DNA of 64,000 bases, from contig CADCNH010000010.1 in NCBI GenBank assembly GCA_902802755.1, positions 41,300 to 105,299 on the forward strand, in the 5' to 3' direction. The position numbers were made by a program, and so were the translations under genes. How positions within the stretch are numbered: the first letter of the stretch is position 1; every line of letters begins with the position of its first letter. Of the stretch, positions 1 to 64,000 are shown in pieces. The stretch is from an uncultured Bacteroidota bacterium. GTDB lineage: Bacteria; Bacteroidota; Bacteroidia; Bacteroidales; WCHB1-69. Under the pieces are notes generated by a model. That model saw nothing but the letters and a program-made list of their open reading frames with translations, was not told the origin of the DNA and searched no databases.

Positions 1-3000
1 TCCATTCGCAGCGCGGAATCAATACTGAAACAACATCTTCATTCACAAGACCTTGTGCAACAATATACCCTGCGATGCGTTCCGAAATCTCATCCACCTC
101 GCGATAAGTGTATTTATGGTCATGATATACAACAGCAAGATTATCAGGTGTTTGCTCCACTTGTTTGCGGAACAGTGAAACGATAGTCTGGGTATCGTCG
201 TAAGGCACATCCGTTTGGTTGAAACTGTCGAGCACTGCGCTTTGTTCAGCATCCAACAATGAGACTTGCTGCAATGCCATCTCGGGATGGTGGATGAATA
301 CTTTGACCGCATTGCATACCGACTGAGCTAGACTTTGCATCAAACTATGACTATAACGACCATTATCGTATTCGACCATCACACCCGGCACGCCCTCTTT
401 CTCTTGGATGTAGAAAGCGATACGGAACTTCGGCGTATTCAGTTCAAGAGATTCTATTTCAAGTTTTTGACCATTGACTACATATTGGTCTATTACTCCC
501 ATCTGATAGGCAAACATGATTTCTGCCGACAGGTCGTAATCAGCAGCTATCTGTGCAAAAGGATACTTCTCGTGAGTCAAAGTCTCGTCAAAATTCTTGC
601 CGGTCTCTCTCAGGAAGTCCATCACATTTTGCTCACCAATCTGGGCACTCATGGCCAAGGTGTTGACAAACATACCCGTCGTGTTGCTTATGCGTAAGTC
701 GGAGCGACCATTGCTGATGGTGGTAATACAGATTTGCTCGTTGTTGGTGAAACGAGAGAGTGCATAGAACACCGCTGCCAAGGTAAGATGTGAAGACGAG
801 AGATTGTTCTTCTTGCAGAATTCCTCCATCGAGTTGAAGTCCATCTTGCAGAAGACTTCGCTGACGGTACCTTGATCCAGCGGATTGGTCAGATCTGTAG
901 GCACCTCGGTAACTCCTTCCACCTTGCCCAAACGCTCGTTGAAGAAGTTTTTGGCCTCCATGTAACTCGGCGTATTTTCGGCAGCTTTCTCGTCGGCAAC
1001 GAAATTGGCATAGCTGATAGCCTCTGCTTCGATTTCTTTGCCATTCATCAGGTCACACAATTGATTCAGAAATAGGTCAAAAGAGCCACCATCGAAGATC
1101 AAGTGATGCACATCGGTCAGGAGATAGACATCGTGCTCAGTGGTGACAATTTCCATGCGGTACAAAGGTCCTTGTCTCAGGTTGAAAGGCTTTACAAACT
1201 CTACCTTGTATTTCTCCAATTCCGCTTCACTTAACTGACTCTTGGTAATGGCAAGAGGTAGATTGCTGTCAACAATCTGTACGATTTCACCTCCTTCGCT
1301 ATCAAAATGCACAAAGAACTGCGGATGCGCCTTGATGATGGTCTCGATGGACTTTTCAAGCAACTGCACATCGGTCCCTTGGGGGAAACGAATGAGCGAT
1401 GGAATATTGTACACCGTGGATGTGGGCTGTTTCACACAATCGACATAGACACCCATCTGTGCGTATGACAGCGGGGCATTTTTTAGTTGACAGTTGGCAG
1501 TTGACAATTGACTGTTGTCGGAACTTGAAGTGTTTTGAGTAGCAGTGGGAGCATTGAGCATATAGTTGAGAATTTCGTTCTCTATGCTTTGCAAAGTACC
1601 GGTCTTGGCTAATGATTTCGAGTCAAGGGTGACACCGAAACGTTTGTTAATCTGAATAGCCAACTTGATGGCCATAATAGAGGTGAGGCCAGCATAGCCC
1701 AATACTGTTGTAACGCCAAAGTCCTCGGTATTGATGATTTTTGCAATGATGTCATGGATTTCCTGCTCCAACACATTCATGGGCACATTGCTCTCCACCA
1801 CAGCCTCAGCCGCTTTCTTTTCGGGCTTCGGAAGGGCTTTCTTATTCACCTTCTGGTTCTGGTTAAGCGGAATGTGGTCGATTTGCATCGTCACGGCAGG
1901 CACCATGTAAGGCGGTTTCTCCTCCAGAATAAAGTTGTTCAAAGCATCAATATCGATTTGTTCATCGGCAACGATATAAGCAGCAATAAACTTGCCACCA
2001 CCCTCTTCGTCGAAGGCTTGCACCGTAGCATCCTTGATGCCAGGGAACTGAAGAATGACACCTTCGACTTCTTTTAATTCGATACGGAAGCCGCGGATCT
2101 TGACTTGTCCGTCTTTGCGTCCCACAAACTGTATATTGCCGTCGGGGAGATAGCGCACAATATCGCCAGTACGGTAGATATGTGCATATTTTTCACTGGA
2201 ATCGAAGGGATTGTCAATATAGACCTCAGCGGTTTTCTCGGGACGGTTGAGATAACCGCGGCTCACCTGCGGTCCAGCGACCCAGAGTTCTCCCGCCACA
2301 CCCACAGGCAAACGGTGACCCGCCTTGTCAACGATATAAAGCTTGACGTTGTCCAATGCTGAGCCAATCGGGATATCCTTCATGGGCTTCGTCACATCGA
2401 AGGAGGTGATACAGACAGTGCTTTCGGTAGGACCATAACAATTCACCAAAGTGTAGTTCGTAGGCGGAGTCAGAGGAGCCAACTTCTCACCGCCAGTCAA
2501 CAGGTAACGCAGGCAGTGGTTCTCCATGGAAGTAGCAAACTGATAAGCCACCTGCGTAGTCATGAATCCGTGGGTAATCTGCTCTTGCTCAAAATATTCA
2601 TTCAACGCTATCATATCCAGACGCAACTCCTCAGGGATAATATAAATCGTGGCACCACATGTGAGTGCAGGATACGTTTCCATCATATTGGCATCGAAGC
2701 CATAACTGGCATAGGCCGTGATTTTACAGCCGGAAGTGAGGTTAAACCTGCGGTGATACCACTCGCAAAAGGCGACGAGGTTGCGATGCACTAACTGACA
2801 GCCTTTAGGTGTTCCCGTAGTGCCGGAAGTGTATAACATGATGAACAGCGACTCGGGCTTTACAGGAGTTGATAGTTGATAGTTGACAGTTGACAATTGA
2901 TTTATATCCTTGGTAAGCAGCACGTCGCCTTTATATTCGTTCACGATATTGCGTAACGATTCTTCGGCGATGAGCAATTTCACGGAAGCATCTTGCATCA

Positions 3001-4573
3001 TGAAATTGAGACGCTCCGAAGGATAGGTCGGGTCGAGGGGCTGGTAAGCGCAGCCGGCCTTCAACACACCCATGGAAACAATAGGCATCCACTCGCAACG
3101 CGGAATCAACACGGAGACAACATCCTCTTCGTGTAGGCCTTTTCCATGGATAAAAGCGGCAATGCGGTCAGAAATCTCATCCAATTCTCTATATGTGAAA
3201 CGTTTGTCTTTATAAACCACTGCGATGTTATCGGGTGTTTTCGCCACCTGCTCACGGAACTTGGAGACGATGGTCGCATTCATATCCAGTTCCGTGTCGG
3301 TCTGGTTAAAACTATCCAGCAAGGCGCGCTGGCTCTCGGTACAGATGTCGATGTCGCGTAGGAGGTTTTGACTCAGGAAGCCCTCCAAGACAGCCTCGTA
3401 ACTCTCCATGAATTGGTCAACCAGGGTTTCAGAGTATTCGTTGGACCTATATTCCGCCCTGATATGATATTGTTTGCCAACATAGAAGGCCATCAGATAA
3501 AATGACACTCCCTCGTTGTGTTTGCGGAGTTGTATGGCCTGCATGGGTTTGCCCATCAGCTCAGTGTAATCCATTAACAGTCCATGCCATGCAAATATGG
3601 AATTGGTTTGCAGGTTGAGATCTGTCATCATATCGGTGTAGGCATAGAGATCATGCTTGCGGCAGCCAATCATCTGTTCCTCGCCAGCTTTCAAAAAGTC
3701 GAGCACAGTAGTCTCTTCAGTGAACCTGGCGTAAACGGGCAGCGTCTTCACCGTCATGCCGACGGAATGTTGGAACTTTGGTTCAGTACGACCGTTAAAA
3801 ACCGTTGTAAACAATGATTCCTGCTCGTTGTTGTACTTAGCCAACAAGAAAGAGTATGCCGATGTAAAAAAGGTGCTTTTTTTGATGCCGTTTGTCTTGC
3901 AGAAAGCATCCACCCGATCCATGGCAATACCGAGGACACGGACTTTGTGGGCATCCGTTTGTTCAGGAATTTCGAGGTCGGGCATGAGCTGGGTGAACGT
4001 GTCACCGCAGTCAAAGTTCTGGGCATACCACTGCTTGCCTTCCTCGAAAGCAGGCGTTTTGCGCATCTCAACTTCGGCAAGGGCAAATTCCTGCATCGAC
4101 ATTTCCTCAGGAGCAAGCGTGCCTCCGTTGTATGCCGTCTCCACATCACAAATGATAATATGGTACGAAGAACCATCGCTGATGATATGGTGCATGTCGA
4201 AGAACCAATAGACATGCTCTGCGTCTCGCATCACCTTGGTATGAAACAGCCTGCCACCATGGAGTTTGAAAGGCTCTATGAATTTTTGCTTCTCAGCCTC
4301 TATATCTAAAACCTGTTCAACGGAAAGGCTGAATTCCTCTTTTTCCAAGTCAATGGTCTGCATAGGCTCTCCGTCATCATTCAGCTCAATACGAGTGAAA
4401 AAAACGGGATGGGCCTGTATAGTCGCTTCTATGGCACGGCACAAACGATCGGCATCAAGACTACCGTCAAAAACATAGAGAAAAGGAAGGTTATAAAAAA
4501 CCTCATTTTCGTGATGTACGCACTCGGCATAAACGCCCAACTGCGATTGAGACAAGGGAGCGATATTTTTCAT
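1..4573 (-). CDS. Non-ribosomal peptide synthetase, N-terminal part (C-A-T-C-A...), runs off the left edge
   Basis: My minus-strand translation from ATG at 4573-4571 stays open to position 1, which is why it is absent from the ORF track (no stop in window). It starts MKNIAPLSQSQLGVYAEC. Motifs: C-domain MHHIISDGSS (about 4190); A-domain LYTSGTTGTPKG (about 2820), YGPTE, GELWVAG, YRTGD, GRKDGQVKIRGFRIE; carrier GYAGLTSIMAIKL (about 1700); second C-domain DVHHLIFDGGS (about 1100); second A-domain start LIPRCEW at the edge. I checked frame consistency at three points. Confidence 0.9.
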   Translation of the reverse strand, partial: MKNIAPLSQSQLGVYAECVHHENEVFYNLPFLYVFDGSLDADRLCRAIEATIQAHPVFFTRIELNDDGEPMQTIDLEKEEFSLSVEQVLDIEAEKQKFIEPFKLHGGRLFHTKVMRDAEHVYWFFDMHHIISDGSSYHIIICDVETAYNGGTLAPEEMSMQEFALAEVEMRKTPAFEEGKQWYAQNFDCGDTFTQLMPDLEIPEQTDAHKVRVLGIAMDRVDAFCKTNGIKKSTFFTSAYSFLLAKYNNEQESLFTTVFNGRTEPKFQHSVGMTVKTLPVYARFTEETTVLDFLKAGEEQMIGCRKHDLYAYTDMMTDLNLQTNSIFAWHGLLMDYTELMGKPMQAIQLRKHNEGVSFYLMAFYVGKQYHIRAEYRSNEYSETLVDQFMESYEAVLEGFLSQNLLRDIDICTESQRALLDSFNQTDTELDMNATIVSKFREQVAKTPDNIAVVYKDKRFTYRELDEISDRIAAFIHGKGLHEEDVVSVLIPRCEWMPIVSMGVLKAGCAYQPLDPTYPSERLNFMMQDASVKLLIAEESLRNIVNEYKGDVLLTKDINQLSTVNYQLSTPVKPESLFIMLYTSGTTGTPKGCQLVHRNLVAFCEWYHRRFNLTSGCKITAYASYGFDANMMETYPALTCGATIYIIPEELRLDMIALNEYFEQEQITHGFMTTQVAYQFATSMENHCLRYLLTGGEKLAPLTPPTNYTLVNCYGPTESTVCITSFDVTKPMKDIPIGSALDNVKLYIVDKAGHRLPVGVAGELWVAGPQVSRGYLNRPEKTAEVYIDNPFDSSEKYAHIYRTGDIVRYLPDGNIQFVGRKDGQVKIRGFRIELKEVEGVILQFPGIKDATVQAFDEEGGGKFIAAYIVADEQIDIDALNNFILEEKPPYMVPAVTMQIDHIPLNQNQKVNKKALPKPEKKAAEAVVESNVPMNVLEQEIHDIIAKIINTEDFGVTTVLGYAGLTSIMAIKLAIQINKRFGVTLDSKSLAKTGTLQSIENEILNYMLNAPTATQNTSSSDNSQLSTANCQLKNAPLSYAQMGVYVDCVKQPTSTVYNIPSLIRFPQGTDVQLLEKSIETIIKAHPQFFVHFDSEGGEIVQIVDSNLPLAITKSQLSEAELEKYKVEFVKPFNLRQGPLYRMEIVTTEHDVYLLTDVHHLIFDGGSFDLFLNQLCDLMNGKEIEAEAISYANFVADEKAAENTPSYMEAKNFFNERLGKVEGVTEVPTDLTNPLDQGTVSEVFCKMDFNSMEEFCKKNNLSSSHLTLAAVFYALSRFTNNEQICITTISNGRSDLRISNTTGMFVNTLAMSAQIGEQNVMDFLRETGKNFDETLTHEKYPFAQIAADYDLSAEIMFAYQMGVIDQYVVNGQKLEIESLELNTPKFRIAFYIQEKEGVPGVMVEYDNGRYSHSLMQSLAQSVCNAVKVFIHHPEMALQQVSLLDAEQSAVLDSFNQTDVPYDDTQTIVSLFRKQVEQTPDNLAVVYHDHKYTYREVDEISERIAGYIVAQGLVNEDVVSVLIPRCEW

Positions 4574-4655
4574 ATATGGGTTGTTTTTTGATTTTATACA
4601 ATTGTTTTCTGAAATGCCATCAATTTATTGTCTATAATCTTTGAACTATCAGCAC

Positions 4656-6050
4656 TTAATTCTTTTTATCACGTTTTTTCTTATCATGCCAAGTGGTAGT
4701 GAAAAACGTTGGGTTGACGGTCAGCATCGCCCAAGCCCAGTGAATCTGGCGTTTTGCGGAGACACGCTGGAGTATTTCCATTGTCTCTGTTCCATACATA
4801 AAAGTGTAACCGGCACTTACAGTGACAAACTTTGCGAAAGTGTAGCCTATATTGAGTTCAGCTTCATGTCCCAAGGGTTTCTTCAATTTTCCATTTCTGC
4901 CATAGCTAAGATCGGCTGAAATGGCATAAAAGTGATAAGCTGCATTGATTTTCAATCCCTTAACTGGACTGACATTACCACCGACATAGAGGTTTTGCAA
5001 ACCAGGGGAAAAGTTGCTATAATAACTGTTCATGTAGAAAAAATCCATAGCACCGTAAAATTCGTGGTGTGAACCAAACAATGGGGTAAAACCTTTGGCC
5101 TCTTTGTGGTATATAAGGCCTAAACCGCCATTAACCGTAATGGGGAAGTTATCACCACTTAGATAGTCATAGCCGGCATAGAGGTTGTAAATCTCACTGG
5201 GAGTGACCTTAACCTTCGCACTTCCCATGAAAGCGTTCAACTTCATACCATGTTCCTCCTTGCCCAGATGGTAGTAGAAGGAACCATCCATGGAGACTAT
5301 GCTGGGATTTATCTTCACGTACGTTCCGAACAACTGCTGATAGAAAGTTTTATTAGGCTCATCATCTCTCTGGCTCTGCACCCCGATATTCATGCCAATC
5401 ACGGAAAAACCAAACAAAGACTTCGGTGTTTCATAGTGATACCAGAGGGTTTGCATAGTTTTGTAAGGCTGCAATCCTCCGGTATAGATGGTGGTGCCGG
5501 CATCTATATTTTCAGGATTCTGGTTGTAGGCAATTAAAACATGTACCTTATGACCGTGTCCCTCATAACCTAATTTCAACGCGTCATGGGTGGGTGCTGT
5601 CATTGTCCAGTCATCATAACCCAAGATACGTTCATCGTCGTATTCAAAAACCTGGCGGCCGATTTTGCCAAAAATACCCGACTTGTGTTTCATGCTCAGC
5701 CAGCCTTCGGACAGACTCAAGCCACCGGCTTGTCCCCAAACTCCTGAGAATTGCGGCGAGAGTCTTATTTCCAACCAGTCGTCACGTTTATATCCCAAAT
5801 TGAGTCGATATTGCCCCATGATAAAGTGGGCCCTACCCGCCTGTTCTTCTTCTTTCTTGGGGTCGAACCCTCCCATACGAAATTCCCAGCGGGTGTTCAG
5901 CTTAGTGTCAATAAAGAACTCGTTGTTTCCTTTAGTTTCCTTGTTTTCTTCGTTTTCTTCATTTGTCTCCTGCGCTCGCAGGTTTAAGGACGACAATATG
6001 CCAACAAGCAAACAGATTCCGAAGAGGAATCGTTTTGTATAAATACTCAT
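4656..6050 (-). CDS. Secreted outer-membrane beta-barrel protein (porin-like; possibly alginate-export family)
   Basis: 464-aa ORF. Signal peptide MSIYTKRFLFGICLLVGILSSLNLRAQ. Alternating aromatic/Gly-rich beta-strand pattern throughout (GYTF, YHFYA, GYDYLSG). The family assignment is a guess. Confidence 0.5.
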   Translation of the reverse strand: MSIYTKRFLFGICLLVGILSSLNLRAQETNEENEENKETKGNNEFFIDTKLNTRWEFRMGGFDPKKEEEQAGRAHFIMGQYRLNLGYKRDDWLEIRLSPQFSGVWGQAGGLSLSEGWLSMKHKSGIFGKIGRQVFEYDDERILGYDDWTMTAPTHDALKLGYEGHGHKVHVLIAYNQNPENIDAGTTIYTGGLQPYKTMQTLWYHYETPKSLFGFSVIGMNIGVQSQRDDEPNKTFYQQLFGTYVKINPSIVSMDGSFYYHLGKEEHGMKLNAFMGSAKVKVTPSEIYNLYAGYDYLSGDNFPITVNGGLGLIYHKEAKGFTPLFGSHHEFYGAMDFFYMNSYYSNFSPGLQNLYVGGNVSPVKGLKINAAYHFYAISADLSYGRNGKLKKPLGHEAELNIGYTFAKFVTVSAGYTFMYGTETMEILQRVSAKRQIHWAWAMLTVNPTFFTTTWHDKKKRDKKN

Positions 6051-6066
6051 TTGTGGTCAATCTTAT

Positions 6067-6369
6067 TTAAATAATTTCAAAAATCTCATCCAATTTAGTC
6101 ATCTTGAAGACCTGTAGCACATCATTATTAACCTTACGGAGGTACATTTTGCCGCCTTTTGCCACTGTTTCTTTACGGATTTTTATAAAAATACGTAATC
6201 CAGAACTGCTGATAAATGGCATTTTCTCGCAGTCGAGAATAAGTGTCTTATCTGCATTTTGCATTAGAGGTTCAATGGTCTCCGAAATCTGTTGTGCAGC
6301 TACTGTGTCCAGTCGTCCGTCGAATGCGGCAATAAGCTGGTTGCCTTCCTCAGTAATTGTAATTTCCAT
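6067..6369 (-). CDS. STAS-domain anti-sigma-factor antagonist (SpoIIAA/RsbV-like)
   Basis: 100 aa. Typical layout LDGRLDTVAAQQ ... ILDCEKMPFISSSGLRIF, which carries the phosphorylatable Ser motif. Confidence 0.85.
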   Translation of the reverse strand: MEITITEEGNQLIAAFDGRLDTVAAQQISETIEPLMQNADKTLILDCEKMPFISSSGLRIFIKIRKETVAKGGKMYLRKVNNDVLQVFKMTKLDEIFEII

Positions 6370-6446
6370 ATTGTAGGTCTTTTAAGTTCAACTATTTTTT
6401 ACATGCAAAAATAAAAAAATTCCCAAATTATACGACAACTAATTTG

Positions 6447-8528
6447 TCAAACATTCAGGGTCATGGTCAGCATATTTCTTCCGTCTTTGTACTGATACTC
6501 CACATTATCCATGATTTCCTTGATAAGATGGATGCCCAACCCTCCGATGGGGCGTTCTTCTATGGAACTGGAGAGTTCTGCTTCCGGATGCTGAAGAGGA
6601 TTGAATGGTGTACCTGTATCGCTGATACATGTTTGAATCTGCCCCTCTTTCGTCCCAAGAGTGATCTCCACCATGCCTTTCTCCCCTTCCGGATAAGCAT
6701 ACATGATGACATTGGCAATAGCTTCTTCCAAGGCAAGGTCCATTTGTGGCAAATGTGACAAGTCTAGATTTTTCCGCTTAAAAAAATCACTCAGAAACGG
6801 TTCCAGTTTCTCCAACTCCTGAATGTCATTATTCAAACTCAACGTATGGCCGCAACTTTGGAAACGTATGGCCAACATGGTAAGATCATCACTTGGTTCG
6901 GCTTCTCCCACAAAACGTAGTACAGCTTGATGCATAATGTCTATCTGCTCTTCTGCTGATATTTCACCAAATCCATTTGCAATATCCAAGGCTTTTTCCT
7001 CCCCAAAGAGTTCCTTTTCAGCATTTTCGGCCTCAGTCAGTCCATCGGTATATAAGAAAAGCGTATCACCTAGACTTAATTGCAACGTTTGGGAAGAATA
7101 TTTCGCATCGAGTTCCACGCCAAGTATAAGATTCAGAGCCAAATCCATATATTGTGCCTGCCCCGAACGAATAAGCATAGGTGGATTATGTCCTGCATTA
7201 CAATAGCTTACAATTCCTGTCTCCATATCCAGCACCCCGATAAACATAGTGATGAACATCATATCGGGATTATTTTCGCCGATAGCGTGATTTAACGCTT
7301 GCATAATATGTTCAGGACGGTCACTCTGGGCTGACAATGTACGGAACAAGCTATGGGTAATGGACATCAGCATAGCGCCAGGCACTCCTTTGCCCGAAAT
7401 GTCACCAATACAAAAAATCAGCTTGTTGTCACGCACATAATAATCGTAAAGGTCTCCCCCCACAAATCTGGCGGGTTGCAGGAAGCCACTGATATCCAAT
7501 TTTGAAATCAGCCCATCCCCTTTGATTTTGGAGGGCACCAACGACATCTGGATCTTTCTTGCAATAGCCAATTCATCTTCAATATGCTGGTTTTTGAGCC
7601 GTTCCTCACCCAGCCACCATATATTTTTCACGGAACTGTAGGCAATCAAAAAGATGGTCACAAAAATTCCTATAGCCATAAGGAAGAATGCCAAACTGGC
7701 TTTACGCAAACGACTATACATGTCGGCATCAGTAATGGTAAGCGTCAACACCAGATTTTTCCCTTCAATGGGCTCCGTATAAATGTGACAACGTCCCCCT
7801 ATTTTGTCCATGGCAGACGGTCCCACGATAAGCTCACCCGTCGATTCGGAAACAAGGGTGCAATAGCTATGGGGGTAAAGTTGTACGCTTTGGACAATTG
7901 CGGCCAACGAGTCCAAGGTGAAATCGACAGCGATCACCCCTACCCTTCTGCCAGTAGTGTCATGTATTGCCCGCACGTATGTCATCATTTCCCCACAGCC
8001 ACCATCCTGGTCATAATAAGGATTACTCCAGTCGCCATTTTCAGACTCCATGCCCTGCTGAAACCATTCCATGGTCAAATAGTCATGATTCTCACCGCCC
8101 AGTTGCTTCCTAACCAATGTGTCACTATTCCAAGGATAACCTGCGTAAGCCAGAAACCAGCGACCTTTTTCGGGATAATAGTTTTCGATAAATGCAACAC
8201 CGGCACTGGTGATTTGCAAAGTGGATTCCACTATATAGCTGGAAATAGTGTACATTTCATCAGGATTTTCAAGAGAGTGTTCAGCAAAAGGACGCATAGC
8301 ATCCGCAATAGTCTCTGCTCTTCCCATGTGCGAACTGATAGCTTGCCCTGTCTGTGCTAAAACACGATGAGCTCGCAGCTCCGCATCGTTACGAATTTTA
8401 GACCTCAAATACAAATAATAAGACGTGCTGACTGCTATCATCAGGATAGCGGCAATGATTATCTTCCTGATTTCCTGTTTGGCAAAAGAATTTCTGGATT
8501 TATCTGTTGACATAATATTTGTCTTCAT
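6447..8528 (-). CDS. Membrane sensor fusion: extracytoplasmic Cache-like domain, PP2C/SpoIIE phosphatase, C-terminal RsbW/SpoIIAB-like HATPase
   Basis: 693 aa. Two TM segments flank a roughly 250-aa extracytoplasmic region. PP2C motifs GGDLYDY, GDISGKGVPGAMLMS, LYTDGLTEA, DDLTMLAI. C-terminal LALEEAIANVIMYAY ... GGLGIHLIKEIMD is a GHKL ATP-binding fold. Confidence 0.8.
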   Translation of the reverse strand: MKTNIMSTDKSRNSFAKQEIRKIIIAAILMIAVSTSYYLYLRSKIRNDAELRAHRVLAQTGQAISSHMGRAETIADAMRPFAEHSLENPDEMYTISSYIVESTLQITSAGVAFIENYYPEKGRWFLAYAGYPWNSDTLVRKQLGGENHDYLTMEWFQQGMESENGDWSNPYYDQDGGCGEMMTYVRAIHDTTGRRVGVIAVDFTLDSLAAIVQSVQLYPHSYCTLVSESTGELIVGPSAMDKIGGRCHIYTEPIEGKNLVLTLTITDADMYSRLRKASLAFFLMAIGIFVTIFLIAYSSVKNIWWLGEERLKNQHIEDELAIARKIQMSLVPSKIKGDGLISKLDISGFLQPARFVGGDLYDYYVRDNKLIFCIGDISGKGVPGAMLMSITHSLFRTLSAQSDRPEHIMQALNHAIGENNPDMMFITMFIGVLDMETGIVSYCNAGHNPPMLIRSGQAQYMDLALNLILGVELDAKYSSQTLQLSLGDTLFLYTDGLTEAENAEKELFGEEKALDIANGFGEISAEEQIDIMHQAVLRFVGEAEPSDDLTMLAIRFQSCGHTLSLNNDIQELEKLEPFLSDFFKRKNLDLSHLPQMDLALEEAIANVIMYAYPEGEKGMVEITLGTKEGQIQTCISDTGTPFNPLQHPEAELSSSIEERPIGGLGIHLIKEIMDNVEYQYKDGRNMLTMTLNV

Positions 8529-8703
8529 TAATCAATAACATCTGGCAAATATACATGTTTTTTTTAGAATACGGAATGTTATACCGAAAATACAACAGCA
8601 TAGTGCACTATAATTTCTTTTTTCATGATATTTTTGACTCATCGTGTTACATTTGAAAAATTTTACCTATTTTTGCTATTGATTTTTCTCCAATTAACAA
8701 ATA

Positions 8704-9549
8704 ATGAAGAAGATAGTCTTATTGTTATACGTATTTTTCACAATCTGCAGTGTGACTGCCCAAATGAACTATTATGTTGGGATTCCATCGCATATAGCCT
8801 ATATAAAAGATTCCGCTCGTTTCGTAATCGCTAACTTGCCGTGGAACTATAACGGACGGATAGAGCAACGAATGATGCCATATTATCTTGAACCCCTAAA
8901 ACAATTCATGGACAAACACCCTGGCTTTAAATGCAACTTCTTGTTGTACGATTGTGTACAAAGCGAAGAGATGAGTTTGGCCTTCACGACCTATCAGGCA
9001 GAACGACTGAGACAGTATTTTTTATATGAGGATACTCTGTTCGGTCAACAATATCTCAACGAAATCATTCCCCACGGTTGCGCCAATCCATTATTCAAAG
9101 ACTTACAAGTGGACAGCAGCCAGCGGATCTACCGTTCAGAGGTTAACAATTCTCTTAAATCCAGTGTCATTATTGAGCTGATACAACAATACCCCATACA
9201 GAAGATGATACAGAAAAGCGCCTTTTACGCACAACCATGTGAAGGGGAGGTTTTTGACGTTGCGCCGGCATTCCAAGGCGGAACACGTGCATTATATGAT
9301 TATTTGCTGCAACATATAGATTACTCGGTGGTTGGTCAAGCCGATGTAAGTGGGGTTATACTGGTAGAGTTCTTCATTGAAGCAGACGGCAGTGTTTCTA
9401 TGCCTGAAATCAAACGGAAGCTGTTCCCAGACTTGGATGAGCAAGCCTTGCGGATTGTTCGCAATATGCCCAAATGGAAACCCGCCAGCAAAAATGGACA
9501 AGCTGTCCGTTGCCGGTACAAAATCCCCTTGTACTACTATTTGCAATAG
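8704..9549 (+). CDS. Secreted protein with TonB-C-like C-terminal domain
   Basis: 281 aa with a signal peptide. The C-terminal roughly 90 aa (PAFQGGTRALYDYLLQHIDY ... GVILVEFFIEADGSV ... AKNGQAVRCRYKIPL) matches the TonB_C / energy-transducer fold pattern. Confidence 0.6.
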   Translation: MKKIVLLLYVFFTICSVTAQMNYYVGIPSHIAYIKDSARFVIANLPWNYNGRIEQRMMPYYLEPLKQFMDKHPGFKCNFLLYDCVQSEEMSLAFTTYQAERLRQYFLYEDTLFGQQYLNEIIPHGCANPLFKDLQVDSSQRIYRSEVNNSLKSSVIIELIQQYPIQKMIQKSAFYAQPCEGEVFDVAPAFQGGTRALYDYLLQHIDYSVVGQADVSGVILVEFFIEADGSVSMPEIKRKLFPDLDEQALRIVRNMPKWKPASKNGQAVRCRYKIPLYYYLQ

Positions 9550-9563
9550 TCATATAGAAAGAC

Positions 9564-10496
9564 TCAGTTTCTCTGCACATCATCCTTGGCCCGGCTGGTG
9601 GTTACCAGATAGACACCCACCACAATTAGCACCAGCGCCACGGGCTTGTTCCAAGTAAAGATGTCCTGTCCCAAGGCGATGGCCACACAGGCAGTTACCA
9701 CAGGCTGCAAATTACTATACATGCTGACCGTGGTAGGCCGCAGCACTTTCAACGACAAGGGCAACAGGAAGTAGGACACCACCGTGGCAAAGATTAAAAT
9801 GGTCATCAAATTGAGCCAAGCGGAGACAGGAACAGCATTATACAACATCGGGCAAGTCTCTTGTGAGAGATGGTATATGGCCAATGGTGCGCAGATAATG
9901 CTGCCGTATAAAAACATCCACTTCATCATGGTCACGGGACTGTATTTCTTGGAAACACTGCGTGTAATCAGCAGATAGGCAGCATAAAACAGGATATTGA
10001 CAAAACACAGAAGCAAGCCCAGCGGATGAGCGTTCGCATCGATTTTCCACGAGAAAAGCACAATCATCAGAGCACCGCAGATACCCACAAACACACCAGC
10101 GGATTTCCGTATGGAAATAGGTTCCTTCAAGAAAATGGCAGCCAGAATCATTACCACCAGCGGACTGGTGGCAGAGATCAGCGACACATAACTGGGCGAG
10201 GTATAGCGGAATGCCTCGGCAAAAGCGACCAGGGTTCCTGCCAGCACAACAGCACCGAAGACAAACAGTCCCATGTCTTTTTTCTCCACCTTCTCGTGCT
10301 TGAAAAACAAAGACAGCAGCCAGAAGCCCGCTGCCCCGAACAGCATACGCACTTCCGTAAACACTTCCGGATGGATATACTCCGGAATGATGGCTTTGGA
10401 ACAATTAGGGTTGATACCAAAAATGATATACACCGCCAGTGCCGCCAAATGGCCGACCCATTTAGGGGGAGTATAGGATGAAGTATTCAAAGTCAT
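9564..10496 (-). CDS. EamA/DMT-family transporter
   Basis: 310 aa, about 10 hydrophobic helices arranged as two EamA-like halves. Confidence 0.8.
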   Translation of the reverse strand: MTLNTSSYTPPKWVGHLAALAVYIIFGINPNCSKAIIPEYIHPEVFTEVRMLFGAAGFWLLSLFFKHEKVEKKDMGLFVFGAVVLAGTLVAFAEAFRYTSPSYVSLISATSPLVVMILAAIFLKEPISIRKSAGVFVGICGALMIVLFSWKIDANAHPLGLLLCFVNILFYAAYLLITRSVSKKYSPVTMMKWMFLYGSIICAPLAIYHLSQETCPMLYNAVPVSAWLNLMTILIFATVVSYFLLPLSLKVLRPTTVSMYSNLQPVVTACVAIALGQDIFTWNKPVALVLIVVGVYLVTTSRAKDDVQRN

Positions 10497-10565
10497 TTTT
10501 CAAGACAATAGTGTTATAAAATAAAAAAAGTGCAAAAACATTCTTCAAATATTTTTGCACCTCTA

Positions 10566-10639
<74 letters not shown>

Positions 10640-10921
10640 CTATTGTTTTGCAAAAGTACAATTTTTTTTGAAAAACCAACATTTTCAAAGATATTTTACT
10701 TTACCAATTAAACATTTGATTATCAGAGTTATACACAAACTCTAGTTCTGATTTCACTTTTTTTATGATACAAATTGCTCCATTTTTCGGAAGAATAAAG
10801 GCATTTTTTGACAAAACAAATGTACTTTTCGGATGAAAAACATCCTATTTTCCATGAGATGGAGCGTACTCCGTCTCCGCAATAAAAACAGTTGATTTAC
10901 GTTTATTTCAGGAATTTTCCG

Positions 10922-10929
10922 TACCTTTG
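10922..10929 (+). promoter_or_regulatory. Bacteroidetes -7 box (TACCTTTG)
   Basis: Matches the TAnnTTTG consensus, about 20 bp upstream of the ATG at 10950. Confidence 0.5.
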
Positions 10930-10949
10930 TAGCCTCAAAAAAGAAAATA

Positions 10950-11786
10950 ATGCTCAAAAGAATACTTTTCACTCTAGCAGTGTTTTTTACCATTATCACT
11001 CTCAACGCCCAGGAGGACAACTTCGCAGAGGATACCGTTTCCGCCAATTTCGAGGCGGCCATCACCTGCCCTACCATCGACTCCATCATCCAGCTGGCAT
11101 TTGCCAAGAAGCCCGTTGCAACTTACAAATACGGGGCCGCCGGTCCCAACCACTTCGACTGTTCCGGCTTCGTCTATTACTGTTTCGGGCAGTACGGCAT
11201 CAAGCTGCCCCGCAGCTCGCGCGACATGTTTCTTGTGGGACAAAAAGTGAAGAAAGAGGACCTTCAGCCCGGTGATTTGGTGTTTTTCAGCCGTGGAAAA
11301 CTGGAAATCGGCCATGTGGGCATTGTGATAGAGACCAATATTGACGGCAACCACAATTTCCGCTTTATCCATTCCTCCACCTATAAGACCAATGTCAGGG
11401 TTGACAATTCCATCAGCACCAACTATGCCACCCGTTACAAAGGGGCCCGCCGCATCATCAGCTGTGATGGTATTAACGGCAATACCACCGTCCTACCCTC
11501 TGACACTGTGATTTCAGACACTATCCCACCCATTCCGACACTTTCCACGACCACAGTTGGCACAGGCCAAGTCACGTCTGGCAATTCACAGGTCACCTCA
11601 GCCACCCCACAGAAGCCCGCTCCTGTACCTCAGCAATCCGCCATCAAATACCACAAAATCAAGAAAGGCGAGACCTTGTCGAGCATTGCCCGCAAGTACC
11701 ACACCACGGTGGCGAACCTGAAGAAGTGGAACAAATTGAAATCCGACCTCATCCGCGAAGGCCAGCGGATCATTGTGGCGAAGTAA
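10950..11786 (+). CDS. NlpC/P60 (C40) peptidoglycan hydrolase with C-terminal LysM domain
   Basis: Signal peptide. FDCSGFVYYCF (nucleophile Cys) and IGHVGIV (His). C-terminal YHKIKKGETLSSIARKYHTTVANLKKWNKL is a LysM motif. Confidence 0.85.
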   Translation: MLKRILFTLAVFFTIITLNAQEDNFAEDTVSANFEAAITCPTIDSIIQLAFAKKPVATYKYGAAGPNHFDCSGFVYYCFGQYGIKLPRSSRDMFLVGQKVKKEDLQPGDLVFFSRGKLEIGHVGIVIETNIDGNHNFRFIHSSTYKTNVRVDNSISTNYATRYKGARRIISCDGINGNTTVLPSDTVISDTIPPIPTLSTTTVGTGQVTSGNSQVTSATPQKPAPVPQQSAIKYHKIKKGETLSSIARKYHTTVANLKKWNKLKSDLIREGQRIIVAK

Positions 11787-11800
11787 GATTTTTCAATTTT

Positions 11801-12049
11801 CTGTCAAAAGAATTATCTGCTATCTATCCCAAGGGATACTCACCTCGCAACCTTCGCGATTATCGCCAGTTTTATCTGTGTTTCAAAGATTTGGAGATTT
11901 GGCACTCGCGAGTGCCAAATCTCACATGGACACATTATCGCACATTGCTTTCCGTCGTCAGTGATGATGCACGCTATTGATATGTACAGGAAGCATCGCG
12001 CGAAATGTGGAGTGTGCGCACTTTGGCTCGCAATGTGGGTTCTCAGTAA
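11801..12049 (+). pseudogene. Fragment of a DUF1016/YhcG-type (PDDEXK nuclease family) gene
   Basis: LSKELSAIYPKGYSPRNLRDYRQFYLCFKD ... NLTWTHYRTLLSV..DDARY*YVQEASREMWSVRTLARNVGSQ* resembles the N-terminal half of YhcG proteins. It has an in-frame TGA, and the nuclease half is missing. Confidence 0.5.
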
Positions 12050-12289
12050 AACTTGTTACTTGTTTAAGCAAGGAGAGAAAACTACTGCGTAATTATATTT
12101 GGAGACCGTAAGACACACGTTTACACTATGGACCTTGCTATGGAATTGGTGGAACATAGACGAGAATGAATACATTTATGGCTGGCACCAAACACAACAC
12201 CGCCATAGTCCGCCTCTCCTATTACGATAAGGCCAACTCCGAAAAGGTGCGCAACGCCGCTATGGACGATTTATAAAACATTCAAACTC

Positions 12290-12620
12290 GAATTGTAATC
12301 TTGCCAAATCACAAGGCAAACACATTACAATTTTCCCGCTGCTCCAGCCCTTGACTTTCGCGGCGGTCTCATTCTCCGCTCCGGTGCAATCTACACCCGC
12401 GCCGCGACTATAATGTATGATTATTCCCATTGCTATTGACATGGAATCCCTGACGGGATTCGGTGATGATGTGCAACCCTCTTCCCCAGGGTGATGGTGC
12501 TCGTACCTCGCACCTTGCCCTGGGCTATGATCTGAAACCCCTGACGGGGTTCTGTGACATATACATCCCCGTTTCCCCAGGGCGATGCCCTGGGCTAGCG
12601 GATTGCAGGATTTCAGCCAG
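12290..12620. repeat. Cluster of REP-like short hairpins
   Basis: Consecutive palindromes: ttgcc..ggcaa, gaatccctgacgggattc, cccaggg...ccctggg (twice), gaaacccctgacggggttc. The cccagggtgatggtgctcgtacctcgcaccttgccctggg unit recurs, reverse-complemented, inside the MITE at about 56940. Confidence 0.7.
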
Positions 12621-12908
12621 CAAATATTGGCACCACACGAAAAACAAAGCCTGGTGTTGAGCAATGGCGATGCGTGCGTGGGCAAGGCCGACGAGGAGGT
12701 GTTGCCGCCCGACGAGTTGCTCAAAGATTATTGTGCCAAGCGTACCGAACTTGACCGGAAAATTGACAGGACATTGACCGATATTCAGAGAATTTCAGGA
12801 ATCGATATTTCATAAATTTATACCAATCATTTTAAAAAAAAGAGTACCTTTGCGATTTGGAAACACGAAATGTGTTTAATACGACTTACGCACTATAAAC
12901 AGCCTACT

Positions 12909-13253
12909 ATGAACGATTTAACAGTTTCAAATATCGAACGACAGAATGTATTGAACAACCAATATGCAATCGCAAGGATTCAGGACAATCTTGGGGTGAC
13001 AGGTATGTTCTTTGACGACGAATACCTTTTTACTAAAAAGATGGTGGCAGATTTTTATGACGTGGATATATCAACAATAGACCGATACCTTCTTCAATAT
13101 CCAGACGAGCTAAAACAAAACGGATATTTTTTATGTAAAGGTAAAAGACTGAAAGAGTTTAAGTTACAATTTGCTCACGTCATAAATGAGGCGAGCAAAA
13201 CAACTCAGTTGGGATTATTCAACTTCCGTGCTTTTCTCAATATAGGAATGTGA
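12909..13253 (+). CDS. Hypothetical protein, possibly a truncated DNA-binding protein
   Basis: ORF with ATG at 12909 (MNDLTVSNIERQ...). An HTH-like stretch (KKMVADFYDVDISTIDRYL). It sits in a field of gene fragments, and the downstream sequence continues in another frame. Confidence 0.35.
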   Translation: MNDLTVSNIERQNVLNNQYAIARIQDNLGVTGMFFDDEYLFTKKMVADFYDVDISTIDRYLLQYPDELKQNGYFLCKGKRLKEFKLQFAHVINEASKTTQLGLFNFRAFLNIGM

Positions 13254-13432
13254 TGACGGCTCATTTTACAAAGGTTTTACCGAGGATTTGACAAAGAGGT
13301 ATCAGCAGCACTGCAGTGGAACAGGTGCAGATCATACACGTAAACATTACTACGACAAGGCCAACTCCGAAAAGGTGCGGAACGCCGCTATGGATGATTT
13401 ATAGAATTTGAATAGTCTGGTCGAGGCTTTTT

Positions 13433-13546
13433 CCGTTACGTCGAAGACGTAACATTATCTTTAACCCCACATTGGTCGGCACCGTAGGTGGCGGCTATGT
13501 GGGGTTTAGGCAGTCATAAGCAGCTCCTCTACGTCGAAGACGTAGC
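13433..13546. repeat. REP hairpins flanking RAYT-1 (downstream side)
   Basis: gttacgtcgaagacgtaac; ttaaccccacat(N22)atgtggggtt; ctacgtcgaagacgtag. Confidence 0.75.
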
Positions 13547-13554
13547 ACAACTCA

Positions 13555-13995
13555 TCAGTCATAAACATGAAACTCACAACCATTATCTGTGGTCATCTCA
13601 CCCATCTCCTTGTCAAAGGGTACCACCCCATGGTGTGCTTCTTGGTTCTTGATGTATTCTACGATGGCATCCTTCTGTCCCATACTGCAAGAGAAAGCAT
13701 AGTATTCCTTGCCCCATCCCACGAAGTCAGGGAATAGGTCTGAACGCTTCTTCGCCCAAATGGACGAGCTGCGTTTCAAGTTGTGCATAAACTGGGACAA
13801 AGATAGCTGTGATGATAAGTCCACCAGCAGATGGATGTGATTGGGAATGCCGTTCATCCTAATAAGTGTGCATCCGGAGTTCTTGATGATGCCATGCATA
13901 TAGGCATATAACTCGCGTTTGCTTTCCTCCGGGATGGTCATCTCGCGATTCTTCGTGTTGATGACGATATGGTATAGTGACTTTACTGTGCTCAT
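13555..13995 (-). mobile_element. IS200/IS605-like Y1 transposase, REP-associated (RAYT-type), copy 1
   Basis: 146 aa. YHIVINTKNRE, the HUH motif PNHIHLLV, and a C-terminal YIKNQEAHH region with the catalytic-Tyr-type helix. Flanked on both sides by inverted copies of the same hairpins. Confidence 0.8.
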
Positions 13996-14027
13996 GCATG
14001 GATTAACGCCATTTGCGGTTATTTATT

Positions 14028-14137
14028 GTGCTACGTCTTCGACGTAGAGGGAGGCTGGGACATCGTCTCTTAACCCCACATAGGTCGCTATGCTCCCATA
14101 ATGTGGGGTTAAAGAAATTATAACGTCTTTCGACGTA
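14028..14137. repeat. REP hairpins flanking RAYT-1 (upstream side)
   Basis: ctacgtcttcgacgtag; ttaaccccacat(N18)aatgtggggttaa; an acgtctttcgacgt-like copy. Mirror image of 13433-13546. Confidence 0.75.
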
Positions 14138-14196
14138 CTCCAAAGGTCTTTTGCATACTTTTCCATCTCTGGAAAAATATGAGAAAAAATTGCACA

Positions 14197-14230
14197 AAAA
14201 AAGAGGCTATCGAATGACAGCCTCTTTTTT
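14197..14230. terminator. Bidirectional hairpin terminator
   Basis: aaaaaagaggct-atcgaatgac-agcctctttttt, with A/T runs on both sides. It sits just downstream of the stop at 14249. Confidence 0.6.
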
Positions 14231-14248
14231 CAATATGCTTAAGAATGA

Positions 14249-15727
14249 TTATTTCTTCTTAGCAGCAGCTTTCTTGGCGGGAGCTTTCTTAGCAGCTGGT
14301 TTTGCAGCGGCTTTCTTAGCAGGAGCCTTCTTGTCGAGGAGGTGGTGTTTCTTTACGAACTCATCCAAAACTTCTTTCAAAGTAGGAGTACCGATTTCCT
14401 GGAGTTCATAACCAACTCTCACGCAAGGCTGTTTGATCTTGATGAAGCGCTGCAGGTCGATAGGAGTACCGATAACAACGGCATCGCAAGGAGTCTTGGC
14501 GATAGTTTTCTCGAGGTCCTTCATCTGTTTTTCGCCGTAGCCCATAGCGGGAAGCAAAGTACCGATGTTGGGATATCTTTCGTAAGTGGTGGTCAATTCA
14601 CCAACAGTGTAAGGTCTCGGGTCGATCAGTTCGGCAGCACCGTATTTCATAGCGGCAACAGTACCGGCACCAATCTTCATTTCACCGTGAGTCAATGTAG
14701 GACCATCTTCGATAACGAGAACTCTCTTGCCTTTCAGCAATTCGGGTTTGTCAACGGTGAGGATAGAAGCGCCGTCGATGATTTTAGCTTTCGGGTTGAT
14801 GCGAGCCAAGTTAGCTCTAACCTTGTTGATGTTCTCCAATGAAGCGGAGTCGATCTTGTTGATAACGATAACGTCGGCCATACGGGCAACTACTTCACCA
14901 GGATAGTAGCTAACTTCTGCACCGGGACGCAATGGGTCGGCAACGCCGATGAACAAGTCGGGTTCGTAGAAGGGGAAGTCGTTGTTACCACCATCCCACA
15001 GTACGATGTCGCAACCATCGGGATCGTTTTCAGCACCAGCCATTTTAACCCACTTGCCAGTCTGAGGATCTTTGGTCATACCACCCTTGAGGATAGCTTC
15101 ATAGTCAACACCAGCGTAGATCACATTTCTCTTGGTCACTACATGGGGTTCATATTCTTCCATCTCTTCGATGGTGCAGTTCTGCTTTTTCAGGTCAGCA
15201 ACTTCTGCGAAGCGCTGGATAGCCTGCTTGTTCAAATCGGGATCGTAAGGCATGGGGTGACGAACGGCAACAACCTTGAGGCCCATACCTACCAAATATT
15301 CAATAATACGACGTGAGGTCTGTGATTTACCGCAACCTGTACGGGTAGCACCAACAGCGATAACGGGTTTTGAGGATTTTACCATGGTGTCCTTGGGTCC
15401 CATCAAAACGAAGTTTGCGCCAGCAGCATTCACGATAGCGCTAACACCCATCACATAGTTGTAAGGTTTGTCGCTGTAAGCGAAAACGCATTCGTCAACT
15501 TTGAACTTCTTGATCAATTCGGGCAGTTTTGATTCGGGATAAATACGGATTCCGTTCGGATAGAGATCCTTACCTGCCAATTCCTTCGGATACAAACGGT
15601 CGTCGATACCGGGGATTTGTTCAGCGGTGAAAGCTACAACATTGTAATCTTTGTTACCACGGAAATAGGTGTTGAAGTTGTGGAAATCTCTACCTGCAGC
15701 ACCAATAATAATGACATTCTTTTTCAT
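14249..15727 (-). CDS. COG2403-like predicted GTPase (often annotated cyclic 2,3-diphosphoglycerate synthetase-like) with a Lys/Ala-rich tail
   Basis: 492 aa. N-terminal Rossmann-like IIIGAAGRDFHNF. P-loop GATRTGCGKSQT, plus WDGGNND. C-terminal KKAPAKKAAAKPAAKKAPAKKAAAKKK. Confidence 0.6.
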   Translation of the reverse strand: MKKNVIIIGAAGRDFHNFNTYFRGNKDYNVVAFTAEQIPGIDDRLYPKELAGKDLYPNGIRIYPESKLPELIKKFKVDECVFAYSDKPYNYVMGVSAIVNAAGANFVLMGPKDTMVKSSKPVIAVGATRTGCGKSQTSRRIIEYLVGMGLKVVAVRHPMPYDPDLNKQAIQRFAEVADLKKQNCTIEEMEEYEPHVVTKRNVIYAGVDYEAILKGGMTKDPQTGKWVKMAGAENDPDGCDIVLWDGGNNDFPFYEPDLFIGVADPLRPGAEVSYYPGEVVARMADVIVINKIDSASLENINKVRANLARINPKAKIIDGASILTVDKPELLKGKRVLVIEDGPTLTHGEMKIGAGTVAAMKYGAAELIDPRPYTVGELTTTYERYPNIGTLLPAMGYGEKQMKDLEKTIAKTPCDAVVIGTPIDLQRFIKIKQPCVRVGYELQEIGTPTLKEVLDEFVKKHHLLDKKAPAKKAAAKPAAKKAPAKKAAAKKK

Positions 15728-15786
15728 AAAAAATTGTGTTTTAGGTTATTATGTAAAAAAGATATTGTTTTTCAGAAAAAGCGGTG

Positions 15787-15794
15787 CAAAGATA
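15787..15794 (-). promoter_or_regulatory. -7 box TATCTTTG for the 14249-15727 gene
   Basis: The reverse complement of caaagata is TATCTTTG. It lies about 60 bp upstream of the start at 15727. Confidence 0.45.
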
Positions 15795-15856
15795 GTGATT
15801 TTTTCTTTACGATAAAATATTTTTCTATTCATAAAAAACAATTTTCATTATTTTGT

Positions 15857-15864
15857 TATCTTTG
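15857..15864 (+). promoter_or_regulatory. -7 box TATCTTTG for the 15893 gene
   Basis: ttgTTATCTTTGcaatc, 29 bp upstream of the ATG at 15893. Confidence 0.5.
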
Positions 15865-15892
15865 CAATCTGAATATAGAGAACTGAAAAATC

Positions 15893-17167
15893 ATGGATTA
15901 TAAGCAACAATACCAAAGTCAAGAGCCCAGTATAAAAATAGAAAACTTCGAAGAAACGATTCCTTTGTGTTTCAACACCATTTATTATGTGGAAAAAACT
16001 GGGAACGACAGCTTAAATGAGCTTGTGCGTCAGTGTTTCCAACGAAATCCAAACAGCAGGCTTCCACGCGACTTGCAAAAGCTTACTTACCGATTTCACT
16101 ACCTTACCCAAGCGGATGTGCAAACCGAGAATCTACGCAATCTCATCGCAAAAACAGGGGCAGATACTGATAGTCTTATTGCTATTGAAACCATCGGTCT
16201 TATACGCAAATGCCTCCACGCCGACACTGGTGGGCACCTTATAGCCCGACAACTGCCCAAACTAAAAAAATCTTACCATGAGGAAGAAGATGATAGCATT
16301 AACGAGTCTCTTATCAGCTTTCCGCTTCATGAAGCCAACTACAGTGCGGAACAGACCGCCACACAAATACAGAATTTTGTAATAGACCTGGCCAAAGCTG
16401 ACTTTACCAGTCTTTCAGGTGTTTCTTACTACAGATACTATTATGACAAACACGAACGGAGAACAAGTACAAGCAGAATATCATCCTCATTAACAATCAG
16501 TCTTCTCGTCCTACCTCTCAACATTCCGGAAATAGATAAAGAAATGCAAGAAACAATAAATACCTTGCATCAAAAAGGATATATCGATATTTCCAGTGAT
16601 GATGACACAAGCAATTCCAGTAATATTCTGCGTAAAATCGCCGATGCCATAGAAAACAACAACAAACTTGACAAGTTTTGCAAATTACAGGTGGACAAGC
16701 ATGGAGTGATTTTCATTGAGACACCACAGGGTGGCAAACTCAAATGCAACTTTGGCAGAGGAAGGTTAGGAAGAGCACTCTACATTCTCTTTTTGAGGCA
16801 AATAGAACGTGCAGCTAAGGACCTGTCTGGGAAGACCGCTAAAACAATTTGCGTCAAACCTATGGATATGGATAAAGAAAAAGAGATGCTTACCATTTAT
16901 AAAAAAATGGAGCCATCGTTGAGTCCACTTGCTATGCAAAGAACCATCAAAGAGTATTGTAAAGATACAGAAAACGACAGAAGCAAAATCAACAAATTCT
17001 TCGAAAGAACTTTCTATTTGAATGTCATTGAGAAGGCTCATCCAGGAAAGCACTACTCCATCAAAATTGTGGACCAAGACCCCATAACAGGCCAGAGTCT
17101 CCATGCTGTGGGACTGGATGCTGACGATTTCAAGCTCGGCGAATACAGCATTGACAAGTTGCCATAA
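15893..17167 (+). CDS. Hypothetical 424-aa protein (no domain recognised)
   Basis: Long ORF with its own promoter box. AT-rich relative to its neighbours, no signal peptide. Followed by the palindrome ttctgcta-c-tagcagaa at about 17173. Confidence 0.7.
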   Translation: MDYKQQYQSQEPSIKIENFEETIPLCFNTIYYVEKTGNDSLNELVRQCFQRNPNSRLPRDLQKLTYRFHYLTQADVQTENLRNLIAKTGADTDSLIAIETIGLIRKCLHADTGGHLIARQLPKLKKSYHEEEDDSINESLISFPLHEANYSAEQTATQIQNFVIDLAKADFTSLSGVSYYRYYYDKHERRTSTSRISSSLTISLLVLPLNIPEIDKEMQETINTLHQKGYIDISSDDDTSNSSNILRKIADAIENNNKLDKFCKLQVDKHGVIFIETPQGGKLKCNFGRGRLGRALYILFLRQIERAAKDLSGKTAKTICVKPMDMDKEKEMLTIYKKMEPSLSPLAMQRTIKEYCKDTENDRSKINKFFERTFYLNVIEKAHPGKHYSIKIVDQDPITGQSLHAVGLDADDFKLGEYSIDKLP

Positions 17168-17323
17168 GACATTCTGCTACTAGCAGAACACGCACTAATT
17201 TTGTTTTTATCTTCATTTTTGCAACGTGAAATTAATATTCACGCTGTGCTACATTATGGCATAGCTATGACTTAATTTTACGGCAAAAAAATGTATTTAT
17301 CTGACAAATCAAATTAGACCATC

Positions 17324-19066
17324 ATGAAAAAAGCGACAGACAACTTCAATGCCATCAGCACCTTCACCGATGTAGCGAGAATGCTGGACAACTCTCACAG
17401 CGAAATCCTCGGACTCTACAACGAGTCCATCGCCAAGATTCCCTTCGACAGCAAGTCTTTCAAACACAAGCTGACTTCACCTGAAAAAAACCAGGAATTG
17501 CAAGACAATGTGCAGAAACTCAGCAAACTTTTGAAAGCCACCCCTGAAGAGACCATAATCTTTGTAGCCATTTATGCCTACCAACTAGTTCACGACAGTG
17601 CTGCCGACACCCGCGACATCACCCGTTTTATCGGCATCAACGAGCTGGACTTTCTGCCACTGAAGAGCAGTTTACAATCCCTGCTGAAAAAAGGACAAAT
17701 CCGCATGGTGGAACGCCACAGACGTTATGACGAATACAAAATCAGCAAAGCGGCGGAAAATGCCCTGCTCAACAACAAACCATTCAAAGCCGAAAAAGCC
17801 GTGAAAATAGACCGCTACAAATTTTGCGAGCGCATTTCCGACTTTATAGAGATGCGAAGCAACGATGAAATGGAAACACGAGACTTGTTCAAGCTGGCAC
17901 AAGAGGAGGAAGAAAACAACAGTCAGCTCAAGTTCGTCAAAGAAGTAAATAAAATTCTGTCATCGGTGGAGGACCGCACGCTTTTTTACGAAATCTGCGA
18001 TGATTATGTGAGAGACAATCGCAGAAGAGCTGCCAGCGGACTCGACTGCACACTTTCCGACATCTACGACAGTTGTCGTGGCCGCCTAAATGTGGCCAAA
18101 TCCATTATGGCCAAGGAGCACGCCTTGTTAATCAACGATTTGGTGGAACTGCTTCCGTCAACATTCTTTGGTGACGCCTGTCTAACACTGACCGACAAAG
18201 GAAAAGCTCTTTTCCTGGAAAAAGACTTGGAGCTGTTCAACATCAAGGGAAAATCCGACAAACGACTGATTGCACCCGACAAGATTCCCGACAGAAAACT
18301 GTTCTTCAGTGAAGAACTCGGCAAAGAACTCAATTTCGTGCGAGAAAGTCTGATGGACGACAACTTCAAAAATCTGCAGCAACGCTTGGCCGACAACTCT
18401 CTACCCAAAGGGGTTACTCTGCTTTTCCATGGATTACCCGGCACCGGCAAAACCGCTGCCGCCGATATGCTGGCCAAAGCCACTGGTCGCAGCGTCTATC
18501 ATGTGGATATCGCCGCCTCCAAAACCTGTTGGTTCGGGGAAAGTGAGAAACTGTTCAAGCAGATTTTCACAGACTATCGCAAGATGTGCGAAAAGGAAGA
18601 AAAAAAGCCTATCCTCCTGTTCAACGAGGCCGACGCACTCTTCAGCAAACGCAAGGATGTGAATTCCGGCAGTTGTGCCCAGACCGAGAACGCATTGCAA
18701 AACATTCTTTTGGAAGAGATGGAGAACCTCGACGGTATCCTCATCGCAACCACCAACCTCAGCTTCAATCTCGACAGTGCTTTCGACCGCCGCTTCCTGT
18801 TCAAACTTTATTTCGGACAACCCGACACCGAGGCCAAGAAAGCCATCTGGAAAAGCAAACTCAGCTGGCTCTCCGACGAAGACGCCGACAAGCTGGCCTA
18901 CCGCTATAACCTTTCCGGCGGTGAAATCGACAACATCGTGCGCAAAACCCTGATGGAAGAGGTGCTGAACGGCCAACGCCCCACCCTTGCTACCCTCGAA
19001 AGCTGGTGCAAAGGCGAAAAACTGGAGCAGAAGAAAGGCCGAACAATTGGGTTCACAAAAAACTGA
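17324..19066 (+). CDS. AAA+ ATPase (classic AAA, PF00004-like) with an N-terminal wHTH-like region
   Basis: 580 aa. Walker A GLPGTGKT. Walker B region ILLFNEADALF, with Asn where Asp is canonical. Sensor-1 IATTN. DSAFDRRF Arg finger. The GESEKL motif is typical of the ATP-binding-protein clade seen in conflict loci. N-terminal DITRFIGINELDFLPLKSSLQSLLKKGQIRMVER looks like a winged helix. Confidence 0.85.
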   Translation: MKKATDNFNAISTFTDVARMLDNSHSEILGLYNESIAKIPFDSKSFKHKLTSPEKNQELQDNVQKLSKLLKATPEETIIFVAIYAYQLVHDSAADTRDITRFIGINELDFLPLKSSLQSLLKKGQIRMVERHRRYDEYKISKAAENALLNNKPFKAEKAVKIDRYKFCERISDFIEMRSNDEMETRDLFKLAQEEEENNSQLKFVKEVNKILSSVEDRTLFYEICDDYVRDNRRRAASGLDCTLSDIYDSCRGRLNVAKSIMAKEHALLINDLVELLPSTFFGDACLTLTDKGKALFLEKDLELFNIKGKSDKRLIAPDKIPDRKLFFSEELGKELNFVRESLMDDNFKNLQQRLADNSLPKGVTLLFHGLPGTGKTAAADMLAKATGRSVYHVDIAASKTCWFGESEKLFKQIFTDYRKMCEKEEKKPILLFNEADALFSKRKDVNSGSCAQTENALQNILLEEMENLDGILIATTNLSFNLDSAFDRRFLFKLYFGQPDTEAKKAIWKSKLSWLSDEDADKLAYRYNLSGGEIDNIVRKTLMEEVLNGQRPTLATLESWCKGEKLEQKKGRTIGFTKN

Positions 19067-19127
19067 AAATTGAAAACTGAAAGTTAACCATTAATAATTG
19101 ACAATTAATAGTTTAGAGTTAATAATT
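19062..19127. repeat. Heptamer word-repeat tract (CTGAAAA / TTGACAA / TTAATA words)
   Basis: aactgaaaattgaaaactgaaagttaaccattaataattgacaattaatagtttagagttaataatt. The stop codon TGA of the AAA+ gene (19064-19066) lies inside the first word. Confidence 0.7.
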
Positions 19128-19478
19128 ATGGAAAAGATCAACAACATTAATTATGTGCTTGTCCACGAGGCCTTCCAAAGGGACGGATGGACGATGTACC
19201 ACTATTTTATGAGAGGTAACAAATGGGTGAAAGGCAATGATACCGTCACATGCTTCCGTGGTGGTTACAAGTTGAATGGCGAACCGCTAAGCAATGAGCA
19301 CCTGGCTAAAATGCTGCACATCGACCAGCGTGCAATAGCGGTATGCGAAGCGATTGCACCGCATGAGGTGCATGGTGCATACGGAAGAGCCTTTCTTGAA
19401 GGCGTTCGCTGGGCGGATGCGCACCCTGCAAAGGGAGAAGGAGAAATCTCCATCGGTTCTGCTACTAGCAAAAACTAA
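19128..19478 (+). CDS. Hypothetical 116-aa protein
   Basis: ATG at 19128 (MEKINNINYVLVHEAF...). The track ORF begins earlier at a non-ATG start. No recognisable domain. Confidence 0.55.
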   Translation: MEKINNINYVLVHEAFQRDGWTMYHYFMRGNKWVKGNDTVTCFRGGYKLNGEPLSNEHLAKMLHIDQRAIAVCEAIAPHEVHGAYGRAFLEGVRWADAHPAKGEGEISIGSATSKN

Positions 19479-19552
19479 AGCCGAATCGTTTCCCTTCGTA
19501 TCTTTGCATCATAAAAATTAACAAAGAACGCTCAAAAAAAGACAAATTTCAT

Positions 19553-19560
19553 TATTTTTG
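19553..19560 (+). promoter_or_regulatory. -7 box TATTTTTG for the 19589 gene
   Basis: attATTATTTTTGcaaaa, 29 bp upstream of the ATG. A second box, TATCTTTG, is at 19499-19506. Confidence 0.45.
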
Positions 19561-19588
19561 CAAAAACATCTTTAACCCCCAAAACAAC

Positions 19589-20662
19589 ATGGCAAAACAA
19601 GCAACAACAAAGAAACCGGCTACCATTGTCGAAAAACTTGATCAACAGAACAGAAGACTCAATATTAACGCTTTTGAATTAGACAACGAAATTGTTTTCA
19701 ATTATTTCAATACAGTTCCGGAAGCCAACCGCGACGAAAAATTCACACAAGCACTCTACATCGGCGTGCTTGCCCTCATGGAGGACCGAATGTCAGCCTT
19801 CTTCGCCAAAACGTCTAACGAACTGGGTACACAACTCGAAAGTCTCAAAATGATTTTCGAAATGAAGAAGGAACTTTTCTTCAAATCAGCGGTAAAAGGA
19901 CAAATAGCCGAGCAGGAAATCGCCAGCGCACTCCAGGAATTTCTTGCAAAGAAATCCATAAAGGACAGTGTGGCATTGACCGGTACTGCCAGCGAAAAAG
20001 GGAAAAACAAGACGGGTGATATCTTATGCCAGATTGATGGCACAAGCTACTCCATCTCTATCGAATGTAAGTTTGACAAATCAATAAAACTGGGCAATAT
20101 CGCCGACAAAGATGTGTTTAACAAAAAAACAGACACCGCATGGAGCCAGCTGATCGAAGCCGATTACAACCGTGGCTCACAGTCTAGCATCATCGTATTC
20201 GACAAGGCATTGGTGGATAGATCTATCATCAGTTTCACAGACAGCGTTGCCTATATTCCTCAAGTGGGTTTCATCGCCATCATCGACTCTCAGGCCGGCA
20301 ACTACACCAACTTGGGCATCGCCTACATGCTGGCCAGAGACATCGCCACTAACGCGAAAACCGTACAACTCGACCCAACCGTGCTGACCATGATGATAAC
20401 CCGTTTAGTCAAAGACGTGAAAGATATTCTCAATATTAAAAATATGGTGGAAAATAATATCCAAAATAACAAAGAAATCCTCATAATGCTAGAGAAGAGC
20501 CTCCTCATGATGGAATTCAACCAGAAATATTTACAGAAATTCCTCACAGACGGCACTTTGAACAAAGAAGACTTGTTCAACTTTTACATGGGAGAAGACA
20601 TGAAGACAACGTATAATACGATCTGCAAAGACATTGAGAACACCTACCTGTTGAAAAACTAA
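19589..20662 (+). CDS. Hypothetical protein with a PD-(D/E)xK-like nuclease core (DUF2130/RmuC-like pattern) and a coiled-coil tail
   Basis: 357 aa. KGQIAEQEIASALQEFL (helix with Glu), then KTGDILCQIDG (Asp), then YSISIECKFDKS (E-x-K). The spacing is typical of restriction-endonuclease-like folds. This is a motif-level call only. Confidence 0.55.
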   Translation: MAKQATTKKPATIVEKLDQQNRRLNINAFELDNEIVFNYFNTVPEANRDEKFTQALYIGVLALMEDRMSAFFAKTSNELGTQLESLKMIFEMKKELFFKSAVKGQIAEQEIASALQEFLAKKSIKDSVALTGTASEKGKNKTGDILCQIDGTSYSISIECKFDKSIKLGNIADKDVFNKKTDTAWSQLIEADYNRGSQSSIIVFDKALVDRSIISFTDSVAYIPQVGFIAIIDSQAGNYTNLGIAYMLARDIATNAKTVQLDPTVLTMMITRLVKDVKDILNIKNMVENNIQNNKEILIMLEKSLLMMEFNQKYLQKFLTDGTLNKEDLFNFYMGEDMKTTYNTICKDIENTYLLKN

Positions 20663-21366
20663 TTCAAATCAAAACACAGCGACAGGATGTCTTTCCACAT
20701 CATGTCAAGATGCTCGGCAATCAGGCGATTGCACAGGATGCCCTTGAAGCAGAAAACACTCTGTAGCAAGGCGGGATTGGTCTGCACCACCACACGGAAA
20801 TTCTTAGAGTACAACAAGGCCTCGACCAAAGGCGTGATAAACATACCCAAGCGCTTGTTCATGATGTCAGCATTGGCCGACGACATCAGGATATTGTCCA
20901 GCTCGCTCCAATTGTCCTTATCCGTAATCAGGTTGATGGCAATCGCATACGCTCTCTTGTCTTTAAGCAATTGGATATATTGTTGTGTCAGCTCATTCAT
21001 AATCACTCTTGAAATGACAATCTGTTCCTCTTTCAGCATTGCCAATTCAGTTTCCGTGAAAGGTGAAAACTTCACCAAGAGTTTAGAAACCTCAACCAAC
21101 GACAAGAAATCGTCCATAATCTCGGCTCCGGCATCGGCATAATCCATATTAGTGAAACTGGTATGGGCTGCATAGTCACGCTGTACATAGACTTTCACCC
21201 CCTGCTCCACCAACTTTCCCACCAGCTCGGGCGTAAACAGCACCACATCGGGAATCGGCCGGTCGCCCTTGACCAAGCCCAGCGTCACAGGTTGTTCCAG
21301 CAGTCCGAAATCTATCGTCTGTGCCTGCGTTTCCGCCCCCGGTACATAATGCATCACCAAGTCCAT
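20659..21366 (-). CDS. AlaDH/PNT N-terminal-domain-like protein (no Rossmann domain)
   Basis: 235 aa. GDRPIPDVVLFTPELVGKLVEQGVKVYVQRDYAAHTSFTNMDYADAGAEI resembles the AlaDh_PNT_N substrate domain. I see no GxGxxG. The gene is 5 bp downstream of tsaE. Confidence 0.45.
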   Translation of the reverse strand: MDLVMHYVPGAETQAQTIDFGLLEQPVTLGLVKGDRPIPDVVLFTPELVGKLVEQGVKVYVQRDYAAHTSFTNMDYADAGAEIMDDFLSLVEVSKLLVKFSPFTETELAMLKEEQIVISRVIMNELTQQYIQLLKDKRAYAIAINLITDKDNWSELDNILMSSANADIMNKRLGMFITPLVEALLYSKNFRVVVQTNPALLQSVFCFKGILCNRLIAEHLDMMWKDILSLCFDLN

Positions 21367-21371
21367 GTCTC

Positions 21372-21776
21372 TTAATATTTAAATTCACGCTTGCCGTCTT
21401 CCAAAACCCTAATATCCACCCTCACATAATCGTCTGTCAACAATTCTTCCACCTTCTCCGTCCATTCGATAAAACAATAATTGCCGCTGTAAAGATAGTC
21501 GTCAAAGCCGATTTTCACCGCCTCGTCAATCGAATCAATACGATAAAAATCAAAGTGATAAACAGGCTCTCCATCAGCCGTAAAATACTCATTCACAATA
21601 GCAAAAGTCGGACTGGAAGTGGTAGCGGTAACGCCCAACTGGCGGCAAATCTCTTTAATCAGAGTGGTCTTGCCAGCCCCCATCTCACCAAAGAAGCCGA
21701 ACACACGCTCATCCGCATGTTTTTGCAGCAAATCCGCCGCCACTTTTGCCAATTCTTCCTGACTGTTGATTACCAT
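21372..21776 (-). CDS. tsaE: tRNA t6A37 biosynthesis ATPase TsaE
   Basis: 134 aa. FFGEMGAGKTTLIKEICRQLGV, SPTFAIVNEY, HFDFYR. Confidence 0.85.
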   Translation of the reverse strand: MVINSQEELAKVAADLLQKHADERVFGFFGEMGAGKTTLIKEICRQLGVTATTSSPTFAIVNEYFTADGEPVYHFDFYRIDSIDEAVKIGFDDYLYSGNYCFIEWTEKVEELLTDDYVRVDIRVLEDGKREFKY

Positions 21777-21780
21777 TATT

Positions 21781-21909
21781 TTTGTTGAATTGTTGAGTTG
21801 TTGAACTGTTGATAGGTTGAACTGTTGAACTGTTGAAAGGTTGAAGTTTTTGAGGGTGCGATTAATTGATTAAACAAATAAACAATTCAACAATTAAACG
21901 CTTAAACTC
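21781..21909. repeat. Word-repeat tract (GTTGAAC / GTTGAAT / TTAAAC words)
   Basis: tttgttgaattgttgagttgttgaactgttgataggttgaactgttgaactgttgaaaggttgaag ... aaacaaataaacaattcaacaattaaacgcttaaactcttaaac. Confidence 0.7.
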
Positions 21910-22776
21910 TTAAACATATTGTGTGTGATATTCTATCAGTTTCGGCATCGGGGAACCGATAATCGTGCCCAAACTGATATTCTTTTCCGCGGCCACCTCT
22001 TCAATGATTTCCTTGAAATGGAAAGCCACCGAACCCATCAGACTCACCGATTCATAGGTCATTTTGTCGTAATAGCCTATTTGGTTATCAAAAAACTCAG
22101 CAAAAGCCTCTTTGCATAAGCTTTTGATTACTGGATCATTCACATATTTCTGAATAAAGGGGGCAAATGATGAGAAGAACTTATTCGGACTGGCCTTGCG
22201 ATAAATTCGCTGGATCACTTTCGGAGGATTGATATCAAAAGTTTTCTCAATTTCGTCCAGCAGATACATCGGCAATTTTTCCATCATATAGCAGGTCACT
22301 AATTTCTTGCCCAGATGTGTACCACTACCCTCATCACCTATCAAATAACCCAATGATGGAGCACGTTTTACAATTTGGTTGCCATCGTATAAGCATGAGC
22401 TTGAGCCCGTGCCCAAAATAGCTACCAATCCCGGCTTATTACCACACAAAGCATGGCAAGCCTCCATCAAATCAGAATAAATCTTGAAGGATGCCGAAGG
22501 AAAATACTTGGCGATAACCGCGGCAATACGCATGGCATTTTGTTCTCCGGCACAGCCCGCCCCGTAATAGGTTATCAAAGCTGGCTGCATGTAATTCTCA
22601 GGCAAGGAATTGACAAAATGCGCAAATACCTTGTCAATCTGCTCATCACTGGAATAATTGGCATTGATACCCGTAGCGAAGAACTGATGCACAAGCTCCT
22701 TGCCCTTCAGCACAGCAAATTCAGTTTTAGTAGCCCCTGCATCAATAACTATATGTATATCAGTATTTTTCATCAT
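21910..22776 (-). CDS. BadF/BadG/BcrA/BcrD-type ATPase (N-acetylglucosamine kinase-like)
   Basis: 288 aa. IVIDAGATKTE, ILGTGSSSC, GYLIGDEGSG (ASKHA fold motifs). Confidence 0.75.
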   Translation of the reverse strand: MMKNTDIHIVIDAGATKTEFAVLKGKELVHQFFATGINANYSSDEQIDKVFAHFVNSLPENYMQPALITYYGAGCAGEQNAMRIAAVIAKYFPSASFKIYSDLMEACHALCGNKPGLVAILGTGSSSCLYDGNQIVKRAPSLGYLIGDEGSGTHLGKKLVTCYMMEKLPMYLLDEIEKTFDINPPKVIQRIYRKASPNKFFSSFAPFIQKYVNDPVIKSLCKEAFAEFFDNQIGYYDKMTYESVSLMGSVAFHFKEIIEEVAAEKNISLGTIIGSPMPKLIEYHTQYV

Positions 22777-23601
22777 CTATAAGTTGCTTCGAGGAATTGA
22801 AATCGGATTATTGCGTTTGTATTGTGATTTTTTGTAACGCTGAATCAGCACATGGTCTTCCAAAGACTTATCACCGGCAAAATAAGCGGCGAACAACTTG
22901 TCCACCTCGTAATAATTCGGTACGCCCAACTGCTCACAATCACAGCTGCTAATACCCAAACCATCCACTGGAGTAGCATCAATGCAAGATTGCAAAGCGG
23001 CACGTTGCTCAGCATTACATTCATCCAACAAGGCCTTTGCCAAATGGAAGACTTCAGTTTTCCACAAATGCATGATAGGGGCATAATCGCCCACATCGCC
23101 GTGCAAAGTCCAGAAACCCGTCAAGAATTCAGAGTAGTTGTCGGTAGAAATCACCATTCCTCCGTATAACTGGGCCAAATCATAGAGCACCATCATACGC
23201 ATACGGGCTTTCATATTACCCTGGCGCAACTTCGACAAATGCGAGTCATCGTAATGAATGAGCAGCTTTTTGTTTTCCAGAAAAGTCTCTGTCAAATCCA
23301 AATGCTGGAAATCCGTGCAAAAGTTCTTTCCTACCGTCAGCGAGCGGGCCACCTCATCATTGGGGTTGGTCTCAATAGTGATGGAACGGCCTATAAGCGG
23401 AATATTGTGTTGCAAGCACACTGGACGGAGCAAGGCAGAACACAAAGCGCTATCGATACCGCCGGAAATGCCCAGCACTAACGATTTCAAGCCGCATTGG
23501 CTCAAATAATCACTCACTATGCCACGAATATTTTCGGCCACTTTGAGCAAGCGCTCACGGTCGGTCATAAACGGGAAAAAATTACTGTCGGGTATAGTCA
23601 T
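22777..23601 (-). CDS. nadE: NH3-dependent NAD+ synthetase
   Basis: 274 aa. The PP-loop LGISGGIDSALCSALL, then TDNYSEFLTGFWTLHGD. Confidence 0.85.
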   Translation of the reverse strand: MTIPDSNFFPFMTDRERLLKVAENIRGIVSDYLSQCGLKSLVLGISGGIDSALCSALLRPVCLQHNIPLIGRSITIETNPNDEVARSLTVGKNFCTDFQHLDLTETFLENKKLLIHYDDSHLSKLRQGNMKARMRMMVLYDLAQLYGGMVISTDNYSEFLTGFWTLHGDVGDYAPIMHLWKTEVFHLAKALLDECNAEQRAALQSCIDATPVDGLGISSCDCEQLGVPNYYEVDKLFAAYFAGDKSLEDHVLIQRYKKSQYKRNNPISIPRSNL

Positions 23602-23758
23602 TTTTCATTTTAATTTTAGAACTACAAAAATACAAAAAAAGCGGCAATAAAACTATGAACTAAGAGTTAAGAGTGTTTATTTGTTTATTTGTTGAATTGT
23701 ATAATGTTTACATCACTACCCCGCCCTTCGGGCACCCCTTCTAATAGAAGGGGAATTT

Positions 23759-26344
23759 TCAGTTTTCAGTTTTCAGTTCATTATCTCCTGCCGTCTCAAA
23801 TTTCGGCATTTGGCGAATGTAGATGTCACGCTGCGGGAAGGGGATTTCAATCTTGTTCTTATTCAAAGTATTGTAAATCACTTCTTTAATCTTAGCCACC
23901 ACCCCTGCTTTTTCTTCCACCAGCACCCAGCATACCACAAACAAATCCACGCTGCTGTCGCCGAAATCGTTGAAGATTACCTTCACGCCCTGCTTGGTAT
24001 CAAACACATTCTTGCCTGCAGCATTTTTCACTGCCAAAGGCTCAATATTTTTGACCAGCATATTCCGCACTTTCTCCACATTCACACCGTATGCCACACC
24101 CACGGGAATCTTCACCAGCACATAACCATGATTGCGGGTCAGATTCTTGAAATTCTTGCTGAACAGGGCCGCATTTTGGAATGCCATCACACTGCCGTCG
24201 AGGGTCACAATCTGTGTACTCTGGTAATTGATACTATCGACTTTGCCTTGAATTCCATCACATTCAATATAGTCGCCCACACGCAAACGACCTGTCATGA
24301 GAGAGATGCCATAGATAAAATTTTCCAGCAGGTCTTTCATGGCGAAGCCAAGACCGGTAGCCAGACCCGCCATCACGATGGAGATACCGCTACTGGGTAC
24401 TTCCAGAATCATCAACGAGGCCACGACATACAAGCCCCATACCAGAATCGAAATGATATTGTTGGCCAATGTAATGTTACCTTGGGGTTTACCTTCCTTT
24501 TTATTACGTTTTTTCAGCATCTGATAGAAGGCCCTGATAGCATAATTCAGGTAACGGAACAAGAAATAGAGTTCTGTCACCAAACATATCTTGTATAAAG
24601 AAAGTTGGACAAGACTCGGCTTATTCAGGAAAACATACAAGAATATCTTTTTACATATAGAAGTCATTTCGAAAATGCTTGCTGCCCAATAAATACTTGC
24701 CGGAATTGACAAAATGGCCAAAATGGGCAGCAAAGCCTTGAAGAGGAAATCATAGAACCAAGTTTGACCGATATATTCACCCTTGGCCATTTTAGGTTGG
24801 ATTTTTTTGAAAAACTTCTGCAAATCGTTTTCACTTCTGATTTTTTCTCCTTGTTCCTTGGCGATTTTGCGGATCAGACGATTGGCCTCGTACATCTTGG
24901 CCAAATCATAAAAACATGTAATAGTTTGTATAGCGGCTAACTGTATCATCCACCACAGCATTATCTGGACAGCCAGCAACACATAACCCATCCATGAAGC
25001 TCCGCAGGAAACAATCATCACGATAAGGCAGATCATGGTATAAATCATATCACTGTCGGGCAGTTTGGCGATTTTCTTTCTCACCACAATAAACTGCCAT
25101 ATTGTGAACAGCAAGAGAATAGGCGGGTAAATAAGGTTAACCAAATTATTAGGTATCAACACCATGCGAAAAACTATCACCACAAAGGCCATGATAATAA
25201 ACGGAATATAGGAACGCACGCCTGCACGAATCTGCTTATCATTCAATCTGATTAACAGAGAGACAAGGATTACCTCCACCAGCCAGGAGAAGAATATCAT
25301 CAGGTTGATAGCCATGCGTACGAAATTCTGTTTCACGAAGAACATGGCGATGGTGATGGAAATAGCGAAAATAGCCACACCACAGGCAATAGTGATAAAA
25401 AGCCGTTTATTGTTGGCCTTGAAATACCGTCTCCATTTTTTAGGGAGCACCCAGCGCATCAGCGCGTAACTGAGCAGGCTGGCCAAAAGGATATAGAAGA
25501 GCATAAACACGCTGATACCGAAAATGACGGGGCCTCTCCATTCGGAAGCGGTTTTGAAAGGCTTGTAACGGTCGTCCACGTCCTTTTTCGCTATCATGTA
25601 GTTCATTCTGAAGCGTTTGATAGTTTGGAAATAATTATTGCCCCCATTCACAAAAATGTTGTTTTGTATTTTTTCATAGCGGGACAAGGCGTATGCATTC
25701 AGTTTTTCCACTCGCTTGGTCACTTTATTATAGTGTTCCTTGTCGAGTTCCACTTTTTCCAACAATGCCAGATAATTATCACGGATTGCGGTGGCGAAAT
25801 CCACACAAGCCTCACGGTCTTCCAATCCTTTGCCATCCAGGACATAGAGCAGGTTTTTACTGGTATCCAATACCATTTTAGGCAACAATTTCTGCAGGGA
25901 GTCGGGGGCCATGGTCAGCTCACCGTTCGGCAACATTCGTGGAGGCAGATTTTCCAGGGTTAGGATAAGTGCGTCATACCGTTCTATTTCAGTTTTAAGA
26001 CGCTCTATCATCTTGTTGTACGGCATGTGTCGCATTCTCAGCTGCCTATACTGTTCGGTCGCTGCCTGGCAGGCGTATGCCATATCGAAAGTGAAGTCCG
26101 AATTCTGCGAATAGAGCATCAGCGCGATTTGGTTGCTGTTCTGCATCATCCGGATCAGGTTGGCATGCTGGTCCACATTGCGTTTCTCGAACATGGCCAT
26201 CAAAGTCTTTTGCTCATTGTAAGTCTGTGCCAACTCAGCGCGCAACACGCCAAGGGTTTGTGGCAGATCTTTCTCCTTCAAGACGGCATGAGCCTGGAAA
26301 AGCGTCAGTGCACAAAGCAAGACAAAAACTAGTATCTTCTTCAT
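23759..26344 (-). CDS. Large MscS-family mechanosensitive channel (MscK-like)
   Basis: 861 aa. Signal peptide, a long periplasmic coiled region and multiple TM helices. MscS core LENFIYGISLMTGRLRVGDYIECDGIQGKVDSINYQSTQIVTLDGSVMAFQNAALF. Confidence 0.85.
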   Translation of the reverse strand: MKKILVFVLLCALTLFQAHAVLKEKDLPQTLGVLRAELAQTYNEQKTLMAMFEKRNVDQHANLIRMMQNSNQIALMLYSQNSDFTFDMAYACQAATEQYRQLRMRHMPYNKMIERLKTEIERYDALILTLENLPPRMLPNGELTMAPDSLQKLLPKMVLDTSKNLLYVLDGKGLEDREACVDFATAIRDNYLALLEKVELDKEHYNKVTKRVEKLNAYALSRYEKIQNNIFVNGGNNYFQTIKRFRMNYMIAKKDVDDRYKPFKTASEWRGPVIFGISVFMLFYILLASLLSYALMRWVLPKKWRRYFKANNKRLFITIACGVAIFAISITIAMFFVKQNFVRMAINLMIFFSWLVEVILVSLLIRLNDKQIRAGVRSYIPFIIMAFVVIVFRMVLIPNNLVNLIYPPILLLFTIWQFIVVRKKIAKLPDSDMIYTMICLIVMIVSCGASWMGYVLLAVQIMLWWMIQLAAIQTITCFYDLAKMYEANRLIRKIAKEQGEKIRSENDLQKFFKKIQPKMAKGEYIGQTWFYDFLFKALLPILAILSIPASIYWAASIFEMTSICKKIFLYVFLNKPSLVQLSLYKICLVTELYFLFRYLNYAIRAFYQMLKKRNKKEGKPQGNITLANNIISILVWGLYVVASLMILEVPSSGISIVMAGLATGLGFAMKDLLENFIYGISLMTGRLRVGDYIECDGIQGKVDSINYQSTQIVTLDGSVMAFQNAALFSKNFKNLTRNHGYVLVKIPVGVAYGVNVEKVRNMLVKNIEPLAVKNAAGKNVFDTKQGVKVIFNDFGDSSVDLFVVCWVLVEEKAGVVAKIKEVIYNTLNKNKIEIPFPQRDIYIRQMPKFETAGDNELKTEN

Positions 26345-26386
26345 ATTCGAAATTTTATTCTTACATTATTTTTAAAATTGAGTTGG

Positions 26387-26394
26387 CAAAGATA
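26387..26394 (-). promoter_or_regulatory. -7 box TATCTTTG for the channel gene
   Basis: Reverse complement of caaagata, about 43 bp upstream of the start at 26344. Confidence 0.45.
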
Positions 26395-26436
26395 CGAAAA
26401 AAAAGCTGTGTCTTTGCCGAATCAAATTGAACTACT

Positions 26437-27537
26437 ATGTCGAAAAAAATACTGATCGCAACAGGGGGTGGTGACTGCCCCGGATTGAACGCCGTCATCA
26501 GAGGCATTGTGAAAAGCGCGGCCCAGGAAGAGGGCTGGCAAGTGTTCGGAAGCATAGAATCCTTTAACGGAATACTGAAAGACAATGTGGAAATTGTAGA
26601 GTTAACCGAGAAAAAGGTGGACTACCTGCATGTGATGGGCGGCACCATCATCAAAACCACTAACAAAGGAGGCCCTTTCTACTTTCCTGTACAGAAAGAC
26701 GACGGCACATGGGTAACCGAAGACCGCTCGGAACTGATGAAAAAACGCCTCAACAACATGGGCATCGACGCTGTCATCAATATCGGTGGCGACGGCTCAC
26801 AAGCCATTTCATTGGCATTGAGCAAAATAGGCATCAATGTGGTGGGCGTCCCAAAAACCATCGACAACGACCTTTCCTCTACCGATTTCACCTTCGGTTT
26901 TCAGACAGCAGTACAGATTGCCACCGAATGTTTCGACAAGATAGTGACCACTGCCGCAAGCCACAGCCGAGTGTTCATCATGGAAGTAATGGGTCGCGAT
27001 GCCGGCTGGATTGCCCTGCATACCGCTATTGCAGGTGGTGCCGATGTATGCATTATTCCCGAAATACCCTACGATCCACGTAAAATCATTGAGAAAATAG
27101 AAAGCTGCTACCACCAAGGAAAGGAATTCTGCAACATCGTGATTGCCGAAGGAGCCAAAGCCCTCGACGGCAAGGTTACCGGCACCAATCCGACCGCTAT
27201 CGGCGACCGCCACATCAAGTTAGGCGGCGTGGGTGAAAAGCTGAAACAGGAGCTGGCAGACCTCGGTGTGGAGCACGATATCAGAGTCACCGTCTTAGGC
27301 CACCTGCAACGCGGCGGCACCCCCATCGCTTTTGACCGTATCCTGGCCACAGAATTTGGTGTCAAGGCCTTCGAATTGGTGAAAGAAGGGAAATTCGGCA
27401 ATATGGTGACCTACCGTCACCCCAACATCTCGTATGTTCCAATCAAAGAAGCTTTGAAAAAACCTCATCTGGTAAATCCCGACACAGACTTCTTAGTACA
27501 CACCGCACGCCGCATCGGTATGTGCTTGGGTGACTAA
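26437..27537 (+). CDS. pfkA: 6-phosphofructokinase
   Basis: 366 aa. GGGDCPGLNAVIRG, NIGGDGS, PKTIDNDL, MGRDAGWIAL. Confidence 0.9.
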   Translation: MSKKILIATGGGDCPGLNAVIRGIVKSAAQEEGWQVFGSIESFNGILKDNVEIVELTEKKVDYLHVMGGTIIKTTNKGGPFYFPVQKDDGTWVTEDRSELMKKRLNNMGIDAVINIGGDGSQAISLALSKIGINVVGVPKTIDNDLSSTDFTFGFQTAVQIATECFDKIVTTAASHSRVFIMEVMGRDAGWIALHTAIAGGADVCIIPEIPYDPRKIIEKIESCYHQGKEFCNIVIAEGAKALDGKVTGTNPTAIGDRHIKLGGVGEKLKQELADLGVEHDIRVTVLGHLQRGGTPIAFDRILATEFGVKAFELVKEGKFGNMVTYRHPNISYVPIKEALKKPHLVNPDTDFLVHTARRIGMCLGD

Positions 27538-27558
27538 AAAAGGATTTTCTATATAACA

Positions 27559-27592
27559 AAAAAGGACTGCGTTTTGCCACAGTCCTTTTTTT
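27559..27592. terminator. Bidirectional rho-independent-type terminator between convergent genes
   Basis: aaaaaggactg-cgttttgcca-cagtccttttttt. Confidence 0.7.
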
Positions 27593-27607
27593 ATGGTCAA
27601 ACAACCA

Positions 27608-28054
27608 TCAATTCACACGGGACAGACATGCCAACTCCAGTCGCCAATGGTTGCCAAATGTGTCGTCATATTCGTAAAACAACTCTTTCTTAGTCAACTT
27701 TTTTATAGTGGCCACATAATAGTATTTCTGTGTTTTAAGTTGGAAATCCATCACCAATTCTTTGCAGTTATTCTGAAATTTCCACCTTCCATATACCGCC
27801 GACTGCATCGCATTGTTATAAAAATACATCACATCAACTATTCCGTCAAGGTCAAACATGTAATATGTGTTCGGAACATTAGCCAAATATTCTGTTTCTG
27901 TTATCTGTTCTCCATTCAGGAAAACCCTCTCCAGATTCCAGTTCCCCATCATTCGATACTCCGGAGCCACAAAGCTGATGCCCGGGCCCTCTTTATAACG
28001 GCAACCAGCACAAAGCACTGCCGTCAAAGCCAAGAAAAAGACTGTTTTTTTCAT
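27608..28054 (-). CDS. Lipoprotein, lipocalin-like (hypothetical)
   Basis: 148 aa. Lipobox LCAGC after the signal peptide. Confidence 0.6.
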   Translation of the reverse strand: MKKTVFFLALTAVLCAGCRYKEGPGISFVAPEYRMMGNWNLERVFLNGEQITETEYLANVPNTYYMFDLDGIVDVMYFYNNAMQSAVYGRWKFQNNCKELVMDFQLKTQKYYYVATIKKLTKKELFYEYDDTFGNHWRLELACLSRVN

Positions 28055-28070
28055 TGTTCCAATTTTTTTG

Positions 28071-28078
28071 CAAAGATA
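28071..28078 (-). promoter_or_regulatory. -7 box TATCTTTG for 27608-28054
   Basis: Reverse complement of caaagata, 17 bp upstream of the ATG. Confidence 0.45.
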
Positions 28079-28085
28079 GTAATAA

Positions 28086-28385
28086 TTGATAATTGTTGAT
28101 TTGTTGAAGTGTTGATTTGTTGATTTGTATTTTTAACTAAAACCAGAAACATTAATTAAGAACTTATATTATAACTTTCAGTTTAATTGGCGCATTGGCA
28201 CATTGTTAATTAGCACATTGAAAAATCTCCCCTTGAGCACAAAGTGCGAAACTCCCCTTGGACAAAGTCCAACTCCCCTCGAGCGAAGTGAGACTCCCCT
28301 TAAAATTAGCACATTAGCACATTGATAATTGGCACATTAAAAATTCATTTGCTAATTAACGAATTAACTCATTTGCTAATTATTT
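28086..28385. repeat. Composite word-repeat tract
   Basis: Three parts: TTGATTTG words; TTGGCACATT/TTAGCACATT words; four roughly 21-bp tandem units (a)CTCCCCTTGAGC-like at 28226-28303. It also contains the conserved element catttgctaattaacgaattaactcatttgctaatt (28346-28381). Confidence 0.75.
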
Positions 28386-28389
28386 TTCG

Positions 28390-28397
28390 TATCTTTG
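28390..28397 (+). promoter_or_regulatory. -7 box TATCTTTG for hpt
   Basis: cgTATCTTTGcac, 23 bp upstream of the ATG at 28420. Confidence 0.5.
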
Positions 28398-28419
28398 CAC
28401 GTCATTACTATTGCCGATT

Positions 28420-28956
28420 ATGGATAAAATCACTTTGCTAGACAAGACTTTTGTCAAGTATATTTCTGAAAAAGAAATAGAAGAGGCTACCGAACGTGTG
28501 GCCCGACAGATCAACGAAGATTACAAAGACGACCAACCCTATTTGCTTGTCACCTTGAATGGCGCCATCATGTTTGCCGTCGAACTGATGAAAAAACTGA
28601 CCATTCCCTGCCGTATTACCTGTGTCAAATTATCATCCTATAGTGGAACGACCTCAACCAACAAAGTAAAGGAATTGGTTGGTCTGAACGATGATTTGAC
28701 GGGGCAGCGGGTACTGATTATCGAGGATATTGTAGATACCGGGGTAACCTACGAGCACATGCACAAGATGCTGTTGGATGCCCACGCCAAGGATGTGCGC
28801 ATCGCAACCATGTCTTTCAAACCCGATGCCTACAAGAAAGAGTTGCCCGTGCATTATGTGGCGCTGTCCATCCCCAACAAGTTTGTGGTGGGCCATGGCC
28901 TCGATTACGACGGTTGGGGCCGCAACTATGCCGACATTTACCAATTGAGCGAATAA
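28420..28956 (+). CDS. hpt: Hypoxanthine-guanine phosphoribosyltransferase
   Basis: PRPP loop VLIIEDIVDTGVT. C-terminal FVVGHGLDY. Confidence 0.9.
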   Translation: MDKITLLDKTFVKYISEKEIEEATERVARQINEDYKDDQPYLLVTLNGAIMFAVELMKKLTIPCRITCVKLSSYSGTTSTNKVKELVGLNDDLTGQRVLIIEDIVDTGVTYEHMHKMLLDAHAKDVRIATMSFKPDAYKKELPVHYVALSIPNKFVVGHGLDYDGWGRNYADIYQLSE

Positions 28957-28977
28957 AAAAACTAAAAAAACAAAGAT

Positions 28978-29556
28978 ATGAGTACTCAACAATGCAACAT
29001 CGTGCTGCTGGGCGCACCTGGCAGCGGCAAGGGCACCCAAGCCCCGAAAATCATGGAAAAATACGGACTTTTCCATATCTCTACCGGTGACATGTTCCGC
29101 AAGGAAATCGCCTCTCAATCCCCCATCGGCCTCAAAGCAAAAGGCATTATCGAACGTGGCGAGCTCTGCCCCGACGACGTGACTTTGGATATGCTGAACA
29201 GCTTCCTGTCGAAGCTGGGTGAATGCAAAGGCTACATCCTCGACGGTGTGCCCCGCACCCTTGAGCAGGCCCACATGATGGATGGCATCAACTACGACAA
29301 ACCCATCAGCATCTCGAAGGTTATCTACATCAAGATTGACGAGGAAGAAATCATCAAGCGCATCCTGAAGAGAGCCGCTGAGTTAGGCCGCACCGACGAC
29401 ACTCCTGAGGTGGCCAAGAACCGCACTGCCCAGTACTTCAAACTTACCCATCCACTGATTGAATACTACCAGAAACAGGGTAAATTGATTGAAATCAACG
29501 GTATGCAAACCATCGACGAGGTCTTCGCGGATATTTGCAAGGCGCTGGACAATTGA
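28978..29556 (+). CDS. adk: Adenylate kinase
   Basis: 192 aa. P-loop LLGAPGSGKGTQA, then ISTGDMFR, LDGVPRT. The stop TGA lies inside a TTGACA word array. Confidence 0.9.
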   Translation: MSTQQCNIVLLGAPGSGKGTQAPKIMEKYGLFHISTGDMFRKEIASQSPIGLKAKGIIERGELCPDDVTLDMLNSFLSKLGECKGYILDGVPRTLEQAHMMDGINYDKPISISKVIYIKIDEEEIIKRILKRAAELGRTDDTPEVAKNRTAQYFKLTHPLIEYYQKQGKLIEINGMQTIDEVFADICKALDN

Positions 29557-31303
29557 CAGTTGACAATTGACAATTAACGCAAGTAGAGACATGGCATGCC
29601 ATGTCTTTCTCCCGCAGGTCGCGGGCTACATGCACTTTCTCTCCCGTGTAGGGGTCAAAACCCAGATAGTACATGGTGGTGGAATAAGTCATGGGCGTGG
29701 GCGTGAAATCCTGCACCTGTTCAGTCATCAGGTGATTCTGATGCGACAATTTAGACAACTCCTTCATGTCTTGCATTGTACAGCCCGGATGTGAGGAAAT
29801 AAAATACGGTATCAACTGCTGATTCTTGCCTGACTGCCGATTGGCCAGGTTGAATTTTTCCAAAAAACGATGGAATTGTTCAAATTCGGGTTTCCTCATC
29901 TTTTGCAGCACATGCGAGGCGGTATGCTCCGGCGCCACCTTCAGTCGCCCCGACACATGATGATTCACCACCTCACGGATATAGTCGCTCAAGCCGTTTT
30001 CCTTGTCGGTCTGCGCATCGCTCAAAAGCATGTCATAACGAATGCCACTGCCAATAGTGATGTGTTTCACGCCTTTGACTTTAGCCGCTTTCCGATAGAG
30101 TTCTATTATCGGTTTATGATTGATATTCAAATTTTTACATACCTTTGGAAAGATGCACGAAGGTCGTGGACAACGCTCACACAACTCGGTATTCTTGCCC
30201 CGCATACGATACATGTTGGCTGATGGTCCTCCCAAGTCGGAGATGTGTCCCTTAAAATAGTCCCGCCGCACCAAGTCCTCCACCTCAGCCAGTATGGACT
30301 TTTCGGAGCGCGAAGCCACATACTTGCCCTGATGGGCGGCGATGGCACAGAAACTGCAACCGCCGAAACAGCCACGATGGATATTGATGGAATTCTTTAT
30401 CATCTCGAACGCCGGAATCGCCCCGCGTTTCAGGTATTTTGGGTGCGGGGCATTCATCATTCTGTCAAAGAAAGAAAACTGATCCATTTCTTCTTCTGTA
30501 GGCGTGTCAAATGGCGGATTCACCACCAAAAACTCATTTCCATACGGCTGAATCAGCGTGGCTTGCTTGCGTTTGTTGCTTTCCTTTTCAAACAAAACAA
30601 AGTCCTCAGCATACTTGCGTTTATCTTTTTTTTCTTCATCAAATGAATGAAGAATAATTGTACCCTGCTGTTCCTTATATGCATCAATATTATCACAGAT
30701 AAAGCCGATTTGCGGAATATTGGATAACTGCGAACACCAATCGCCCTGCTCTATCGCCTTCGCCACCGCCATAATCGGTCTTTCTCCCATGCCATATATT
30801 AGTATGTCTGCCCCACACTCTTGCAGAATTGACGGTTTGAAGCTGTCGCTCCAGTAATCGTAATGAGCCAGCCGTCGCATCGATGCCTCTACCCCACCGA
30901 TAACGATGGGCACATCGGGAAACAGCTGACGTACAATTTTCGAATAAACAACAGTCGCATAATCCGGCCGAAAGCCCGCCTGACCGCCAGGGGTATAGGC
31001 ATCATCACTACGCAGACGCTTGAAGGCCGTGTAATGGTTGACCATGGAGTCCATATTGCCGGCGGTGATGCCGAAGAAAAGCCGCGGCTTGCCTAACTTT
31101 TTGAAATCGCGCAGGTCGTCCTGCCAATTGGGCTGCGGCAGAATGGCCACCCGGTAACCCTGGCTTTCCAAGGTACGTCCTATGACCGCGGCGGCAAATG
31201 AGGGATGGTCCACGTAGGCGTCACCGGAAATCAGGATGACATCCACATAATCCCAGCCCAAATAGTCGAGCTCTTTTTTCGTTATCGGCAAAAAATGTTT
31301 CAT
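29495..31303 (-). CDS. ygiQ: YgiQ-family radical SAM protein (UPF0313)
   Basis: N-terminal MKHFLPITKKEL...ISGDAYVDHPSF. Radical-SAM cluster motif GCFGGCSFCAI. The last roughly 45 codons read through a 20-bp palindrome and the word array into the 3' end of adk, so the true C-terminus is uncertain. Confidence 0.8.
   Translation of the reverse strand: MKHFLPITKKELDYLGWDYVDVILISGDAYVDHPSFAAAVIGRTLESQGYRVAILPQPNWQDDLRDFKKLGKPRLFFGITAGNMDSMVNHYTAFKRLRSDDAYTPGGQAGFRPDYATVVYSKIVRQLFPDVPIVIGGVEASMRRLAHYDYWSDSFKPSILQECGADILIYGMGERPIMAVAKAIEQGDWCSQLSNIPQIGFICDNIDAYKEQQGTIILHSFDEEKKDKRKYAEDFVLFEKESNKRKQATLIQPYGNEFLVVNPPFDTPTEEEMDQFSFFDRMMNAPHPKYLKRGAIPAFEMIKNSINIHRGCFGGCSFCAIAAHQGKYVASRSEKSILAEVEDLVRRDYFKGHISDLGGPSANMYRMRGKNTELCERCPRPSCIFPKVCKNLNINHKPIIELYRKAAKVKGVKHITIGSGIRYDMLLSDAQTDKENGLSDYIREVVNHHVSGRLKVAPEHTASHVLQKMRKPEFEQFHRFLEKFNLANRQSGKNQQLIPYFISSHPGCTMQDMKELSKLSHQNHLMTEQVQDFTPTPMTYSTTMYYLGFDPYTGEKVHVARDLREKDMACHVSTCVNCQLSTVNCPAPCKYPRRPRRWFAYR
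29549..29577. repeat. TTGACA-type heptamer word array
   Basis: acaattgacagttgacaattgacaattaa. TGA or TAA occurs in all three plus-strand frames; the complementary strand is stop-free. Confidence 0.75.
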
Positions 31304-31499
31304 CATGCAAAAATAACACAATTTTTGAAATCATTTATTGACGAATAGCGAAAAACAAATTAATACATTTACAATATTTTTATTTTATGTTGTATAATAT
31401 TATATTTATAAATTCGTTTATGATATAACATGCAAGAAAGATATGCAAAAGGCACGACATCCGCACCAACAAGATAGCGCAAGTACAAGGCACGAGGAT

Positions 31500-31700
31500 G
31501 TGCAAGCATCACATACGTGTCAAAGAAACGACACCCACACGAACTCGATAGCACATGTGTAAGGTATATGGAGACACGCATCTCTCCGTGTCGAAGACAC
31601 GACATCCTATTAACCCCTCACAAGCAACGAAGTTGCGCAGTGTGGGGCAAACGACAACCAACACTAATCCTGCGTGCCGGAGGCACGCTACTATCACAAC
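31500..31700. repeat. REP hairpins upstream of RAYT-2
   Basis: gtgtcaaagaaacgacac, ggagacacgcatctctcc, gtgtcgaagacac, attaacccctcacaagc..gcgcagtgtgggg, gcgtgccggaggcacgc. Confidence 0.75.
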
Positions 31701-31715
31701 ATAAAACTAAAAATT

Positions 31716-32168
31716 ATGAGTTACACTACATCTTATTATCACATCGTCTTCCGCACCTTTCGCAGCGAAATGACAATCTCAGCAGAATATGAGCGAGAAC
31801 TATACGCCTACATATATGGCATTGCAAAAAATCTCCATTGCCAAACCTTCCGTATAGGCGGCATGCCAGACCATATTCATCTTTTCGTATCACTACCATC
31901 TACATTGTCATTGGCATCTTTTGTGCAACGGGTGAAGACCGACAGCTCCAAATGGATAAAAGCCAACGCTCACTTTCCAGACTTTCGTGGCTGGGGTCAC
32001 GAATATGCTGGCTTCAGCTACAATCTTCGGGACAGAGACAAGATAGTAAACTATATCATTCGGCAGAAAGAACATCATCAACAACTTTCCTTTGAGGAAG
32101 AATACAAGTCCTTCGTAGAGAATAATGGAATAACTATTGACGAGCGCTACTTTTTACAAGACAAGTAG
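31716..32168 (+). mobile_element. IS200/IS605-like Y1 transposase, REP-associated (RAYT-type), copy 2
   Basis: MSYTTSYYHIVFRTFRSE..., HUH motif PDHIHLFVSL, IVNYIIRQKEHH. Immediately flanked by gcgtgccggaggcacgcta (31672-31690) and its near-perfect inverted copy tagcgtacctccggcacgc (32168-32186). Confidence 0.8.
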
Positions 32169-32290
32169 TAGCGTACCTCCGGCACGCCAGTTTTACCACA
32201 CATGCCACTTCTACCCCACACTACGCGCTATCGCGCTTGTGAGGGGTTAATGGGATATCGTGCTTTCAGCACGTGTTCTTCTGCAGCACG
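32168..32290. repeat. REP hairpins downstream of RAYT-2 (mirror of the left flank)
   Basis: tagcgtacctccggcacgc; ccccacactacgcg..cgcttgtgaggggttaat; cgtgctttcagcacg. Confidence 0.75.
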
Positions 32291-32433
32291 CATCAAAGTA
32301 TAAAACTAAAAAAAAAATTAAACCTCATTGCATTCCCTATCTATGAACAACACGAAACAAATGCCCTTTTCGTCAGTTTTTTCATTAAAAAAAAATTCTT
32401 ATAAATACATGTTGATTGTAACGAAAAAAATTG

Positions 32434-32441
32434 TACTTTTG
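32434..32441 (+). promoter_or_regulatory. -7 box TACTTTTG for rpsO
   Basis: ttgTACTTTTGcacc, about 50 bp upstream of the ATG at 32491. Confidence 0.5.
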
Positions 32442-32490
32442 CACCCCGAAAAAGAATTGTAACAAAAAAGTTTAAAAAGAGAAATTTATT

Positions 32491-32760
32491 ATGTACTTAT
32501 CAACAGAAGTTAAACAGCAGATTTTTGCAGATTACGGACAAAGCCAAGTTGATACCGGATCACCTGAAAGCCAGATCGCTCTTTTCACCCACCGTATCAA
32601 ACATCTTACGGAACACATGAAAATCAACAAGAAAGACCTTGTTACCAAACGTTCCTTGATTGCTCTCGTGGGTAAAAGAAAAAGAATGCTCGAATACCTG
32701 AAAGAACAGGATATTGAACGCTACAGAGCTATCATCAAGAAATTAGGTTTAAGAAAATAA
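32491..32760 (+). CDS. rpsO: 30S ribosomal protein S15
   Basis: 89 aa. GSPESQIALFTHRIKHLTEHMKINKKD... Confidence 0.95.
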   Translation: MYLSTEVKQQIFADYGQSQVDTGSPESQIALFTHRIKHLTEHMKINKKDLVTKRSLIALVGKRKRMLEYLKEQDIERYRAIIKKLGLRK

Positions 32761-32784
32761 TTTGCGTCGCATAATGTAAAATTG

Positions 32785-32812
32785 AAAGGCAATTTCTTCC
32801 AAATTGCCTTTC
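32785..32812 (+). terminator. Hairpin after rpsO
   Basis: aaaggcaatt-tcttcc-aaattgccttt, followed by a T-rich run. Confidence 0.6.
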
Positions 32813-32859
32813 TTGCTATTATTTTATGCACATTTTTATCATTTTAAAGAAAGAAAAAC

Positions 32860-35097
32860 ATGTTAGGAATAAATACAACTTTTGACTTGGGTGACGGCCG
32901 TCAGGTGACGATTGAGACCGGCAAGTTAGCCAAGCAGGCCGACGGATCCGCTGTCGTGAAAATGGGCAACACCATGCTGCTGGCTACCGTTTGCTGCAAG
33001 AAAGACGCCGCCGAGAATGTGGACTTCATGCCACTGCAAGTCGAATATCAAGAAAAATACGGAGCCGTTGGTCGTTTCCCCGGCGGTTTCTTCAAACGTG
33101 AGGCCCGTCCCTCTGAATATGAAATTCTGATTGCCCGTCTCGTTGACCGTGCCCTCAGACCCTTGTTCCCCAGCAATTTCCACGCTGAAACACAAGTGTT
33201 GGTTACCCTGATTTCCGGTGACACCAACAACCTGCCCGATGCTTTGGCTTGTTTAGCTGCCTCATCAGCTTTGGCAGTTTCCAACATCCCCTTCGAAGGT
33301 CCTATCTCCGAAGTAAGAGTGGGCCGCGTAAATGGACAGATGATGATCAACCCCACTGTGGAGCAAATGGAAAACTCCGATATCGACATGATTGTGGCCG
33401 CCTCTATGGACAACATCATGATGGTAGAAGGCGAGATGAAGGAAATCTCCGAACAGGATATGGTGGATGCGCTGAATTTCGCCCACCAGGCTATCAAAAT
33501 CCAGTGCCAAGCCCAGTTGGACCTGGCTGCCAAAGTGGAAAAGGCCAATCCAAAACGCGAATATTGCCACGAGCATAACGACGAGGAGCTGCGCGAACGC
33601 GTCAACAAAGAGACTTACGACAAGGTTTACGCTATCGCGAAATCTTTCATGGGCAAACATGAAAGAAACGACGCTTTCGATGCTGTCTATGCTGAATTTT
33701 TGGAAACCATTCCCGAAGAGGAACGCGAAGAAAAAGAACCCATGGTGCAGCGCTACTACCACGATGTGCAGTATCACGCCATGCGTAATATGATTCTGAA
33801 TGACCGCGTGCGTCTCGACGGCCGTAAGATGGATGAAATCCGTCCCATCTGGATTGAGACCGACTACCTGCCTTCAGCTCATGGTTCAGCTATCTTCACC
33901 CGTGGTGAAACCCAGTCATTGGCCACCTGTACCCTCGGTACCAAACTGGATGAGCAAGTGATTGACGGTGCCATCATCGAAGGCACTAACCGCTTCTTGC
34001 TCCACTACAACTTCCCGCCGTTCTCTGTGGGTGAAGTGAAAGCTATCCGCAGCACTGGCCGTCGCGAAATCGGTCACGGCAACCTGGCCAACCGCGCCCT
34101 GAAGCCGATGATCCCGTTCGACGACCCCGATTTCCCTTATACCGTGCGTATCGTTTCCGATATTCTGGAATCCAATGGTAGCTCTTCCATGGCTACAGTT
34201 TGCGCCGGCACCTTAGCACTGCTGGATTGCGGTGTGAAGATGAAGAAACCCGTTTCTGGTATCGCTATGGGTTTGATTACCGACGAAGAAACTGGCAAAT
34301 ACGCCATCCTGTCCGATATTTTGGGTGATGAAGACCACCTCGGTGACATGGACTTCAAGGTCTGCGGTACCGAAGACGGTATCACCGCTTGCCAGATGGA
34401 TATCAAAATTAATGGTCTTTCTTCCGAAAGAATGGCCGAGGCATTGGAACAGGCCAAGAGAGGCCGTCTGTTCATCCTGAACAAAATCAAAGAGGCCATG
34501 CCCGCTCCGAGAGAGGATTACAAGCCTTTCGTGCCGCGTATCGTCCAGATGAAGGTCCCGAAAGAATTCATCGGTGCTATCATCGGCCCTGGTGGCAAGA
34601 TTATCCAGGAAATGCAGCGTGAGACCAACACCACTATCAATATCGAAGAAGTTGGCGAATTTGGCGTGGTGGATATCGCCGCTGCCAATGTCGATGACAT
34701 CAACGCAGCTGTTGCCAAGATCAAGGCTATTACCCAGGTTCCTGAGGTGGGCGAAACATACAAAGGTGTGGTGAAGAGCATCCTGCCCTTCGGCGCATTC
34801 ATCGAATTCTTGCCTGGCCAAGACGGTATGATGCACATCTCCGAGATGGAATACCGCCGTTTGGAAAGCTTCGACGGCATCCTGTCTGTTGGTGACGAAA
34901 TCGAAGTGAAACTGATTGCCATCGACGAGAAGACCGGCAAATACAAGCTGTCTCACAAGGCCCTGCTTCCCAAACCGGAAGGTTATGTGGAGCCCGAGCG
35001 CAAACCGAGACCCAGCGGCAATGGCAACGGTGGTAACCACAATGGTGGTCCCCGTGGCAACCATCCCAGAGGTCCGAGAAAAGCCGAAAATAAATAA
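32860..35097 (+). CDS. pnp: Polyribonucleotide nucleotidyltransferase (PNPase)
   Basis: 745 aa. Two RNase PH domains ([14 protein letters not shown]), KH ([14 protein letters not shown]) and S1 ([15 protein letters not shown]) domains, and a Gly/Asn/Pro-rich basic tail. Confidence 0.95.
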
Positions 35098-35111
35098 TTC
35101 TCAATAAAGAA

Positions 35112-35140
35112 AGGAGGTTGGTTTCAACCTCCTTTTTTTA
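35112..35140 (+). terminator. Rho-independent terminator of pnp
   Basis: aggaggttgg-tttc-aacctcct followed by tttttta. Confidence 0.75.
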
Positions 35141-35149
35141 TACCTTAAA

Positions 35150-35700
35150 AGTGTCGAAGACACTTCACGCGCCGCCAGGCGCAATTAACACCATACAAGC
35201 AACGAAGTTGCGCAGTGTGGTGAGCGCACATGACGTAGCCCGACACCGACATGGGACTACATGCCGGAGGCATGACACGCGCCGCCAGGCGCAATTAACA
35301 CCATACAAGCGGAGCGCAGTGTGGTGAGCACACATGACGTAGCCCGACACCGACATGGGACCACATGCCGAAGGCATGGCATGCGCCGTCAGGCGCAATT
35401 AACACCATACAAGCAACGAAGTTGCGCAGTGTGGTGAGCGCACATGCCACGCAATCATACAGCATGACGTCCACACATGCCGTAGCTCTACACCGACATG
35501 GACAACATGCCGAAGGCATGGCACGCGCCGTCAGGCGCAATTAACACCATACAAGCAACAAAGTTGCGCAGTGTAGTGAGCTCACATGACGTAGCCCGAC
35601 ACCGACATGGGACTACATGCCGAAGGCATGGTACGCGCCGCCAGGCGCAATTAACACCATACAAGCGGAGCGCAGTGTGGTGTAACGGGCACTATCGGTA
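35150..35700. repeat. REP array: five tandem composite units (about 105-140 bp each)
   Basis: gcgcaattaacaccatacaagc recurs at 35179, 35289, 35393, 35535 and 35645. Each unit contains gcgcc(g/a)..aggcgc, caccatacaagc..gcgcagtgtggtg and catgccg(a/g)aggcatg hairpins. Confidence 0.85.
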
Positions 35701-35774
35701 TAAGCATCTCGAAGAGATGCCACTAAAACAATAATCCAACCATCTCCTCGTTACTTCTCAAAAAACAAATACCC

Positions 35775-36212
35775 ATGAGCTACACACAGACATCTTATCA
35801 TATTGTCCTCCGCACCCATCGCAGCATTCCCGCCATAGTGGAGGATCACGAGCGCGAGCTTTACTCCTATATCCTTGGGTTCATTAACAACAAGGACGGC
35901 CACCTTTACCGCATCGGAGGCATGCCCGACCATGTACACCTTTTTGTATCTCTGCCAGCAACCTTGGCCATGTCCAAATTTGTCCAAGAACTCAAGATTG
36001 CCTCCAGCAAGTGGCTCAAGGCCAACCCTGACTTTCCGCTTTTTGACGGATGGTCTAAGGAGTATGCTGGATTTTCCTACAATCTTCGAGATAAGGACAT
36101 GATAGTCGGCTATATTGCCAAGCAGAAGGAGCATCATAGTCAGAAGACGTTTGCGGAAGAGTACAGGGAGTTCCTGACGGAGAATTGTCGCATCTCTCCG
36201 AGATGCCAGTAG
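35775..36212 (+). mobile_element. IS200/IS605-like Y1 transposase, REP-associated (RAYT-type), copy 3
   Basis: MSYTQTSYHIVLRTHRS..., HUH motif PDHVHLFVSL, IVGYIAKQKEHH. About 55-60% identical by eye to copy 2. Confidence 0.8.
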
Positions 36213-36480
36213 CGAGCACGCTCTCCTGTCACCACACTGCGCTGCGCTTGTATGGTGTTAACTGCACTGCGTGCGTGCAGCCTCTCCGAGGCTGTTTTGC
36301 GTGTCCGTTCTCTCATCACCACACCGCCATCCGCATCCTTTTGTACCACACTGCTGCGCTTGTATGGTGTTACTTGCACTGCGTGCGTATCACCTCTCCG
36401 AGGCGAGCCTCCACCGGCACCGTACTGTCCATCAATCCGATGCGAGTGTCGGAGGCAATTTCGGCAAGACAACGCACAAT
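36213..36480. repeat. REP units downstream of RAYT-3 (inverted relative to the 35150-35700 array)
   Basis: caccacactgcgctgcgcttgtatggtgttaa occurs twice, and is the reverse complement of the array core. Confidence 0.75.
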
Positions 36481-36520
36481 CTATTAGTCGTAATGGTATC
36501 TTTTAGAGTATCAGCACTAA

Positions 36521-39500
36521 TCAATTAATAATCGGTTCTTTACAGGAATCCAAATAATTCAAACCCTTCAATTTCAATTCTGGATAATTGAGGATAGACA
36601 AAGGTGTTTCGCTTTTCTTAAGGTAGGACGTGGGTATTACTGTAGCCGTCAACATCATTGACTTTACCACAGGATTTTTCGAGATACCTATGAACTTTTT
36701 CACCTGTTCAAGATTTTCCAGTATCCACTTATGACGACGTAGATGTTTCAAAACAAGAGCTTTGTCTTTTTCGGTGCCTTCCCCCCTGCCAAGATAATCA
36801 TCCATCTCTTTCTTCATTTCACGTACATTCTTGGCTGTGGTGGTATTTTTACATTCTATGGAATAGAGTATATTCTTGGCGGGATAGTAAGCCAAAACAT
36901 CAATATCGCCATAATCTGTATTTTTTGTCGTCACATTTAAATTACCGTTGGTTTTGATGGAGACATCGTATGGCCATACTGTCAATCCTGATAATTGACT
37001 TAAAAAGGACCGGACTTCCTCATTAAAAGTATGACCTTTTTTTGTCTGGAACTGGCTTAATACCTTTTCCAACTCCCTTCCCCCATTTCTCAACCGTCCC
37101 GAATAGAGTAAATCCGTTAATTGAAAACCGGCTGCTATACAGGAACGGAAACCGAACATGCACAAAACCTGACCATTTGGGGTTTGATGACGAACTATCG
37201 GACGCCTTAAATAGCTAAGCTCCCTGTTATAAATCCAAGGGAAGATGTCTTTTCCATTCAGACCGGAAGGCGGTGTCAGATAATTCTTGCGTTTGTCAAG
37301 TGAAAGACGGCTGATACAGTTCTTTATTGATTCCACAGTCATTTCTGGGTAGATCGTTTTAACTTCAGTCACCAAATCATCTTCCATAATACTTATAACT
37401 GACACCTGATGATTCATTGCAATCACATAACACGCATACAAAAGCTGTAGTATATCGGAGTATGTCACACCCCAGTCCGCTTCAAAGGCCTCATCTATCT
37501 TTATTTGTTCCTTATCTTTTTCAACCACTTTCCTTGGCTTTTGTGACGTAAGTCGTTCCATCGTTTTTGCAAAGACCTCAATTTGGTAGTTTACACTCTC
37601 TTCTGAACGGGCACTGGCAAAACCACCTAATGAGTCGTTGAAATCTTCATCGTTGATTTCATAACGTGCAGAAGGAAGCAACTCTATGTTATGGTCGGCC
37701 ACTTCAAGATGAATTGCATCACAAATACCGCCAATTCTAACCACATCACTTGCAATGGCAAGCAAATATTCCACATCATCACCTCCATGTTGCTTCATGC
37801 CAGTTTGACTTTGAGTAGCGGCCAAATACTCAATCAACACCCGGGTGGCAAGACTTGTTTCTGTAAGCCGGTTTTCATCTGCCAAAAATTTCTTTCTTTT
37901 CTCCGGGGTATCACCAAAACAAATAATCTGGGCAGGGTGAATCACTTTGTTATGCTCACGTATATGAATCAAGGTTTCGTGGTTGTTGAGCAAGGTTTCG
38001 AGCAAGGCTTTGGTGTCAAAATCGGCAAGTCCCTCCTCAAGTTTTTCCAAAAGCACATCCACGCCGGAATGTAAAAATTCAACTTTCTGCTGTTTATCCT
38101 CCAGTTTGGTGATTACAAATCCTTTATCGGCCATCCACCTTGGAAAGAGGTCAAGTAACAACTGATTTGTGGCTTGATGAATATAAATTGGAGGATAAAG
38201 CCATAGAGGCGATTCCATTGGATTGTTGGACACCTCTGTCATCAATATCATTTTAGTTTGGCCAAACGGTATTCTTTCGTCAATTATCGCTGTTGCAGTT
38301 GAATAATCAAGGCCAAACAATTCCTTGACTATAGCCAACATCATTTTTCTTTCAGAGCCATTGTCTGGGACCATAAATGATTGTATAAAATCACGGTCAA
38401 GTGAAACCATTACTCCTTTATCATTTTTAGTTACAGTCAATGATCCGGCACCTTTCGTTGGCTTGATTTCGGTGTATTGTCCTTTGTCAGAAAGAACATC
38501 CTCACTTAATTGCAAATCGATTTCGACTGTCTTAGTATAATGCTGCTTTACCAATCCCTTTAACAATGAGCTCAACTCATCCATCCAAAAGACTATCGCC
38601 GTGATGATGGTTTCGATAATCGAAAACGGATTCACCCCCTTCCCTTCTATTTGCGAGCACCTTGACCAAACAGGCACAGGATATGATTCGCAACATTCAG
38701 CTACGATTGATTTGTCAAGGGGTTTATAAATATTCCTATAGTCCGTATGCCGCTGTACGGGTATATAGGCATAATCGCTATCAAGTGAAAGAAGCACGCC
38801 ATGAAAATTCAGTTTCTCCTTGCTTTCAAAAATCAGATGAAAACCGTCGTTAGGTTGAACATATATAAAATTCGGGCTGGTCTTGTCAGTCACATAAAAG
38901 CTTTCACCATAGTGCTTATAGAGCGAGTATAAATCAATTTCTTCATTAAATGGCGAACCCAAGTACTGCTGAAGTTCTTTTGTACGAGCATAACGCACCA
39001 AACTCATGTTGTCCCATTTTTCCGTTTGAATCAATTGCAGGAAATCAAAAGCGGGAAACCTCAACAGGTAATTAGTATCAGGTTGTTTTCCAATATCCAC
39101 AGAAAACGACTCACCCATAGTGGAATAAAGAACCAGTGTCAGGACATGATTGTCTTTTGTCCTGGGATCAAGCCTTAACTTTGACAACGTTTCTCTCAAA
39201 TGAGTTTCAATGCTCCATTGGGTTTGATTATTTTTACCGTCAATAGAGACATTTGTTTCGTCATCCTTCGTGTAACAAACGTATGCGAGCCAATTGTTGT
39301 CAATCTGAAACAGTTCTTCGCTGCAACGAGAGTTGGAAGATAGCAGATCGTTGTAATCAGAGGTGCACCAACGCATGCTATTAATGCAAGATGAACCAAT
39401 CCGCATCCATACGGTGTGTTGCGTATGCTGCACGAGTTCCTGTAAACAGCTATACTTAACCGCTGTTTTCAGAATAAAGTTGTTGATAGCGCAACCCTGA

Positions 39501-40357
39501 TTAAACAGCCCTAGAAAAAAATAATTACCATTGTAGGCAACGATAGGTTTGAACAAAATAGGGTTCTCGTCATCAATATTCGTTAAAAGTTTTGGGTCGT
39601 TGTTATCAATGACAAACGAATCCAGCACACGCTTTTTGATGCCGAAACGCCCGAGAAGCCCTGCCATCATTTCGTCAGAAACAGCAAATGATTGTTTTGA
39701 TTTTGAATCAACAAGTTTTTCGTGTTGTTGCTCATTGCCTCTGATCCGCCCATGTATGCCGGCACGGTCAGCCAGCATGTTCCCCAATTCAAGAATCAAA
39801 GTTACACCCTGATATACATCCCTCTGAAAATCGACTGGGAAAATGTCATTCCGATAAAAGACGGTCTCCGACATAGCACGAAACAATTCCGCCACATGCG
39901 TTGATATGCCCGGGAAGAAAACGTAGTTGCCACCATAAAACACAACTTGTTCGGTGTACATATTGATGGGCAAATCCTCCATCACGTCCATTGGATACTC
40001 TTCGTCAACGAGCGACTTGAAGACATTAAGATTGGGAGCCGCCTGACTTTTCCCTAATGACGCCACGGTCAATTGTGAAAGATGCTCAATACGAAGATTC
40101 TTGCCATGGTTTTGAGGATTTAGCTGCAAGGCAATCAGGTAATCCATTATAGGAGTGACATCATATTTTTTGAGAAAAGTTTTGATTTTCGGAGCATTAT
40201 GTCCTGAAAATTTGGGTAACATGTCGATCAACTTGGTTGAACCAATCTCTGACCGATCCAACTGCAAACAACAATGCTTATATTTCTTACCACTACCACA
40301 AGAACATGGGTCGTTTCTTCCAATCTTCTTTGGCATATGCTTGCATCTATCAATCAT
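36521..40357 (-). CDS. 1278-aa protein: N-terminal SEC-C zinc motif, long uncharacterised body, C-terminal PD-(D/E)xK-like nuclease motif
   Basis: GRNDPCSCGSGKKYKHCC at 40262-40320. C-terminal GHTFNEEVRSFL ... YGDIDVLAYY ... ILYSIECKNT at about 36845-36990. I found no Walker A (GxxxxGK[ST]) anywhere. AT-rich. Confidence 0.75.
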   Translation of the reverse strand: MIDRCKHMPKKIGRNDPCSCGSGKKYKHCCLQLDRSEIGSTKLIDMLPKFSGHNAPKIKTFLKKYDVTPIMDYLIALQLNPQNHGKNLRIEHLSQLTVASLGKSQAAPNLNVFKSLVDEEYPMDVMEDLPINMYTEQVVFYGGNYVFFPGISTHVAELFRAMSETVFYRNDIFPVDFQRDVYQGVTLILELGNMLADRAGIHGRIRGNEQQHEKLVDSKSKQSFAVSDEMMAGLLGRFGIKKRVLDSFVIDNNDPKLLTNIDDENPILFKPIVAYNGNYFFLGLFNQGCAINNFILKTAVKYSCLQELVQHTQHTVWMRIGSSCINSMRWCTSDYNDLLSSNSRCSEELFQIDNNWLAYVCYTKDDETNVSIDGKNNQTQWSIETHLRETLSKLRLDPRTKDNHVLTLVLYSTMGESFSVDIGKQPDTNYLLRFPAFDFLQLIQTEKWDNMSLVRYARTKELQQYLGSPFNEEIDLYSLYKHYGESFYVTDKTSPNFIYVQPNDGFHLIFESKEKLNFHGVLLSLDSDYAYIPVQRHTDYRNIYKPLDKSIVAECCESYPVPVWSRCSQIEGKGVNPFSIIETIITAIVFWMDELSSLLKGLVKQHYTKTVEIDLQLSEDVLSDKGQYTEIKPTKGAGSLTVTKNDKGVMVSLDRDFIQSFMVPDNGSERKMMLAIVKELFGLDYSTATAIIDERIPFGQTKMILMTEVSNNPMESPLWLYPPIYIHQATNQLLLDLFPRWMADKGFVITKLEDKQQKVEFLHSGVDVLLEKLEEGLADFDTKALLETLLNNHETLIHIREHNKVIHPAQIICFGDTPEKRKKFLADENRLTETSLATRVLIEYLAATQSQTGMKQHGGDDVEYLLAIASDVVRIGGICDAIHLEVADHNIELLPSARYEINDEDFNDSLGGFASARSEESVNYQIEVFAKTMERLTSQKPRKVVEKDKEQIKIDEAFEADWGVTYSDILQLLYACYVIAMNHQVSVISIMEDDLVTEVKTIYPEMTVESIKNCISRLSLDKRKNYLTPPSGLNGKDIFPWIYNRELSYLRRPIVRHQTPNGQVLCMFGFRSCIAAGFQLTDLLYSGRLRNGGRELEKVLSQFQTKKGHTFNEEVRSFLSQLSGLTVWPYDVSIKTNGNLNVTTKNTDYGDIDVLAYYPAKNILYSIECKNTTTAKNVREMKKEMDDYLGRGEGTEKDKALVLKHLRRHKWILENLEQVKKFIGISKNPVVKSMMLTATVIPTSYLKKSETPLSILNYPELKLKGLNYLDSCKEPIIN

Positions 40358-40410
40358 ACTTCCATATCATCTATAAGTTCCAAATTATTTTTATACTCTG
40401 TTTCTCTTTG

Positions 40411-40656
40411 TCATGGCCAGAGGCATGGACAAACTGATTTATATGCAAAAACCATGCCACTTCCCACTGTCAAATAATCATTTTCAACATCTGTTAATTT
40501 ACTCAAGCACAAACAATTCCGTTTTATTCTATACAACAAGTCACGAAACACGTTTTTTTGTAATTCTGTAAATCTTGATGAATCGTTAATCATATTACCA
40601 CAATCACATATTGATTGTATTGTTTTTCGGTATTTGTTATCGTTTTTCTTATTCAT
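40411..40656 (-). CDS. Small CxC-rich hypothetical protein (81 aa from MNKKNDN)
   Basis: Three CxC motifs (CDCG, CLCL, CPCL). 53 bp upstream of the 1278-aa gene on the same strand. The start was chosen downstream of a TATTTTTG box; the track ORF extends to 40743. Confidence 0.4.
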   Translation of the reverse strand: MNKKNDNKYRKTIQSICDCGNMINDSSRFTELQKNVFRDLLYRIKRNCLCLSKLTDVENDYLTVGSGMVFAYKSVCPCLWP

Positions 40657-40668
40657 AAGATATTTGGC

Positions 40669-40676
40669 TATTTTTC
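40669..40676 (-). promoter_or_regulatory. -7 box TATTTTTG, with TTTG upstream
   Basis: The minus strand reads ggaagTTTGgaaaatttgTATTTTTGccgaaaaatagcc...ATG. The leader would be very short. Confidence 0.35.
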
Positions 40677-40726
40677 GGCAAAAATACAAATTTTCCAAAC
40701 TTCCATAAAACAAAAGGAAAAGGGCA

Positions 40727-40846
40727 TCACGCTCCCTTTTCAATCACCGCAATCTCCTCCTCCGTCAACCCGTACAACTCGTACACCAACCCGTCAATTT
40801 TCAGTTCCAAAGCAGACGTGTCTGCAGAAATGTCTTGCTTTTTCAG
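40727..40846 (-). pseudogene. Fossil C-terminal tail of a type IIG R-M / BREX PglX-like methyltransferase
   Basis: The minus-strand frame gives LKKQDISADTSALELKIDGLVYELYGLTEEEIAVIEKGA*. The motif (V/I)YELYGLTEEEI..(I/V)E is the characteristic end of Eco57I/PglX-type enzymes. Only about 39 codons remain, after an in-frame stop. Confidence 0.5.
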
Positions 40847-40955
40847 TTAAAGAATAGTTTTAACAAAAGATAACATTCCGGTTTTACAATGATAACCCAC
40901 CTCCATTTAATCGTTAATAATATATCAATAACCTATTTAGCCTTACTTACTCTAT

Positions 40956-43730
40956 TTACAACACCGTTATACTTCCCGTTAACTGATATGGAACACCCCG
41001 GCTATCGGTAAAATTAATCAAATAAGTATAGATAACATTTTGATTGATTCGACCATGATACTCGCCATACCATTTGAAATCCTTGTCATTTGAATAGTAT
41101 ACCAACTCTCCCCAACGACTATAGATGCGGATTTCGAATTCTTCTATCATTGCTTTGTACTTGTCGTGGAGTCCAAAATAATCATTCAAACCGTCTTCAT
41201 TTCCCGGTGTAATGGTGTTTGGTAGATAAATATTTAACTCACAAGTTTCTATTTGATACCATGCAGATACTGAGCAATTCCCTTGAGCAGCTGTTACAGT
41301 ATAAATGCCAGGTTGAGTTACAATGATAGTTTGTGAAGTTTCCCCTGTACTCCACATATAATTCATTATATTAGTCTCTACAGATAATTCTGCATAATAC
41401 TCTTCACAAAAATCCGAAGTCAAGGAGTTGATTGCTATTGAAGTATCCACTATGGTGAGATGAAGGGTCACAATACTATCACACTCGCTTTGGCTTTGCA
41501 AATTTTGAGTCATGTTCAAGTTTGTCACACCAGCTGTTTGAGTAGAAGGAATATTGAATCCGTGATTGTTATATGCAAAGCCTTCGCAAATAATGTCCTC
41601 AAAACTAATCTCGTACACTGGGTTTATCGTTAAGTGCAAAGTATCCGCACTGGCACAACCATTAGTATTAGTGTATTCAAAAATGTAAATACCAGAAGTA
41701 GAGTATGTTTCACCATTACCATCTATCCAAGTATAACTTTCGCAAACAGAGGTATCAAGAATATTGTGTGTGCCATGGTAAATAGCAAGGTGTAAGGTCA
41801 TAATACTGTCTGCCCCATTAATATCTTGGAATCTTTGGACATAATCACCGCTTGTTGTATATGTGCTATCATTCCATGTATATGAATCGCAAGATACGAC
41901 CGAAAATTCGCCTGAGAAGGAATAGTGAATAGTCAAATGCAGAGTATCTGCCTGGTTACACCCATTAGCATCTGTATGATTGTATATATAATTGCCTGAT
42001 TGGTTGTATGTCTCGCCATGCCATATATAAGTATCATATGCGGATACCGTCTCGCTTTCGTGCAGAGGAATGTTTACTGTCAGATGTAAAGTGTCTGTGG
42101 ATACGCATCCGCCAACATTATTGTAGTTATAAGTATATGTACCCGAGGATGTGTAAGTTACACCATGCCATGTATAACTCTCACAAACAGTTGTGTCAAA
42201 TACATTGGAAGTATTATAACGAACAATCAAGTGCAGAGTGTCAGTACTTGGGCAACCATTTACATTGTTATAGTTATGTGTAAATGTACCCGAGGTGGTG
42301 TATATTACATCATGCCACTCATAACTATCACAAACAGTTGTGTCAAACGAATTGTGAGTATTAGAACGAACTATCAAATGTAGGGTATCAGCACTTGGGC
42401 AACCGTCAGCATTAATGTAGTCATAGGTATATGTACTCGTAACATTATATGTTTCGCCCATCCATTCGTAATATTCACAAACAGTTGTGTCAAACACATT
42501 GTATGTGCTATAACGAACCGTCAAATGTAGCGATACCACACTATCGCAACCAGCATCATTTGTAAAGGTATGCCTAAATGTGCCACTTCCACTGATATTG
42601 TTGTATTCATACCAACTGAAACTATTACAAACTGTTGCTATAGTGTCACTTGTATTGTCATGATTTACTGTCAAATGTAGTGTTACCACGCTGTCACAAC
42701 CATTACGTTTGTTGAAATACTGAGTGTAATCACCACTTTCATAGTATGTGACACCGTTCCATTCATAACTATTACAAACTTCTTGTGATAGCCCCATTGA
42801 GTCTGTAGGAGATATGTATAATTGAAGGGTAAGAGAAGAGATGCATTCATCAGTAGTAAGCATTCGACTTCGGGTAAGTGTACCCAATATTCTGGTTTCC
42901 ATCTCTGAAAGACTAAAGCCATTGGCTTCATAATTAGTTCCTTGACAAACCGTATCGTATATTGTTTGCGAAGTGCCCGTCCCTACAATAATAGTCTGTT
43001 CTGCAGTATTACTGCATCCATAGTCAGTAGTTGCAGTTACGGTATATGTGGTAGTTTGTGTAGGTGAAACATTAATGTATGGGTATGTACTGCCCGTGTT
43101 CCAAAGATAAGTTAATGATGTATCATACCCCATTCTTGCAGTTGTAAAACTATGTACTGCACGGACATGACAAATAGAAGTTTTGGAAGTGTTGTTAAAA
43201 GAACCTCCAGAATAGTCATTTATTCCAAAATCTATCCTCCAGCTATTTGTTTCCGAGAATTCTGCACTACACCAATACCAGTCATTCGACATAGAAGTTC
43301 CACCTGCATTGATAATTGAAGTAGAAATAAAAGGCAATTGACCATATAGCATTCTGAGTTGAGCCGGAGAAGGTAATACCCAACCATTTTCAAAATCCAC
43401 AACACCTGCAGCATAACCAGTGTTAACATTCTGATACATACGAATGATTTGCGTATTAGTATAACCTGCTGTATCTGTTAATAAATCCTGATAATAAAAC
43501 GGATTTAAATTAATTAATGCTGGCACATCAGTAGTTGTTCCCCAAGCACATCCCGTGGATGCATCTGTCAAAGCTACAACCCATCCAACACCATTGGAAT
43601 TGATATAATATATTATACCGCTACTACCATTGGGTAATGTATAAATATCTCCAATTCGGTATGACTGTGCCATCAATGTCATCACCCAACTAAAAAACAT
43701 CAGAAAAAATAATAATATTTTCTTGTTCAT
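40956..43730 (-). CDS. Secreted surface protein: N-terminal DUF1566-like domain, about 9 Cys-containing tandem repeats, T9SS type-B C-terminal sorting domain
   Basis: 924 aa with a signal peptide. GYTNTQII..GWVLPSPAQLRMLY..YWCSAE..CHVRAVHSF (DUF1566 pattern). Repeats C(N/D/E)SY(E/T)W.G.TY..SG.Y......GC.S..TLHL.V. C-terminal LPNTITPGNEDGLNDYF...ITVL is a gliding-motility-associated CTD. Confidence 0.8.
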   Translation of the reverse strand: MNKKILLFFLMFFSWVMTLMAQSYRIGDIYTLPNGSSGIIYYINSNGVGWVVALTDASTGCAWGTTTDVPALINLNPFYYQDLLTDTAGYTNTQIIRMYQNVNTGYAAGVVDFENGWVLPSPAQLRMLYGQLPFISTSIINAGGTSMSNDWYWCSAEFSETNSWRIDFGINDYSGGSFNNTSKTSICHVRAVHSFTTARMGYDTSLTYLWNTGSTYPYINVSPTQTTTYTVTATTDYGCSNTAEQTIIVGTGTSQTIYDTVCQGTNYEANGFSLSEMETRILGTLTRSRMLTTDECISSLTLQLYISPTDSMGLSQEVCNSYEWNGVTYYESGDYTQYFNKRNGCDSVVTLHLTVNHDNTSDTIATVCNSFSWYEYNNISGSGTFRHTFTNDAGCDSVVSLHLTVRYSTYNVFDTTVCEYYEWMGETYNVTSTYTYDYINADGCPSADTLHLIVRSNTHNSFDTTVCDSYEWHDVIYTTSGTFTHNYNNVNGCPSTDTLHLIVRYNTSNVFDTTVCESYTWHGVTYTSSGTYTYNYNNVGGCVSTDTLHLTVNIPLHESETVSAYDTYIWHGETYNQSGNYIYNHTDANGCNQADTLHLTIHYSFSGEFSVVSCDSYTWNDSTYTTSGDYVQRFQDINGADSIMTLHLAIYHGTHNILDTSVCESYTWIDGNGETYSTSGIYIFEYTNTNGCASADTLHLTINPVYEISFEDIICEGFAYNNHGFNIPSTQTAGVTNLNMTQNLQSQSECDSIVTLHLTIVDTSIAINSLTSDFCEEYYAELSVETNIMNYMWSTGETSQTIIVTQPGIYTVTAAQGNCSVSAWYQIETCELNIYLPNTITPGNEDGLNDYFGLHDKYKAMIEEFEIRIYSRWGELVYYSNDKDFKWYGEYHGRINQNVIYTYLINFTDSRGVPYQLTGSITVL
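41450..42780 (-). repeat. Coding tandem repeats (about 150 bp / about 50 aa, roughly nine copies)
   Basis: Successive units begin CNSYEWNG, CNSFSWYE, CEYYEWMG, CDSYEWHD, CESYTWHG, YDTYIWHG, CDSYTWND, CESYTWID, CEGFAYNN. Each ends with (T/S)LHL(T/I/A)(V/I). Confidence 0.8.
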
Positions 43731-43821
43731 ATTATGAGAAGAAAAATCTTATTTTATATAACACATATCCCCGTTTAATATTTATAACAGCTCATTTTTG
43801 TCTATTATCTGTCAATTATCG

Positions 43822-46116
43822 TTAAAAAGAGAAAACACTTCGCACCCTAAAACGACTCCTCTTACTACTGAAAGCCACTTCTCCCGTATTTGTCACAACC
43901 CATGCATTGGAAGCCCCATGTTCTGTAGAAGACCAATAAATCCATGCTTGACCCATAGGAAATGGCGTTCCTCCAACATTTTCCATGGAAGCGTTGATAG
44001 TTGTTAATTCTGCAAAAAGCAGGCTCAGTTGTCCAACTGTTGGCAAATACCAACCATTAACAAAATCTATCGCCTGTACAACTGGACAATCATGTGAATA
44101 ATACATCCACTGCGTGTTTGTGTAACCATTCAAATCAGTAATAGCATCACGAGCGTTTGTAAAATTAGGTATAGTTGAAAAATCATTATTGTAATAACCT
44201 GATGATGTCCAAAATACATTTATTCCTTGGTCTTGTAAATGCACCGCCCATCCGTGCAACTCAGTATTGTCCACATAGAACACTATACCTTTGGCGATTT
44301 TACCTGGCACAGGCCAAGCAGTGGGTTTAACGATGCTACTATCTGTACAAAGGATATCACCAATAGCAACAGTGGGAGCTATACCATCCTGTGAGAAGCC
44401 AGAACTAGTGCCTAGAGCAAATATTGTAGAACGCTGCCCTATACAAATCTCAACTGGCTGCGCCAATGCAGTAAGCGAAGGTGTACTCGTTACCAACAAC
44501 TGCAAGATACGCACACTATCACAACCTTGGCTTGTTATATAACTATTGATAAACCTGAACCAGCCAATGCTGTCTTGTCTTGCCAAATTAAAACCATAAC
44601 GGTGATATGTATTACCCTCACACAAAGTATCCTGAAAAAAATAATGGTATGTTGGTGAATGGATTACCTCTATCGGGATACTACCACTACCACAACCATT
44701 AGTTCCTGTTAGAAAAATCTGAGCAGGATTAGGAGCATCATTAGTGAAATATAAGTTAACTGCGGCAGTGCCTTGTCCTGTCAGAATATTTACACCCACA
44801 GGCACATTCCAATAGAGAGTGGCTAACCCTTCAGCTTGTAATAGAACATACTGAAACGCTTCGTTGTCGCACACCATAGTTGGTCCGCTTATACTATTAC
44901 TCAATATAAAAGAGGGATTAACTGTCAAGTGCAATATCGTAAGCTGATCGCAACCTGAAGGAAGAACCATCACCAATGTGTCTGTATAATTCCCCGTTTG
45001 TAGATTTGTATAGTGAAAACCATAGGCATTATAATCATCACCTTGGCAGGCTGCGTCATAGAGATGATGATATCGGGGCAAAATAGTTAGATGGAGTGTT
45101 GTCGTCATCTCTCCACCGGTACAATTTCCGCTATTAAAAAATGTGTTTCGATAGGTATGGGTACCTGTATTATATTGTGCAGGTAAATCAAAAAAATGGT
45201 CATTATATATGTCGCCCTCACATATCGTATCATATATAGTTGTACTGACAATAGGAATTGTGGAATCTGCCATAAAAATACCGCTAAGGGTAAACTGACA
45301 ACCTGTGACAGATGTTATCAAACAGTTCGCATTTGTTGTACCCTCCCCAGCTATATAGGTAGAGCTAATCAATGTATCACCATTATCCCAAGTATAACTT
45401 TCAAAATTAGCAGGGGCAGTCAAAGTAAACTCATCACCCTCGCAACCATCTAATGTCAAGCGATTATTGATACATGAAGCGGTATAATAAGCATAACCAA
45501 AATGCCCATGTCTTGAACAATCATAATTTACAAATTGAACAAAAACATACTGCCCAGCATAGTCAGAGAGATCAATGCCAACTTTTGTCCAAGGGCGCCA
45601 TTGTATCCAACCAGATGCATATGATTGAAAACCTGGAATATCACCTGCCGCAGTCACATCATATTCGGCACAACTATCCACCAACTGTCCTATACTATTA
45701 AGCACTCTCACCACAAAACGAGGTTGATCAGGTACTGGATGACGGGGATCCTCAAACACTACCGCAAATTTCAACAGCAATATAGCACGATCAGGATCTA
45801 CTATAAACTTGTAGGTAATTGCTTCCGCCTCAGCACCAACTTGTTCATTGCCGAGCTTTACAACGGCATTCTCTCCTGGTGGTAAAAAAGGCAACTGATG
45901 CCCCGTGTTTGGATCAGTCCCTTGTTGGGTAATCACAGTATGCCGTCCTACAACAACACCCGTATACTGCATTGGATTCTGGGTATTACCATATTGACAG
46001 GTTACATTTGAATCACTTAAATTAGTAAAATCGGGACACTGAGCATGTATCAGTAGTAAAGTACTACTTAAATACAATAATAAAAGCAAAATCCAACTTT
46101 TCATCCCTGTATACAT
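43822..46116 (-). CDS. Secreted surface protein with the same Cys-repeat type and a C-terminal DUF1566-like domain
   Basis: 764 aa with a signal peptide. Repeats ...C.G..Y..(Y/H)GF......G.Y......GCD...L.LTV. C-terminal GIVFYVDNTELHGWAV..GYTNTQWM..GWYLPTVGQLSLLF..YWSSTE..RVRSVFSF. Confidence 0.75.
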   Translation of the reverse strand: MYTGMKSWILLLLLYLSSTLLLIHAQCPDFTNLSDSNVTCQYGNTQNPMQYTGVVVGRHTVITQQGTDPNTGHQLPFLPPGENAVVKLGNEQVGAEAEAITYKFIVDPDRAILLLKFAVVFEDPRHPVPDQPRFVVRVLNSIGQLVDSCAEYDVTAAGDIPGFQSYASGWIQWRPWTKVGIDLSDYAGQYVFVQFVNYDCSRHGHFGYAYYTASCINNRLTLDGCEGDEFTLTAPANFESYTWDNGDTLISSTYIAGEGTTNANCLITSVTGCQFTLSGIFMADSTIPIVSTTIYDTICEGDIYNDHFFDLPAQYNTGTHTYRNTFFNSGNCTGGEMTTTLHLTILPRYHHLYDAACQGDDYNAYGFHYTNLQTGNYTDTLVMVLPSGCDQLTILHLTVNPSFILSNSISGPTMVCDNEAFQYVLLQAEGLATLYWNVPVGVNILTGQGTAAVNLYFTNDAPNPAQIFLTGTNGCGSGSIPIEVIHSPTYHYFFQDTLCEGNTYHRYGFNLARQDSIGWFRFINSYITSQGCDSVRILQLLVTSTPSLTALAQPVEICIGQRSTIFALGTSSGFSQDGIAPTVAIGDILCTDSSIVKPTAWPVPGKIAKGIVFYVDNTELHGWAVHLQDQGINVFWTSSGYYNNDFSTIPNFTNARDAITDLNGYTNTQWMYYSHDCPVVQAIDFVNGWYLPTVGQLSLLFAELTTINASMENVGGTPFPMGQAWIYWSSTEHGASNAWVVTNTGEVAFSSKRSRFRVRSVFSF

Positions 46117-46678
46117 TAAAATGTATTATTTAATATTTTTGCCATAATATTTACGTTTTTTTTTGCATTTTGTTTTTCTAAAAAGAAGCATAAAAAATCC
46201 GTGAAACTTTCTGTCTGATTGGAGGCTCTGGACTGCCTATATCCCAAAACGAGAAAGCCCACGGATTTACCGTGAGCATTTCTGCCTTCTCGTTGGGATT
46301 TGAAATTGTCCAGATTTCCAATCACTTGAACAGCAAAAACGCTTTATACTATATGTTTATCTTTTTATTCTATTCTTCTATTGTTATGATATTAATTTTT
46401 TGTTTTTGTTTCTGTTTTATTTTATGGTGCAAAGATAGGAATTATTTTCGAATTGACCGCAAAAAGAACGAAGTTTGTAGTGCTCCGCCACATAAGTACA
46501 GCTTTATTTATCCATTTTTATAAGAATCGTAATGCTTTTTCTAATATTTCTTTTTCCATAGGTGCTTTATAATATGTTTTTTTTCTATTTTGTTGGTTTG
46601 ATATATTGTATGTTTAATTATTGTTTATGTACGTATAAGATATAGATAATGAGGAACGTAGAGAATATTTCCAAGAGA

Positions 46679-49600
46679 TTATTGTTGTTTTTTCACTTCC
46701 TTATCATGGATTTTCCGAAGATTCTCAAGTACTTCCAAAATTGGTGCCGTGTTTTTTTCACTTTCAGGAATTAGGGGGTCATCATCCCATTCTAACGCAT
46801 TGACTGCCATACTGGAATCTGTAATGCGCCAAGCATCAATAATGACTATTGATGTGACTTCAATAGCTTCTTCAAAGTCATCGGGCACCTGAATTTGGTT
46901 GTTGTTATCTATAGCAAGAGCCATCAGTTTGCATTTGCCAAAGTGTGGTAGAAACTTTTCTAATGCATCAAGACTATATGTATTGTTGGGAGTCATTGTA
47001 TGCTTACGACACATCACTATAAAATACCGTCCCATCTTTAAGTCAGCGTCAGGAATATTTGGAGAAAGGCACACTCGATACCATGAAGGGTGATTTTTAT
47101 CGATTCCTTTTATCAAATACACTTCAACTCCAGGTTTTCCTACCGCTATGTTATCTTTCCATTCCTTAACAATTTTTTTGCCTTCTGAGATGTTCTCATA
47201 AAGTAGAGCCAATAGAGGAGGCTCTTGCATGCTCTGATCTATAATAAATCCCATTCCTTTCCAAATTGCATCATCCCACCACTGCATGTTTGTTGAAACA
47301 TTGTAAATAGACATTTTCTGCTGTGATGATGTGTATTGCTGGGTCTTCACCATCCACTTTTCCATATCTTTAGCAAGACATGTATAGATTTTGTCTTCTT
47401 CTTTCTGCCATTGGCTAATGGAATACTTGAATTTGTTACCTAATACCAAGTAGACCGACTCATTTAATTGCATTAATGAGGATACCCTGTCAATTATTTT
47501 CTCTTTGTCCTGTTTCTTTTTTATCAATGTTTCCAAATTGTAGTTTGAAACCGTATTGTAGGACATAAAATGACTTATGAAATAAGAGAAACATCGCCAA
47601 TAGTCCTTGTTCAAAGAATCATGATTGATACTGAAAATGTATTCCGTGTTAGAAGATCTTCTAATTTGTGAAGTTTTATCATTAGTCTCTTTTATCGTAA
47701 TTCTAATCTCTGGATTTACAATTACTAATTCAAAATCTATAAAAGTAGCAAGCAACGTTTCAACCGAAGCCAAGAATGTCTCTGCCACCAACTGATTCTT
47801 TACAGAGTTTTCGTATGTAACATAAAACCGACAATTATGCACCATTGTATTTAGGGCAACCTCTCCATCTGTTGCTAAATTAAGAGCACTTAAGAATTGC
47901 TCATGAATAGGTTGATTTTGTAGTAATAATGTCCAGTCATCTTTTATCATTTCAGAAAACCTTTCATTTACCTCTTCTTTGTATCCAAGAACATATTTAA
48001 GATAATTGGCACATAACGGCATATCAAATCTTTCAAAGATGTCGGGAAGTATTGAGATTTCCGACTTGGTAAAATCAGCAGCTGCTAAATGGCAACACCA
48101 GCCTCCTTCCTCCATAGTGTCACGTTCTATAAATTCTTCTGTTTCATATTCTTGTCTATTATTGGCAATGACATATAGTAATTCTCTCCAATTAAGATAC
48201 ATGACAAGCCGCCCAAGTATCAATTCTATTCCACAAAGTTGAGAAATGACTCGCATAAGGAGTTGTGGTATTGTGCCCTGAGAATAAAACTCTCTCATCA
48301 AGAATGATGCAGACTTAACAAGATATGCTTCTGCACTATATGGAAGATCCAAATGACTCAGTGCTATTCCCATAAGCCCACATGTCTTTATGTATTCATC
48401 CTCATACCCTTCTTTTAGGAATGCTTGTACGCAATATCCCAAATGCTTTATGGCTGGAAGATGACACATCTTTTCCATCAACGCTTGAGCACGACTGAAA
48501 TGAATCAATGCACCTTGAACATCAGATTCTCTTGCCGATGAAATTTCAGCCACTTTATCGACCAGTTTTTCAAACTGTTCATTGTTTGTGATAACACGCC
48601 CCATCATGTCAATGATTCTGGATTGGGCATCAAAGCTGATGTCTACGTAGTTCACACTTTTTTCAAGCAATTCTGTAAGTGCTCTGATTTCATCTGACAA
48701 ATCTTTTTCAGCATAGATAAGTTGGAATAGTCTGTGTTCTGAAATATAAATATCTATAAATAGTTGACAGGGCTGTGATAAATCCGAACGCTCTCTTATA
48801 GACTTAATGAATTCTACCTCTATAATGAATTTTTCTTGGTCAAAAAGTCCAATCTGTGTAACATTCTCAATATTGGTCAAAATATTGGTCAACAACTCTA
48901 TTGTATGCACAGATGTATGTACAGACGCATAATCCTTCATTTTCAGATAGTCTTCATAAGTTGCATTTATGTCATTGAACCAAAAGAAAGTTGTCCATGC
49001 ATGATTATATATTATGTTGAATGTTTGAATAGGGGTGCCGTGTACTTTGGCTTCTCTCAACGCACGGTCAAACCGACCTTCTGTTTCTACTCTTGGCTTT
49101 CCTAATCCCCTGCTAAGCAAACAGGTCTCCAATAAATCATCAATATACTGTGTGTTAAGGCCCTCTATTGAACGAGTAAGAAAACCGTCTTCTAAATCTT
49201 TCAAATCCTTCGACCTTTGTTTGTCATTTGGACCAATAATAACTGTTTTCTTGCGATATTCGTCAGAGAAGTTCATTTTGTCTACTGCCAAGTCCAAACA
49301 CCCTTGTTCAAATACAGCAAAAGAGAACCAATTACCATCAAAGATACTAACCGGAATAGAATATTGCTTGGTAAGTTTGTCCTCAACTTCACAGCGTTTA
49401 CTTGATTTTATTTTTTGATTTGAGAAAAACAAGATTTTGGTATATCCTCGTTCCGTCCCAACTATTTTTTTCGTGTCATTTGTTACTTTTTTCTCCCATG
49501 TCTTCTGTACACTGATTGCAATTGCCCATTTTTGATCGCCAGTGCATCCATCAGACACCCACCACTTATCAGATATGGATTTATCTACAGGATATGTCTC

Positions 49601-49900
49601 TCCATCAACCTTTCCATCTCCTCCTCCGTCTGGACCAGTCTGCGGCTTGATGTTTGGTGTAACGAGACGAGATGCAACAGACAAAGCAAAGGTTTCGAAC
49701 TCAGACTGCTTTTTGTCCTGAGATAATTGTTGAAGTTTTAAATCGAAGACTTCTTTGGTTAGCTTTGTTTCATATACAATCTCCGTATCCGAAAAAAGAT
49801 TACTCCTTAAACGACGGTAGTAGGAAAAAAAATCCTCACGTAATAGTTGAATTTCATCCTCTTCAGAGCACGTATCTTCATGTAATTCTTTTTCTTTCAT
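46679..49900 (-). CDS. 1073-aa protein: N-terminal Mrr-like restriction-endonuclease motif plus a long alpha-helical (TPR-like) body
   Basis: SEFETFALSVASRL ... TGPDGGGDGKVDGETY ... WAIAISVQKTW at about 49500-49700 gives the FE / D-G-x-D / (S/V)-Q-K pattern of Mrr_cat nucleases. No P-loop found. Strongly AT-rich. Confidence 0.7.
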   Translation of the reverse strand: MKEKELHEDTCSEEDEIQLLREDFFSYYRRLRSNLFSDTEIVYETKLTKEVFDLKLQQLSQDKKQSEFETFALSVASRLVTPNIKPQTGPDGGGDGKVDGETYPVDKSISDKWWVSDGCTGDQKWAIAISVQKTWEKKVTNDTKKIVGTERGYTKILFFSNQKIKSSKRCEVEDKLTKQYSIPVSIFDGNWFSFAVFEQGCLDLAVDKMNFSDEYRKKTVIIGPNDKQRSKDLKDLEDGFLTRSIEGLNTQYIDDLLETCLLSRGLGKPRVETEGRFDRALREAKVHGTPIQTFNIIYNHAWTTFFWFNDINATYEDYLKMKDYASVHTSVHTIELLTNILTNIENVTQIGLFDQEKFIIEVEFIKSIRERSDLSQPCQLFIDIYISEHRLFQLIYAEKDLSDEIRALTELLEKSVNYVDISFDAQSRIIDMMGRVITNNEQFEKLVDKVAEISSARESDVQGALIHFSRAQALMEKMCHLPAIKHLGYCVQAFLKEGYEDEYIKTCGLMGIALSHLDLPYSAEAYLVKSASFLMREFYSQGTIPQLLMRVISQLCGIELILGRLVMYLNWRELLYVIANNRQEYETEEFIERDTMEEGGWCCHLAAADFTKSEISILPDIFERFDMPLCANYLKYVLGYKEEVNERFSEMIKDDWTLLLQNQPIHEQFLSALNLATDGEVALNTMVHNCRFYVTYENSVKNQLVAETFLASVETLLATFIDFELVIVNPEIRITIKETNDKTSQIRRSSNTEYIFSINHDSLNKDYWRCFSYFISHFMSYNTVSNYNLETLIKKKQDKEKIIDRVSSLMQLNESVYLVLGNKFKYSISQWQKEEDKIYTCLAKDMEKWMVKTQQYTSSQQKMSIYNVSTNMQWWDDAIWKGMGFIIDQSMQEPPLLALLYENISEGKKIVKEWKDNIAVGKPGVEVYLIKGIDKNHPSWYRVCLSPNIPDADLKMGRYFIVMCRKHTMTPNNTYSLDALEKFLPHFGKCKLMALAIDNNNQIQVPDDFEEAIEVTSIVIIDAWRITDSSMAVNALEWDDDPLIPESEKNTAPILEVLENLRKIHDKEVKKQQ

Positions 49901-50001
49901 ATTTGTTTATTGTTGACGATTCCAAGTTCCTTTTCTGACAATCACTTTACTTATTTCCTATCCTCTCAATTGTTCAAACATAAATGCAGTTTTATCCCTA
50001 T

Positions 50002-50613
50002 TTATTCCGCCCTAATCCCCAACGCCTCAAACAGTTCTGCCATTTGAGAGTAAGTGTAATCCCTTTCCGTTTCTTCTTTCTCTTTCATGGATTGGGCGGC
50101 ATTGCGCAATGCCAGCATGAAATCACCGCCTGCTTTCTCAAAATATTGATGAAGCGAGTGCTTCTTGAAAAAGATTTCAGTTTTCTCATAAACGCAATGA
50201 TTGTTCAATTCTTTCAATAGTTCAGGCTGGTTTTGAAAACAGCGAGATGTGTATGCAAAATAAAACAGGAAAAAGATCTCCGTACAACGCTCATTCTCAA
50301 TAAAACGAATCTCATATTTCTGCTTCGTCTTCCCTATCGTATGTGTGCCCACCATCCGCTTTTTAAAGCGTTCATAGTCGCTCTTTTCTTTCCCTTCTTT
50401 TTTGTTGTCCATGTCAACCACACAAATAATCTGCGAATAGCCAGCATCTATCGCCTTGTCAATTTCTTGTTTAAGATAATCCAGTCCCGAAGAATGTTTG
50501 GGATAGGTAGGCCTTATGTTGAGCTGCCTGTATGTATCTTTCAAAGAATTGAAATAGTAGTATTCCGTAATTGCTTCGCCAATCACTATAATAGAATCCT
50601 TAATTTTCTTCAT
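50002..50613 (-). CDS. RloB-like protein
   Basis: 203 aa. IIVIGEAITEYYYFNSL (compare the EGEKTEPNYF motif), QIICVVDMD, IRFIENERCTEIFFLFYF. Its start overlaps the upstream ATPase gene by 14 nt. Confidence 0.75.
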   Translation of the reverse strand: MKKIKDSIIVIGEAITEYYYFNSLKDTYRQLNIRPTYPKHSSGLDYLKQEIDKAIDAGYSQIICVVDMDNKKEGKEKSDYERFKKRMVGTHTIGKTKQKYEIRFIENERCTEIFFLFYFAYTSRCFQNQPELLKELNNHCVYEKTEIFFKKHSLHQYFEKAGGDFMLALRNAAQSMKEKEETERDYTYSQMAELFEALGIRAE

Positions 50614-51703
50614 CGTTTTCCAAATATAATAAAGGTGAACCCAATTGGGGAACTGCGCCTAAGCGGCCATTCCGATATGACTTGTATAAAGAAAGATTCT
50701 TGTGCAGCCCGTATTCATCCGCACGTGTGTATTCGGAATAAGCACCGTCGCGGTTCTTCTCCGCAAAGAACACAAAATCACGATGTGTATTCAACAGGTC
50801 TTCGTTCAACAATGAAGTCTCTTGGCTGGTGAAAATCAACTGCGACTCATTAGAATTCATGACGAATGTGTTGAGGAAATAAAGCAACAAATCATCGTGC
50901 AGCTCTGAGTCTATCTCATCTATGAAATATATATTGTGGCTTGAAATCGCATTGTAAAGCGTTGATAAATTGCTTAAAAACTTTTTAGTCCCTTGAGACT
51001 GCTCATCCAAACTGAGGGTAAAAGTTTTGCCACCAGCTTTGCAATCAAAGTAAACTTTTGTCGTAGAAATGTCCTCACGGAAGTCCACAATATTAAAATC
51101 GGCTTTTTCCAACATCTGGAGATAGAAGCGCTTGGCTGAAGCAACCCCCATCACCTGTCGAAGCGATTCTTCAAGAATGAAATTCGGATTGTCGAGCTGA
51201 TATACATATTTAGATATCCAGTTATACAGATTTGCGATGGGTTTGGCATCGGCCTCAAATGCTCTCTTGCCGAAACAAGAAAGAACGGTATGGTTGTTTA
51301 AAGTGTTTTGCAGAAAAATGTCCTTTGTTTTGGCTGACAGGCCCAAACTTTGACCGAATTTAATGGAGGCTTGCAAATCATCAGACTGGTATTTGCGTTC
51401 ATAAAAAAGTGACTTTGAACCGTTCGGAAACCATTCCATTAGCTCTTCGATAATATGCTCCATCGTAAAAGAAACGGTGTAATCGTATCGGATATGGTTA
51501 GCGTAGAACGAAACATACATCCGTGTGGGTTTGTCTATACATAAGGCAAATGGTCGCCTCGTCTTAACTAACTCTGTTTTATTTTCCCGCGTATGAAACA
51601 ACAGTTCGAAAACCCAGTCATCCTCCTTGGATTTCGTTTCGAAGTTTAACGTTTGACGTTCCTTTATCGAAAGAAAATTCTCGACCCAAAATTCTCGTAT
51701 CAT
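50600..51703 (-). CDS. AAA_21/ABC-type ATPase (RloA-like) lacking a Walker A motif
   Basis: N-terminal MIREFWVENFLSIKERQTLNF, a signature-like DEQSQGTKKFLSNL, and Walker B/D-loop IYFIDEIDSELHDDL. The expected G.N.SGKS P-loop segment after LVKT is absent (an apparent deletion of about 35-40 aa). Confidence 0.7.
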   Translation of the reverse strand: MIREFWVENFLSIKERQTLNFETKSKEDDWVFELLFHTRENKTELVKTRRPFALCIDKPTRMYVSFYANHIRYDYTVSFTMEHIIEELMEWFPNGSKSLFYERKYQSDDLQASIKFGQSLGLSAKTKDIFLQNTLNNHTVLSCFGKRAFEADAKPIANLYNWISKYVYQLDNPNFILEESLRQVMGVASAKRFYLQMLEKADFNIVDFREDISTTKVYFDCKAGGKTFTLSLDEQSQGTKKFLSNLSTLYNAISSHNIYFIDEIDSELHDDLLLYFLNTFVMNSNESQLIFTSQETSLLNEDLLNTHRDFVFFAEKNRDGAYSEYTRADEYGLHKNLSLYKSYRNGRLGAVPQLGSPLLYLENDEEN

Positions 51704-51873
51704 AATATTCGTATTATTTTTTTGCCGCAAAAATAATAAAAATATTGATACGATTGGAAAATAAATCTGATTTTCGTAATAAAACTACAAATTCAATGAA
51801 AATTTTTCTTCATATTCATTTTTTATATTGACAGAATTAATCAGCTATCGCTAATAATTCGAAGTTTTTTTAC

Positions 51874-51968
51874 TTGCTGTTATTAGTTTTTATTGTATTG
51901 CTATTGTTAGTTTTTATTGTCTTACTACTATTAGTTTTTGACGTCTTACTACTGTTAGTTTTTGACGT
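51874..51968. repeat. Four tandem 24-bp repeats
   Basis: ttgctgttattagtttttattgta / ttgctattgttagtttttattgtc / ttactactattagtttttgacgtc / ttactactgttagtttttgacgt. They lie about 170 bp upstream of the ATPase gene. Confidence 0.85.
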
Positions 51969-52049
51969 TGCAAAAACACACAAACATTTCAATATCACAC
52001 ATATAGACCCTTCTTTTTTTGGAACTATTTCTTATAGTTTTGCTGACAT

Positions 52050-52320
52050 TATACGGCTACAGGGTGATTTTCCGCATCGGCTACGATGAGTTCGTTCCGC
52101 GGTGGGTTGGTTTTGTGCTTCGGAGCATGTATTTGGCGCACCGCAGAGGAGAGCACAGGCTTTCACTACCCCAGATTACGCTACGCTCATCTGGGGTTAA
52201 TAAGATTTTGCCTCTTCGAGGCAATGAGCGAAGCGCAGTGTGACGACCACACATGCCGTAGCTCAACAAAATGGAAAAATGCCGATGGCATGACACGTGC
52301 CGTCAGGCGCAATTAATGGT
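52050..52320. repeat. REP-like hairpin cluster
   Basis: ccccagattacgctacgctcatctgggg and ttgcctcttcgaggcaa, both also present in the MITE at about 56860. It ends with gccgtcaggcgcaattaa, the core of the 35150-35700 array. Confidence 0.75.
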
Positions 52321-52360
52321 GAAAACATAGTTCCTGTTTTCACTCACATCTATCAGCATT

Positions 52361-53500
52361 TTACTTCATATACTCCCGCATATCCAAACTCATGATACGG
52401 TCAAAAGCTTGTAAGTTTTCCGTCTCAATTTTCAGGAAAACGGTAGCCGCCACGCCAGAGGTTTTGTCGGGTACCAAGCGCACATCAATGACGTCATGGA
52501 AGTCCGCGCTGAATTTCTCCGCATTAAAGGCTTTATCCTCACAGCCCGACGGCAGATCAAGCACAGTGAAAGCGTAGGTAAGATTTTCCTTGCCTTTCCA
52601 CATTTCCTCTTTGGAAACACGACGGCCTCTCAAAAACGAGAGCATCGGATGCTGACCGCTGATAAATACCTGCAACTCATTCAGGCAGAAACCGGTAAAA
52701 CGCAAGGGATTAATCTCAATCGGCACAGCCTTCTTTCCATCGTAACGGAACTCAATATGCATGGGGAAATTTTTCAAATGCAGCGTTGCATTGAGGTTTG
52801 TGAGAAAAGTGGTAAAGGGAGCCTCATACTTGTCGAACAATCCTTTGTTGGTCATATACAAGCGGTCGGAAGTGTCGGACTCATCCATAAATTTGTGATG
52901 GAAGATATTCAGTATCACTGGGTTCTCGTTTTCATCATAATAAGCATCCACCGCATATTCCTCACCATGAATGTATTCCTCAATCAGGAAGCGGCTTTTC
53001 CCAACCACAAATTCCGGAAAATCAGCGCCAGCTTTCGCAAAGTCACTCAACAGCATTGCAACAGCCGCTTTATATTCCTTCGGATCATGCACCACAAACA
53101 CACCCTTGCTCAGGAAACCCACCGACGGCTTGATAACACATGGGAACACGATACTATCCGTATCCAACTGCTCCATCTCATTAATATTCAATTCTTTAAA
53201 AAAGAAATCAGGATAGATGTTCCGGCAAATTTTTCTGAATGCATTTTTATCCTTTACGATGGAAATGCTATCCAAAAAGCGTTTATCTTCAATATGCTCA
53301 TAAATCCACCCCAGCGCGTTTTCAGACACAGTATATAACTTACCAGTCTTTTTATACTCTTCAGCAAATTCAGCATCCGACAGCACCACGCCGTTGGAAA
53401 CACGTTTTTCCGACATTTCATTTTTCAGCACAGGAATGCTGTTTTTCTCTATAGTGTCAACCATCATGTCTGATGCGAAAGGTCTTTCTAAAATTACCAT
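52361..53500 (-). CDS. ATP-grasp domain protein
   Basis: 379 aa. CVIKPSVGFLSKGVFVV, LIEEYIHGEEYAVDAYY, MHIEFRYDG..VPIEINPLRFTG. Confidence 0.7.
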   Translation of the reverse strand: MVILERPFASDMMVDTIEKNSIPVLKNEMSEKRVSNGVVLSDAEFAEEYKKTGKLYTVSENALGWIYEHIEDKRFLDSISIVKDKNAFRKICRNIYPDFFFKELNINEMEQLDTDSIVFPCVIKPSVGFLSKGVFVVHDPKEYKAAVAMLLSDFAKAGADFPEFVVGKSRFLIEEYIHGEEYAVDAYYDENENPVILNIFHHKFMDESDTSDRLYMTNKGLFDKYEAPFTTFLTNLNATLHLKNFPMHIEFRYDGKKAVPIEINPLRFTGFCLNELQVFISGQHPMLSFLRGRRVSKEEMWKGKENLTYAFTVLDLPSGCEDKAFNAEKFSADFHDVIDVRLVPDKTSGVAATVFLKIETENLQAFDRIMSLDMREYMK

Positions 53501-53537
53501 AATAGTTTGTTTTTGTAGTTATTTGATATTCAATTAT

Positions 53538-53732
53538 TTATTTCAAATCGTCTTCATAAGGCGGCTTCAGCCCCTTCCCCTTTGGAGGTTTCGGATAGCG
53601 ACGGGCACGTTTAAGAGCATCGGCCAATATCCACTCTATCTGCCCGTTGACGCTGCGGAACTCGCTGGCAGCCCATTTCTCCAGTGCATCATACACCTCC
53701 TCATCAACTCTCAAAGCGAAGGACTTTTTCAT
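53538..53732 (-). CDS. Ribbon-helix-helix (Arc/HicB-antitoxin-like) DNA-binding protein
   Basis: 64 aa. KKSFALRVDEEVYDALEKWAASEFRSVNGQIEWILADALKRA, plus a basic Pro-rich tail. Confidence 0.7.
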   Translation of the reverse strand: MKKSFALRVDEEVYDALEKWAASEFRSVNGQIEWILADALKRARRYPKPPKGKGLKPPYEDDLK

Positions 53733-53734
53733 AG

Positions 53735-53970
53735 TTTACAGTTGACAATTAATAATTATTAGTTAATAGGTGTCAGGTTTCAGGGGTCAGTGATCAGAGG
53801 TTAGTAATTCATAATTCAAAATCCTGTAATCCTGTAATCTCTTAACCTTACTAACCATGTAACCATCTAACCCCTATTAATTGGCACATTAAATTCATTT
53901 GCTAATTAACGAATTAACTAATTTACTAATTCTAATTGGCACATTAGCACATTGTTAATTAGCACATTGG
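53735..53970. repeat. Composite word-repeat tract
   Basis: acagttgacaattaataatta; gtcaggtttcaggggtcagtgatcagaggttag; aatcctgtaatcctgtaatc; ttaaccttactaaccatgtaaccatctaacc; TTGGCACATT/TTAGCACATT words. It also contains the conserved element at 53896-53931. Confidence 0.75.
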
Positions 53971-54969
53971 TTATTGATACAGCGTTCCTGTATTGATTAC
54001 CGGGCTGGCGCTCTCATCGGCGCACAGCACCACCAACAAATTGCTGACCATCGTGGCTTTCTTTTCCTCGTCCAGTTCCACAATATGGTCGGCGCTGAGT
54101 TTCTTGAGGGCCAAATCCACCATCGAAACGGCACCTTCCACAATTTTCTCACGGGCAGAAATGATGGCGTCGGCCTGCTGGCGACGGAGCATCACACTTG
54201 CAATCTCGGCAGCGTAGGCCAGATAGTTGATGCGGGCCTCGATCACTTCAATACCGGCGATATCCAAGCGGCTGCGGAGTTCCTCTTCCAGTCGCTCGTT
54301 GATTTCCTCACCCCCGCTGCGCAAGGTTATCTCATCGCTTTCCTTATCCATATTATCGTAGGCGTACATACCCGCCACTTTACGCAAAGCAGCATCACTC
54401 TGCACATTCACGAAGCTGTCGTAACCGCTCAGCAGGTTCTGGTTGGAAGCAACCGCTTCGCTTGAAGCGGCGCCCTTCATCTGCGCATTGACGGTCACCA
54501 CCCTCGCGATGCTTTCCTTGCTGATGTCGATGTTGAAACTGGCCTTATAGGTGTCCTTGATTTTCCACACCAGCACGAGGCCAATCATGATGGGGTTGCC
54601 GTTTTTGTCGTTCACCTTGATGGGTGGCACATCCATGTTGCGGGCACGCAGCGACAATCTACGTTTTCCGTAGAAAGGATTCAGCCAGAAGAAACCGTTT
54701 TCGCAAACTGTACCGCTGTACTTGCCGAAGAATGTCAGCACCCTCGACTGGTTAGGCTGAATAATGGTAAAGCCAATCCAGTGGAGCAGATACACCACAC
54801 ACAAGAGGAAAAGTGACAGTGCTATCAATCCATCATTATCCTGATTCACAGCATTGACCAGCAGGGTTATAGAACCAATCAATATGGCCAGATTCACAAA
54901 CAGATGCAGAAAGCCATTGTTGGCGAAGCTCATTTTTTTCTGAAATTCTTTCGTTTCCATTGTTTCCAT
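53971..54969 (-). CDS. SPFH/band-7 domain membrane protein
   Basis: 332 aa. Two N-terminal TM helices, then an SPFH-like core (VLTFFGKY...VPPIKVNDKNGNPIMIGLVLVWKI) and a coiled-coil tail. Confidence 0.7.
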   Translation of the reverse strand: METMETKEFQKKMSFANNGFLHLFVNLAILIGSITLLVNAVNQDNDGLIALSLFLLCVVYLLHWIGFTIIQPNQSRVLTFFGKYSGTVCENGFFWLNPFYGKRRLSLRARNMDVPPIKVNDKNGNPIMIGLVLVWKIKDTYKASFNIDISKESIARVVTVNAQMKGAASSEAVASNQNLLSGYDSFVNVQSDAALRKVAGMYAYDNMDKESDEITLRSGGEEINERLEEELRSRLDIAGIEVIEARINYLAYAAEIASVMLRRQQADAIISAREKIVEGAVSMVDLALKKLSADHIVELDEEKKATMVSNLLVVLCADESASPVINTGTLYQ

Positions 54970-55094
54970 TTTTACTTGTTTTTGAATGATATTATTTTGA
55001 TATTAAATCAACATTATTTTGAATGCAAAAATACAAAAAATTTCATTCATGCAACAACTAACTGAAAAAAAATTTTTTCTCAACGAAATAATGG

Positions 55095-55345
55095 TATTCC
55101 GTCCGTGCTGCACTCCAGTTGTATAGTGGATTAGTCGTGCTGAAAGCACGCAATCCTATTAACCCCGCATAAGCGTAGCGCAATGTGGGGTATGCGGCAA
55201 TCTACTCTCTACTCCTGCGTGCCGCAGGTACGCTACACTGGAGTGTATGTAGCGTGCCTTCAGCACGCAGACAGTCTTTGTCATTCTCCACCCCACACAA
55301 CAAGTTGTGCGGGGTTAATAGAATATCGTGCCTTTGGCACGACTC
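55095..55345. repeat. REP-like hairpin cluster
   Basis: cgtgctgaaagcacg; ttaaccccgcataagcg..cgcaatgtgggg; gcgtgccgcaggtacgc; gcgtgccttcagcacgc; ccccacacaacaagttgtgcggggttaat; cgtgcctttggcacg. Confidence 0.75.
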
Positions 55346-55478
55346 TTTGTCTTTCAAATCAAAAACAAGAAGATGAAAAAAGCCAACAAAAAGATGATGG
55401 ATTCCATCAACCAATTAACTCAGGAATTTTATGTACATTTGCACTTCGAAAAGAATAAAAGAAAATAAAGAAGAATAA

Positions 55479-56501
55479 ATGCTGAAAGTTATTGAAAACA
55501 TCAGACATCTGCTATGCTTAGCACTTTTTATTGCTACATTAAGTGCCTCTGCCCAATCAAATCTTATTGGCACATACTGGCATGATGGCGAATATTTCTA
55601 TCCCGTTGAGACAGAAAACGATACAGCAATATGGGTGAATACACTATCCCTGCATGAAGGCGGTGTGTCCTACCCATGGTTAAAAACAGACAATCCAAAT
55701 GTTTTCAAATATTGTTACCGGAAAAGAAACAACGAAACAGGTAATACCGAAATCTGCGACAGCATTGTACACACATATCTTGACGGACAGGAGTTGATGC
55801 TTATTTATGGAGAACATAAGAAACTTGACAATGTCTTAATACGTTATGATGGACAGTCAAAAGAACAATTCTATGCCTTTTCTCATGGTTTTGACTCCAT
55901 CCAGGAAAAGGACATTCGAACACGAATAAAAGGGCTGTATTCTATTGCTGGAACGACTATGAAATGGACTTTCACAGATGATAGCATATTGGTCTCTGGT
56001 GCTACATCTTCATCATTAATCAAGAGAAATATTGGATACTCCACTTTATGGGAGATGGATTATCCCACGCAAGTACTAAAACTTGATGATGGAAGATACC
56101 TTTATTACGAGTTTACCCTTAATGGTTTGGATTTATTTAAAGGGATTTCACACCATGAAGCTGACGGTTTCGAATGGGTGACAAAAGGACGACTTTATTA
56201 TCATTTAGACAGGCATAGTCAGAATGAAAAAAAACCTGGTCATTGGCCGGAAGCATCCACAATGATTCTTACCCGAGGATACCTGTCCAAATATCCGACC
56301 GAAGTGCTTCGATATATGCGAAATGAAATATACGCTCGAAATGGCTACCATTTTTCTGACGAACAACTTTTCAATTATTTCACTCAGTCGGATAACTGGT
56401 ACCATCCCATAGAGAATCAAAGCGAACTTAACTTATCCCCTATTGAGAAATTGAACATTCAACTTATTCGATTTGTTGAGGAAGACAGAATGAAGCCATA
56501 A
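55479..56501 (+). CDS. Secreted YARHG-domain protein
   Basis: 340 aa with a signal peptide. C-terminal LRYMRNEIYARNGYHFSDEQLFNYF. Confidence 0.7.
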   Translation: MLKVIENIRHLLCLALFIATLSASAQSNLIGTYWHDGEYFYPVETENDTAIWVNTLSLHEGGVSYPWLKTDNPNVFKYCYRKRNNETGNTEICDSIVHTYLDGQELMLIYGEHKKLDNVLIRYDGQSKEQFYAFSHGFDSIQEKDIRTRIKGLYSIAGTTMKWTFTDDSILVSGATSSSLIKRNIGYSTLWEMDYPTQVLKLDDGRYLYYEFTLNGLDLFKGISHHEADGFEWVTKGRLYYHLDRHSQNEKKPGHWPEASTMILTRGYLSKYPTEVLRYMRNEIYARNGYHFSDEQLFNYFTQSDNWYHPIENQSELNLSPIEKLNIQLIRFVEEDRMKP

Positions 56502-56590
56502 TATGCCTTCCGCCATCAATATCCTATAATTTCAACTCTACTTCTAAGGCAGTCTCCTTTCCACATTCTGCTAAGTTTTAGATAAATACT

Positions 56591-57499
56591 ATGGAAAACA
56601 ATTTGCTTCCTGAAGTGGAAAAGAAAATCATCACCCTGAGAAATCAACACGTAATTCTGGATGCCGATGTTGCGGAATTATACGGAATGCAGACAAAAGA
56701 AATCAGAATTATCCCTTTTAGTCTTGTAATTCACACGGCTACCGCATGATTTTTTTGCATCGGCTGTGAGGTCTCAATTCCGCGGTATGCCAATTCAGTG
56801 CTCCGGTGCATGTTCAGGACGTACCGCGGCAGATGATAGCGTATGCATTCACCACCCCAGATTACGCTACGCTCATCTGGGGTTACTAAGATGTCGTCTC
56901 TTCGAGACAATGGAGTCGCAGGCTGTAAGCCTGCAAGGAGCGTAGCCCAGGGTAAGGTGCGAGGTACGAGCAACGCAACCCTGGGGATGAGGATGTCCCA
57001 TGTATTCGGTCGCGGTGCATGGGACATTTGCACCGAAGCGCAAAATCTGCCCGCCGCGAAAGGAAATAACTATAGCTGATGCATAAATCTCTCACCATAA
57101 ATCTAAAAGTCAACAAGACTAAAAGGGATAATTCTGAAAGAAATTAATCAAGCGATTAGAAACAATCCCAGAAAGTTTCCTGAAGGATATATATTTCAGC
57201 TTGATAAACAAGAGTTTGATTCTTTAAGGTCAAAATTTTTGACCTTAAAGAACAGCGAACAAGGCAGAGGAAAGCATACAAAATATCTTCTTTAAGCCTT
57301 CACCGAAAAAGGACTTTACATGCTAACTACCATTCTGAAAAGCTCAAAAGCAGAGGATACAACCATCGCTATTGTGGAGACGTATGCGAAGTTGAAGGAG
57401 CTGTCAAGGGTTATAGTGGAAGTGCCACAACATGAAGATAATCATCAGATACAAAAAGTACTATTGCACTGTGGCGGACAATTGGTGGAAGAAAACTAA
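56591..57499 (+). pseudogene. ORF6N-domain (KilA-N-like) gene, disrupted by a MITE and by a premature TAA
   Basis: MENNLLPEVEKKIITLRNQHVILDADVAELYGMQTKEI | 433-bp insert | NQAIRNNPRKFPEGYIFQL...GRGKHTKYLL*AFTEKGLYMLTTILKS... Removing the insert plus one TSD copy restores the frame. An in-frame TAA sits at 57293-57295, where the family has LPYAFTE. Confidence 0.8.
56704..57136. mobile_element. MITE-like non-autonomous element (433 bp) carrying REP-type hairpins
   Basis: Perfect 23-bp terminal inverted repeats: CAGAATTATCCCTTTTAGTCTTG (56704-56726) and CAAGACTAAAAGGGATAATTCTG (57114-57136). 8-bp direct duplication AAAGAAAT at 56696-56703 and 57137-57144. No ORF with coding character inside. 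Confidence 0.85.
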
Positions 57500-57509
57500 A
57501 TCTGGTCAA

Positions 57510-58454
57510 CTACTCTTCCGGCAGCGCCTTGAATCCGAGGCCCATGATCTCGGAGCTTTCAATGACGTTGACGAAGGCCTGGGGGTCAAGAAAACGCAAA
57601 TTGGATTTGAGTTTCACCAAGTCGCTACGGTCAAGGGTAACATAGATCATCTTGCGTTCCGCACCCTGATACATGCCGGTACCGGCAAATATGGTGCCGC
57701 CACGCTTCATGTCGTTGATGATAAAGTTGCGCACCTCATCCACTTTGTCAGTCACAATGAAAGCTGTCTTGTAAGACTTAATACCATCGACAATCAAGTC
57801 AATGACCTTACTTTCGATGGCAATAAGAATGATGGAATAGATAGGAAGACGGATTTGCTTGAAAGCAATCAAGGTGGTCAGGGTAATACATGAGTCCACA
57901 ATCAGCACTAATGTACCCAAGGAAATCTTAGTGTATTTGTGGATAATCATGGAGATGATATCGCTACCGCCAGAAGTGGCCCCGGATTTGAATATCAGAC
58001 CGATTGCTATGCCATAAATCACGCCTGCCACCACAGTATTCAGGAAATAATCGGGTACAAAGAACATATCGCTGTGGGGTATCTGCACAAAATTATGCGC
58101 ATCGGCTGCCACTTCAGTGATGCCGCCATGAATCACAGGATCATAGCCCCACAAAGTTTCTATCAGCCATGTAAAAACAAAAATCAAAACCGTTGACACC
58201 ACTGTCTTCACGCCAAAGCGGGGACCCAGCACCAAGGTGCCGATAATCAGCAACGGAATATCCATACAGATGGCATAGTAGCTGATTTTCCACGGCCACA
58301 CCGTATTGAACACGTTGGCCAAACCGTAAGTACCACCCGGAGCCAACAAATAGGGGTTCACAAACATCACATCGCCCACAGCGAAAAGCAAACTTCCGAC
58401 AATCAGGAGAAAATAAGCGTATATCTCAGTCTTTATCTTATTATTATTCAACAT
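57510..58454 (-). CDS. YitT-family membrane protein (DUF2179 C-terminal domain)
   Basis: 314 aa. Multi-TM N-terminus with LAPGGTYGLA and GATSGGSDII. Soluble C-terminal domain. Confidence 0.75.
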   Translation of the reverse strand: MLNNNKIKTEIYAYFLLIVGSLLFAVGDVMFVNPYLLAPGGTYGLANVFNTVWPWKISYYAICMDIPLLIIGTLVLGPRFGVKTVVSTVLIFVFTWLIETLWGYDPVIHGGITEVAADAHNFVQIPHSDMFFVPDYFLNTVVAGVIYGIAIGLIFKSGATSGGSDIISMIIHKYTKISLGTLVLIVDSCITLTTLIAFKQIRLPIYSIILIAIESKVIDLIVDGIKSYKTAFIVTDKVDEVRNFIINDMKRGGTIFAGTGMYQGAERKMIYVTLDRSDLVKLKSNLRFLDPQAFVNVIESSEIMGLGFKALPEE

Positions 58455-58485
58455 ATTACATTATTTTAAAAGACAAAGCAAAAAT

Positions 58486-58590
58486 ACAAAAAAAATTAGC
58501 AAATTAGTTAATTCGTTAATTAGTAAATGCGATAATTAGTTAATGATTTAATTTGCTAATTTACCAATTTGCTAATTTGCAAATTATTAC
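58486..58590. repeat. Word-repeat tract (TTAGCAAA / TTAATT / TTGCTAATT words)
   Basis: Contains the conserved element in reverse orientation (58495-58529: attagcaaattagttaattcgttaattagtaaatg), followed by atttgctaatttaccaatttgctaatttgcaaatt. Confidence 0.75.
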
Positions 58591-58598
58591 TATCTTTG
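58591..58598 (+). promoter_or_regulatory. -7 box TATCTTTG for the phosphatase gene
   Basis: tacTATCTTTGcac, 22 bp upstream of the ATG at 58620. Confidence 0.5.
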
Positions 58599-58619
58599 CA
58601 CTTTTCTAATACAACTACA

Positions 58620-59072
58620 ATGCATAAAATCCTTTTCATCTGTCACGGGAACATCTGCCGCAGTCCGATGGCCGAGTTTGTCATGAAAAAACTGGTGAAA
58701 GACGCGGGCAGAGAGGCCGAGTTTGAAATCGCCTCGGCGGCGACCAGCACCGAGGAAATCGGCAACCCTGTATATCCGCCTGCCAAACGGAAGTTGGCAG
58801 AGCACAACATCGGCTGTGCAGGCAAAACAGCCCGACAGATCACCCGTAAAGACTACGAATATTATGATTATATCATCGCAATGGACCATAACAACCTGCG
58901 GAACCTGCACCGCATGTTAGGCGACGACACCCTGCAAAAAATCTCCCTACTAATGGATTACACCTCCCGTCCCGGCGATGTTGCCGACCCTTGGTACACT
59001 GGTGATTTCGAGGCCACCTGGCAAGATGTGCTCGAGGGATGCACCGCCCTACTGCAAACATTTAAGCAATAA
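58620..59072 (+). CDS. Low-molecular-weight protein-tyrosine phosphatase
   Basis: MHKILFICHGNICRSPMAE (CX5R-S P-loop) and DPWY (general-acid Asp). Confidence 0.9.
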   Translation: MHKILFICHGNICRSPMAEFVMKKLVKDAGREAEFEIASAATSTEEIGNPVYPPAKRKLAEHNIGCAGKTARQITRKDYEYYDYIIAMDHNNLRNLHRMLGDDTLQKISLLMDYTSRPGDVADPWYTGDFEATWQDVLEGCTALLQTFKQ

Positions 59073-59092
59073 CCCTTTCAAAACACATAAAT

Positions 59093-62000
59093 ATGAAAAA
59101 AATCATCAGTATTATTGTTTTAAGCCTGTTTTGCTGTGCCACCTTGGCCCAACGCACACAGAAGCTGCAAGTGGTAAACTCCAATGAAATCATCCAGAAA
59201 GGCATACAGTTTCACGATGATGGCAAATACCAAGAGGCCATCAACGAGTACTCCAAAATACCCTTTGGCGATGTAAACTATGACCTTGCCTTATACGAGA
59301 AAGCGCTAAGCCAAGAGGCCTTCGGCGACTATCGCGGAGCCATCCAGAATATTAACCTGCTCCTTGAGCTTCCCGAGAGTCAAGTAGAGAAAAACCGCAT
59401 ATATTCAGTTTTGGGCGACTGCTATGACTATCTGGAACAGTACGAAAATGCTATCGAAGCCTACAACAAAGGTTTGGAAATCTCACCCTACGATTATATG
59501 TTGCATTTCAACAAGGGGGTGGCACAAATGAACAAAGAATTGTATGAATCCGCCATGGAAAGCTTCAAGCAATCCATCTTCATTTCGCCAGCCCATCAAG
59601 GAAGCCACTTCCGCTATGGCCTCTGCTGCCTGCAACTGGGGTACACCGTTCCCGGCATCCTTGCCCTTAATTTCGCTTCCATCATCAATCCCAACTCAAA
59701 TTATTGCATCAAATCGCTTCAACTTTTGGAAGAACTCTATAACGAAGGTGTCACCGCTTTCAATAATGATAATGATGTGACTATTTATAATCCATACGAT
59801 GAGTTGAACGAATTATATAAACCCATCCATAACTTGTTGGACAGCAAAGCCGCTGAAAGCAAGAAGTTTAAAAGTCTCACAAAAATCAACCATAATATAG
59901 TGAAATACAACCAGTTGGTTTTCTCCAATGTTTCCATCCGCCCCAACTCCCATGCTGTTGAGGATTTACTCTACGCACATTATTTTCAACAAATTATCAA
60001 CGATAACTGGTATAACACGTTCTGCTACGTCCAGCTTTCCTCTACCAATATCAACAATAACAAGGTGGCCAACAAGGCGATGAAAATGCAAAAAGAGTTT
60101 GATGATTTCATCGCTTTCACCGTGCCTTTCATCCGCGAGAAAGCCAGTCTTGGTTTTTTCACAGACAATGATGAGAACCTTACCTACGTATATTCCAAAA
60201 GATTGCAACTGGAAGGCTGGGGCAAATACAATGACAAACTCAAGAATCTGAATGTAAAAGAGGGTACATGGACTACTCTGAACCAGCAGGGTCAAATCGA
60301 TGAAATCTCCAATTATAAGAAGGGAAAAAGGGAGGGTAGTATCAATTTATACCAAGATGGAGTACTAGTTCAGCTTTCCACATGGAAAAATGACGAACCG
60401 GATGGGCAAGTGAAATTATACAAGGCCAATCCTTTCTTCCACCAATCTATACCTTCTGAGGAATTCATATTGACAGATGGCAAATACGAAGGCCCGTATA
60501 AAGCCTATCATTCCAACGGAGCACTCAGCACCGAAGGCACTCTGGTCCACAGTAAATTTGACGGCACTGTCCATTATTACGATGTGCAAGGCCATCTAAC
60601 AGGTATTGAAAACTATCAGAATCAGGAACAATATGGGCCTGCAACAAGCTATTATCCAGGTGGACAATTGAAAGTATCATCGTCTGTTGGCGCTAAGGAT
60701 GAAGAAACGGCCTATACCGAATATTATGTGGACGGGACTAAGAAATATGACGGCTTCGTCACCAATAACAACTACTCCGGAAAATGGACAGGCTATTACC
60801 CTTCAGGAGCTATTATGTCCATCGAGAATTATAACAAAGAGGGCGAAGAAGACGGAGACATATACAGTTACGACCGAAATGGCAAAGTCAACTTATACAA
60901 ACGTATGGAAAAAGGTAAACTTGCTGAAGAGAAATCTTACGATGCATTGAGTGGATTATTGGACTACAGCTATGAATTCGCCGATGGCAAACTTGTCAAA
61001 GTTAAAAACTACAATCCTGATGGTAGTATCAAGGCAGAATTTCCTGTCAAAGACAAGACCGTCACCTTCGACCTATACTCTGTTCATGGCTATAAAGAAT
61101 TCAGTGGTACTCTGGATGAAGATTTCAACTGGAAAAATACAAGAAAGACTTATTATCCCAATGGGCAGGTGAAAGAGGAAAGCAATTGGAAAAATAACAA
61201 TATGCAAGGAGATGGCAAGCAATATTACGCCAATGGCCGCTTAAGTTACCATGCCATATACCAAGATGGACATGCAAATGGTTTGCAAGTCAATTACTAC
61301 GACAATGCACAGAATCAGGTAAGCCAAGAAAGGTATATTATCAACGACACTGTTGTAGGCACCGGTTACGACTATTATCCCGATGGGACAACAAAGGCGG
61401 TGCAATGGAACGACAGGAATGGCAACACCCTTTATCAATGCTTCTATCTTCCCGACAACACCAAAAACGAAGAATGCTATTTTTTGGATGGTTCTCTCTG
61501 TATTGTCAAGTATTATAACAGAAACGGTGAAATCATAGCCTGTGACACCTTGATTAATGGCAACGGGACAATACACGAATACTACCCGGAAGGACAAGTT
61601 ATAAGAGCCATACCTGTTAAAGGCGGAAAATCTCTCGGCATGGAATATACCTATAATCTGGCAGGCAATGTGATTGATTCCACTTATTATCTTATGGGAG
61701 ACCCGAACGATATGATTAGAGAATACTATCCGACAGGGGAAATGAAAAGCATGGGCAGATACATAGGAGGCAATCCTCATGGCCAACACAGCGAATATTT
61801 GGTTGATGGGACAAAATCCATAGATGAATATTATGAATTCGGAGATTTGATATCCAGCACCGCATACGCTCTGAACAACAACCCCCTTAGAGTCAACACC
61901 TATTACTTTGACAATATGAGAACACTTCAGTGGTACGCCCCCGATGGGAAAACCGCTTTGATGAAACTGTATTACGCCGACAACACCTTGTTTAAAATAT

Positions 62001-62434
62001 CCTGTGCCCAAAAAGGAGGTAAAATGATGGATTATGAGAATGTCGGCACCGAAGAACAAACCTATAAGGCATACTATCCCAACGGGGCTCTTGGCGCAGT
62101 TATCTCTTACAAAAACGGTCTTCTCCATGGCACAAGGTCTCTCTATTACTCCAATGGTCAGGCTTACGAAACAGCTACTTTTAGCGAAGGAAACTTTGAA
62201 GGACCCGTCACAACTTATTATCAGAATGGAAACATCCACTCCAAAAAAGAATACAAAGACGATTTCCGCCATGGAAAATACGTGTTGTATTATCCTGATG
62301 GAAAAATCAAATACGAAGGAAATTACTACTATGGCATAGAACATGGTGAATTTAACACCTACGACAAAGACGGAAAACTGACTCACAGAGTAGTGATGTA
62401 CTACGGTGAACCCATTGAAGATGAGCGGTTTTAA
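59093..62434 (+). CDS. Secreted TPR plus MORN/YwqK-like repeat protein (1113 aa)
   Basis: Signal peptide. N-terminal TPR-like helices (YQEAINEYSK, YENAIEAYNKGLE). More than 20 repeats of the G....Y(Y/H).(N/D)G pattern (YYPNGQ, YYPSGA, YYADNT, YYQNGN). Confidence 0.75.
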   Translation: MKKIISIIVLSLFCCATLAQRTQKLQVVNSNEIIQKGIQFHDDGKYQEAINEYSKIPFGDVNYDLALYEKALSQEAFGDYRGAIQNINLLLELPESQVEKNRIYSVLGDCYDYLEQYENAIEAYNKGLEISPYDYMLHFNKGVAQMNKELYESAMESFKQSIFISPAHQGSHFRYGLCCLQLGYTVPGILALNFASIINPNSNYCIKSLQLLEELYNEGVTAFNNDNDVTIYNPYDELNELYKPIHNLLDSKAAESKKFKSLTKINHNIVKYNQLVFSNVSIRPNSHAVEDLLYAHYFQQIINDNWYNTFCYVQLSSTNINNNKVANKAMKMQKEFDDFIAFTVPFIREKASLGFFTDNDENLTYVYSKRLQLEGWGKYNDKLKNLNVKEGTWTTLNQQGQIDEISNYKKGKREGSINLYQDGVLVQLSTWKNDEPDGQVKLYKANPFFHQSIPSEEFILTDGKYEGPYKAYHSNGALSTEGTLVHSKFDGTVHYYDVQGHLTGIENYQNQEQYGPATSYYPGGQLKVSSSVGAKDEETAYTEYYVDGTKKYDGFVTNNNYSGKWTGYYPSGAIMSIENYNKEGEEDGDIYSYDRNGKVNLYKRMEKGKLAEEKSYDALSGLLDYSYEFADGKLVKVKNYNPDGSIKAEFPVKDKTVTFDLYSVHGYKEFSGTLDEDFNWKNTRKTYYPNGQVKEESNWKNNNMQGDGKQYYANGRLSYHAIYQDGHANGLQVNYYDNAQNQVSQERYIINDTVVGTGYDYYPDGTTKAVQWNDRNGNTLYQCFYLPDNTKNEECYFLDGSLCIVKYYNRNGEIIACDTLINGNGTIHEYYPEGQVIRAIPVKGGKSLGMEYTYNLAGNVIDSTYYLMGDPNDMIREYYPTGEMKSMGRYIGGNPHGQHSEYLVDGTKSIDEYYEFGDLISSTAYALNNNPLRVNTYYFDNMRTLQWYAPDGKTALMKLYYADNTLFKISCAQKGGKMMDYENVGTEEQTYKAYYPNGALGAVISYKNGLLHGTRSLYYSNGQAYETATFSEGNFEGPVTTYYQNGNIHSKKEYKDDFRHGKYVLYYPDGKIKYEGNYYYGIEHGEFNTYDKDGKLTHRVVMYYGEPIEDERF

Positions 62435-62484
62435 GCACGTAAAATAATTTTCTTAATAAATGTTATTTATTCAGAATAAATCAG

Positions 62485-62492
62485 TACCTTTG
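62485..62492 (+). promoter_or_regulatory. -7 box TACCTTTG for serC
   Basis: cagTACCTTTGcag, about 47 bp upstream of the ATG. Confidence 0.5.
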
Positions 62493-62538
62493 CAGAAAAT
62501 TTAAAACACATATTTATATAACATAAAACACTAATATC

Positions 62539-63657
62539 ATGAAAGTTGTTCACAATTTCAACGCCGGACCTTGCGTCCTTCCTAAGGAAGCGATTGAGTC
62601 CACCATTAACGCCATGCGCGATTTCGACAACACTGGTGTCGGCATTATGGAAATCTCCCATCGTACTCCGGGTTGGGAACGCATTATGGCAGAAACCCGC
62701 CAGCTCTGGCGCGACCTTCTCAACATCCCTGAAGAATACGAGATCCTTTTCCTCGGTGGCGGTGCCAGCACCCAGTTCTTCTGCGTGCCCGCTAACTTAA
62801 TGCGCAGCAAAGCCGCTTACCTTCAGACTGGTGTTTGGGCTAAGAAAGCTGCCAAAGAAGCCAAGCTGTTCGGTAAAGTTGACATTATCGCCTCTTCCGA
62901 AGACAAAACCTACAACTACATCCCGAAGGGTTGGACCGTCCCCGCTGACGCCGACTACTTCCATATCACTACCAACAACACCATTTACGGTACCGAAATC
63001 CGCGAGGACTTCACCGCTGAGAAATGCAACAACGTGATGCTCGTCGCTGACATGTCCTCCGACATCATGAGCCGTCCCGTTGACGTGACCAAGTATGGCC
63101 TCATCTACGGTGGTGCCCAGAAGAACGTCGGTCCTGCCGGTGTCACCTTCGTCATCGTCAAGAAATCCATCCTTGGCAACATCGGCGACCGCGCCTATAT
63201 GAACCCGCTGCCAACCATGGTGGACTACAGAACCCACGCTGCTGAAGAAGCCAAGAACATCTCCATGTTCAACACCCCGCCCGTAGGCGCCATCTTCCTC
63301 ATGCACGAAACCCTCAACTGGCTGAAGAACACCATCGGTGGCGTAGCCGAGATGAACAAGATCAACACCAAGAAATCCAACCTCCTGTACGAAGAAATTG
63401 ACCGCAACAGCATGTTTGTGGGCACCGTCGCCGACAAGGCCGACCGTTCCATCATGAACCACTGCTGGGTGATGGCTCCCGGCTACGAGGACAAGCAGGA
63501 CGCTTTCATGGCCTTTGCCAAGGAATGCGGCATGGTGGGCATCAAGGGTCACCGTTCCGTGGGCGGCTTCCGTGCCTCCCTCTACAACGCTTGCTCCATC
63601 GAAGACGTCGAAGCACTCGTAGATTGCATGCAGAAGTTTGAAAAAGCAAACAAATAA
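62539..63657 (+). CDS. serC: Phosphoserine aminotransferase
   Basis: 372 aa. FNAGPCVLPKEA, EISHRTP, LFLGGGASTQF, and YGGAQKNVGPAGVT (PLP Lys). Confidence 0.9.
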   Translation: MKVVHNFNAGPCVLPKEAIESTINAMRDFDNTGVGIMEISHRTPGWERIMAETRQLWRDLLNIPEEYEILFLGGGASTQFFCVPANLMRSKAAYLQTGVWAKKAAKEAKLFGKVDIIASSEDKTYNYIPKGWTVPADADYFHITTNNTIYGTEIREDFTAEKCNNVMLVADMSSDIMSRPVDVTKYGLIYGGAQKNVGPAGVTFVIVKKSILGNIGDRAYMNPLPTMVDYRTHAAEEAKNISMFNTPPVGAIFLMHETLNWLKNTIGGVAEMNKINTKKSNLLYEEIDRNSMFVGTVADKADRSIMNHCWVMAPGYEDKQDAFMAFAKECGMVGIKGHRSVGGFRASLYNACSIEDVEALVDCMQKFEKANK

Positions 63658-63690
63658 TCGATAAATAACAATTGCTAATTAATAGTTGAC

Positions 63691-64000
63691 ATGAAAGTAT
63701 TAATCGCTACTGAAAAGCCTTTCGCAAAAGCCGCTGTTGACGGCATTCGCGAAATCGTTGAAAAAGCAGGTTATGAACTTTGCTTATTAGAGAAATATAC
63801 TGACGTACAGCAGTTGTACGATGCAGTGGCTGATGTTGATGCCCTGATCGTCCGCTCCGACAAAGTGACTGCCGAAGTTATTGACGCTGCCAAAAACCTG
63901 AAGATTGTGGTTCGCGCTGGCGCCGGCTTCGACAACCTCAACCTGGAGGCTTGCACCGCCAACAACATCGTGGCTATGAACACCCCCGGCCAGAACTCAA
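63691..64000 (+). CDS. serA: D-3-phosphoglycerate dehydrogenase, N-terminal part (runs off the right edge)
   Basis: MKVLIATEKPFAKAAVDGI...ALIVRSDKVTAEVIDAAKNLKIVVRAGAGFDNLNLEACTANNIVAMNTPGQNS is the 2-hydroxyacid dehydrogenase N-terminal pattern. It is adjacent to serC. Confidence 0.8.
   Translation, partial: MKVLIATEKPFAKAAVDGIREIVEKAGYELCLLEKYTDVQQLYDAVADVDALIVRSDKVTAEVIDAAKNLKIVVRAGAGFDNLNLEACTANNIVAMNTPGQNS

Follow-up and report, generated by a model that had tools for sequence, protein, structure and literature searches.

A modular, strain-variable accessory island with an unusual palindrome promoter in a Bacteroidales genome, most likely involved in defence

In this study, we analysed a 64,000-nucleotide stretch of DNA from an uncultured Bacteroidota bacterium (the window) and found that four plus-strand genes, g1 to g4, make up an accessory island whose modules travel separately under one unusual promoter. 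On balance, we favour reading this block as a modular, strain-variable conflict island, most likely serving defence, with no fixed four-gene machine in it; a defence role, deduced from gene context, is likely. The original prediction placed four co-oriented genes between a conserved GTPase gene and the convergent tsaE operon, with the stop of the last gene overlapping the neighbouring stop by 4 nt, and the coordinates agree on both points (Table 1), the overlap of g4 with the AlaDh-like gene falling at 20659-20662. The mosaic composition described earlier is real and mild, GC being about 0.37-0.44 in g1 and 0.40-0.45 in g4 and reaching 0.52 in g2, and the proposed word-repeat tracts between genes were borne out for the one in the g2-g3 spacer. 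A second indel, 2-3 kb from the island, contains an IS200 element and an ORF6N-like gene.

Table 1. Features of the island and its flanks (window coordinates)
Feature	Position	Strand	Remarks
Left flank, P-loop/cobW-like gene (GTPase-like)	14249-15727	-	492 aa
Whole accessory island	15829..20652	.	4.8 kb; blastn of window vs L180
g1 -7 box TATCTTTG	15857..15864	+	exact TAnnTTTG; palindrome absent upstream
g1	15893-17167	+	424 aa
Palindrome copy 1, TTCTGCTACTAGCAGAAC	17172..17189	.	5 nt after g1 stop, 152 nt before g2 ATG
Composite promoter of g2	17174..17222	+	palindrome core, 27 nt, then CATTTTTGC
g2 near-consensus box CATTTTTG	17214-17221
g2	17324-19066	+	580 aa, AAA+
Tandem word repeats, g2-g3 spacer	19059-19127	.	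periods 7, 14, 28; no -7 box
g3	19128-19478	+	116 aa counted from ATG
Palindrome copy 2, TTCTGCTACTAGCAAAAA	19457..19474	.	within last g3 codons, 132 nt before g4 ATG
Composite promoter of g4	19459..19507	+	palindrome core, 27 nt, then TATCTTTGC
g4 exact TAnnTTTG box TATCTTTG	19499-19506
g4 exact TAnnTTTG box TATTTTTG	19553-19560
g4	19589-20662	+	357 aa, PD-(D/E)xK
Right flank, AlaDh_PNT_N gene	20659-21366	-
tsaE	21372-21776	-	next after AlaDh_PNT_N gene

Three allelic states were identified at the site, so that the suspected variable presence between strains at the GTPase/tsaE junction is now documented: empty in L180, a related lineage, four genes in the window and enlarged in L195, another relative. 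Alignment by blastn showed that window positions 14190-15828 and 20653-28226 adjoin each other in L180 (86-95% identity), with about 13-21 nt in place of the island. L195 has the same left junction as the window, but 4.4 kb of added genes (275 aa, 59 aa, NT5C, 223 aa and PDDEXK_4) between g1 and g2; this insert is flanked by two copies of a palindrome, and copy 1 forms the insertion boundary. Two further loci, L015 and L017, match at 99.84% identity up to the palindrome core, where they part. Cassette breakpoints, as judged from these alignments, coincide with the palindrome.

The 17-bp palindrome TTCTGCTAnTAGCAGAA (arms of 8 bp, centre of 1 nt) fills the -33 region at a fixed spacing from a -7 box, and the pattern CTGCTANTNGCARN{30,32}TTTGY gave 2 matches in the window versus 0 in 100 shuffles. 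Of 200 loci, 26 have this composite promoter, and every one of these is an island of the present family, from about 10 distinct lineages; it stands always upstream of g2 and also before LRR_5, UPF0227 and other cargo. Among 17 aligned copies the spacing to the -7 box is fixed at 27 nt, with TGCTAnTnGCA and TTTG invariant. The earlier claim that each gene has its own TAnnTTTG box holds exactly for g1 and g4 and as a near-consensus for g2, and fails for g3, whose 61-nt spacer contains no such box; g3 is therefore probably co-transcribed with g2. The palindrome is absent from g1 upstream regions at 8 other loci, with the exception of L022. Here g2-g3 and g4 are linked by a common specialised promoter, a new finding that had escaped the original prediction. 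The palindrome promoter is absent at other Bacteroidales g4 homologs (L009, L020, L100-L102), so the tie of g4 to the regulon is lineage-specific.

Genes g1 and g2 form a conserved pair that occurs in Bacteroidales only. The assignment of g2 as a classic AAA ATPase was upheld by its match to PF00004 AAA (E 7e-23) and by intact motifs; its ATPase domain (residues about 360-550) is Vps4/CdvC/IetA-like, and its family-specific N-terminal region of 340 aa, where a winged-helix-like segment had been proposed, has no Pfam or PDB sequence match. Family members share about 50-78% identity across Bacteroidales, and invariant among them are Walker A GxxGTGKT (370-377), the pore loop W403-F-G405, E435 and D437 of the LLFNEAD Walker B, the sensor N478 and R489/R490. 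The unusual Walker B, NE rather than DE, is a genuine family-wide trait, with N434 in at least 90% of sequences. By its motifs, g2 is a classic-clade, hexameric-type, substrate-threading AAA+ ATPase: Walker A, the WFG pore loop, the catalytic Glu, sensor-1 and the Arg fingers are all intact, with Asn replacing the Walker B Asp. Its best PDB and NCBIfam sequence matches are VAT, Afg2, CdvC and p97 (E 1e-20 to 1e-15), and with Vps4/CdvC and Cdc48-type proteins it shares the pore-loop W-F-G, the second region of homology and double Arg fingers; it differs from them in its single AAA domain, unrelated N-terminal region, Walker B Asn and location in a bacterial accessory island. In L011, L014, L015-L018, L022, L024 and L101 the gene immediately before the g2 homolog is a g1 homolog, and at paired loci g1 identity is 27-46% compared with 51-78% for g2. 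The conserved portion of g1 is its C-terminal ~150 aa, the best-conserved part having the order helix-helix-helix-hairpin, and only 67 representatives of the family were found among 1.84 billion. As foreseen, g1 and g3 match nothing known in Pfam, NCBIfam, PHROG or PADLOC, nor has g1 any match in PDB or Foldseek; g1 is the fast-evolving partner of g2.

These features recall IetAS (Gao et al. 2020), which reportedly pairs the AAA+ ATPase IetA with the serine protease IetS, and we consider it unlikely, though credible, that g1-g2 is a self-contained two-gene effector of this type, with g3 and g4 as unrelated passengers and the palindrome as a non-regulatory recombination scar or hotspot. Both modules consist of two genes, one of them for a classic AAA+ ATPase. 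Further, g1-g2 is the only conserved unit here, IetA and CdvC are the models nearest to the g2 ATPase domain, the palindrome coincides with breakpoints, and g4 relatives in other Bacteroidales lack its promoter. As for differences from IetAS, the alignment with PADLOC IetA (E 1e-23) is confined to the ATPase domain (residues about 350-555), the match to NCBIfam IteA (E 7e-21, score 74.8) is far under the cut-off of 510, and that to NCBIfam CdvC is likewise far under cut-off. Moreover, the pair includes no IetS-type protease, g1 having no protease or other known domain, and g2 has the Walker B Asn and an N-terminal region absent from IetA. Against the two-gene reading, g1 shows no recognisable enzymatic domain. 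The fixed spacing in 17/17 copies and the invariant bases indicate that the palindrome behaves as a promoter element, not a scar.

The remaining two genes are distributed independently. Copies of the very highly conserved g3 with 86-94% amino acid identity occur upstream of g1 in L011, after g2 and UPF0227 in L020/L196 and in a long array in L197, and 261 sequences make up its cluster at 90% identity. Its relatives are usually 94-106 aa long versus 116 aa here, because the ORF runs on into the next promoter module, homology stopping at 19426-19441, 14 nt before palindrome copy 2; g4 is 3-4 aa longer at its C-terminus than its relatives because its ORF runs on into flanking DNA. The restriction-endonuclease fold proposed for g4 from its E...D...ExK spacing gained support from invariant E108, D144 and E159-C-K161, from PF24608 PDDEXK_15 (27.1 bits, cut-off 27) and from Foldseek matches to the DdmD nuclease domain, Hjc, Can2 and a CroV Mrr protein (E 2.8e-4); the PD-(D/E)xK core (Mrr/restriction-endonuclease-fold) lies between long helices, and no PADLOC model matched. 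This widespread family, named D1 here, comprises 2686 homologs and is 56-65% identical from Prevotella to Paracoccus. An NTPase defence module stands directly upstream of the family gene in 61 of the 69 loci having upstream sequence, namely SIR2-HerA (27), SMC-like (15, that is, D15 with its 340-aa partner 13 and D109 2), OLD with or without RT-UG39 (11), AAA_13/PDC-S06 (6) and PDC-S46 (2). In 73/77 loci at most 21 nt separate the family gene from the gene before it; tightly coupled in this way, it closes NTPase operons including SIR2-HerA-KTSC, as in SIR2 - DUF87 - KTSC - hypothetical protein on Paracoccus zhejiangensis plasmid pPZ02 (RefSeq), and it is also embedded in type I RM operons. On this evidence, g4 is a PD-(D/E)xK protein whose relatives belong to bona fide defence operons. 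Those operons resemble the island in the order NTPase gene, small gene, g4-type gene, and their last genes keep the same invariant E/D/ExK residues; they differ in that SIR2, HerA and KTSC are all missing from the window, g2 is classic AAA+ and not of HerA, ABC or SMC type, and g4 has a 110-nt gap and its own promoter instead of translational coupling. The family holds about 60% identity whichever module stands upstream, which argues against a specific physical partnership.

It is very unlikely that g1-g4 form a single obligate defence system of sensor, ATPase, adaptor and nuclease. While the comparison with L180 shows joint gain or loss of all four, g2-g3 and g4 have the palindrome promoter in common, and L020 and L101, two lineages besides that of the window, have g2-, g3- and g4-type genes within 10 kb of each other, the contiguous arrangement g1-g2-g3-g4 is confined to the lineage of the window, g1-g2 occurs without g3 or g4 in L014, L015-L018 and L022, and five other genes separate g1 from g2 in L195. 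The original prediction named lack of co-conservation as grounds for refutation, and only g1-g2 stay together, g3 being found upstream of g1 or in other arrays and >80 g4 relatives accompanying unrelated modules, mostly NTPase modules in other phyla; the distribution largely refutes the four-gene system. What survives of the proposed conflict system is an accessory, strain-variable combination of ATPase and nuclease that is unnamed, as had been stated, PADLOC and NCBIfam searches placing it in no named defence system.

The wider AAA family has several copies per genome with varying chromosomal neighbours, including WYL-WCX regulators (18), sigma70-like proteins (5), DEDDh exonuclease, DUF262, AAA_14 and RM genes; at about half of these loci no transcription-factor neighbour was recognisable. 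Like the defence-associated regulator modules CapH-CapP and BrxR/CapW (the latter WYL regulators), g1-g2 is a conserved module adjoining variable conflict cargo, the cargo units have one palindromic site in common, and sister subfamilies of g2 adjoin WYL-WCX regulators or sigma70-like factors. However, hhalign comparison of g1 with WYL and sigma proteins revealed no homology (probability below 1%), and to our knowledge BrxR/CapW and CapH-CapP include no AAA+ unfoldase. An ordinary Bacteroidales housekeeping or stress regulon without any conflict role would fit the good conservation of g2 and its dedicated promoter, yet empty and expanded alleles in close relatives, the shifting surroundings of the paralogs and neighbourhoods rich in RM, WYL, DUF262 and RtcB-PrfH genes make it extremely improbable. 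Larger rumen Bacteroidales islands hold g1-g2, g3 and g4 homologs inside 10 kb together with RmuC, NADAR, ART, PARG, NT5C, DUF2779, RtcB-PrfH and type III RM. ART, NADAR, PARG and Bro-N/ORF6N are equally typical of mobile-element counter-defence, and the cargo might derive from mobile elements and serve counter-defence or interbacterial immunity rather than host anti-phage defence, as suggested by long same-strand arrays of ART-PolyVal/DUF3990, NADAR, PARG, NT5C, Bro-N and ORF6N genes with one promoter per gene, and by the nearby IS200 and ORF6N-like gene. We hold this to be decidedly unlikely: the window around the island has no integrase, conjugation or phage structural genes, viral contigs, phages and plasmids seldom or never carry g2, g3 and g4, and operons of the SIR2-HerA, OLD, SMC-like and type I RM kinds include g4 relatives.

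In the modular conflict island, cargo comes in units each opening with the composite promoter, the window having two, g2-g3 and g4, and we propose that a putative dimeric DNA-binding factor recognises the palindrome, whereby the units would be switched together. Candidate binders are g1, through its helix-helix-helix-hairpin part, or the N-terminal region of g2, a DNA-binding role of either finding no support in Pfam, PDB or Foldseek. The ATPase g2 may remodel this factor or a target protein, and g4 may be a nucleic-acid-cutting effector or accessory. In other phyla, anti-phage operons built on NTPases end with a translationally coupled gene of its family. Integron-type and hotspot cassette arrays likewise show variable cassette number at one site and breakpoints on a short repeated palindrome, but the island lacks an integrase, and its repeat (8-bp arms, 1-nt centre) lies at the 5' end, within the cassette's own promoter, in contrast to attC, which promoterless cassettes carry at their 3' end. 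Alongside its proposed role in switching these units, the palindrome marks the sites of cassette gain, loss or exchange in an island that likely serves defence.

The four co-oriented forward-strand genes predicted for the 4.8-kb accessory island, g1 to g4, were all recovered by ORF calling at the predicted positions (table). On the left they are flanked by a weakly cobW-like P-loop gene and on the right by a convergent AlaDh_PNT_N gene followed by tsaE. The stops of g4 and the AlaDh-like gene share 4 nt as described, the GC mosaic is present in mild form, and the 61-nt spacer between g2 and g3 does consist of tandem word repeats. The proposal that every gene has its own TAnnTTTG box holds in part: g1 and g4 have exact boxes and g2 has CATTTTTG, but the g2-g3 spacer contains none. 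A search of the island against Rfam returned no RNA family, an ungapped repeat finder detected no exact direct repeats flanking the whole island, and the two island ends, judged by eye, share weak A-rich similarity only. The left flanking protein, which gave only weak cobW/HypB-type matches and no match in an exact-sequence look-up, carries a Lys/Ala-rich, histone-H1-like tail (KKAPAKKAAAKPAAKKAPAKKAAAKKK) at its C-terminal end.

Positions in the window of the island genes and of other features named in the text
Feature	Position	Strand	Description
g1	15893-17167	+	424 aa
g2	17324-19066	+	580 aa, AAA+ ATPase
g3	19128-19478	+	116 aa
g4	19589-20662	+	357 aa, predicted PD-(D/E)xK nuclease
P-loop gene	14249-15727	-	492 aa, left flank
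Palindrome, copy 1	17172-17189		exact 18-mer, before g2
Palindrome, copy 2	19457-19474		2 mismatches, before g4, within last g3 codons
Second conserved block	17230-17300		g2 leader
Segment replaced in L180	15829-20652		whole cassette and g1 promoter
Second indel against L180	11803-14190		2.4 kb, ~395 nt in L180
ORF6N-like gene (weak)	12870-13253		within second indel
Y1 transposase gene	13555-13995		IS200-type, PF01797 E 3e-25, within second indel
Third indel against L180	8711-9463		missing from L180 lineage
TonB_C-domain ORF	8704-9549		281 aa, most of it in third indel

Strain variability had been suspected at the GTPase/tsaE junction, and three allelic states were found at this one site, namely an empty site in a related lineage (L180), the four-gene state of the window and an enlarged state in a relative (L195). 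In L180, which was retrieved by look-up of an identical TsaE protein, the flanks are 86-95% identical at the nucleotide level, the 492-aa gene directly follows the AlaDh-like gene, and 13-21 nt stand in place of the cassette. Since the 21 nt at this empty site resemble the last codons of g4 (16/24 aligned), the absence of the island from L180 hints, though not decisively, at deletion rather than insertion. The L195 allele has the same left junction as the window and shares 86% (g1) and 96% (g2) amino acid identity with it, and between g1 and g2 it carries a 4.4-kb insert with genes for a 275-aa protein, a 59-aa protein, NT5C, a 223-aa protein and a PDDEXK_4 protein. Two further indels separate the window from L180 (table); the larger holds a 76-aa ORF beside the ORF6N-like and Y1 transposase genes, and Y1 transposase genes also occur near g2-type AAA genes in three comparison loci (L022, L046 and L047).

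At each end of the L195 insertion lies the palindromic 18-mer TTTCTGCTACTAGCAGAA, which also stands before g2 in the window, with a second, slightly diverged copy before g4; the chance expectation is 0.02 matches per 64 kb. The half-sites are TTCTGCTA, and in both window copies exactly 27 nt separate a 13-mer core from the -7 box downstream. A search for the composite pattern CTGCTANTNGCAR-N30-32-TTTGY gave two matches in the window as against none in 100 shuffles. It is present in 26 of 200 loci and absent from the other 174, and each of the 26 is an island carrying the close g2 subfamily; together they represent about 10 distinct lineages. The pattern is always found before g2, as well as before LRR_5, UPF0227 and other cargo genes, and in 17 aligned copies TGCTAnTnGCA and TTTG are invariant and the spacing is fixed; g1 promoters have no palindrome pattern, except in L022. 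This fixed geometry argues for a putative regulatory site for a dimeric factor. Breakpoints fall at the same element: over a 5-kb stretch L015 and L017 share 99.84% identity, which breaks off exactly where the palindrome core ends, and such breakpoints show that the palindrome is also a site of cassette exchange, whether through a dedicated mechanism or because it is merely the only long identical stretch. Compared with relatives, the g3 and g4 ORFs each gain a few codons by reading across palindrome-type junctions. The palindrome promoter was absent from the other Bacteroidales g4 homologs checked, and therefore g4 was recruited to it in the window's lineage. Among viral contigs there were 12 exact palindrome matches, about the chance level, and none in promoter context. 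The g2 leader also has a second conserved block, made up of ACTATGCCA...TTTCATA and a further TATTTTTGC-like box after it; the block is shared by L195 (5960-6030), L018 and L020 and may be a second promoter or operator.

The original prediction that the four genes form one co-conserved system was not borne out: the distributions of g1-g2, g3 and g4 differ, and they largely exclude a single four-gene system, one of the main rival explanations. In the close g2 subfamily a g1 homolog is nearly always directly upstream, and it diverges much faster (27-46% identity where g2 has 51-78%). The genes downstream of g2 vary by locus, being UPF0227, LRR_5 or small unknowns, and in L014 the next gene is gyrA. 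Another main rival regards g1-g2 as a self-contained system and the other genes as unrelated passengers. In five rumen Bacteroidales loci (L020, L024, L101, L196 and L197) homologs of g1-g2, of g3 and of g4 are found no more than ~10 kb apart. These larger rumen islands also hold RmuC, NADAR, ART-PolyVal, PARG, NT5C, DUF2779, UPF0227, LRR_5, RtcB with an RF-1-like gene, and type III RM, and few of their cargo genes match PADLOC. The RtcB and RF-1-like (PrfH-type) genes form a conserved divergent pair adjoining the island in the first four of these loci, ~1.5-2 kb upstream of the g1/AAA_14-g2 pair and on the opposite strand.

Neither g1 nor g3 had a match in Pfam, PADLOC, NCBIfam or PHROGs. With only 67 representatives among 1.84 billion proteins, the family of g1 is very small, and it is well conserved only in its C-terminal ~150 residues; Foldseek against PDB with the AlphaFold model of g1 (pLDDT 69.7) gave no credible structural neighbour, and profiles of g1 and g4 searched against PDB sequences gave nothing useful. 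The 90%-identity cluster of g3 has 261 members, as against 3 for g1 and 26 for g2. Copies of g3 with 86-94% amino acid identity were found in three other settings, namely upstream of g1 (L011), after g2-type AAA and UPF0227 genes (L020/L196), and next to a type III RM system within a long array (L197). Conserved recombination sites on either side of g3 were considered and rejected, as conservation is confined to the coding sequence.

Classic AAA+ ATPases are recognised by Walker A (GxxGxGKT), Walker B (hhhhDE), a sensor-1 Asn/Thr, a second region of homology with Arg finger(s), and an aromatic-hydrophobic-Gly pore loop. By these features g2 belongs to the classic clade (PF00004, 82 bits against a cut-off of 21.2, E 7e-23), with G370/G373-T377, W403-F404-G405, E435, N478 and R489-R490 invariant among 34 homologs. 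The Asn noted in Walker B is a family trait, Asn434 replacing Asp in at least 90% of these homologs. The best solved relatives are VAT, Afg2, CdvC and p97. Because the Walker A, pore loop, E435, sensor and Arg residues are invariant, g2 looks, from its sequence, like an active ATPase of the substrate-threading type in which one metal-site residue is unusual. The original winged-helix claim concerns the 340-aa N-terminal region. Residues 1-345 had no Pfam match, and a profile built from 12 g2 N-terminal regions had none among PDB sequences; the pattern at residues ~95-135 is compatible with a wHTH as judged by eye only. Bacteroidales commonly carry full-length g2 homologs (50-78% identity), and the motif ILLFNEAD occurs in at least 590 stretches in species-representative genomes, often in several copies per genome. 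Within two genes of the ATPase we found a WYL-WCX regulator at 18 of 85 loci, g1 at 8 and a sigma70-like protein at 5; other frequent neighbours of the wider AAA family are DEDDh exonuclease, DUF262, AAA_14 and RM genes. In a sister subfamily (L023, L031, L036 and L059), one or two sigma70-like genes (286-288 aa) precede the AAA gene, and in L100 the same sigma family lies directly upstream of a g4 homolog, a further cross-link in the gene pool. The possibility that g1 is itself a divergent sigma or WYL protein was dropped, as hhalign against these partners showed no relation.

PD-(D/E)xK nucleases have conserved E...D...ExK residues on a restriction-endonuclease-like alpha/beta core. The pattern claimed for g4 is upheld by E108, D144, E159 and K161, invariant in 35 diverse homologs (E159-C-K161), and by a borderline pass against PF24608 PDDEXK_15 (27.1 bits, cut-off 27). 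The top Foldseek matches of a moderate AlphaFold model (pLDDT 66) are likewise all PD-(D/E)xK proteins, including the DdmD nuclease domain, EcoT38I, Hjc, Can2 and a CroV Mrr-domain protein (E 2.8e-4). On this evidence g4 is a predicted nuclease of the superfamily. Its family has 2686 detected members and is ~60-65% identical across Bacteroidota, with a 56% identical copy on the Paracoccus plasmid pPZ02; one member (P0098, 63% identical) carries the label of a Candidatus Odinarchaeota MAG, for which contamination or cross-domain transfer is possible.

The context of the g4 family was sampled in 80 metagenome loci plus a few others by clustering all ORFs. The g4-type gene is the last of a co-directional operon, with a gap to the preceding gene of no more than 21 nt in 73 of 77 cases. 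Sequence reaches at least 1.5 kb upstream in 69 loci, and in 61 of these a recognised NTPase defence module immediately precedes the g4-type gene: SIR2-HerA, in most cases accompanied by a small KTSC gene (27 loci), an LmuB-like SMC ATPase (15; 13 with a 340-aa partner and 2 of a second SMC-like cluster), an OLD-type ATPase-TOPRIM with or without RT UG39 (11), AAA_13/PDC-S06 (6), or PDC-S46 (2). Many of these operons sit between hsdS and hsdR of type I RM systems. The operon SIR2-HerA(DUF87)-KTSC-g4-type gene recurs in L005, L008, L105-L177 and L201 (pPZ02 159899-164244); analogous operons swap SIR2-HerA for the other modules, and small KTSC, KTSC-like and WYL-like genes often precede them. 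In L100 a tandem GGAATTC heptamer array of 4-5 copies (~1710-1745) lies just upstream of the g4 homolog. RefSeq labels the Paracoccus copy 'hypothetical protein', and a literature search found no paper on the g4 family or PF24608/PDDEXK_15. A KTSC-domain gene is noted as a possible coupling partner of HerA-like ATPases (PMC9503650), and a 2026 classification distinguishes three Sir2-HerA types by protection profile, with no extra component named in its account of these types (PMC13434337).

As originally suspected, the locus is outside every named system. No PADLOC-DB v2.0.0 system model matched, g1, g3 and g4 had no match there at E up to 1, and g2 showed only generic AAA similarity, to IetA and TRIP13. 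IetAS pairs an IetA-family ATPase with an adjacent subtilisin-like serine protease, IetS; g2 scores 74.8 bits against NCBIfam IteA_antiphage (cut-off 510), its PADLOC IetA matches are limited to the ATPase core, NCBIfam CdvC is likewise far below cut-off, and g1, g3 and g4 had no protease-family match in Pfam, PADLOC or NCBIfam. Neither a SIR2 nor a HerA (DUF87) domain is present in or near the island, which shares with SIR2-HerA loci the accessory g4-type gene only. The window has the layout of g4-ended operons (NTPase gene, small gene, g4-type gene), but its ATPase is of the classic AAA+ kind, g4 follows after a 110-nt gap, and g4 has a promoter of its own. The locus falls within the familiar NTPase-plus-nuclease theme of defence islands.

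Under a third main rival, the strain-variable island would be counter-defence cargo of a mobile element. It contains no integrase, g3 was absent from phages, plasmids and IMG/VR in sequence searches, and for the g2 family 2.9 million viral contigs gave ~6 clear matches and plasmids gave 8 distant ones. The g4 family occurs in only 2 of these viral contigs and in 1 plasmid, and the former count led us to reject g4 as the phage gene suggested by the Pfam name. The island does not qualify as a phage- or plasmid-borne element.

On the best-supported reading this is a conflict island that is modular and varies between strains: g1-g2 is its conserved core, a single palindromic promoter element tags its cargo units and, in the window's lineage, the cargo includes a predicted nuclease of the defence-operon-associated g4 family. 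In such an island g1 or the g2 N-terminus would bind the palindrome, the ATPase would remodel a regulator or a target, and g4 would serve defence by cutting nucleic acid. Two side findings merit follow-up, the palindrome-tagged cassettes and the g4 family. A bolder proposal, which we put forward tentatively and consider rather unlikely, joins two parts. In the first, this would be an undescribed kind of Bacteroidales cassette island, whose palindromic promoter element would tag each cargo unit, put it under the common switch of the g1/AAA+ g2 pair and serve as exchange junction. In the second, the g4 family would be an unrecognised, near-universal accessory nuclease common, from Bacteroidota to Alphaproteobacteria, to many NTPase defence systems that are otherwise unrelated (SIR2-HerA, OLD with or without RT, SMC-like, AAA_13). 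Should phage or plasmid challenge show nothing, this would be an ordinary variable island of unknown genes. If the reading holds, a new AAA+-based module would be added in gut and rumen Bacteroidales, whose defence repertoire is, to our knowledge, poorly charted, and the palindrome-promoter would be a simple DNA tag for listing a whole cargo pool, mostly without known function. A third lead would be the very conserved predicted nuclease family that comes after many of the known anti-phage operons and is still annotated 'hypothetical protein'; it may be a component so far missed by work on SIR2-HerA, OLD and SMC-like systems.

What the first reader, a model, noticed from the sequence alone, without database searches (positions are those of the whole stretch)
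36521..40700. Giant SEC-C-motif / PD-(D/E)xK-motif protein (1278 aa) with an upstream CxC-rich mini-ORF
The ORF begins with a near-consensus SEC-C metal-binding motif (NDPCSCGSGKKYKHCC). It ends with a restriction-endonuclease-like signature (FNEEV ... GDIDVLAYY ... SIECKNT). Between them lie about 1000 residues with no P-loop and no motif I can name.

53 bp upstream on the same strand is an 81-aa ORF with three CxC pairs, behind a TTTG/TATTTTTG promoter-like sequence.

The pair sits in AT-rich DNA. It lies directly between a RAYT/REP block and the fossil end of an R-M/BREX-type methyltransferase, which is a typical defence-island neighbourhood. A zinc motif plus a large sensor-like body plus a nuclease, without an NTPase, is not an architecture I can assign to a described system.
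Basis: partly seen in the sequence, partly recalled or inferred. Interest (0 to 1): 0.8.

Follow-up and report, generated by a model that had tools for sequence, protein, structure and literature searches.

The report
Upx-type anti-phage nuclease with SEC-C tail
The giant gene is a full-length, intact member of the known Upx family of single-protein anti-phage nucleases. The small ORF in front of it is only the stump of a deleted neighbouring gene, so the finding is largely ordinary apart from a little-discussed SecA-type metal-binding tail.

Summary
There is a 1278-aa ORF at 36521-40357 (-) with an N-terminal SEC-C motif and a C-terminal D...ExK motif. An 81-aa ORF lies 53 bp upstream. A RAYT/REP block sits on one side and a fossil methyltransferase tail on the other.

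The architecture is not unassigned, however. The protein belongs to the Upx family (Gao et al. 2020):
- Pfam PF28173 'Upx-like' is assigned to it.
- PADLOC Upx matches at E=5.5e-50 and NCBIfam Upx at E=3e-59.
- It matches the SeUpx cryo-EM chain 9WUF by sequence (E=3e-25), with D1153/E1168/K1170 aligned to the catalytic D1161/E1176/K1178.
- AlphaFold models of both halves find 9WUF as their only significant PDB match (TM 0.69 and 0.61).

Upx was characterised in 2026 as a sensor-nuclease triggered by phage large terminase.

The mini-ORF is a pseudogene stump. It is the first 63 codons of a 246-aa gene that is intact in a relative whose Upx is 91% identical, cut by a ~683-bp deletion. It is absent from other Upx loci.

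The SEC-C tail occurs in about two thirds of related representatives, and neither Upx paper mentions it. It may bear on the open question of co-translational terminase capture.

Verdict: new member of a known kind, low to moderate interest.

The parts
36521..40357 (-). Upx-family gene, 1278 aa from the first ATG. The likely true start is M8 at 40336, giving 1271 aa. The stop codon is at 36521-36523.
   Evidence: ORF. PADLOC Upx E=5.5e-50. NCBIfam Upx_antiphage E=3.2e-59. Pfam PF28173 'Upx-like' precomputed. phmmer against 9wuf_A E=3e-25. The identical protein occurs on 7 metagenome contigs.
40265..40318 (-). SEC-C / SecA-type metal-binding motif, residues 14-31 (RNDPCSCGSGKKYKHCCL). It sits on a predicted disordered N-terminal tail (residues 1-47).
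   Evidence: Pfam PF02810 E=2.5e-8. Matches SecA and YchJ MBD peptides in the PDB. C18, S22, C29 and C30 are unchanged in all 111 close homologues that include the N-terminus; C20 in 110 of 111. pLDDT is below 50 for residues 1-47.
38813..40216 (-). N-terminal sensor domain (NTD), roughly residues 48-515. Boundaries are carried over by analogy with SeUpx.
   Evidence: The AF2 model of residues 1-720 (pLDDT 83.7, pTM 0.84) has 9WUF as its only significant PDB match: E=1.2e-24, TMq 0.69, 13% identity. hhalign against SeUpx-type fragments aligns from about residue 383 onward, probability 100%. N83, R89, E127, D128, G143 and G150 are conserved in at least 85% of 119 representatives.
38228..38812 (-). 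Middle domain (MD), roughly residues 516-710. Boundaries are carried over by analogy with SeUpx.
   Evidence: The PADLOC and NCBIfam Upx profiles align from residues 571-578 onward. Both AF2 models cover this region and both match 9WUF.
36524..38227 (-). C-terminal domain (CTD), roughly residues 711-1278. It includes the PD-(D/E)xK core (about residues 1106-1278, window 36524-37042).
   Evidence: phmmer alignment to 9wuf_A covers residues 740-1248 against 747-1253. The AF2 model of residues 560-1278 (pLDDT 82.2) has 9WUF as its only significant match: E=1.6e-24, TMq 0.61.
36848..36901 (-). Catalytic motif codons: D1153 (36899-36901), E1168 (36854-36856) and K1170 (36848-36850).
   Evidence: These residues align with SeUpx D1161/E1176/K1178. 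Codons verified. They are unchanged in every close homologue that covers these columns (116-117 of the 121 aligned sequences) and in all 119 representatives with a median 25% identity.
40411..40656 (-). The 81-aa 'mini-ORF'. It is a pseudogene stump of a 246-aa gene. The deletion junction lies at about 40468-40475, and the last ~18 codons are read from former intergenic DNA.
   Evidence: tblastn of the intact 246-aa protein (L089 6732-7472) gives 81% identity over residues 1-63. blastn shows L089 6918-7600 (683 bp) missing from the window. No gene is called here on the window's own contigs. It is absent from the other Upx-like loci.
40733..40870 (-). Fossil 3' end of a type IIG restriction-methyltransferase gene, with an in-frame stop.
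   Evidence: tblastn to the last 46 aa of the 1103-aa Eco57I/N6_Mtase/TaqI_C protein of L089: 65% identity, E=1e-13. That protein matches PADLOC REase_MTase_IIG at E=7e-125.
35100..36470 (.). RAYT (Y1_Tnp, 35775-36212 +) with flanking inverted REP arrays. This block bounds the 3' side of the Upx gene.
   Evidence: Pfam Y1_Tnp E=4e-20. Repeat families D1-D3 and inverted pairs I1-I10. Homology with the relative's locus ends at 36428.

Best explanation
The ORF encodes an intact Upx-family anti-phage protein from a Bacteroidota host, probably a rumen Prevotellaceae. It works alone, as a single polypeptide.

By homology with the characterised SeUpx, HpUpx and PbUpx proteins, the likely mechanism has three steps:
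1. The large N-terminal and middle region acts as a sensor. During infection it binds the ATPase domain of the phage large terminase. [quoted passage not shown]
2. Binding releases or activates the C-terminal PD-(D/E)xK nuclease, whose catalytic residues here are D1153/E1168/K1170.
3. The nuclease degrades DNA and stops phage production. This may happen by killing or arresting the infected cell.

The N-terminal SEC-C motif is an optional accessory module on a flexible tail, and its role is unknown. The upstream mini-ORF and the methyltransferase tail are deletion debris from an ancestral arrangement of helicase, type IIG R-M, a 246-aa gene and Upx. They play no part in the mechanism.

Shown here: family membership, fold, conserved catalytic residues, defence context, and the pseudogene status of the mini-ORF. 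Inferred from the literature on homologues: the trigger, the nuclease substrate and the outcome for the cell.
For: **Sequence**
- PADLOC Upx E=5.5e-50, residues 578-1247.
- NCBIfam 'anti-phage protein Upx' E=3.2e-59.
- Pfam PF28173 'Upx-like' is assigned to this protein and to 119 of its 120 listed homologues (the exception is a 755-aa fragment). The same Pfam family is assigned to SeUpx-type proteins.
- phmmer against the SeUpx cryo-EM chain 9wuf_A gives E=3e-25, with the D...ExK motifs aligned.
- hhalign of this family against SeUpx-type sequences gives probability 100%, E=6e-41, over 819 columns.

**Structure**
- AF2 models of residues 1-720 and 560-1278 each find 9WUF as the only PDB match with E<=0.001. 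TMq is 0.69 and 0.61.

**Conservation**
- D1153/E1168/K1170 are 100% conserved in 119 representatives with a median 25% identity.
- The family has 2123 representatives at the 50%-identity clustering level, nearly all about 1200-1290 aa.

**Genomic context**
- Six of eight distinct contexts of close homologues carry defence genes within 10 kb. These include type IIG and other R-M genes, AbiL and AAA_21/SLFN genes.
- One context has an Avs1b-like STAND gene overlapping the Upx start by 4 bp. This matches the Upx-Avs1 association reported by Evans et al.

**Literature**
- SeUpx, HpUpx (from a Bacteroidota host) and PbUpx are each activated by diverse terminase ATPase domains.
- The SeUpx E1176A mutation abolishes both defence and toxicity (PMC13601566).
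Against: - No experiment exists on this protein or its close clade. It shares only 13-18% identity with SeUpx in the structural alignments.
- Its NCBIfam score (200 bits) is far below the equivalog cut-off of 1900. It is therefore a distant family member, not an orthologue.
- The two 2026 papers disagree on the trigger (ejection protein gp16 versus large terminase) and on the outcome (direct immunity versus toxicity or abortive infection).
- Two of the eight homologue contexts are polysaccharide gene clusters with little defence content.
- The neighbourhood survey is small and has no background control.
Confidence: 0.75

Rival explanations
1. The family is the same (Upx) but the mechanism is the one proposed by Zhou et al. 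The protein is a dual 3'-5' ssDNA exonuclease with nuclease sites in both NTD and CTD. The NTD site is auto-inhibited by the middle domain and is released by a phage ejection or virion protein. The enzyme directly degrades phage replication intermediates and gives direct immunity without cell death.
For: Biochemistry and the cryo-EM structure of SeUpx support this (PMC13099982). The window family has a strongly conserved acidic dyad in the NTD, E127-D128, present in 93% of representatives, along with N83 and R89. This could be a second active site.
Against: Evans et al. found terminase (gp19) to be the only activator in a genome-wide PhiV-1 screen, and gp16 induced no toxicity. HpUpx also defends against T4, which lacks a gp16 homologue. 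I could not test whether the window's NTD residues correspond to SeUpx D122/D127/R129/E147/D173, because no SeUpx N-terminal sequence was retrievable.
Confidence: 0.18
2. One reading: a new two-gene defence system in which the upstream CxC-rich small protein is a partner, regulator or antitoxin of the giant nuclease.
For: The two ORFs share a strand and lie 53 bp apart, with promoter-like TTTG/TATTTTTG upstream.
Against: The small ORF is the first 63 codons of a 246-aa gene that is intact in the locus whose Upx is 91% identical. A 683-bp deletion follows those codons, and the tail is read from former intergenic DNA. Only the C17/C19 pair is ancestral. The gene caller called no gene there. Neither the stump nor the 246-aa gene is found in the other Upx-like loci examined. 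The ORF has no family hits.
Confidence: 0.02
3. The protein is the endonuclease subunit of the decayed restriction-modification module next door. On this view it is an orphan REase left after loss of its methyltransferase. Note that the PDB names 9WUF 'Restriction endonuclease'.
For: A type IIG R-M gene lies two genes upstream in the closest relative, and other R-M genes lie upstream in another homologue locus. The nuclease has a PD-(D/E)xK fold.
Against: Type IIG enzymes combine the nuclease and the methyltransferase in one polypeptide and need no separate nuclease (established knowledge). Homologues occur in many contexts without any methyltransferase. An intact orphan REase without its methylase would be lethal, yet the identical gene is intact on 7 contigs. 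SeUpx does not cut dsDNA in vitro.
Confidence: 0.03
4. The protein has a housekeeping role in protein export or chaperoning. NCBI labels relatives 'YecA family' or 'SEC-C domain-containing', which might suggest this.
For: NCBI names homologues 'YecA family protein' or 'SEC-C domain-containing protein'.
Against: Similarity to YecA, YchJ and SecA is confined to the ~20-residue motif, residues 8-33. The other 1240 residues are Upx. The gene has a patchy distribution and sits in variable islands.
Confidence: 0.01

Closest known systems
Upx (Gao_Upx; Gao et al. 2020 Science). Best characterised as SeUpx from Salmonella enterica, PDB 9WUF (Zhou et al. 2026, PMC13099982; Evans et al. 2026, PMC13601566).
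   Same: - Single polypeptide of about 1270 aa with no NTPase.
- NTD-MD-CTD architecture, with both halves matching 9WUF by fold (TM 0.69 and 0.61).
- C-terminal PD-(D/E)xK core with D/E/K at equivalent positions.
- Found in defence islands, and sometimes directly next to an Avs1-type STAND gene.
   Different: - Only 13-18% identity in the structural alignments.
- The NTD cannot be detected by the PADLOC or NCBIfam Upx profiles.
- It carries an N-terminal SEC-C metal-binding motif on a disordered tail. The Upx profiles do not match that motif and neither paper mentions it.
- The host is a Bacteroidota organism.
- It has not been tested experimentally.
HpUpx from Hydrobacter penzbergensis (Chitinophagaceae, Bacteroidota), tested by Evans et al. 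2026.
   Same: It is a Bacteroidota Upx that shares 16% identity with SeUpx. It is active against PhiV-1 and T4 and is triggered by terminase. Representatives from Chitinophaga, in the same family, fall in the window protein's branch and carry the SEC-C tail.
   Different: I could not retrieve the HpUpx sequence. Its identity to the window protein, and whether it has the SEC-C tail, are therefore unknown.
SecA C-terminal metal-binding domain, and YecA (AscA) and YchJ (SEC-C motif, PF02810).
   Same: The motif has the CxCxSGxKYKxC[CH] form with the conserved Ser, and it sits at the end of a flexible linker. The best PDB matches for residues 11-32 are SecA and YchJ MBD peptides.
   Different: Here it is at the N-terminus of a nuclease, whereas in SecA it is at the C-terminus of a translocase ATPase. 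No other SecA or YecA domain is present.
Avs1-3 (antiviral STAND NTPases that sense the terminase).
   Same: Probably the same trigger (large terminase), a nuclease effector, and a large sensor. An Avs1b-like gene abuts Upx-like genes in one homologue clade.
   Different: There is no STAND NTPase and no Walker A motif. No TPR sensor was found. [quoted passage not shown]
Rugutis (lactococcal plasmid antiphage protein with an N-terminal SEC-C motif; PMC11381338).
   Same: It is a defence protein with a ~20-residue SEC-C motif at its N-terminus.
   Different: It is 359 aa long with an unrelated body, and it is not a Upx.

Membership tests
Upx (Gao_Upx / PF28173 Upx-like) | Single large polypeptide (~1200-1300 aa) without an NTPase domain | tested here: met
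   The protein is 1278 aa (1271 from M8) and has no Walker A motif. Family representatives are nearly all 1200-1290 aa.
Upx (Gao_Upx / PF28173 Upx-like) | Significant match to curated Upx sequence models | tested here: met
   PADLOC PDLC02221 E=5.5e-50. NCBIfam NF042954 E=3.2e-59. Pfam PF28173 'Upx-like' precomputed. hhalign against SeUpx-type sequences: probability 100%, E=6e-41.
Upx, NCBIfam equivalog NF042954 (SeUpx-type orthologue) | Whole-protein score above the curated equivalog cut-off (1900 bits) | tested here: not met
   The score is 200 bits and only residues 571-1246 align. The protein is a distant family member, not an orthologue of SeUpx.
Upx (Gao_Upx / PF28173 Upx-like) | C-terminal PD-(D/E)xK core with catalytic D...ExK (SeUpx D1161/E1176/K1178) | tested here: met
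   D1153/E1168/K1170 align to them. They are 100% conserved in the 119 representatives and unchanged in every close homologue that covers these columns.
Upx (Gao_Upx / PF28173 Upx-like) | NTD+MD fold as in the SeUpx cryo-EM structure, a fold with no other PDB relatives | tested here: met
   The AF2 model of residues 1-720 has 9WUF as its only significant match: E=1.2e-24, TMq 0.69, 723 columns.
Upx (Gao_Upx / PF28173 Upx-like) | MD+CTD fold as in SeUpx | tested here: met
   The AF2 model of residues 560-1278 has 9WUF as its only significant match: E=1.6e-24, TMq 0.61.
Upx (Gao_Upx / PF28173 Upx-like) | NTD 'minimal nuclease' residues reported for SeUpx (D122, D127, R129, E147, D173) | tested here: inconclusive
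   A conserved E127-D128 dyad and N83/R89 exist. Only C-terminal fragments of SeUpx-type proteins were retrievable, and the fold search returns no residue alignment, so equivalence could not be established.
Upx (Gao_Upx / PF28173 Upx-like) | Anti-phage activity that depends on the ExK motif, and activation by the large-terminase ATPase domain | not testable with these tools
   This needs plaque and co-expression toxicity assays. It is known for SeUpx, HpUpx and PbUpx only.
Upx (Gao_Upx / PF28173 Upx-like) | Occurrence in defence islands or variable regions, with occasional adjacency to Avs1 | tested here: met
   Six of eight contexts carry defence genes. An Avs1b-like STAND gene overlaps the Upx start in the P0025 loci. 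The window itself has AbiL 10 kb away. The survey is qualitative and has no background control.
SEC-C / SecA-type metal-binding domain (PF02810) | CxC...C[CH] ligands with the conserved Ser and basic/aromatic residues, scoring above the Pfam gathering threshold | tested here: met
   34.1 bits against a cut-off of 20.4. C18, S22, C29 and C30 are unchanged in all close homologues that include the N-terminus; C20 in 110 of 111.
SEC-C / SecA-type metal-binding domain (PF02810) | Zn/Fe binding, and binding to SecB or ribosomes | not testable with these tools
   This is known for SecA and for AscA/YecA (10.1101/613315; 10.1101/2020.07.21.215244).
YecA family (the label NCBI gives to relatives) | YecA N-terminal (UPF0149-type) domain in addition to the MBD | tested here: not met
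   All NCBIfam matches of the YecA/YchJ type are confined to residues 7-34.
Avs / STAND terminase sensors | STAND NTPase domain | tested here: not met
   There is no Walker A motif, and no AAA/NACHT Pfam or PADLOC Avs hit.

The most novel reading that the evidence does not exclude
The N-terminal SecA-type metal-binding motif sits on a disordered ~47-residue tail directly before the Upx sensor domain. It may dock Upx onto ribosomes, or onto a SecB-like chaperone. The sensor would then capture the terminase ATPase domain co-translationally, while it is still unfolded.

This would answer the question Evans et al. left open: does Upx unfold native terminase, or does it only bind nascent chains? 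It would also explain why about two thirds of this branch of the family carry the motif, and why the same motif recurs on unrelated defence proteins such as Rugutis and the PADLOC E2/E1-E2/PDC-S12 proteins.
Probability: 0.15. Interest if true: 0.65.

Novelty: new member of a known kind. Interest (0 to 1): 0.3.

Why it matters
**Annotation.** NCBI labels proteins of this clade 'SEC-C domain-containing' or 'YecA family'. They should be read as Upx-family defence nucleases. The family is large: 2123 representatives at the 50%-identity clustering level. Rumen and gut Bacteroidota carry many copies, often in variable islands next to R-M, AbiL or Avs1 genes.

**Biology.** The one point of wider interest is the SEC-C tail. 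It is a ribosome- and SecB-binding module in SecA and in AscA/YecA. Its frequent fusion to the sensor end of Upx suggests a concrete, cheap experiment. That experiment bears on how Upx sees an 'unfolded' terminase.

**The locus.** It also gives a clear small example of defence-island turnover. An R-M/helicase module was replaced by secreted-protein genes. A 46-codon methyltransferase tail and a 63-codon gene stump were left behind, and together they mimic a 'small partner ORF'.

Tried and rejected
1. **Genome-contig scan with the full-length alignment.** The tool chose the SEC-C peptide as its search pattern. L010 (Moraxellaceae) looked full-length but is four tandem ~625-aa ORFs.
2. **Published Upx list.** I tried to check whether relatives' accessions (WP_219885181.1, MDR1653397.1, PRY91909.1) appear in Evans et al. 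Supplementary Data 5. The supplements are not held.
3. **Full-length SeUpx-type sequences.** Searching with the C-terminal 507 aa read from the PDB alignment returned only fragments of 883 aa or less. The reported NTD catalytic residues could therefore not be mapped.
4. **Viral contigs.** Only two hits appeared, both truncated C-terminal ~300-aa fragments beside an opposite-strand 483-aa ORF. There is no sign that the family is phage-borne.
5. **Sigma-70 promoter and terminator scan.** It found no more sites than in shuffled sequence, and it does not model Bacteroidota promoters.
6. **The 246-aa ancestral gene.** It gives only a sub-threshold DUF5677 match (E=2e-4) and no PADLOC hit. Its function is unknown, and I rejected it as a Upx partner because it is absent from the other loci.
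7. **Other ideas considered and rejected.** These were an orphan restriction endonuclease, a YecA-like chaperone, and an Avs-like STAND protein. See the rivals and the membership rows.

Full report
**1. Observation**

The ORF is real. It lies at window 36521-40357 on the minus strand, is 1278 aa long and starts with ATG.
- Residues 14-31 (RNDPCSCGSGKKYKHCCL) match Pfam SEC-C at E=2.5e-8, above the gathering score.
- The strings FNEEV, GDIDVLAYY and SIECKNT sit at residues 1111, 1150 and 1166.
- There is no Walker A motif.
- The 81-aa ORF at 40411-40656 (-) ends 53 bp before the large ATG and has three CxC pairs.
- The RAYT (Y1_Tnp, E=4e-20) is flanked by inverted REP arrays.
- Window 40733-40870 (-) is a fossil 3' end of a type IIG restriction-methyltransferase gene, with an in-frame stop.

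Two corrections apply:
- The family consensus begins MxKKIGRN, so M8 (window 40336) is the more likely start.
- The gene itself is only slightly AT-rich, at 40.6% GC against 43.2% for the window. The AT-rich stretch is 40358-52000, at 37%.

**2. What the protein is**

Three independent libraries name it.
- PADLOC 'Upx' matches at E=5.5e-50 over residues 578-1247.
- NCBIfam 'anti-phage protein Upx' matches at E=3.2e-59 over residues 571-1246. The score of 200 bits is far below the 1900-bit equivalog cut-off.
- The precomputed Pfam architecture of this protein, and of most of its 120 listed homologues, is PF02810 (SEC-C) plus PF28173. PF28173 is named 'Upx-like'. Proteins of the SeUpx type carry the same Pfam family.

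Against the PDB, the only match beyond the 20-residue SEC-C peptides is 9wuf_A, the cryo-EM structure of Salmonella Upx (E=3e-25). In that alignment GDID/ECK of the window pairs with GDID/ECK of SeUpx. So D1153, E1168 and K1170 correspond to the catalytic D1161, E1176 and K1178.

The sequence profiles do not see the first ~570 residues, so I tested that region by structure.
- An AlphaFold2 model of residues 1-720 (pLDDT 83.7, pTM 0.84) has 9WUF as its only PDB match with E<=0.001: E=1.2e-24, TM 0.69 over 723 columns, 13% identity.
- A model of residues 560-1278 (pLDDT 82.2) also finds only 9WUF: E=1.6e-24, TM 0.61.
- Profile-profile comparison with SeUpx-type sequences gives probability 100% and E=6e-41 over 819 columns, starting at about residue 383.

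The whole NTD-MD-CTD architecture of Upx is therefore present.

**3. The family**

A profile of the MD+CTD region finds 2123 representatives at E<=0.001 in a library clustered at 50% identity. Nearly all are 1200-1290 aa.
- In 119 full-length representatives (median 25% identity to the window protein), D1153, E1168 and K1170 are 100% conserved.
- In the NTD, N83, R89, E127, D128, G143 and G150 are at least 85% conserved.
- Named relatives come from Prevotellaceae, Marinilabilia and Chitinophaga. NCBI labels them 'SEC-C domain-containing' or 'YecA family'.
- The identical window protein occurs on seven metagenome contigs. Their sample names suggest a rumen origin, but that is my inference.

**4. 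The SEC-C tail**

- Among close homologues that include the N-terminus, C18, S22, C29 and C30 are unchanged in all 111, and C20 in 110.
- The tail, residues 1-47, is predicted to be disordered.
- Across the wider branch, 80 of 119 representatives carry an N-terminal CxC...C[CH] motif.
- The first conserved core motif starts at a median of residue 64 in proteins with the tail and residue 27 in those without it.
- Presence is patchy on a neighbour-joining tree, with at least 25 changes. Some of the absences are start-codon calls.
- The Upx profiles do not match this motif. Neither 2026 Upx paper mentions SEC-C or a zinc motif. No paper in the library holds both 'Upx' and 'SecA'.
- The motif also occurs on other defence proteins. 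It is at the C-terminus of the PADLOC E2, E1-E2 and PDC-S12 models and at the N-terminus of Rugutis.

**5. The mini-ORF and the fossil**

In loci of the homologue whose Upx is 91% identical (L089-L091), the gene order is: HKD-Snf2 helicase, a 1103-aa type IIG R-M gene, a 246-aa gene, then Upx.
- The window's 81-aa ORF matches residues 1-63 of that 246-aa protein at 81% identity.
- DNA homology then jumps across 683 bp of the relative (L089 6918-7600) and resumes in the 118 bp before the Upx start.
- The last ~18 codons of the mini-ORF, including the third CxC, are therefore former intergenic sequence.
- The second CxC is CLS in the intact protein. Only C17/C19 is ancestral.
- The gene caller found nothing here.
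- Neither the stump nor the 246-aa gene occurs in the other Upx-like loci. The 246-aa protein has only a sub-threshold DUF5677 match.

The mini-ORF is a deletion remnant, not a partner gene.

**6. Neighbourhoods**

I examined eight distinct contexts of close homologues (annotated):
- the window type, with R-M debris and AbiLi/AbiLii 10 kb away at 50002-51730;
- helicase plus type IIG R-M, with HicA;
- AAA_21, Trypsin_2 and SLFN_AlbA_2;
- an Avs1b-like 1952-aa STAND gene overlapping the Upx start by 4 bp;
- AAA_21, E2/ThiF/JAB and AbiL;
- methyltransferases plus DUF2357/PDDEXK_7;
- integrases, IS elements and group II introns;
- two contexts set in polysaccharide clusters, one of them with a PDDEXK_9 ATPase, VapE, RhuM and HipA.

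Defence genes are common near the gene. The Avs1 adjacency reproduces what Evans et al. reported. The survey is small and has no background control. In IMG/VR only two truncated fragments were found.

**7. Mechanism**

Upx was discovered by Gao et al. 2020 (reference 17).

Zhou et al. (PMC13099982) reported the following:
- SeUpx is a monomer with NTD, MD and CTD.
- It is a Mg-dependent 3'-5' ssDNA exonuclease.
- The catalytic residues in the CTD are D1161, E1176 and K1178.
- The NTD contains a second, minimal nuclease site that the MD inhibits.
- The phage protein gp16 activates the enzyme.
- Defence works as direct immunity.

Evans et al. (PMC13601566) reported the following:
- The large terminase was the only activator found in a genome-wide screen.
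- Three homologues were each activated by diverse terminase ATPase domains. One of them, HpUpx, comes from a Bacteroidota host and shares 16% identity with SeUpx.
- E1176A abolishes both defence and toxicity.
- AlphaFold 3 models show unfolded terminase strands threaded through the N-terminal sensor.
- gp16 induced no toxicity.

I take the terminase-sensor model as the most likely one for the window protein, because it was shown for distant homologues, including a Bacteroidota one. I keep the Zhou model as the main rival. The trigger, the substrate and the outcome are inferred from homologues and are not shown here.

**8. Most novel reading**

The metal-binding domains of SecA and of AscA/YecA bind ribosomes and SecB. 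Evans et al. leave open whether Upx unfolds native terminase or binds nascent terminase co-translationally. A ribosome-docking tail placed directly before the sensor would fit the second option. This is speculation. I give it a probability of about 0.15, and it is cheap to test.

**9. Verdict**

The protein is a defence sensor-nuclease, but the architecture is that of a described and now characterised family, and the small ORF is debris.
- Novelty: a new member of a known kind. It belongs to a distant clade that carries a SEC-C tail.
- Interest: 0.3.

Noticed in passing
window 50002-51730 (-): An AbiL-type two-gene defence system lies about 10 kb from the Upx gene. AbiLi (AAA_21 ATPase, 376 aa) matches PADLOC at E=4.7e-50. 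AbiLii (RloB, 203 aa) matches PADLOC at E=1.2e-10 and Pfam RloB at E=2.7e-23.
   Followed up: partly
window 40956-46447 compared with L090 2001-8948: This looks like a cassette swap. The intergenic DNA upstream of the HKD-Snf2 helicase in the relative (L090 2001-2261) is 71% identical to window 46192-46447. In the window, the helicase and the type IIG R-M genes are replaced by two AT-rich secreted-protein genes: a 924-aa CHU_C/T9SS gene and a 764-aa PKD/Lcl_C gene. Only the last 46 codons of the methyltransferase remain.
   Followed up: partly
window 35100-36470 and about 31674-32168: There are two IS200-like Y1 transposase (RAYT) genes. The one at 35775-36212 is flanked by inverted arrays of ~37-nt REP-like palindromic units: five copies on one side and two on the other. 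Homology with the relative's Upx locus stops at the REP array (36428).
   Followed up: partly
L094-L096, 4146-10004 and 10001-13822: In the clade 58% identical to the window protein, a 1952-aa AAA_16 STAND gene (PADLOC Avs1b, E=3e-33) overlaps the Upx-like start codon by 4 bp. This reproduces the Upx-Avs1 association reported by Evans et al. It would mean two terminase sensors in one operon.
   Followed up: partly
L010 9992-17675 (Moraxellaceae bacterium VIAD01000016.1): Four tandem, similarly sized ORFs (624-626 aa) lie in a stretch picked up through the SEC-C peptide pattern. They are not Upx, and I did not examine them further.
   Followed up: no
L104 2649-3545 and L105 8001-8895 (IMG/VR contigs): The only Upx-like matches among 2.9 million viral contigs are C-terminal ~300-aa fragments (62-64% identity). 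Each lies next to a 483-aa ORF on the opposite strand, so they are probably insertion-disrupted remnants.
   Followed up: partly
window 40336-40357 (-): The first ATG adds seven residues (MIDRCKH) that are absent from the family consensus (MxKKIGRN). M8 at 40336 is the likelier start. In several homologue clusters, pairs of proteins differ by about 23 residues, which reflects alternative start calls that remove the SEC-C motif.
   Followed up: partly
window 46679-49900 (-): A 1073-aa ORF has no Pfam or PADLOC match at all. It lies between the AbiL pair and the T9SS cargo genes, in the AT-rich stretch.
   Followed up: no
Upx NTD, window residues 83-150 (about 39908-40111, -): N83, R89, E127, D128, G143 and G150 are conserved in 85-93% of representatives that share only about 25% identity overall. 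These residues could belong to a second active site or to the terminase-binding site. They were not mapped onto the SeUpx residues.
   Followed up: partly

Follow-up and report, generated by a model that had tools for sequence, protein, structure and literature searches.

Within the 64,000-nucleotide stretch of DNA analyzed here (the window), three open reading frames lie on the minus strand of a small low-GC island in a Bacteroidales chromosome, where the GC content of the region is 0.32-0.40. A 367-aa ATPase of the AbiLi-type AAA_21/ABC class is encoded at 50600-51703 from an ATG start, followed by an abiLii/RloB-family gene for a 203-aa, Toprim-like partner (50002-50613) and by a stand-alone gene for a 1073-aa protein (46679-49900), a candidate nuclease-TPR-CTD sensor/effector from a large uncharacterized family. 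An earlier note on this DNA had described three same-strand genes, a 14-nt overlap between the first two and a gap of about 100 bp before the third. This layout was recovered in full, with all three frames on the minus strand, the overlap at 50600-50613 and a gap of 101 nt (49901-50001). For the ATPase, an ORF-calling tool offered an alternative TTG start at 51730, and this longer form overlaps a Bacteroidetes -7-box-like motif (TATTTTTG, 51728-51735, minus strand) that was identified by motif match only, 25 nt upstream of the ATG.

The gap itself had been described as having no obvious TAnnTTTG box, which proved incorrect as a motif search returned an exact match, TATGTTTG, at 49975-49982 (minus strand). 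This box is weak evidence for a promoter because the TAnnTTTG motif is common (72 found against 56 expected). It lies inside an AbiL-side homology block common to the window and locus L054, which ends at window position 49961, and its ATG falls, by offset, where a 67-aa ORF starts in L054, 20 nt past the RloB stop codon. TATGTTTG could be a -7-like box, or else what is left of the start of a small ORF. Among 21 Bacteroidales relatives, a TAnnTTTG box within 150 nt upstream of the large gene was present in only five.

The ATPase/RloB pair and its P-loop deletion

Profile searches identified the first two genes as an AbiL pair. The ATPase matched the PADLOC model for AbiLi (4.7e-50) and the RloB protein that for AbiLii (1.2e-10), the two matches being adjacent and the 14-nt overlap being as expected of a coupled pair. 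Against Pfam, the RloB gene covered the full RloB profile (2.7e-23) and the ATPase matched AAA_21 (2.6e-11) over profile positions 54-304 only, with the Walker A part absent; both scores exceeded the Pfam cut-offs. The known restriction-linked module recognized in the earlier note can accordingly be named AbiL, which is linked to restriction or abortive infection and is a complete two-gene system in PADLOC. As proposed for this first module, an AbiLi ABC-type ATPase and a translationally coupled AbiLii/RloB Toprim-like nuclease would act through abortive infection. AbiL has been classed with ABC-ATPase plus TOPRIM defense systems (PMC11464382), further members of this class being OLD, Gabija, PARIS and MADS3-4. 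An identical 203-aa RloB protein was found on 18 contigs.

The absence of Walker A from the ATPase holds true for the window but is not a family trait. Protein alignment with sister alleles of 401-427 aa, which are intact, showed that the window ATPase misses 34 residues including GANASGKS. At the DNA level, alignment with contigs L044 and L046 revealed a single 102-bp gap with 100% identical flanks on both sides, placing the junction of an in-frame P-loop deletion at 51613-51614 (minus strand). Contigs of the same locus (L044-L047) encode a 401-aa ATPase with GANASGKS intact, and the exact 367-aa protein occurs on one contig only, within a cluster of 307 members of which most of those listed are 400-401 aa. 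The loss of Walker A is a recent, strain-specific deletion private to one contig. Walker B (IYFIDEID) and a signature-like SQGTKK are still present, leaving Walker A as the element missing from the Walker A, signature and Walker B set of an intact ABC ATPase.

The window AbiL is probably a defective copy, although a member of the system by descent. Because the Walker A loop is deleted, ATP binding has probably been lost in this strain, and AbiL is most likely inactive or locked off. A second in-frame AbiLi deletion was observed in L050, where it takes out the signature motif and the large gene is intact. These two independent deletions, each removing exactly one ATPase motif, might have been selected because they hold the RloB nuclease in an inactive complex while the scaffold is kept.

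Architecture and distribution of the 1073-aa protein

Domain modeling and Foldseek searches predict a restriction-endonuclease-like domain of the PD-(D/E)xK type at residues 1-222 (49235-49900, minus strand). The AlphaFold 2 model of this domain had a pLDDT of 77.5, with values below 50 at residues 89-94 and 112-116; in the full-length model, residues 86-113, which include the GPDGGGDGKVDG loop, also fell below 50. The top Foldseek match was 8dgf_B of EcAvs4 (E 1.8e-3, probability 1.0, 163 columns, rmsd 4.0, TMq 0.45), a 1534-aa Avs4 chain for which the Foldseek output gave no aligned target region. The 8DGF entry is described as EcAvs4-Mrr-portal (10.64898/2026.08.25.746987). Next came EcoT38I (1.3e-2, probability 0.99), FokI (5.4e-2, probability 0.85), BamHI and EcoO109I. 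The N-terminal α/β core thus superposes on PD-(D/E)xK members, which gives moderate support for this fold. It is this resemblance in fold, and no sequence profile, that makes the domain a candidate nuclease.

The earlier assignment of an Mrr_cat pattern stood at the level of motifs and fold, and failed at the level of the Pfam family. The quoted motifs are present (SEFETF, residues 66-71; GPDGGGDGKVDG, 89-100; ISVQK, 129-133) and most of their residues are invariant over 61 diverse family members, so that the conservation expected of them was observed. Residues invariant across the family are E69, D95, K97, D99, E101, S130 and K138 (49487-49696), and the lysine after S130 moves by 0-2 positions between clades, leaving the expected catalytic lysine without a fixed place. 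Pfam Mrr_cat (PF04471) gave no match to the window protein at E ≤ 0.1 over its full length or at E ≤ 1 over its N-terminal 225 aa, and none at E ≤ 10 to 30 diverse family N-termini; hhalign against E. coli Mrr returned a probability of 0.2.

Downstream of this domain, the full-length AlphaFold 2 model (pLDDT 79.9) is purely helical from residue 224 to 669, forming an all-α, TPR-like solenoid (residues ~223-670; 47891-49234, minus strand) with Foldseek matches to LGN/Pins TPR (TMt 0.5-0.57), the STAND-TPR 6mfv, Rap and NprR. It is followed by two C-terminal domains (residues ~671-835 and ~863-1050; 46682-47890, minus strand) that are α/β by model secondary structure, have no assigned fold class and gave no Pfam match. 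The roughly 900 residues of helical repeats described earlier therefore apply to residues ~224-670, and residues ~671-1073 are α/β. Conservation differs along the protein: it peaks in the nuclease core (mean pairwise identity 0.60) and is lowest in the TPR and C-terminal domains, of which the α/β C-terminal ~400 residues vary most (0.35-0.38). A regex search of the large protein found neither Walker A nor Walker B, in line with the earlier reading of a protein without NTPase motif, and the family alignment contained no conserved P-loop-like columns.

The large gene stands alone as a complete one-gene unit, and its family is very widespread and unnamed. We collected 563 homologues of the 1073-aa protein, and the family comprises 2083 clusters (representatives) at 50% identity from Bacteroidota, Proteobacteria, Cyanobacteria and Bacillota, plasmids included, with habitats spanning gut and rumen Bacteroidales, soil Proteobacteria, and cyanobacterial and Bacillota plasmids. 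Source names of its members are only "hypothetical" or "TPR protein". The 1073-aa protein had no Pfam match and matched 0 families in PADLOC v2.0.0, NCBIfam r20 and PHROGs v4; with regard to defense, this absence argues both ways. The large gene was present on 13 plasmid records, 10 of which are conjugative or mobilizable, and occurs often on ICE-like contigs as well as on plasmids.

Candidate function of the 1073-aa protein

Based on the models, the 1073-aa protein is best read as an NTPase-free, Avs4-like sensor-nuclease. Avs4 (AVAST type 4; EcAvs4, PDB 8DGF) combines an Mrr-like nuclease, a STAND ATPase and a TPR sensor in a single gene, and it shares with the large protein the arrangement of a nuclease followed by a TPR-like array, besides being the best structural match of the N-terminal domain. 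An N-terminal effector and C-terminal repeat sensor are present as in Avs/STAND proteins, but the central STAND NTPase is lacking: residues 224-669 are all-helical, with no α/β P-loop core between nuclease and TPR and no Walker A/B. The large protein is also ~460 residues shorter than Avs4, has extra α/β C-terminal domains, and showed no detectable sequence-level similarity to it. A comparable mechanistic logic may be found in Upx, by analogy, as an NTPase-free single-protein defense nuclease. Upx, a sensor of phage terminase, likewise carries its PD-(D/E)xK effector on one large polypeptide that lacks an NTPase, and sensing of phage proteins, or activation by them, has been reported for it (PMC13601566, PMC13099982). 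However, its domain order is different, Upx lacks the TPR solenoid, and the large protein shows no sequence similarity to it, giving no match to Upx models.

We infer a mechanism, from its trigger and mode of activation to the nuclease activity and defense function, in which the 1073-aa protein would act as sensor and effector in one chain. The variable TPR solenoid and C-terminal α/β domains would bind a ligand of phage origin that is probably a protein, and binding would cause a conformational change or oligomerization that unites the conserved N-terminal PD-(D/E)xK nuclease domains in an active form. The active nuclease would then cleave DNA, so that the phage is stopped or the infected cell killed. 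More tentatively, and with somewhat less than even chances in our estimate, the family could represent uncatalogued, phylum-spanning single-protein immune receptors, an "Avs4 without the STAND ATPase" in which a sensor of TPR and α/β parts is joined directly to an Mrr-type nuclease. If true, this would be NLR-like pattern recognition without nucleotide-driven oligomerization. Should the large gene be a defense gene, the catalogue would gain a single-gene system of great abundance (~2000 clusters at 50% identity), and the family would offer a natural test of a TPR sensor activating an Mrr-type nuclease without the STAND ATPase of Avs.

Two other functions were considered for the large protein, and both appear unlikely. 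It could be a modification-dependent, Mrr-like type IV restriction enzyme, in which the C-terminal α/β domains read modified phage DNA and the TPR array serves as scaffold or for oligomerization. The N-terminal domain shares the restriction-endonuclease-like fold of Mrr/Mrr_cat (PF04471) and resembles Mrr-type as well as type II/IIS restriction nucleases. Visual comparison with E. coli Mrr suggests a shared order of FE helix, G-D-G-x-(I/V)-D-G loop and (Q/S)-x-K strand (GDGGIDG against GDGKVDG; QxK against SxK). The stand-alone gene also adjoins restriction-modification and BREX genes, and no function is assigned to its C-terminal domains. However, the nuclease of the large protein is N-terminal and lacks the winged-helix DNA-binding domain of Mrr, and Pfam finds no SRA, YTH, winged helix or other reader of DNA or modified bases. 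TPR arrays of this size (~450 residues) typify protein-binding sensors, the best matches being LGN, Rap, NprR and STAND-TPR, and the sensor-side regions evolve fastest, as expected of arms races over protein ligands.

No more probable is a role outside defense, as a maintenance or addiction factor of mobile elements or a housekeeping scaffold with a catalytically inactive N-terminal domain. Such a role would fit the variable position of the catalytic lysine, the failure of sequence profiles to recognize a nuclease, and the frequency of the gene on plasmids and ICE-like contigs. Against it, E69, D95, D99 and E101, all acidic, do not vary from one phylum to the next and so speak for a conserved active site; the distribution is patchy, with variable neighborhoods that include defense genes; and the large gene fills the slot that a CBASS operon takes elsewhere. 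An Avs4-like sensor-nuclease remains the preferred reading.

Linkage between AbiL and the large gene

Across 36 genome loci of the large gene, tblastn found AbiLi/AbiLii beside it in none, the single hit being a weak ATPase match ~8.5 kb upstream in L007, and no ORF cluster was common to more than four loci as a conserved partner. AbiL was also missing from L037, an 86%-identical relative with Fic upstream of the large gene, and from the two plasmids examined, of Agrobacterium and Cohnella, where the large gene is monocistronic with a divergent gene upstream. Within two genes of the large gene we found BrxL, pAgo/SIR2, AbiP2/DRT, SoFic, PDC-S01, Schlafen/AlbA_2, type III restriction-modification, integrase and relaxase genes; BREX and restriction-modification genes were thus among its neighbors in the genome loci, L037 and plasmids examined. 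Such a setting of defense and mobile-element genes counts in favor of the proposed defense role. Conversely, L054-L057 carry a near-identical AbiL pair followed by the patatin, SMODS and E1/E2 genes of CBASS in place of the large gene. Homology between L037 and the window extends from 49904 to 46661 only, starting 4 nt before the ATG and ending 18 nt past the stop codon, and homology between L054-L057 and the window stops at 49961, within the gap. DNA homology therefore breaks on each side of the gap, which argues that the modules are independent. The three families were not found together across divergent genomes; the trio is kept only in contigs 96-100% identical to the window in DNA over these genes, among them L040-43, which retain it though both flanks differ from the window.

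On this evidence the region probably holds two independent, adjacent defense modules, AbiL and the 1073-aa gene. The earlier note had proposed a single three-gene system, with an NTPase-less nuclease/TPR protein switched on or powered by the AAA_21 ATPase and RloB. Common strand and tight spacing, co-transcription that is conceivable across 101 nt where the sole promoter-like match is ambiguous, and retention of the trio in near-identical contigs with different flanks would be compatible with it. We nevertheless reject it as very improbable: besides the missing co-occurrence and the breakpoints flanking the gap, AbiL is already complete as two genes, shared ancestry alone would keep the trio together over so short an evolutionary distance, and the large gene is intact alongside an ATPase without P-loop here and without signature in L050. 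The neighboring ATPase is also a poor candidate for an NTPase donor because its P-loop is lost in this strain. For annotation, we suggest calling the AAA_21/RloB pair AbiL, here as a P-loop-deletion allele, and keeping the large gene unbundled. The same island also holds a Upx-like gene, which was detected 6 kb away in the window by PADLOC and other profile searches.

Independence of the AbiL pair and the 1073-aa gene

ORF calling in the window placed the ATPase, RloB and 1073-aa genes on the minus strand and confirmed the 14-nt overlap between the ATPase stop and the RloB gene (50002-50613) described in the earlier note. The ORF call for the ATPase gene starts at a TTG (51730); from the ATG at 51703, where its homologues begin MIREFW, the gene encodes 367 aa. 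A promoter-like box (TATTTTTG, 51728-51735) was identified by motif match upstream of this ATG, and a 24-nt tandem repeat (51881-51963; 3.5 copies, 84% matches, unit TATTAGTTTTTATTGTCTTACTAC on the plus strand) sits ~150-230 nt further upstream of the box. The large ORF (46679-49900) is separated from RloB by a 101-nt gap. PADLOC assigned the ATPase as AbiLi (4.7e-50) and RloB as AbiLii (1.2e-10), while Pfam matched the same two proteins to AAA_21 and RloB. AbiL is an already known system, grouped with OLD, Gabija, PARIS and MADS3-4 among defence systems that pair an AAA15/21 ABC ATPase with a TOPRIM-type nuclease (PMC11464382).

The best-supported reading of the locus is two adjacent, independent defence modules. 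The rival proposal that all three genes form one system draws on their arrangement here and was not supported by more divergent loci. When the window AbiLi and AbiLii were used as tblastn queries, no copy of either adjoined the large gene in 36 loci from species-representative genomes, and ORF clustering identified no neighbor common to more than four of these loci. The co-occurrence of the 1073-aa family with AAA_21/RloB pairs, for which a search had been suggested, was likewise absent from Agrobacterium and Cohnella plasmids, where the large gene forms a monocistronic unit and the gene upstream of it is divergently oriented, and from contig L037, where a Fic gene lies upstream of an 86% identical relative. 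A small conserved partner gene directly upstream was also sought in proteobacterial loci and not found. From the other side, contigs L054-L057 carry an AbiL pair whose RloB falls in the same 90% cluster as that of the window, followed by a 67-aa ORF and then a type II-like CBASS operon (patatin, SMODS cyclase, E1/E2) and an Eco57I/MmeI-like methylase (AbiL-CBASS stretch at about 6600-10700).

DNA homology between L037 and the window extends only from 49904 to 46661, i.e., from 4 nt before the large-gene ATG to 18 nt after its stop, and homology with L054-L057 runs from 51805 to 49961, stopping 41 nt beyond the RloB stop. These ends therefore place separate recombination boundaries of the two modules within the 101-nt gap. 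Downstream of AbiL, the large gene and the CBASS operon are alternative occupants of one slot, which holds interchangeable defence cassettes. The trio stays together only in contigs that are 96-100% DNA-identical to the window over these genes. Among these contigs, L040-43 carry the trio with other outer flanks and an Eco57I-like methylase downstream, showing that the block can move as one piece, at a distance too short to show functional dependence. That the three genes stand side by side is an accident of how the island is organized.

The gap had been described as lacking a TAnnTTTG box, and an exact match (TATGTTTG) is in fact present at 49975-49982. Little weight can be placed on it because the motif is common (72 occurrences in the window vs 56 expected), because the box falls in the AbiL-side homology block with its ATG matching the start of the L054 67-aa ORF by offset, and because a TAnnTTTG within 150 nt upstream of the large gene is present in just 5 of 21 Bacteroidales relatives, vs about 2 expected, which made a promoter box in relatives uninformative as evidence. 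The gap also contains a 7-codon remnant (49958-49981, minus strand: ATG TTT GAA CAA TTG AGA GGA TAG) whose start, by offset from the RloB stop, corresponds to that of the 67-aa ORF in L054, and which marks the cassette junction near 49961.

P-loop deletion in AbiLi

The designation of the ATPase as Walker-A-less is true of the window sequence but does not describe a family trait, as the 102-bp deletion responsible is private to the window. Alignment to near-identical alleles showed that the window ATPase is missing 34 residues (ASVDMGNEKRVNKLAVIYGANASGKSNMLLALLN), the P-loop among them, which is why its Pfam AAA_21 match begins at profile position 54. Against contigs L044 and L046, the deletion is a single 102-bp gap (junction between 51614 and 51613) with 100% DNA identity on both sides. 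A single contig is on record with exactly this 367-aa protein, most of the members listed from its 307-member 90% cluster are 400-401 aa long, and an intact 401-aa ATPase is encoded in contigs of the same locus (ATP-grasp, AbiLi, RloB, 1073-aa gene, PKD_6 protein). The Walker-A-less ATPase is thus probably a recent loss-of-function allele, and we infer that the AbiL of the window strain is either inactive or held in an off state.

Two other contigs of the window's own population carry different AbiLi lesions. In L050 (AbiLi at 228-1334), an in-frame deletion of 33 aa has removed the signature-motif region SQGTKK (window 50933-51032), and in L051 the 5' part of the gene is lost (window 50837). 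That the window and L050 alleles have each lost a single ATPase motif through a precise in-frame deletion may reflect selection to disable the ATPase yet keep the protein. In L051 the 1073-aa gene, too, carries an internal deletion (window 48769-48936 absent).

Architecture and proposed function of the 1073-aa protein

AlphaFold2 was used to model the full-length protein from a 15-sequence alignment (mean pLDDT 79.9). The model comprises an alpha/beta N-terminal domain (residues 1-222), an unbroken helical array (224-669) and two alpha/beta C-terminal domains (~671-835 and ~863-1050). TPR matches dominated full-length Foldseek searches, with LGN/Pins (TMt 0.5-0.57), the STAND-TPR protein 6mfv, Rap and NprR retrieved from the PDB, repeat proteins only from BFVD, and nothing on the C-terminal domains in either. 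The N-terminal domain was modeled separately from 30 sequences of Bacteroidota and Proteobacteria (pLDDT 77.5), with the motif loop at low confidence. Its top PDB match was 8dgf_B, portal-bound Avs4 (E 1.8e-3, probability 1.0, 163 columns, rmsd 4.0 Å), an entry described as EcAvs4-Mrr-portal (10.64898/2026.08.25.746987), followed by EcoT38I, FokI, BamHI, EcoO109I and Can2 nuclease.

This fold similarity to Avs4 and restriction enzymes supports a putative nuclease; the Mrr_cat pattern that the earlier note had read in the N-terminus was not recovered by profile methods. By eye, the conserved N-terminal residues align with RFEV...GDGGIDG...VQAK of E. coli Mrr, a match that reflects our own inspection and is not statistical. 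Pfam Mrr_cat gave no match in 30 diverse family N-termini at E<=10, and hhalign of the family against E. coli Mrr was negative. A phmmer search of the PDB with the E. coli Mrr catalytic domain did not reach Avs4, so this route offered no sequence bridge. Across 61 family members filtered to <70% identity, invariant N-terminal residues include F68, E69, G89, P90, G92-G94, D95, K97, D99, E101, W125, S130, W135 and K138, and the position of the lysine after S130 is not fixed. A type IV restriction enzyme is a rival explanation for the large protein.

No Walker A or B motif is present anywhere in the 1073-aa protein. Mean pairwise identity is 0.60 in the nuclease core, 0.45 in the TPR region and 0.35-0.38 in the C-terminal domains. 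A conserved putative nuclease core with faster-diverging TPR and C-terminal regions is what would be expected if a fixed effector were joined to an evolving sensor. We propose that the protein is an NTPase-free sensor-nuclease, and a candidate single-chain nuclease with a repeat sensor. Ligand would bind the TPR and C-terminal region, and binding would relieve autoinhibition, or drive oligomerization, of the N-terminal PD-(D/E)xK domain. The proposed activation is analogous to that of Avs4, whose Mrr domains assemble on tetramerization (10.64898/2026.08.25.746987), but the large protein is without the STAND module of Avs4. It is alike in logic to Upx, a single-protein PD-(D/E)xK defence nuclease without an NTPase that senses phage proteins (PMC13601566, PMC13099982).

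Family distribution and genomic surroundings

A word-indexed search retrieved 563 homologues, and an exhaustive profile search recovered representatives of 2083 clusters at 50% identity, of which 648 scored below 1e-30. Nearly all family representatives listed are 1040-1130 aa long, and named members are annotated as "hypothetical protein" or "tetratricopeptide repeat protein". The 1073-aa protein had no match in Pfam, PADLOC v2.0.0, NCBIfam r20 or PHROGs, from which the family is absent, and phmmer and hmmsearch against PDB sequences returned noise only. In a non-exhaustive literature search we found no paper describing the family and no described single-gene nuclease-TPR system of this kind. 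Carriers include Bacteroidales, Capnocytophaga and Runella within Bacteroidota, as well as alpha-, beta- and gamma-proteobacteria, Desulfobacterota and Oligoflexales. The family also occurs on 13 plasmids, Nostoc and Cohnella included, ten of which are conjugative or mobilizable.

A non-defence protein is the remaining rival, against which the defence genes among the neighbors may be set. Nameable neighbors of the family include BrxL, short pAgo/SIR2, AbiP2/DRT reverse transcriptases, SoFic, PDC-S01, Schlafen/AlbA_2 with HATPase_c_4 and type III R-M, besides integrases and relaxases.

Two family matches have additional Pfam domains and may represent fusions or chimeras created in gene calling: P0019 (1154 aa, with PF07724 AAA_2) and P0077 (1055 aa, with PF13087/PF13091), which spans only 61% of the query. 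A 44%-identical member is encoded by L061 (MT836254.1, "UNVERIFIED: Bacteriophage sp."), the single phage record with a homologue, together with DUF4099/DUF3945, a MutS_I-domain protein, a trypsin-like peptidase, DUF1848 and a UvrD-like helicase. With DUF4099/DUF3945, the record looks more like a fragment of a Bacteroidales conjugative element (conjugative transposon) than like a phage.

In the window, the trio region lies within a low-GC stretch (0.32-0.41) that extends from position ~40 kb to ~52 kb. Housekeeping genes border it: one flank includes PNPase, phosphofructokinase and a radical-SAM enzyme, and the opposite flank ATP-grasp, Band_7 and YitT. A 1278-aa protein (36521-40357, minus strand) bears a SEC-C zinc motif at its N-terminus, and its C-terminal part of ~670 residues matches anti-phage Upx (PADLOC 5.5e-50; NCBIfam Upx_antiphage 200 bits, far under the 1900-bit equivalog cut-off). 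Its gene is thus a distant relative of Upx that shares the island with AbiL and the large gene. Between it and the 1073-aa gene, in the low-GC stretch, are minus-strand genes for two large secreted proteins that are not obviously defence-related, the first (924 aa, 40956-43730) carrying a CHU_C type IX secretion signal and the second (764 aa, 43822-46116) PKD_6 and Lcl_C domains.
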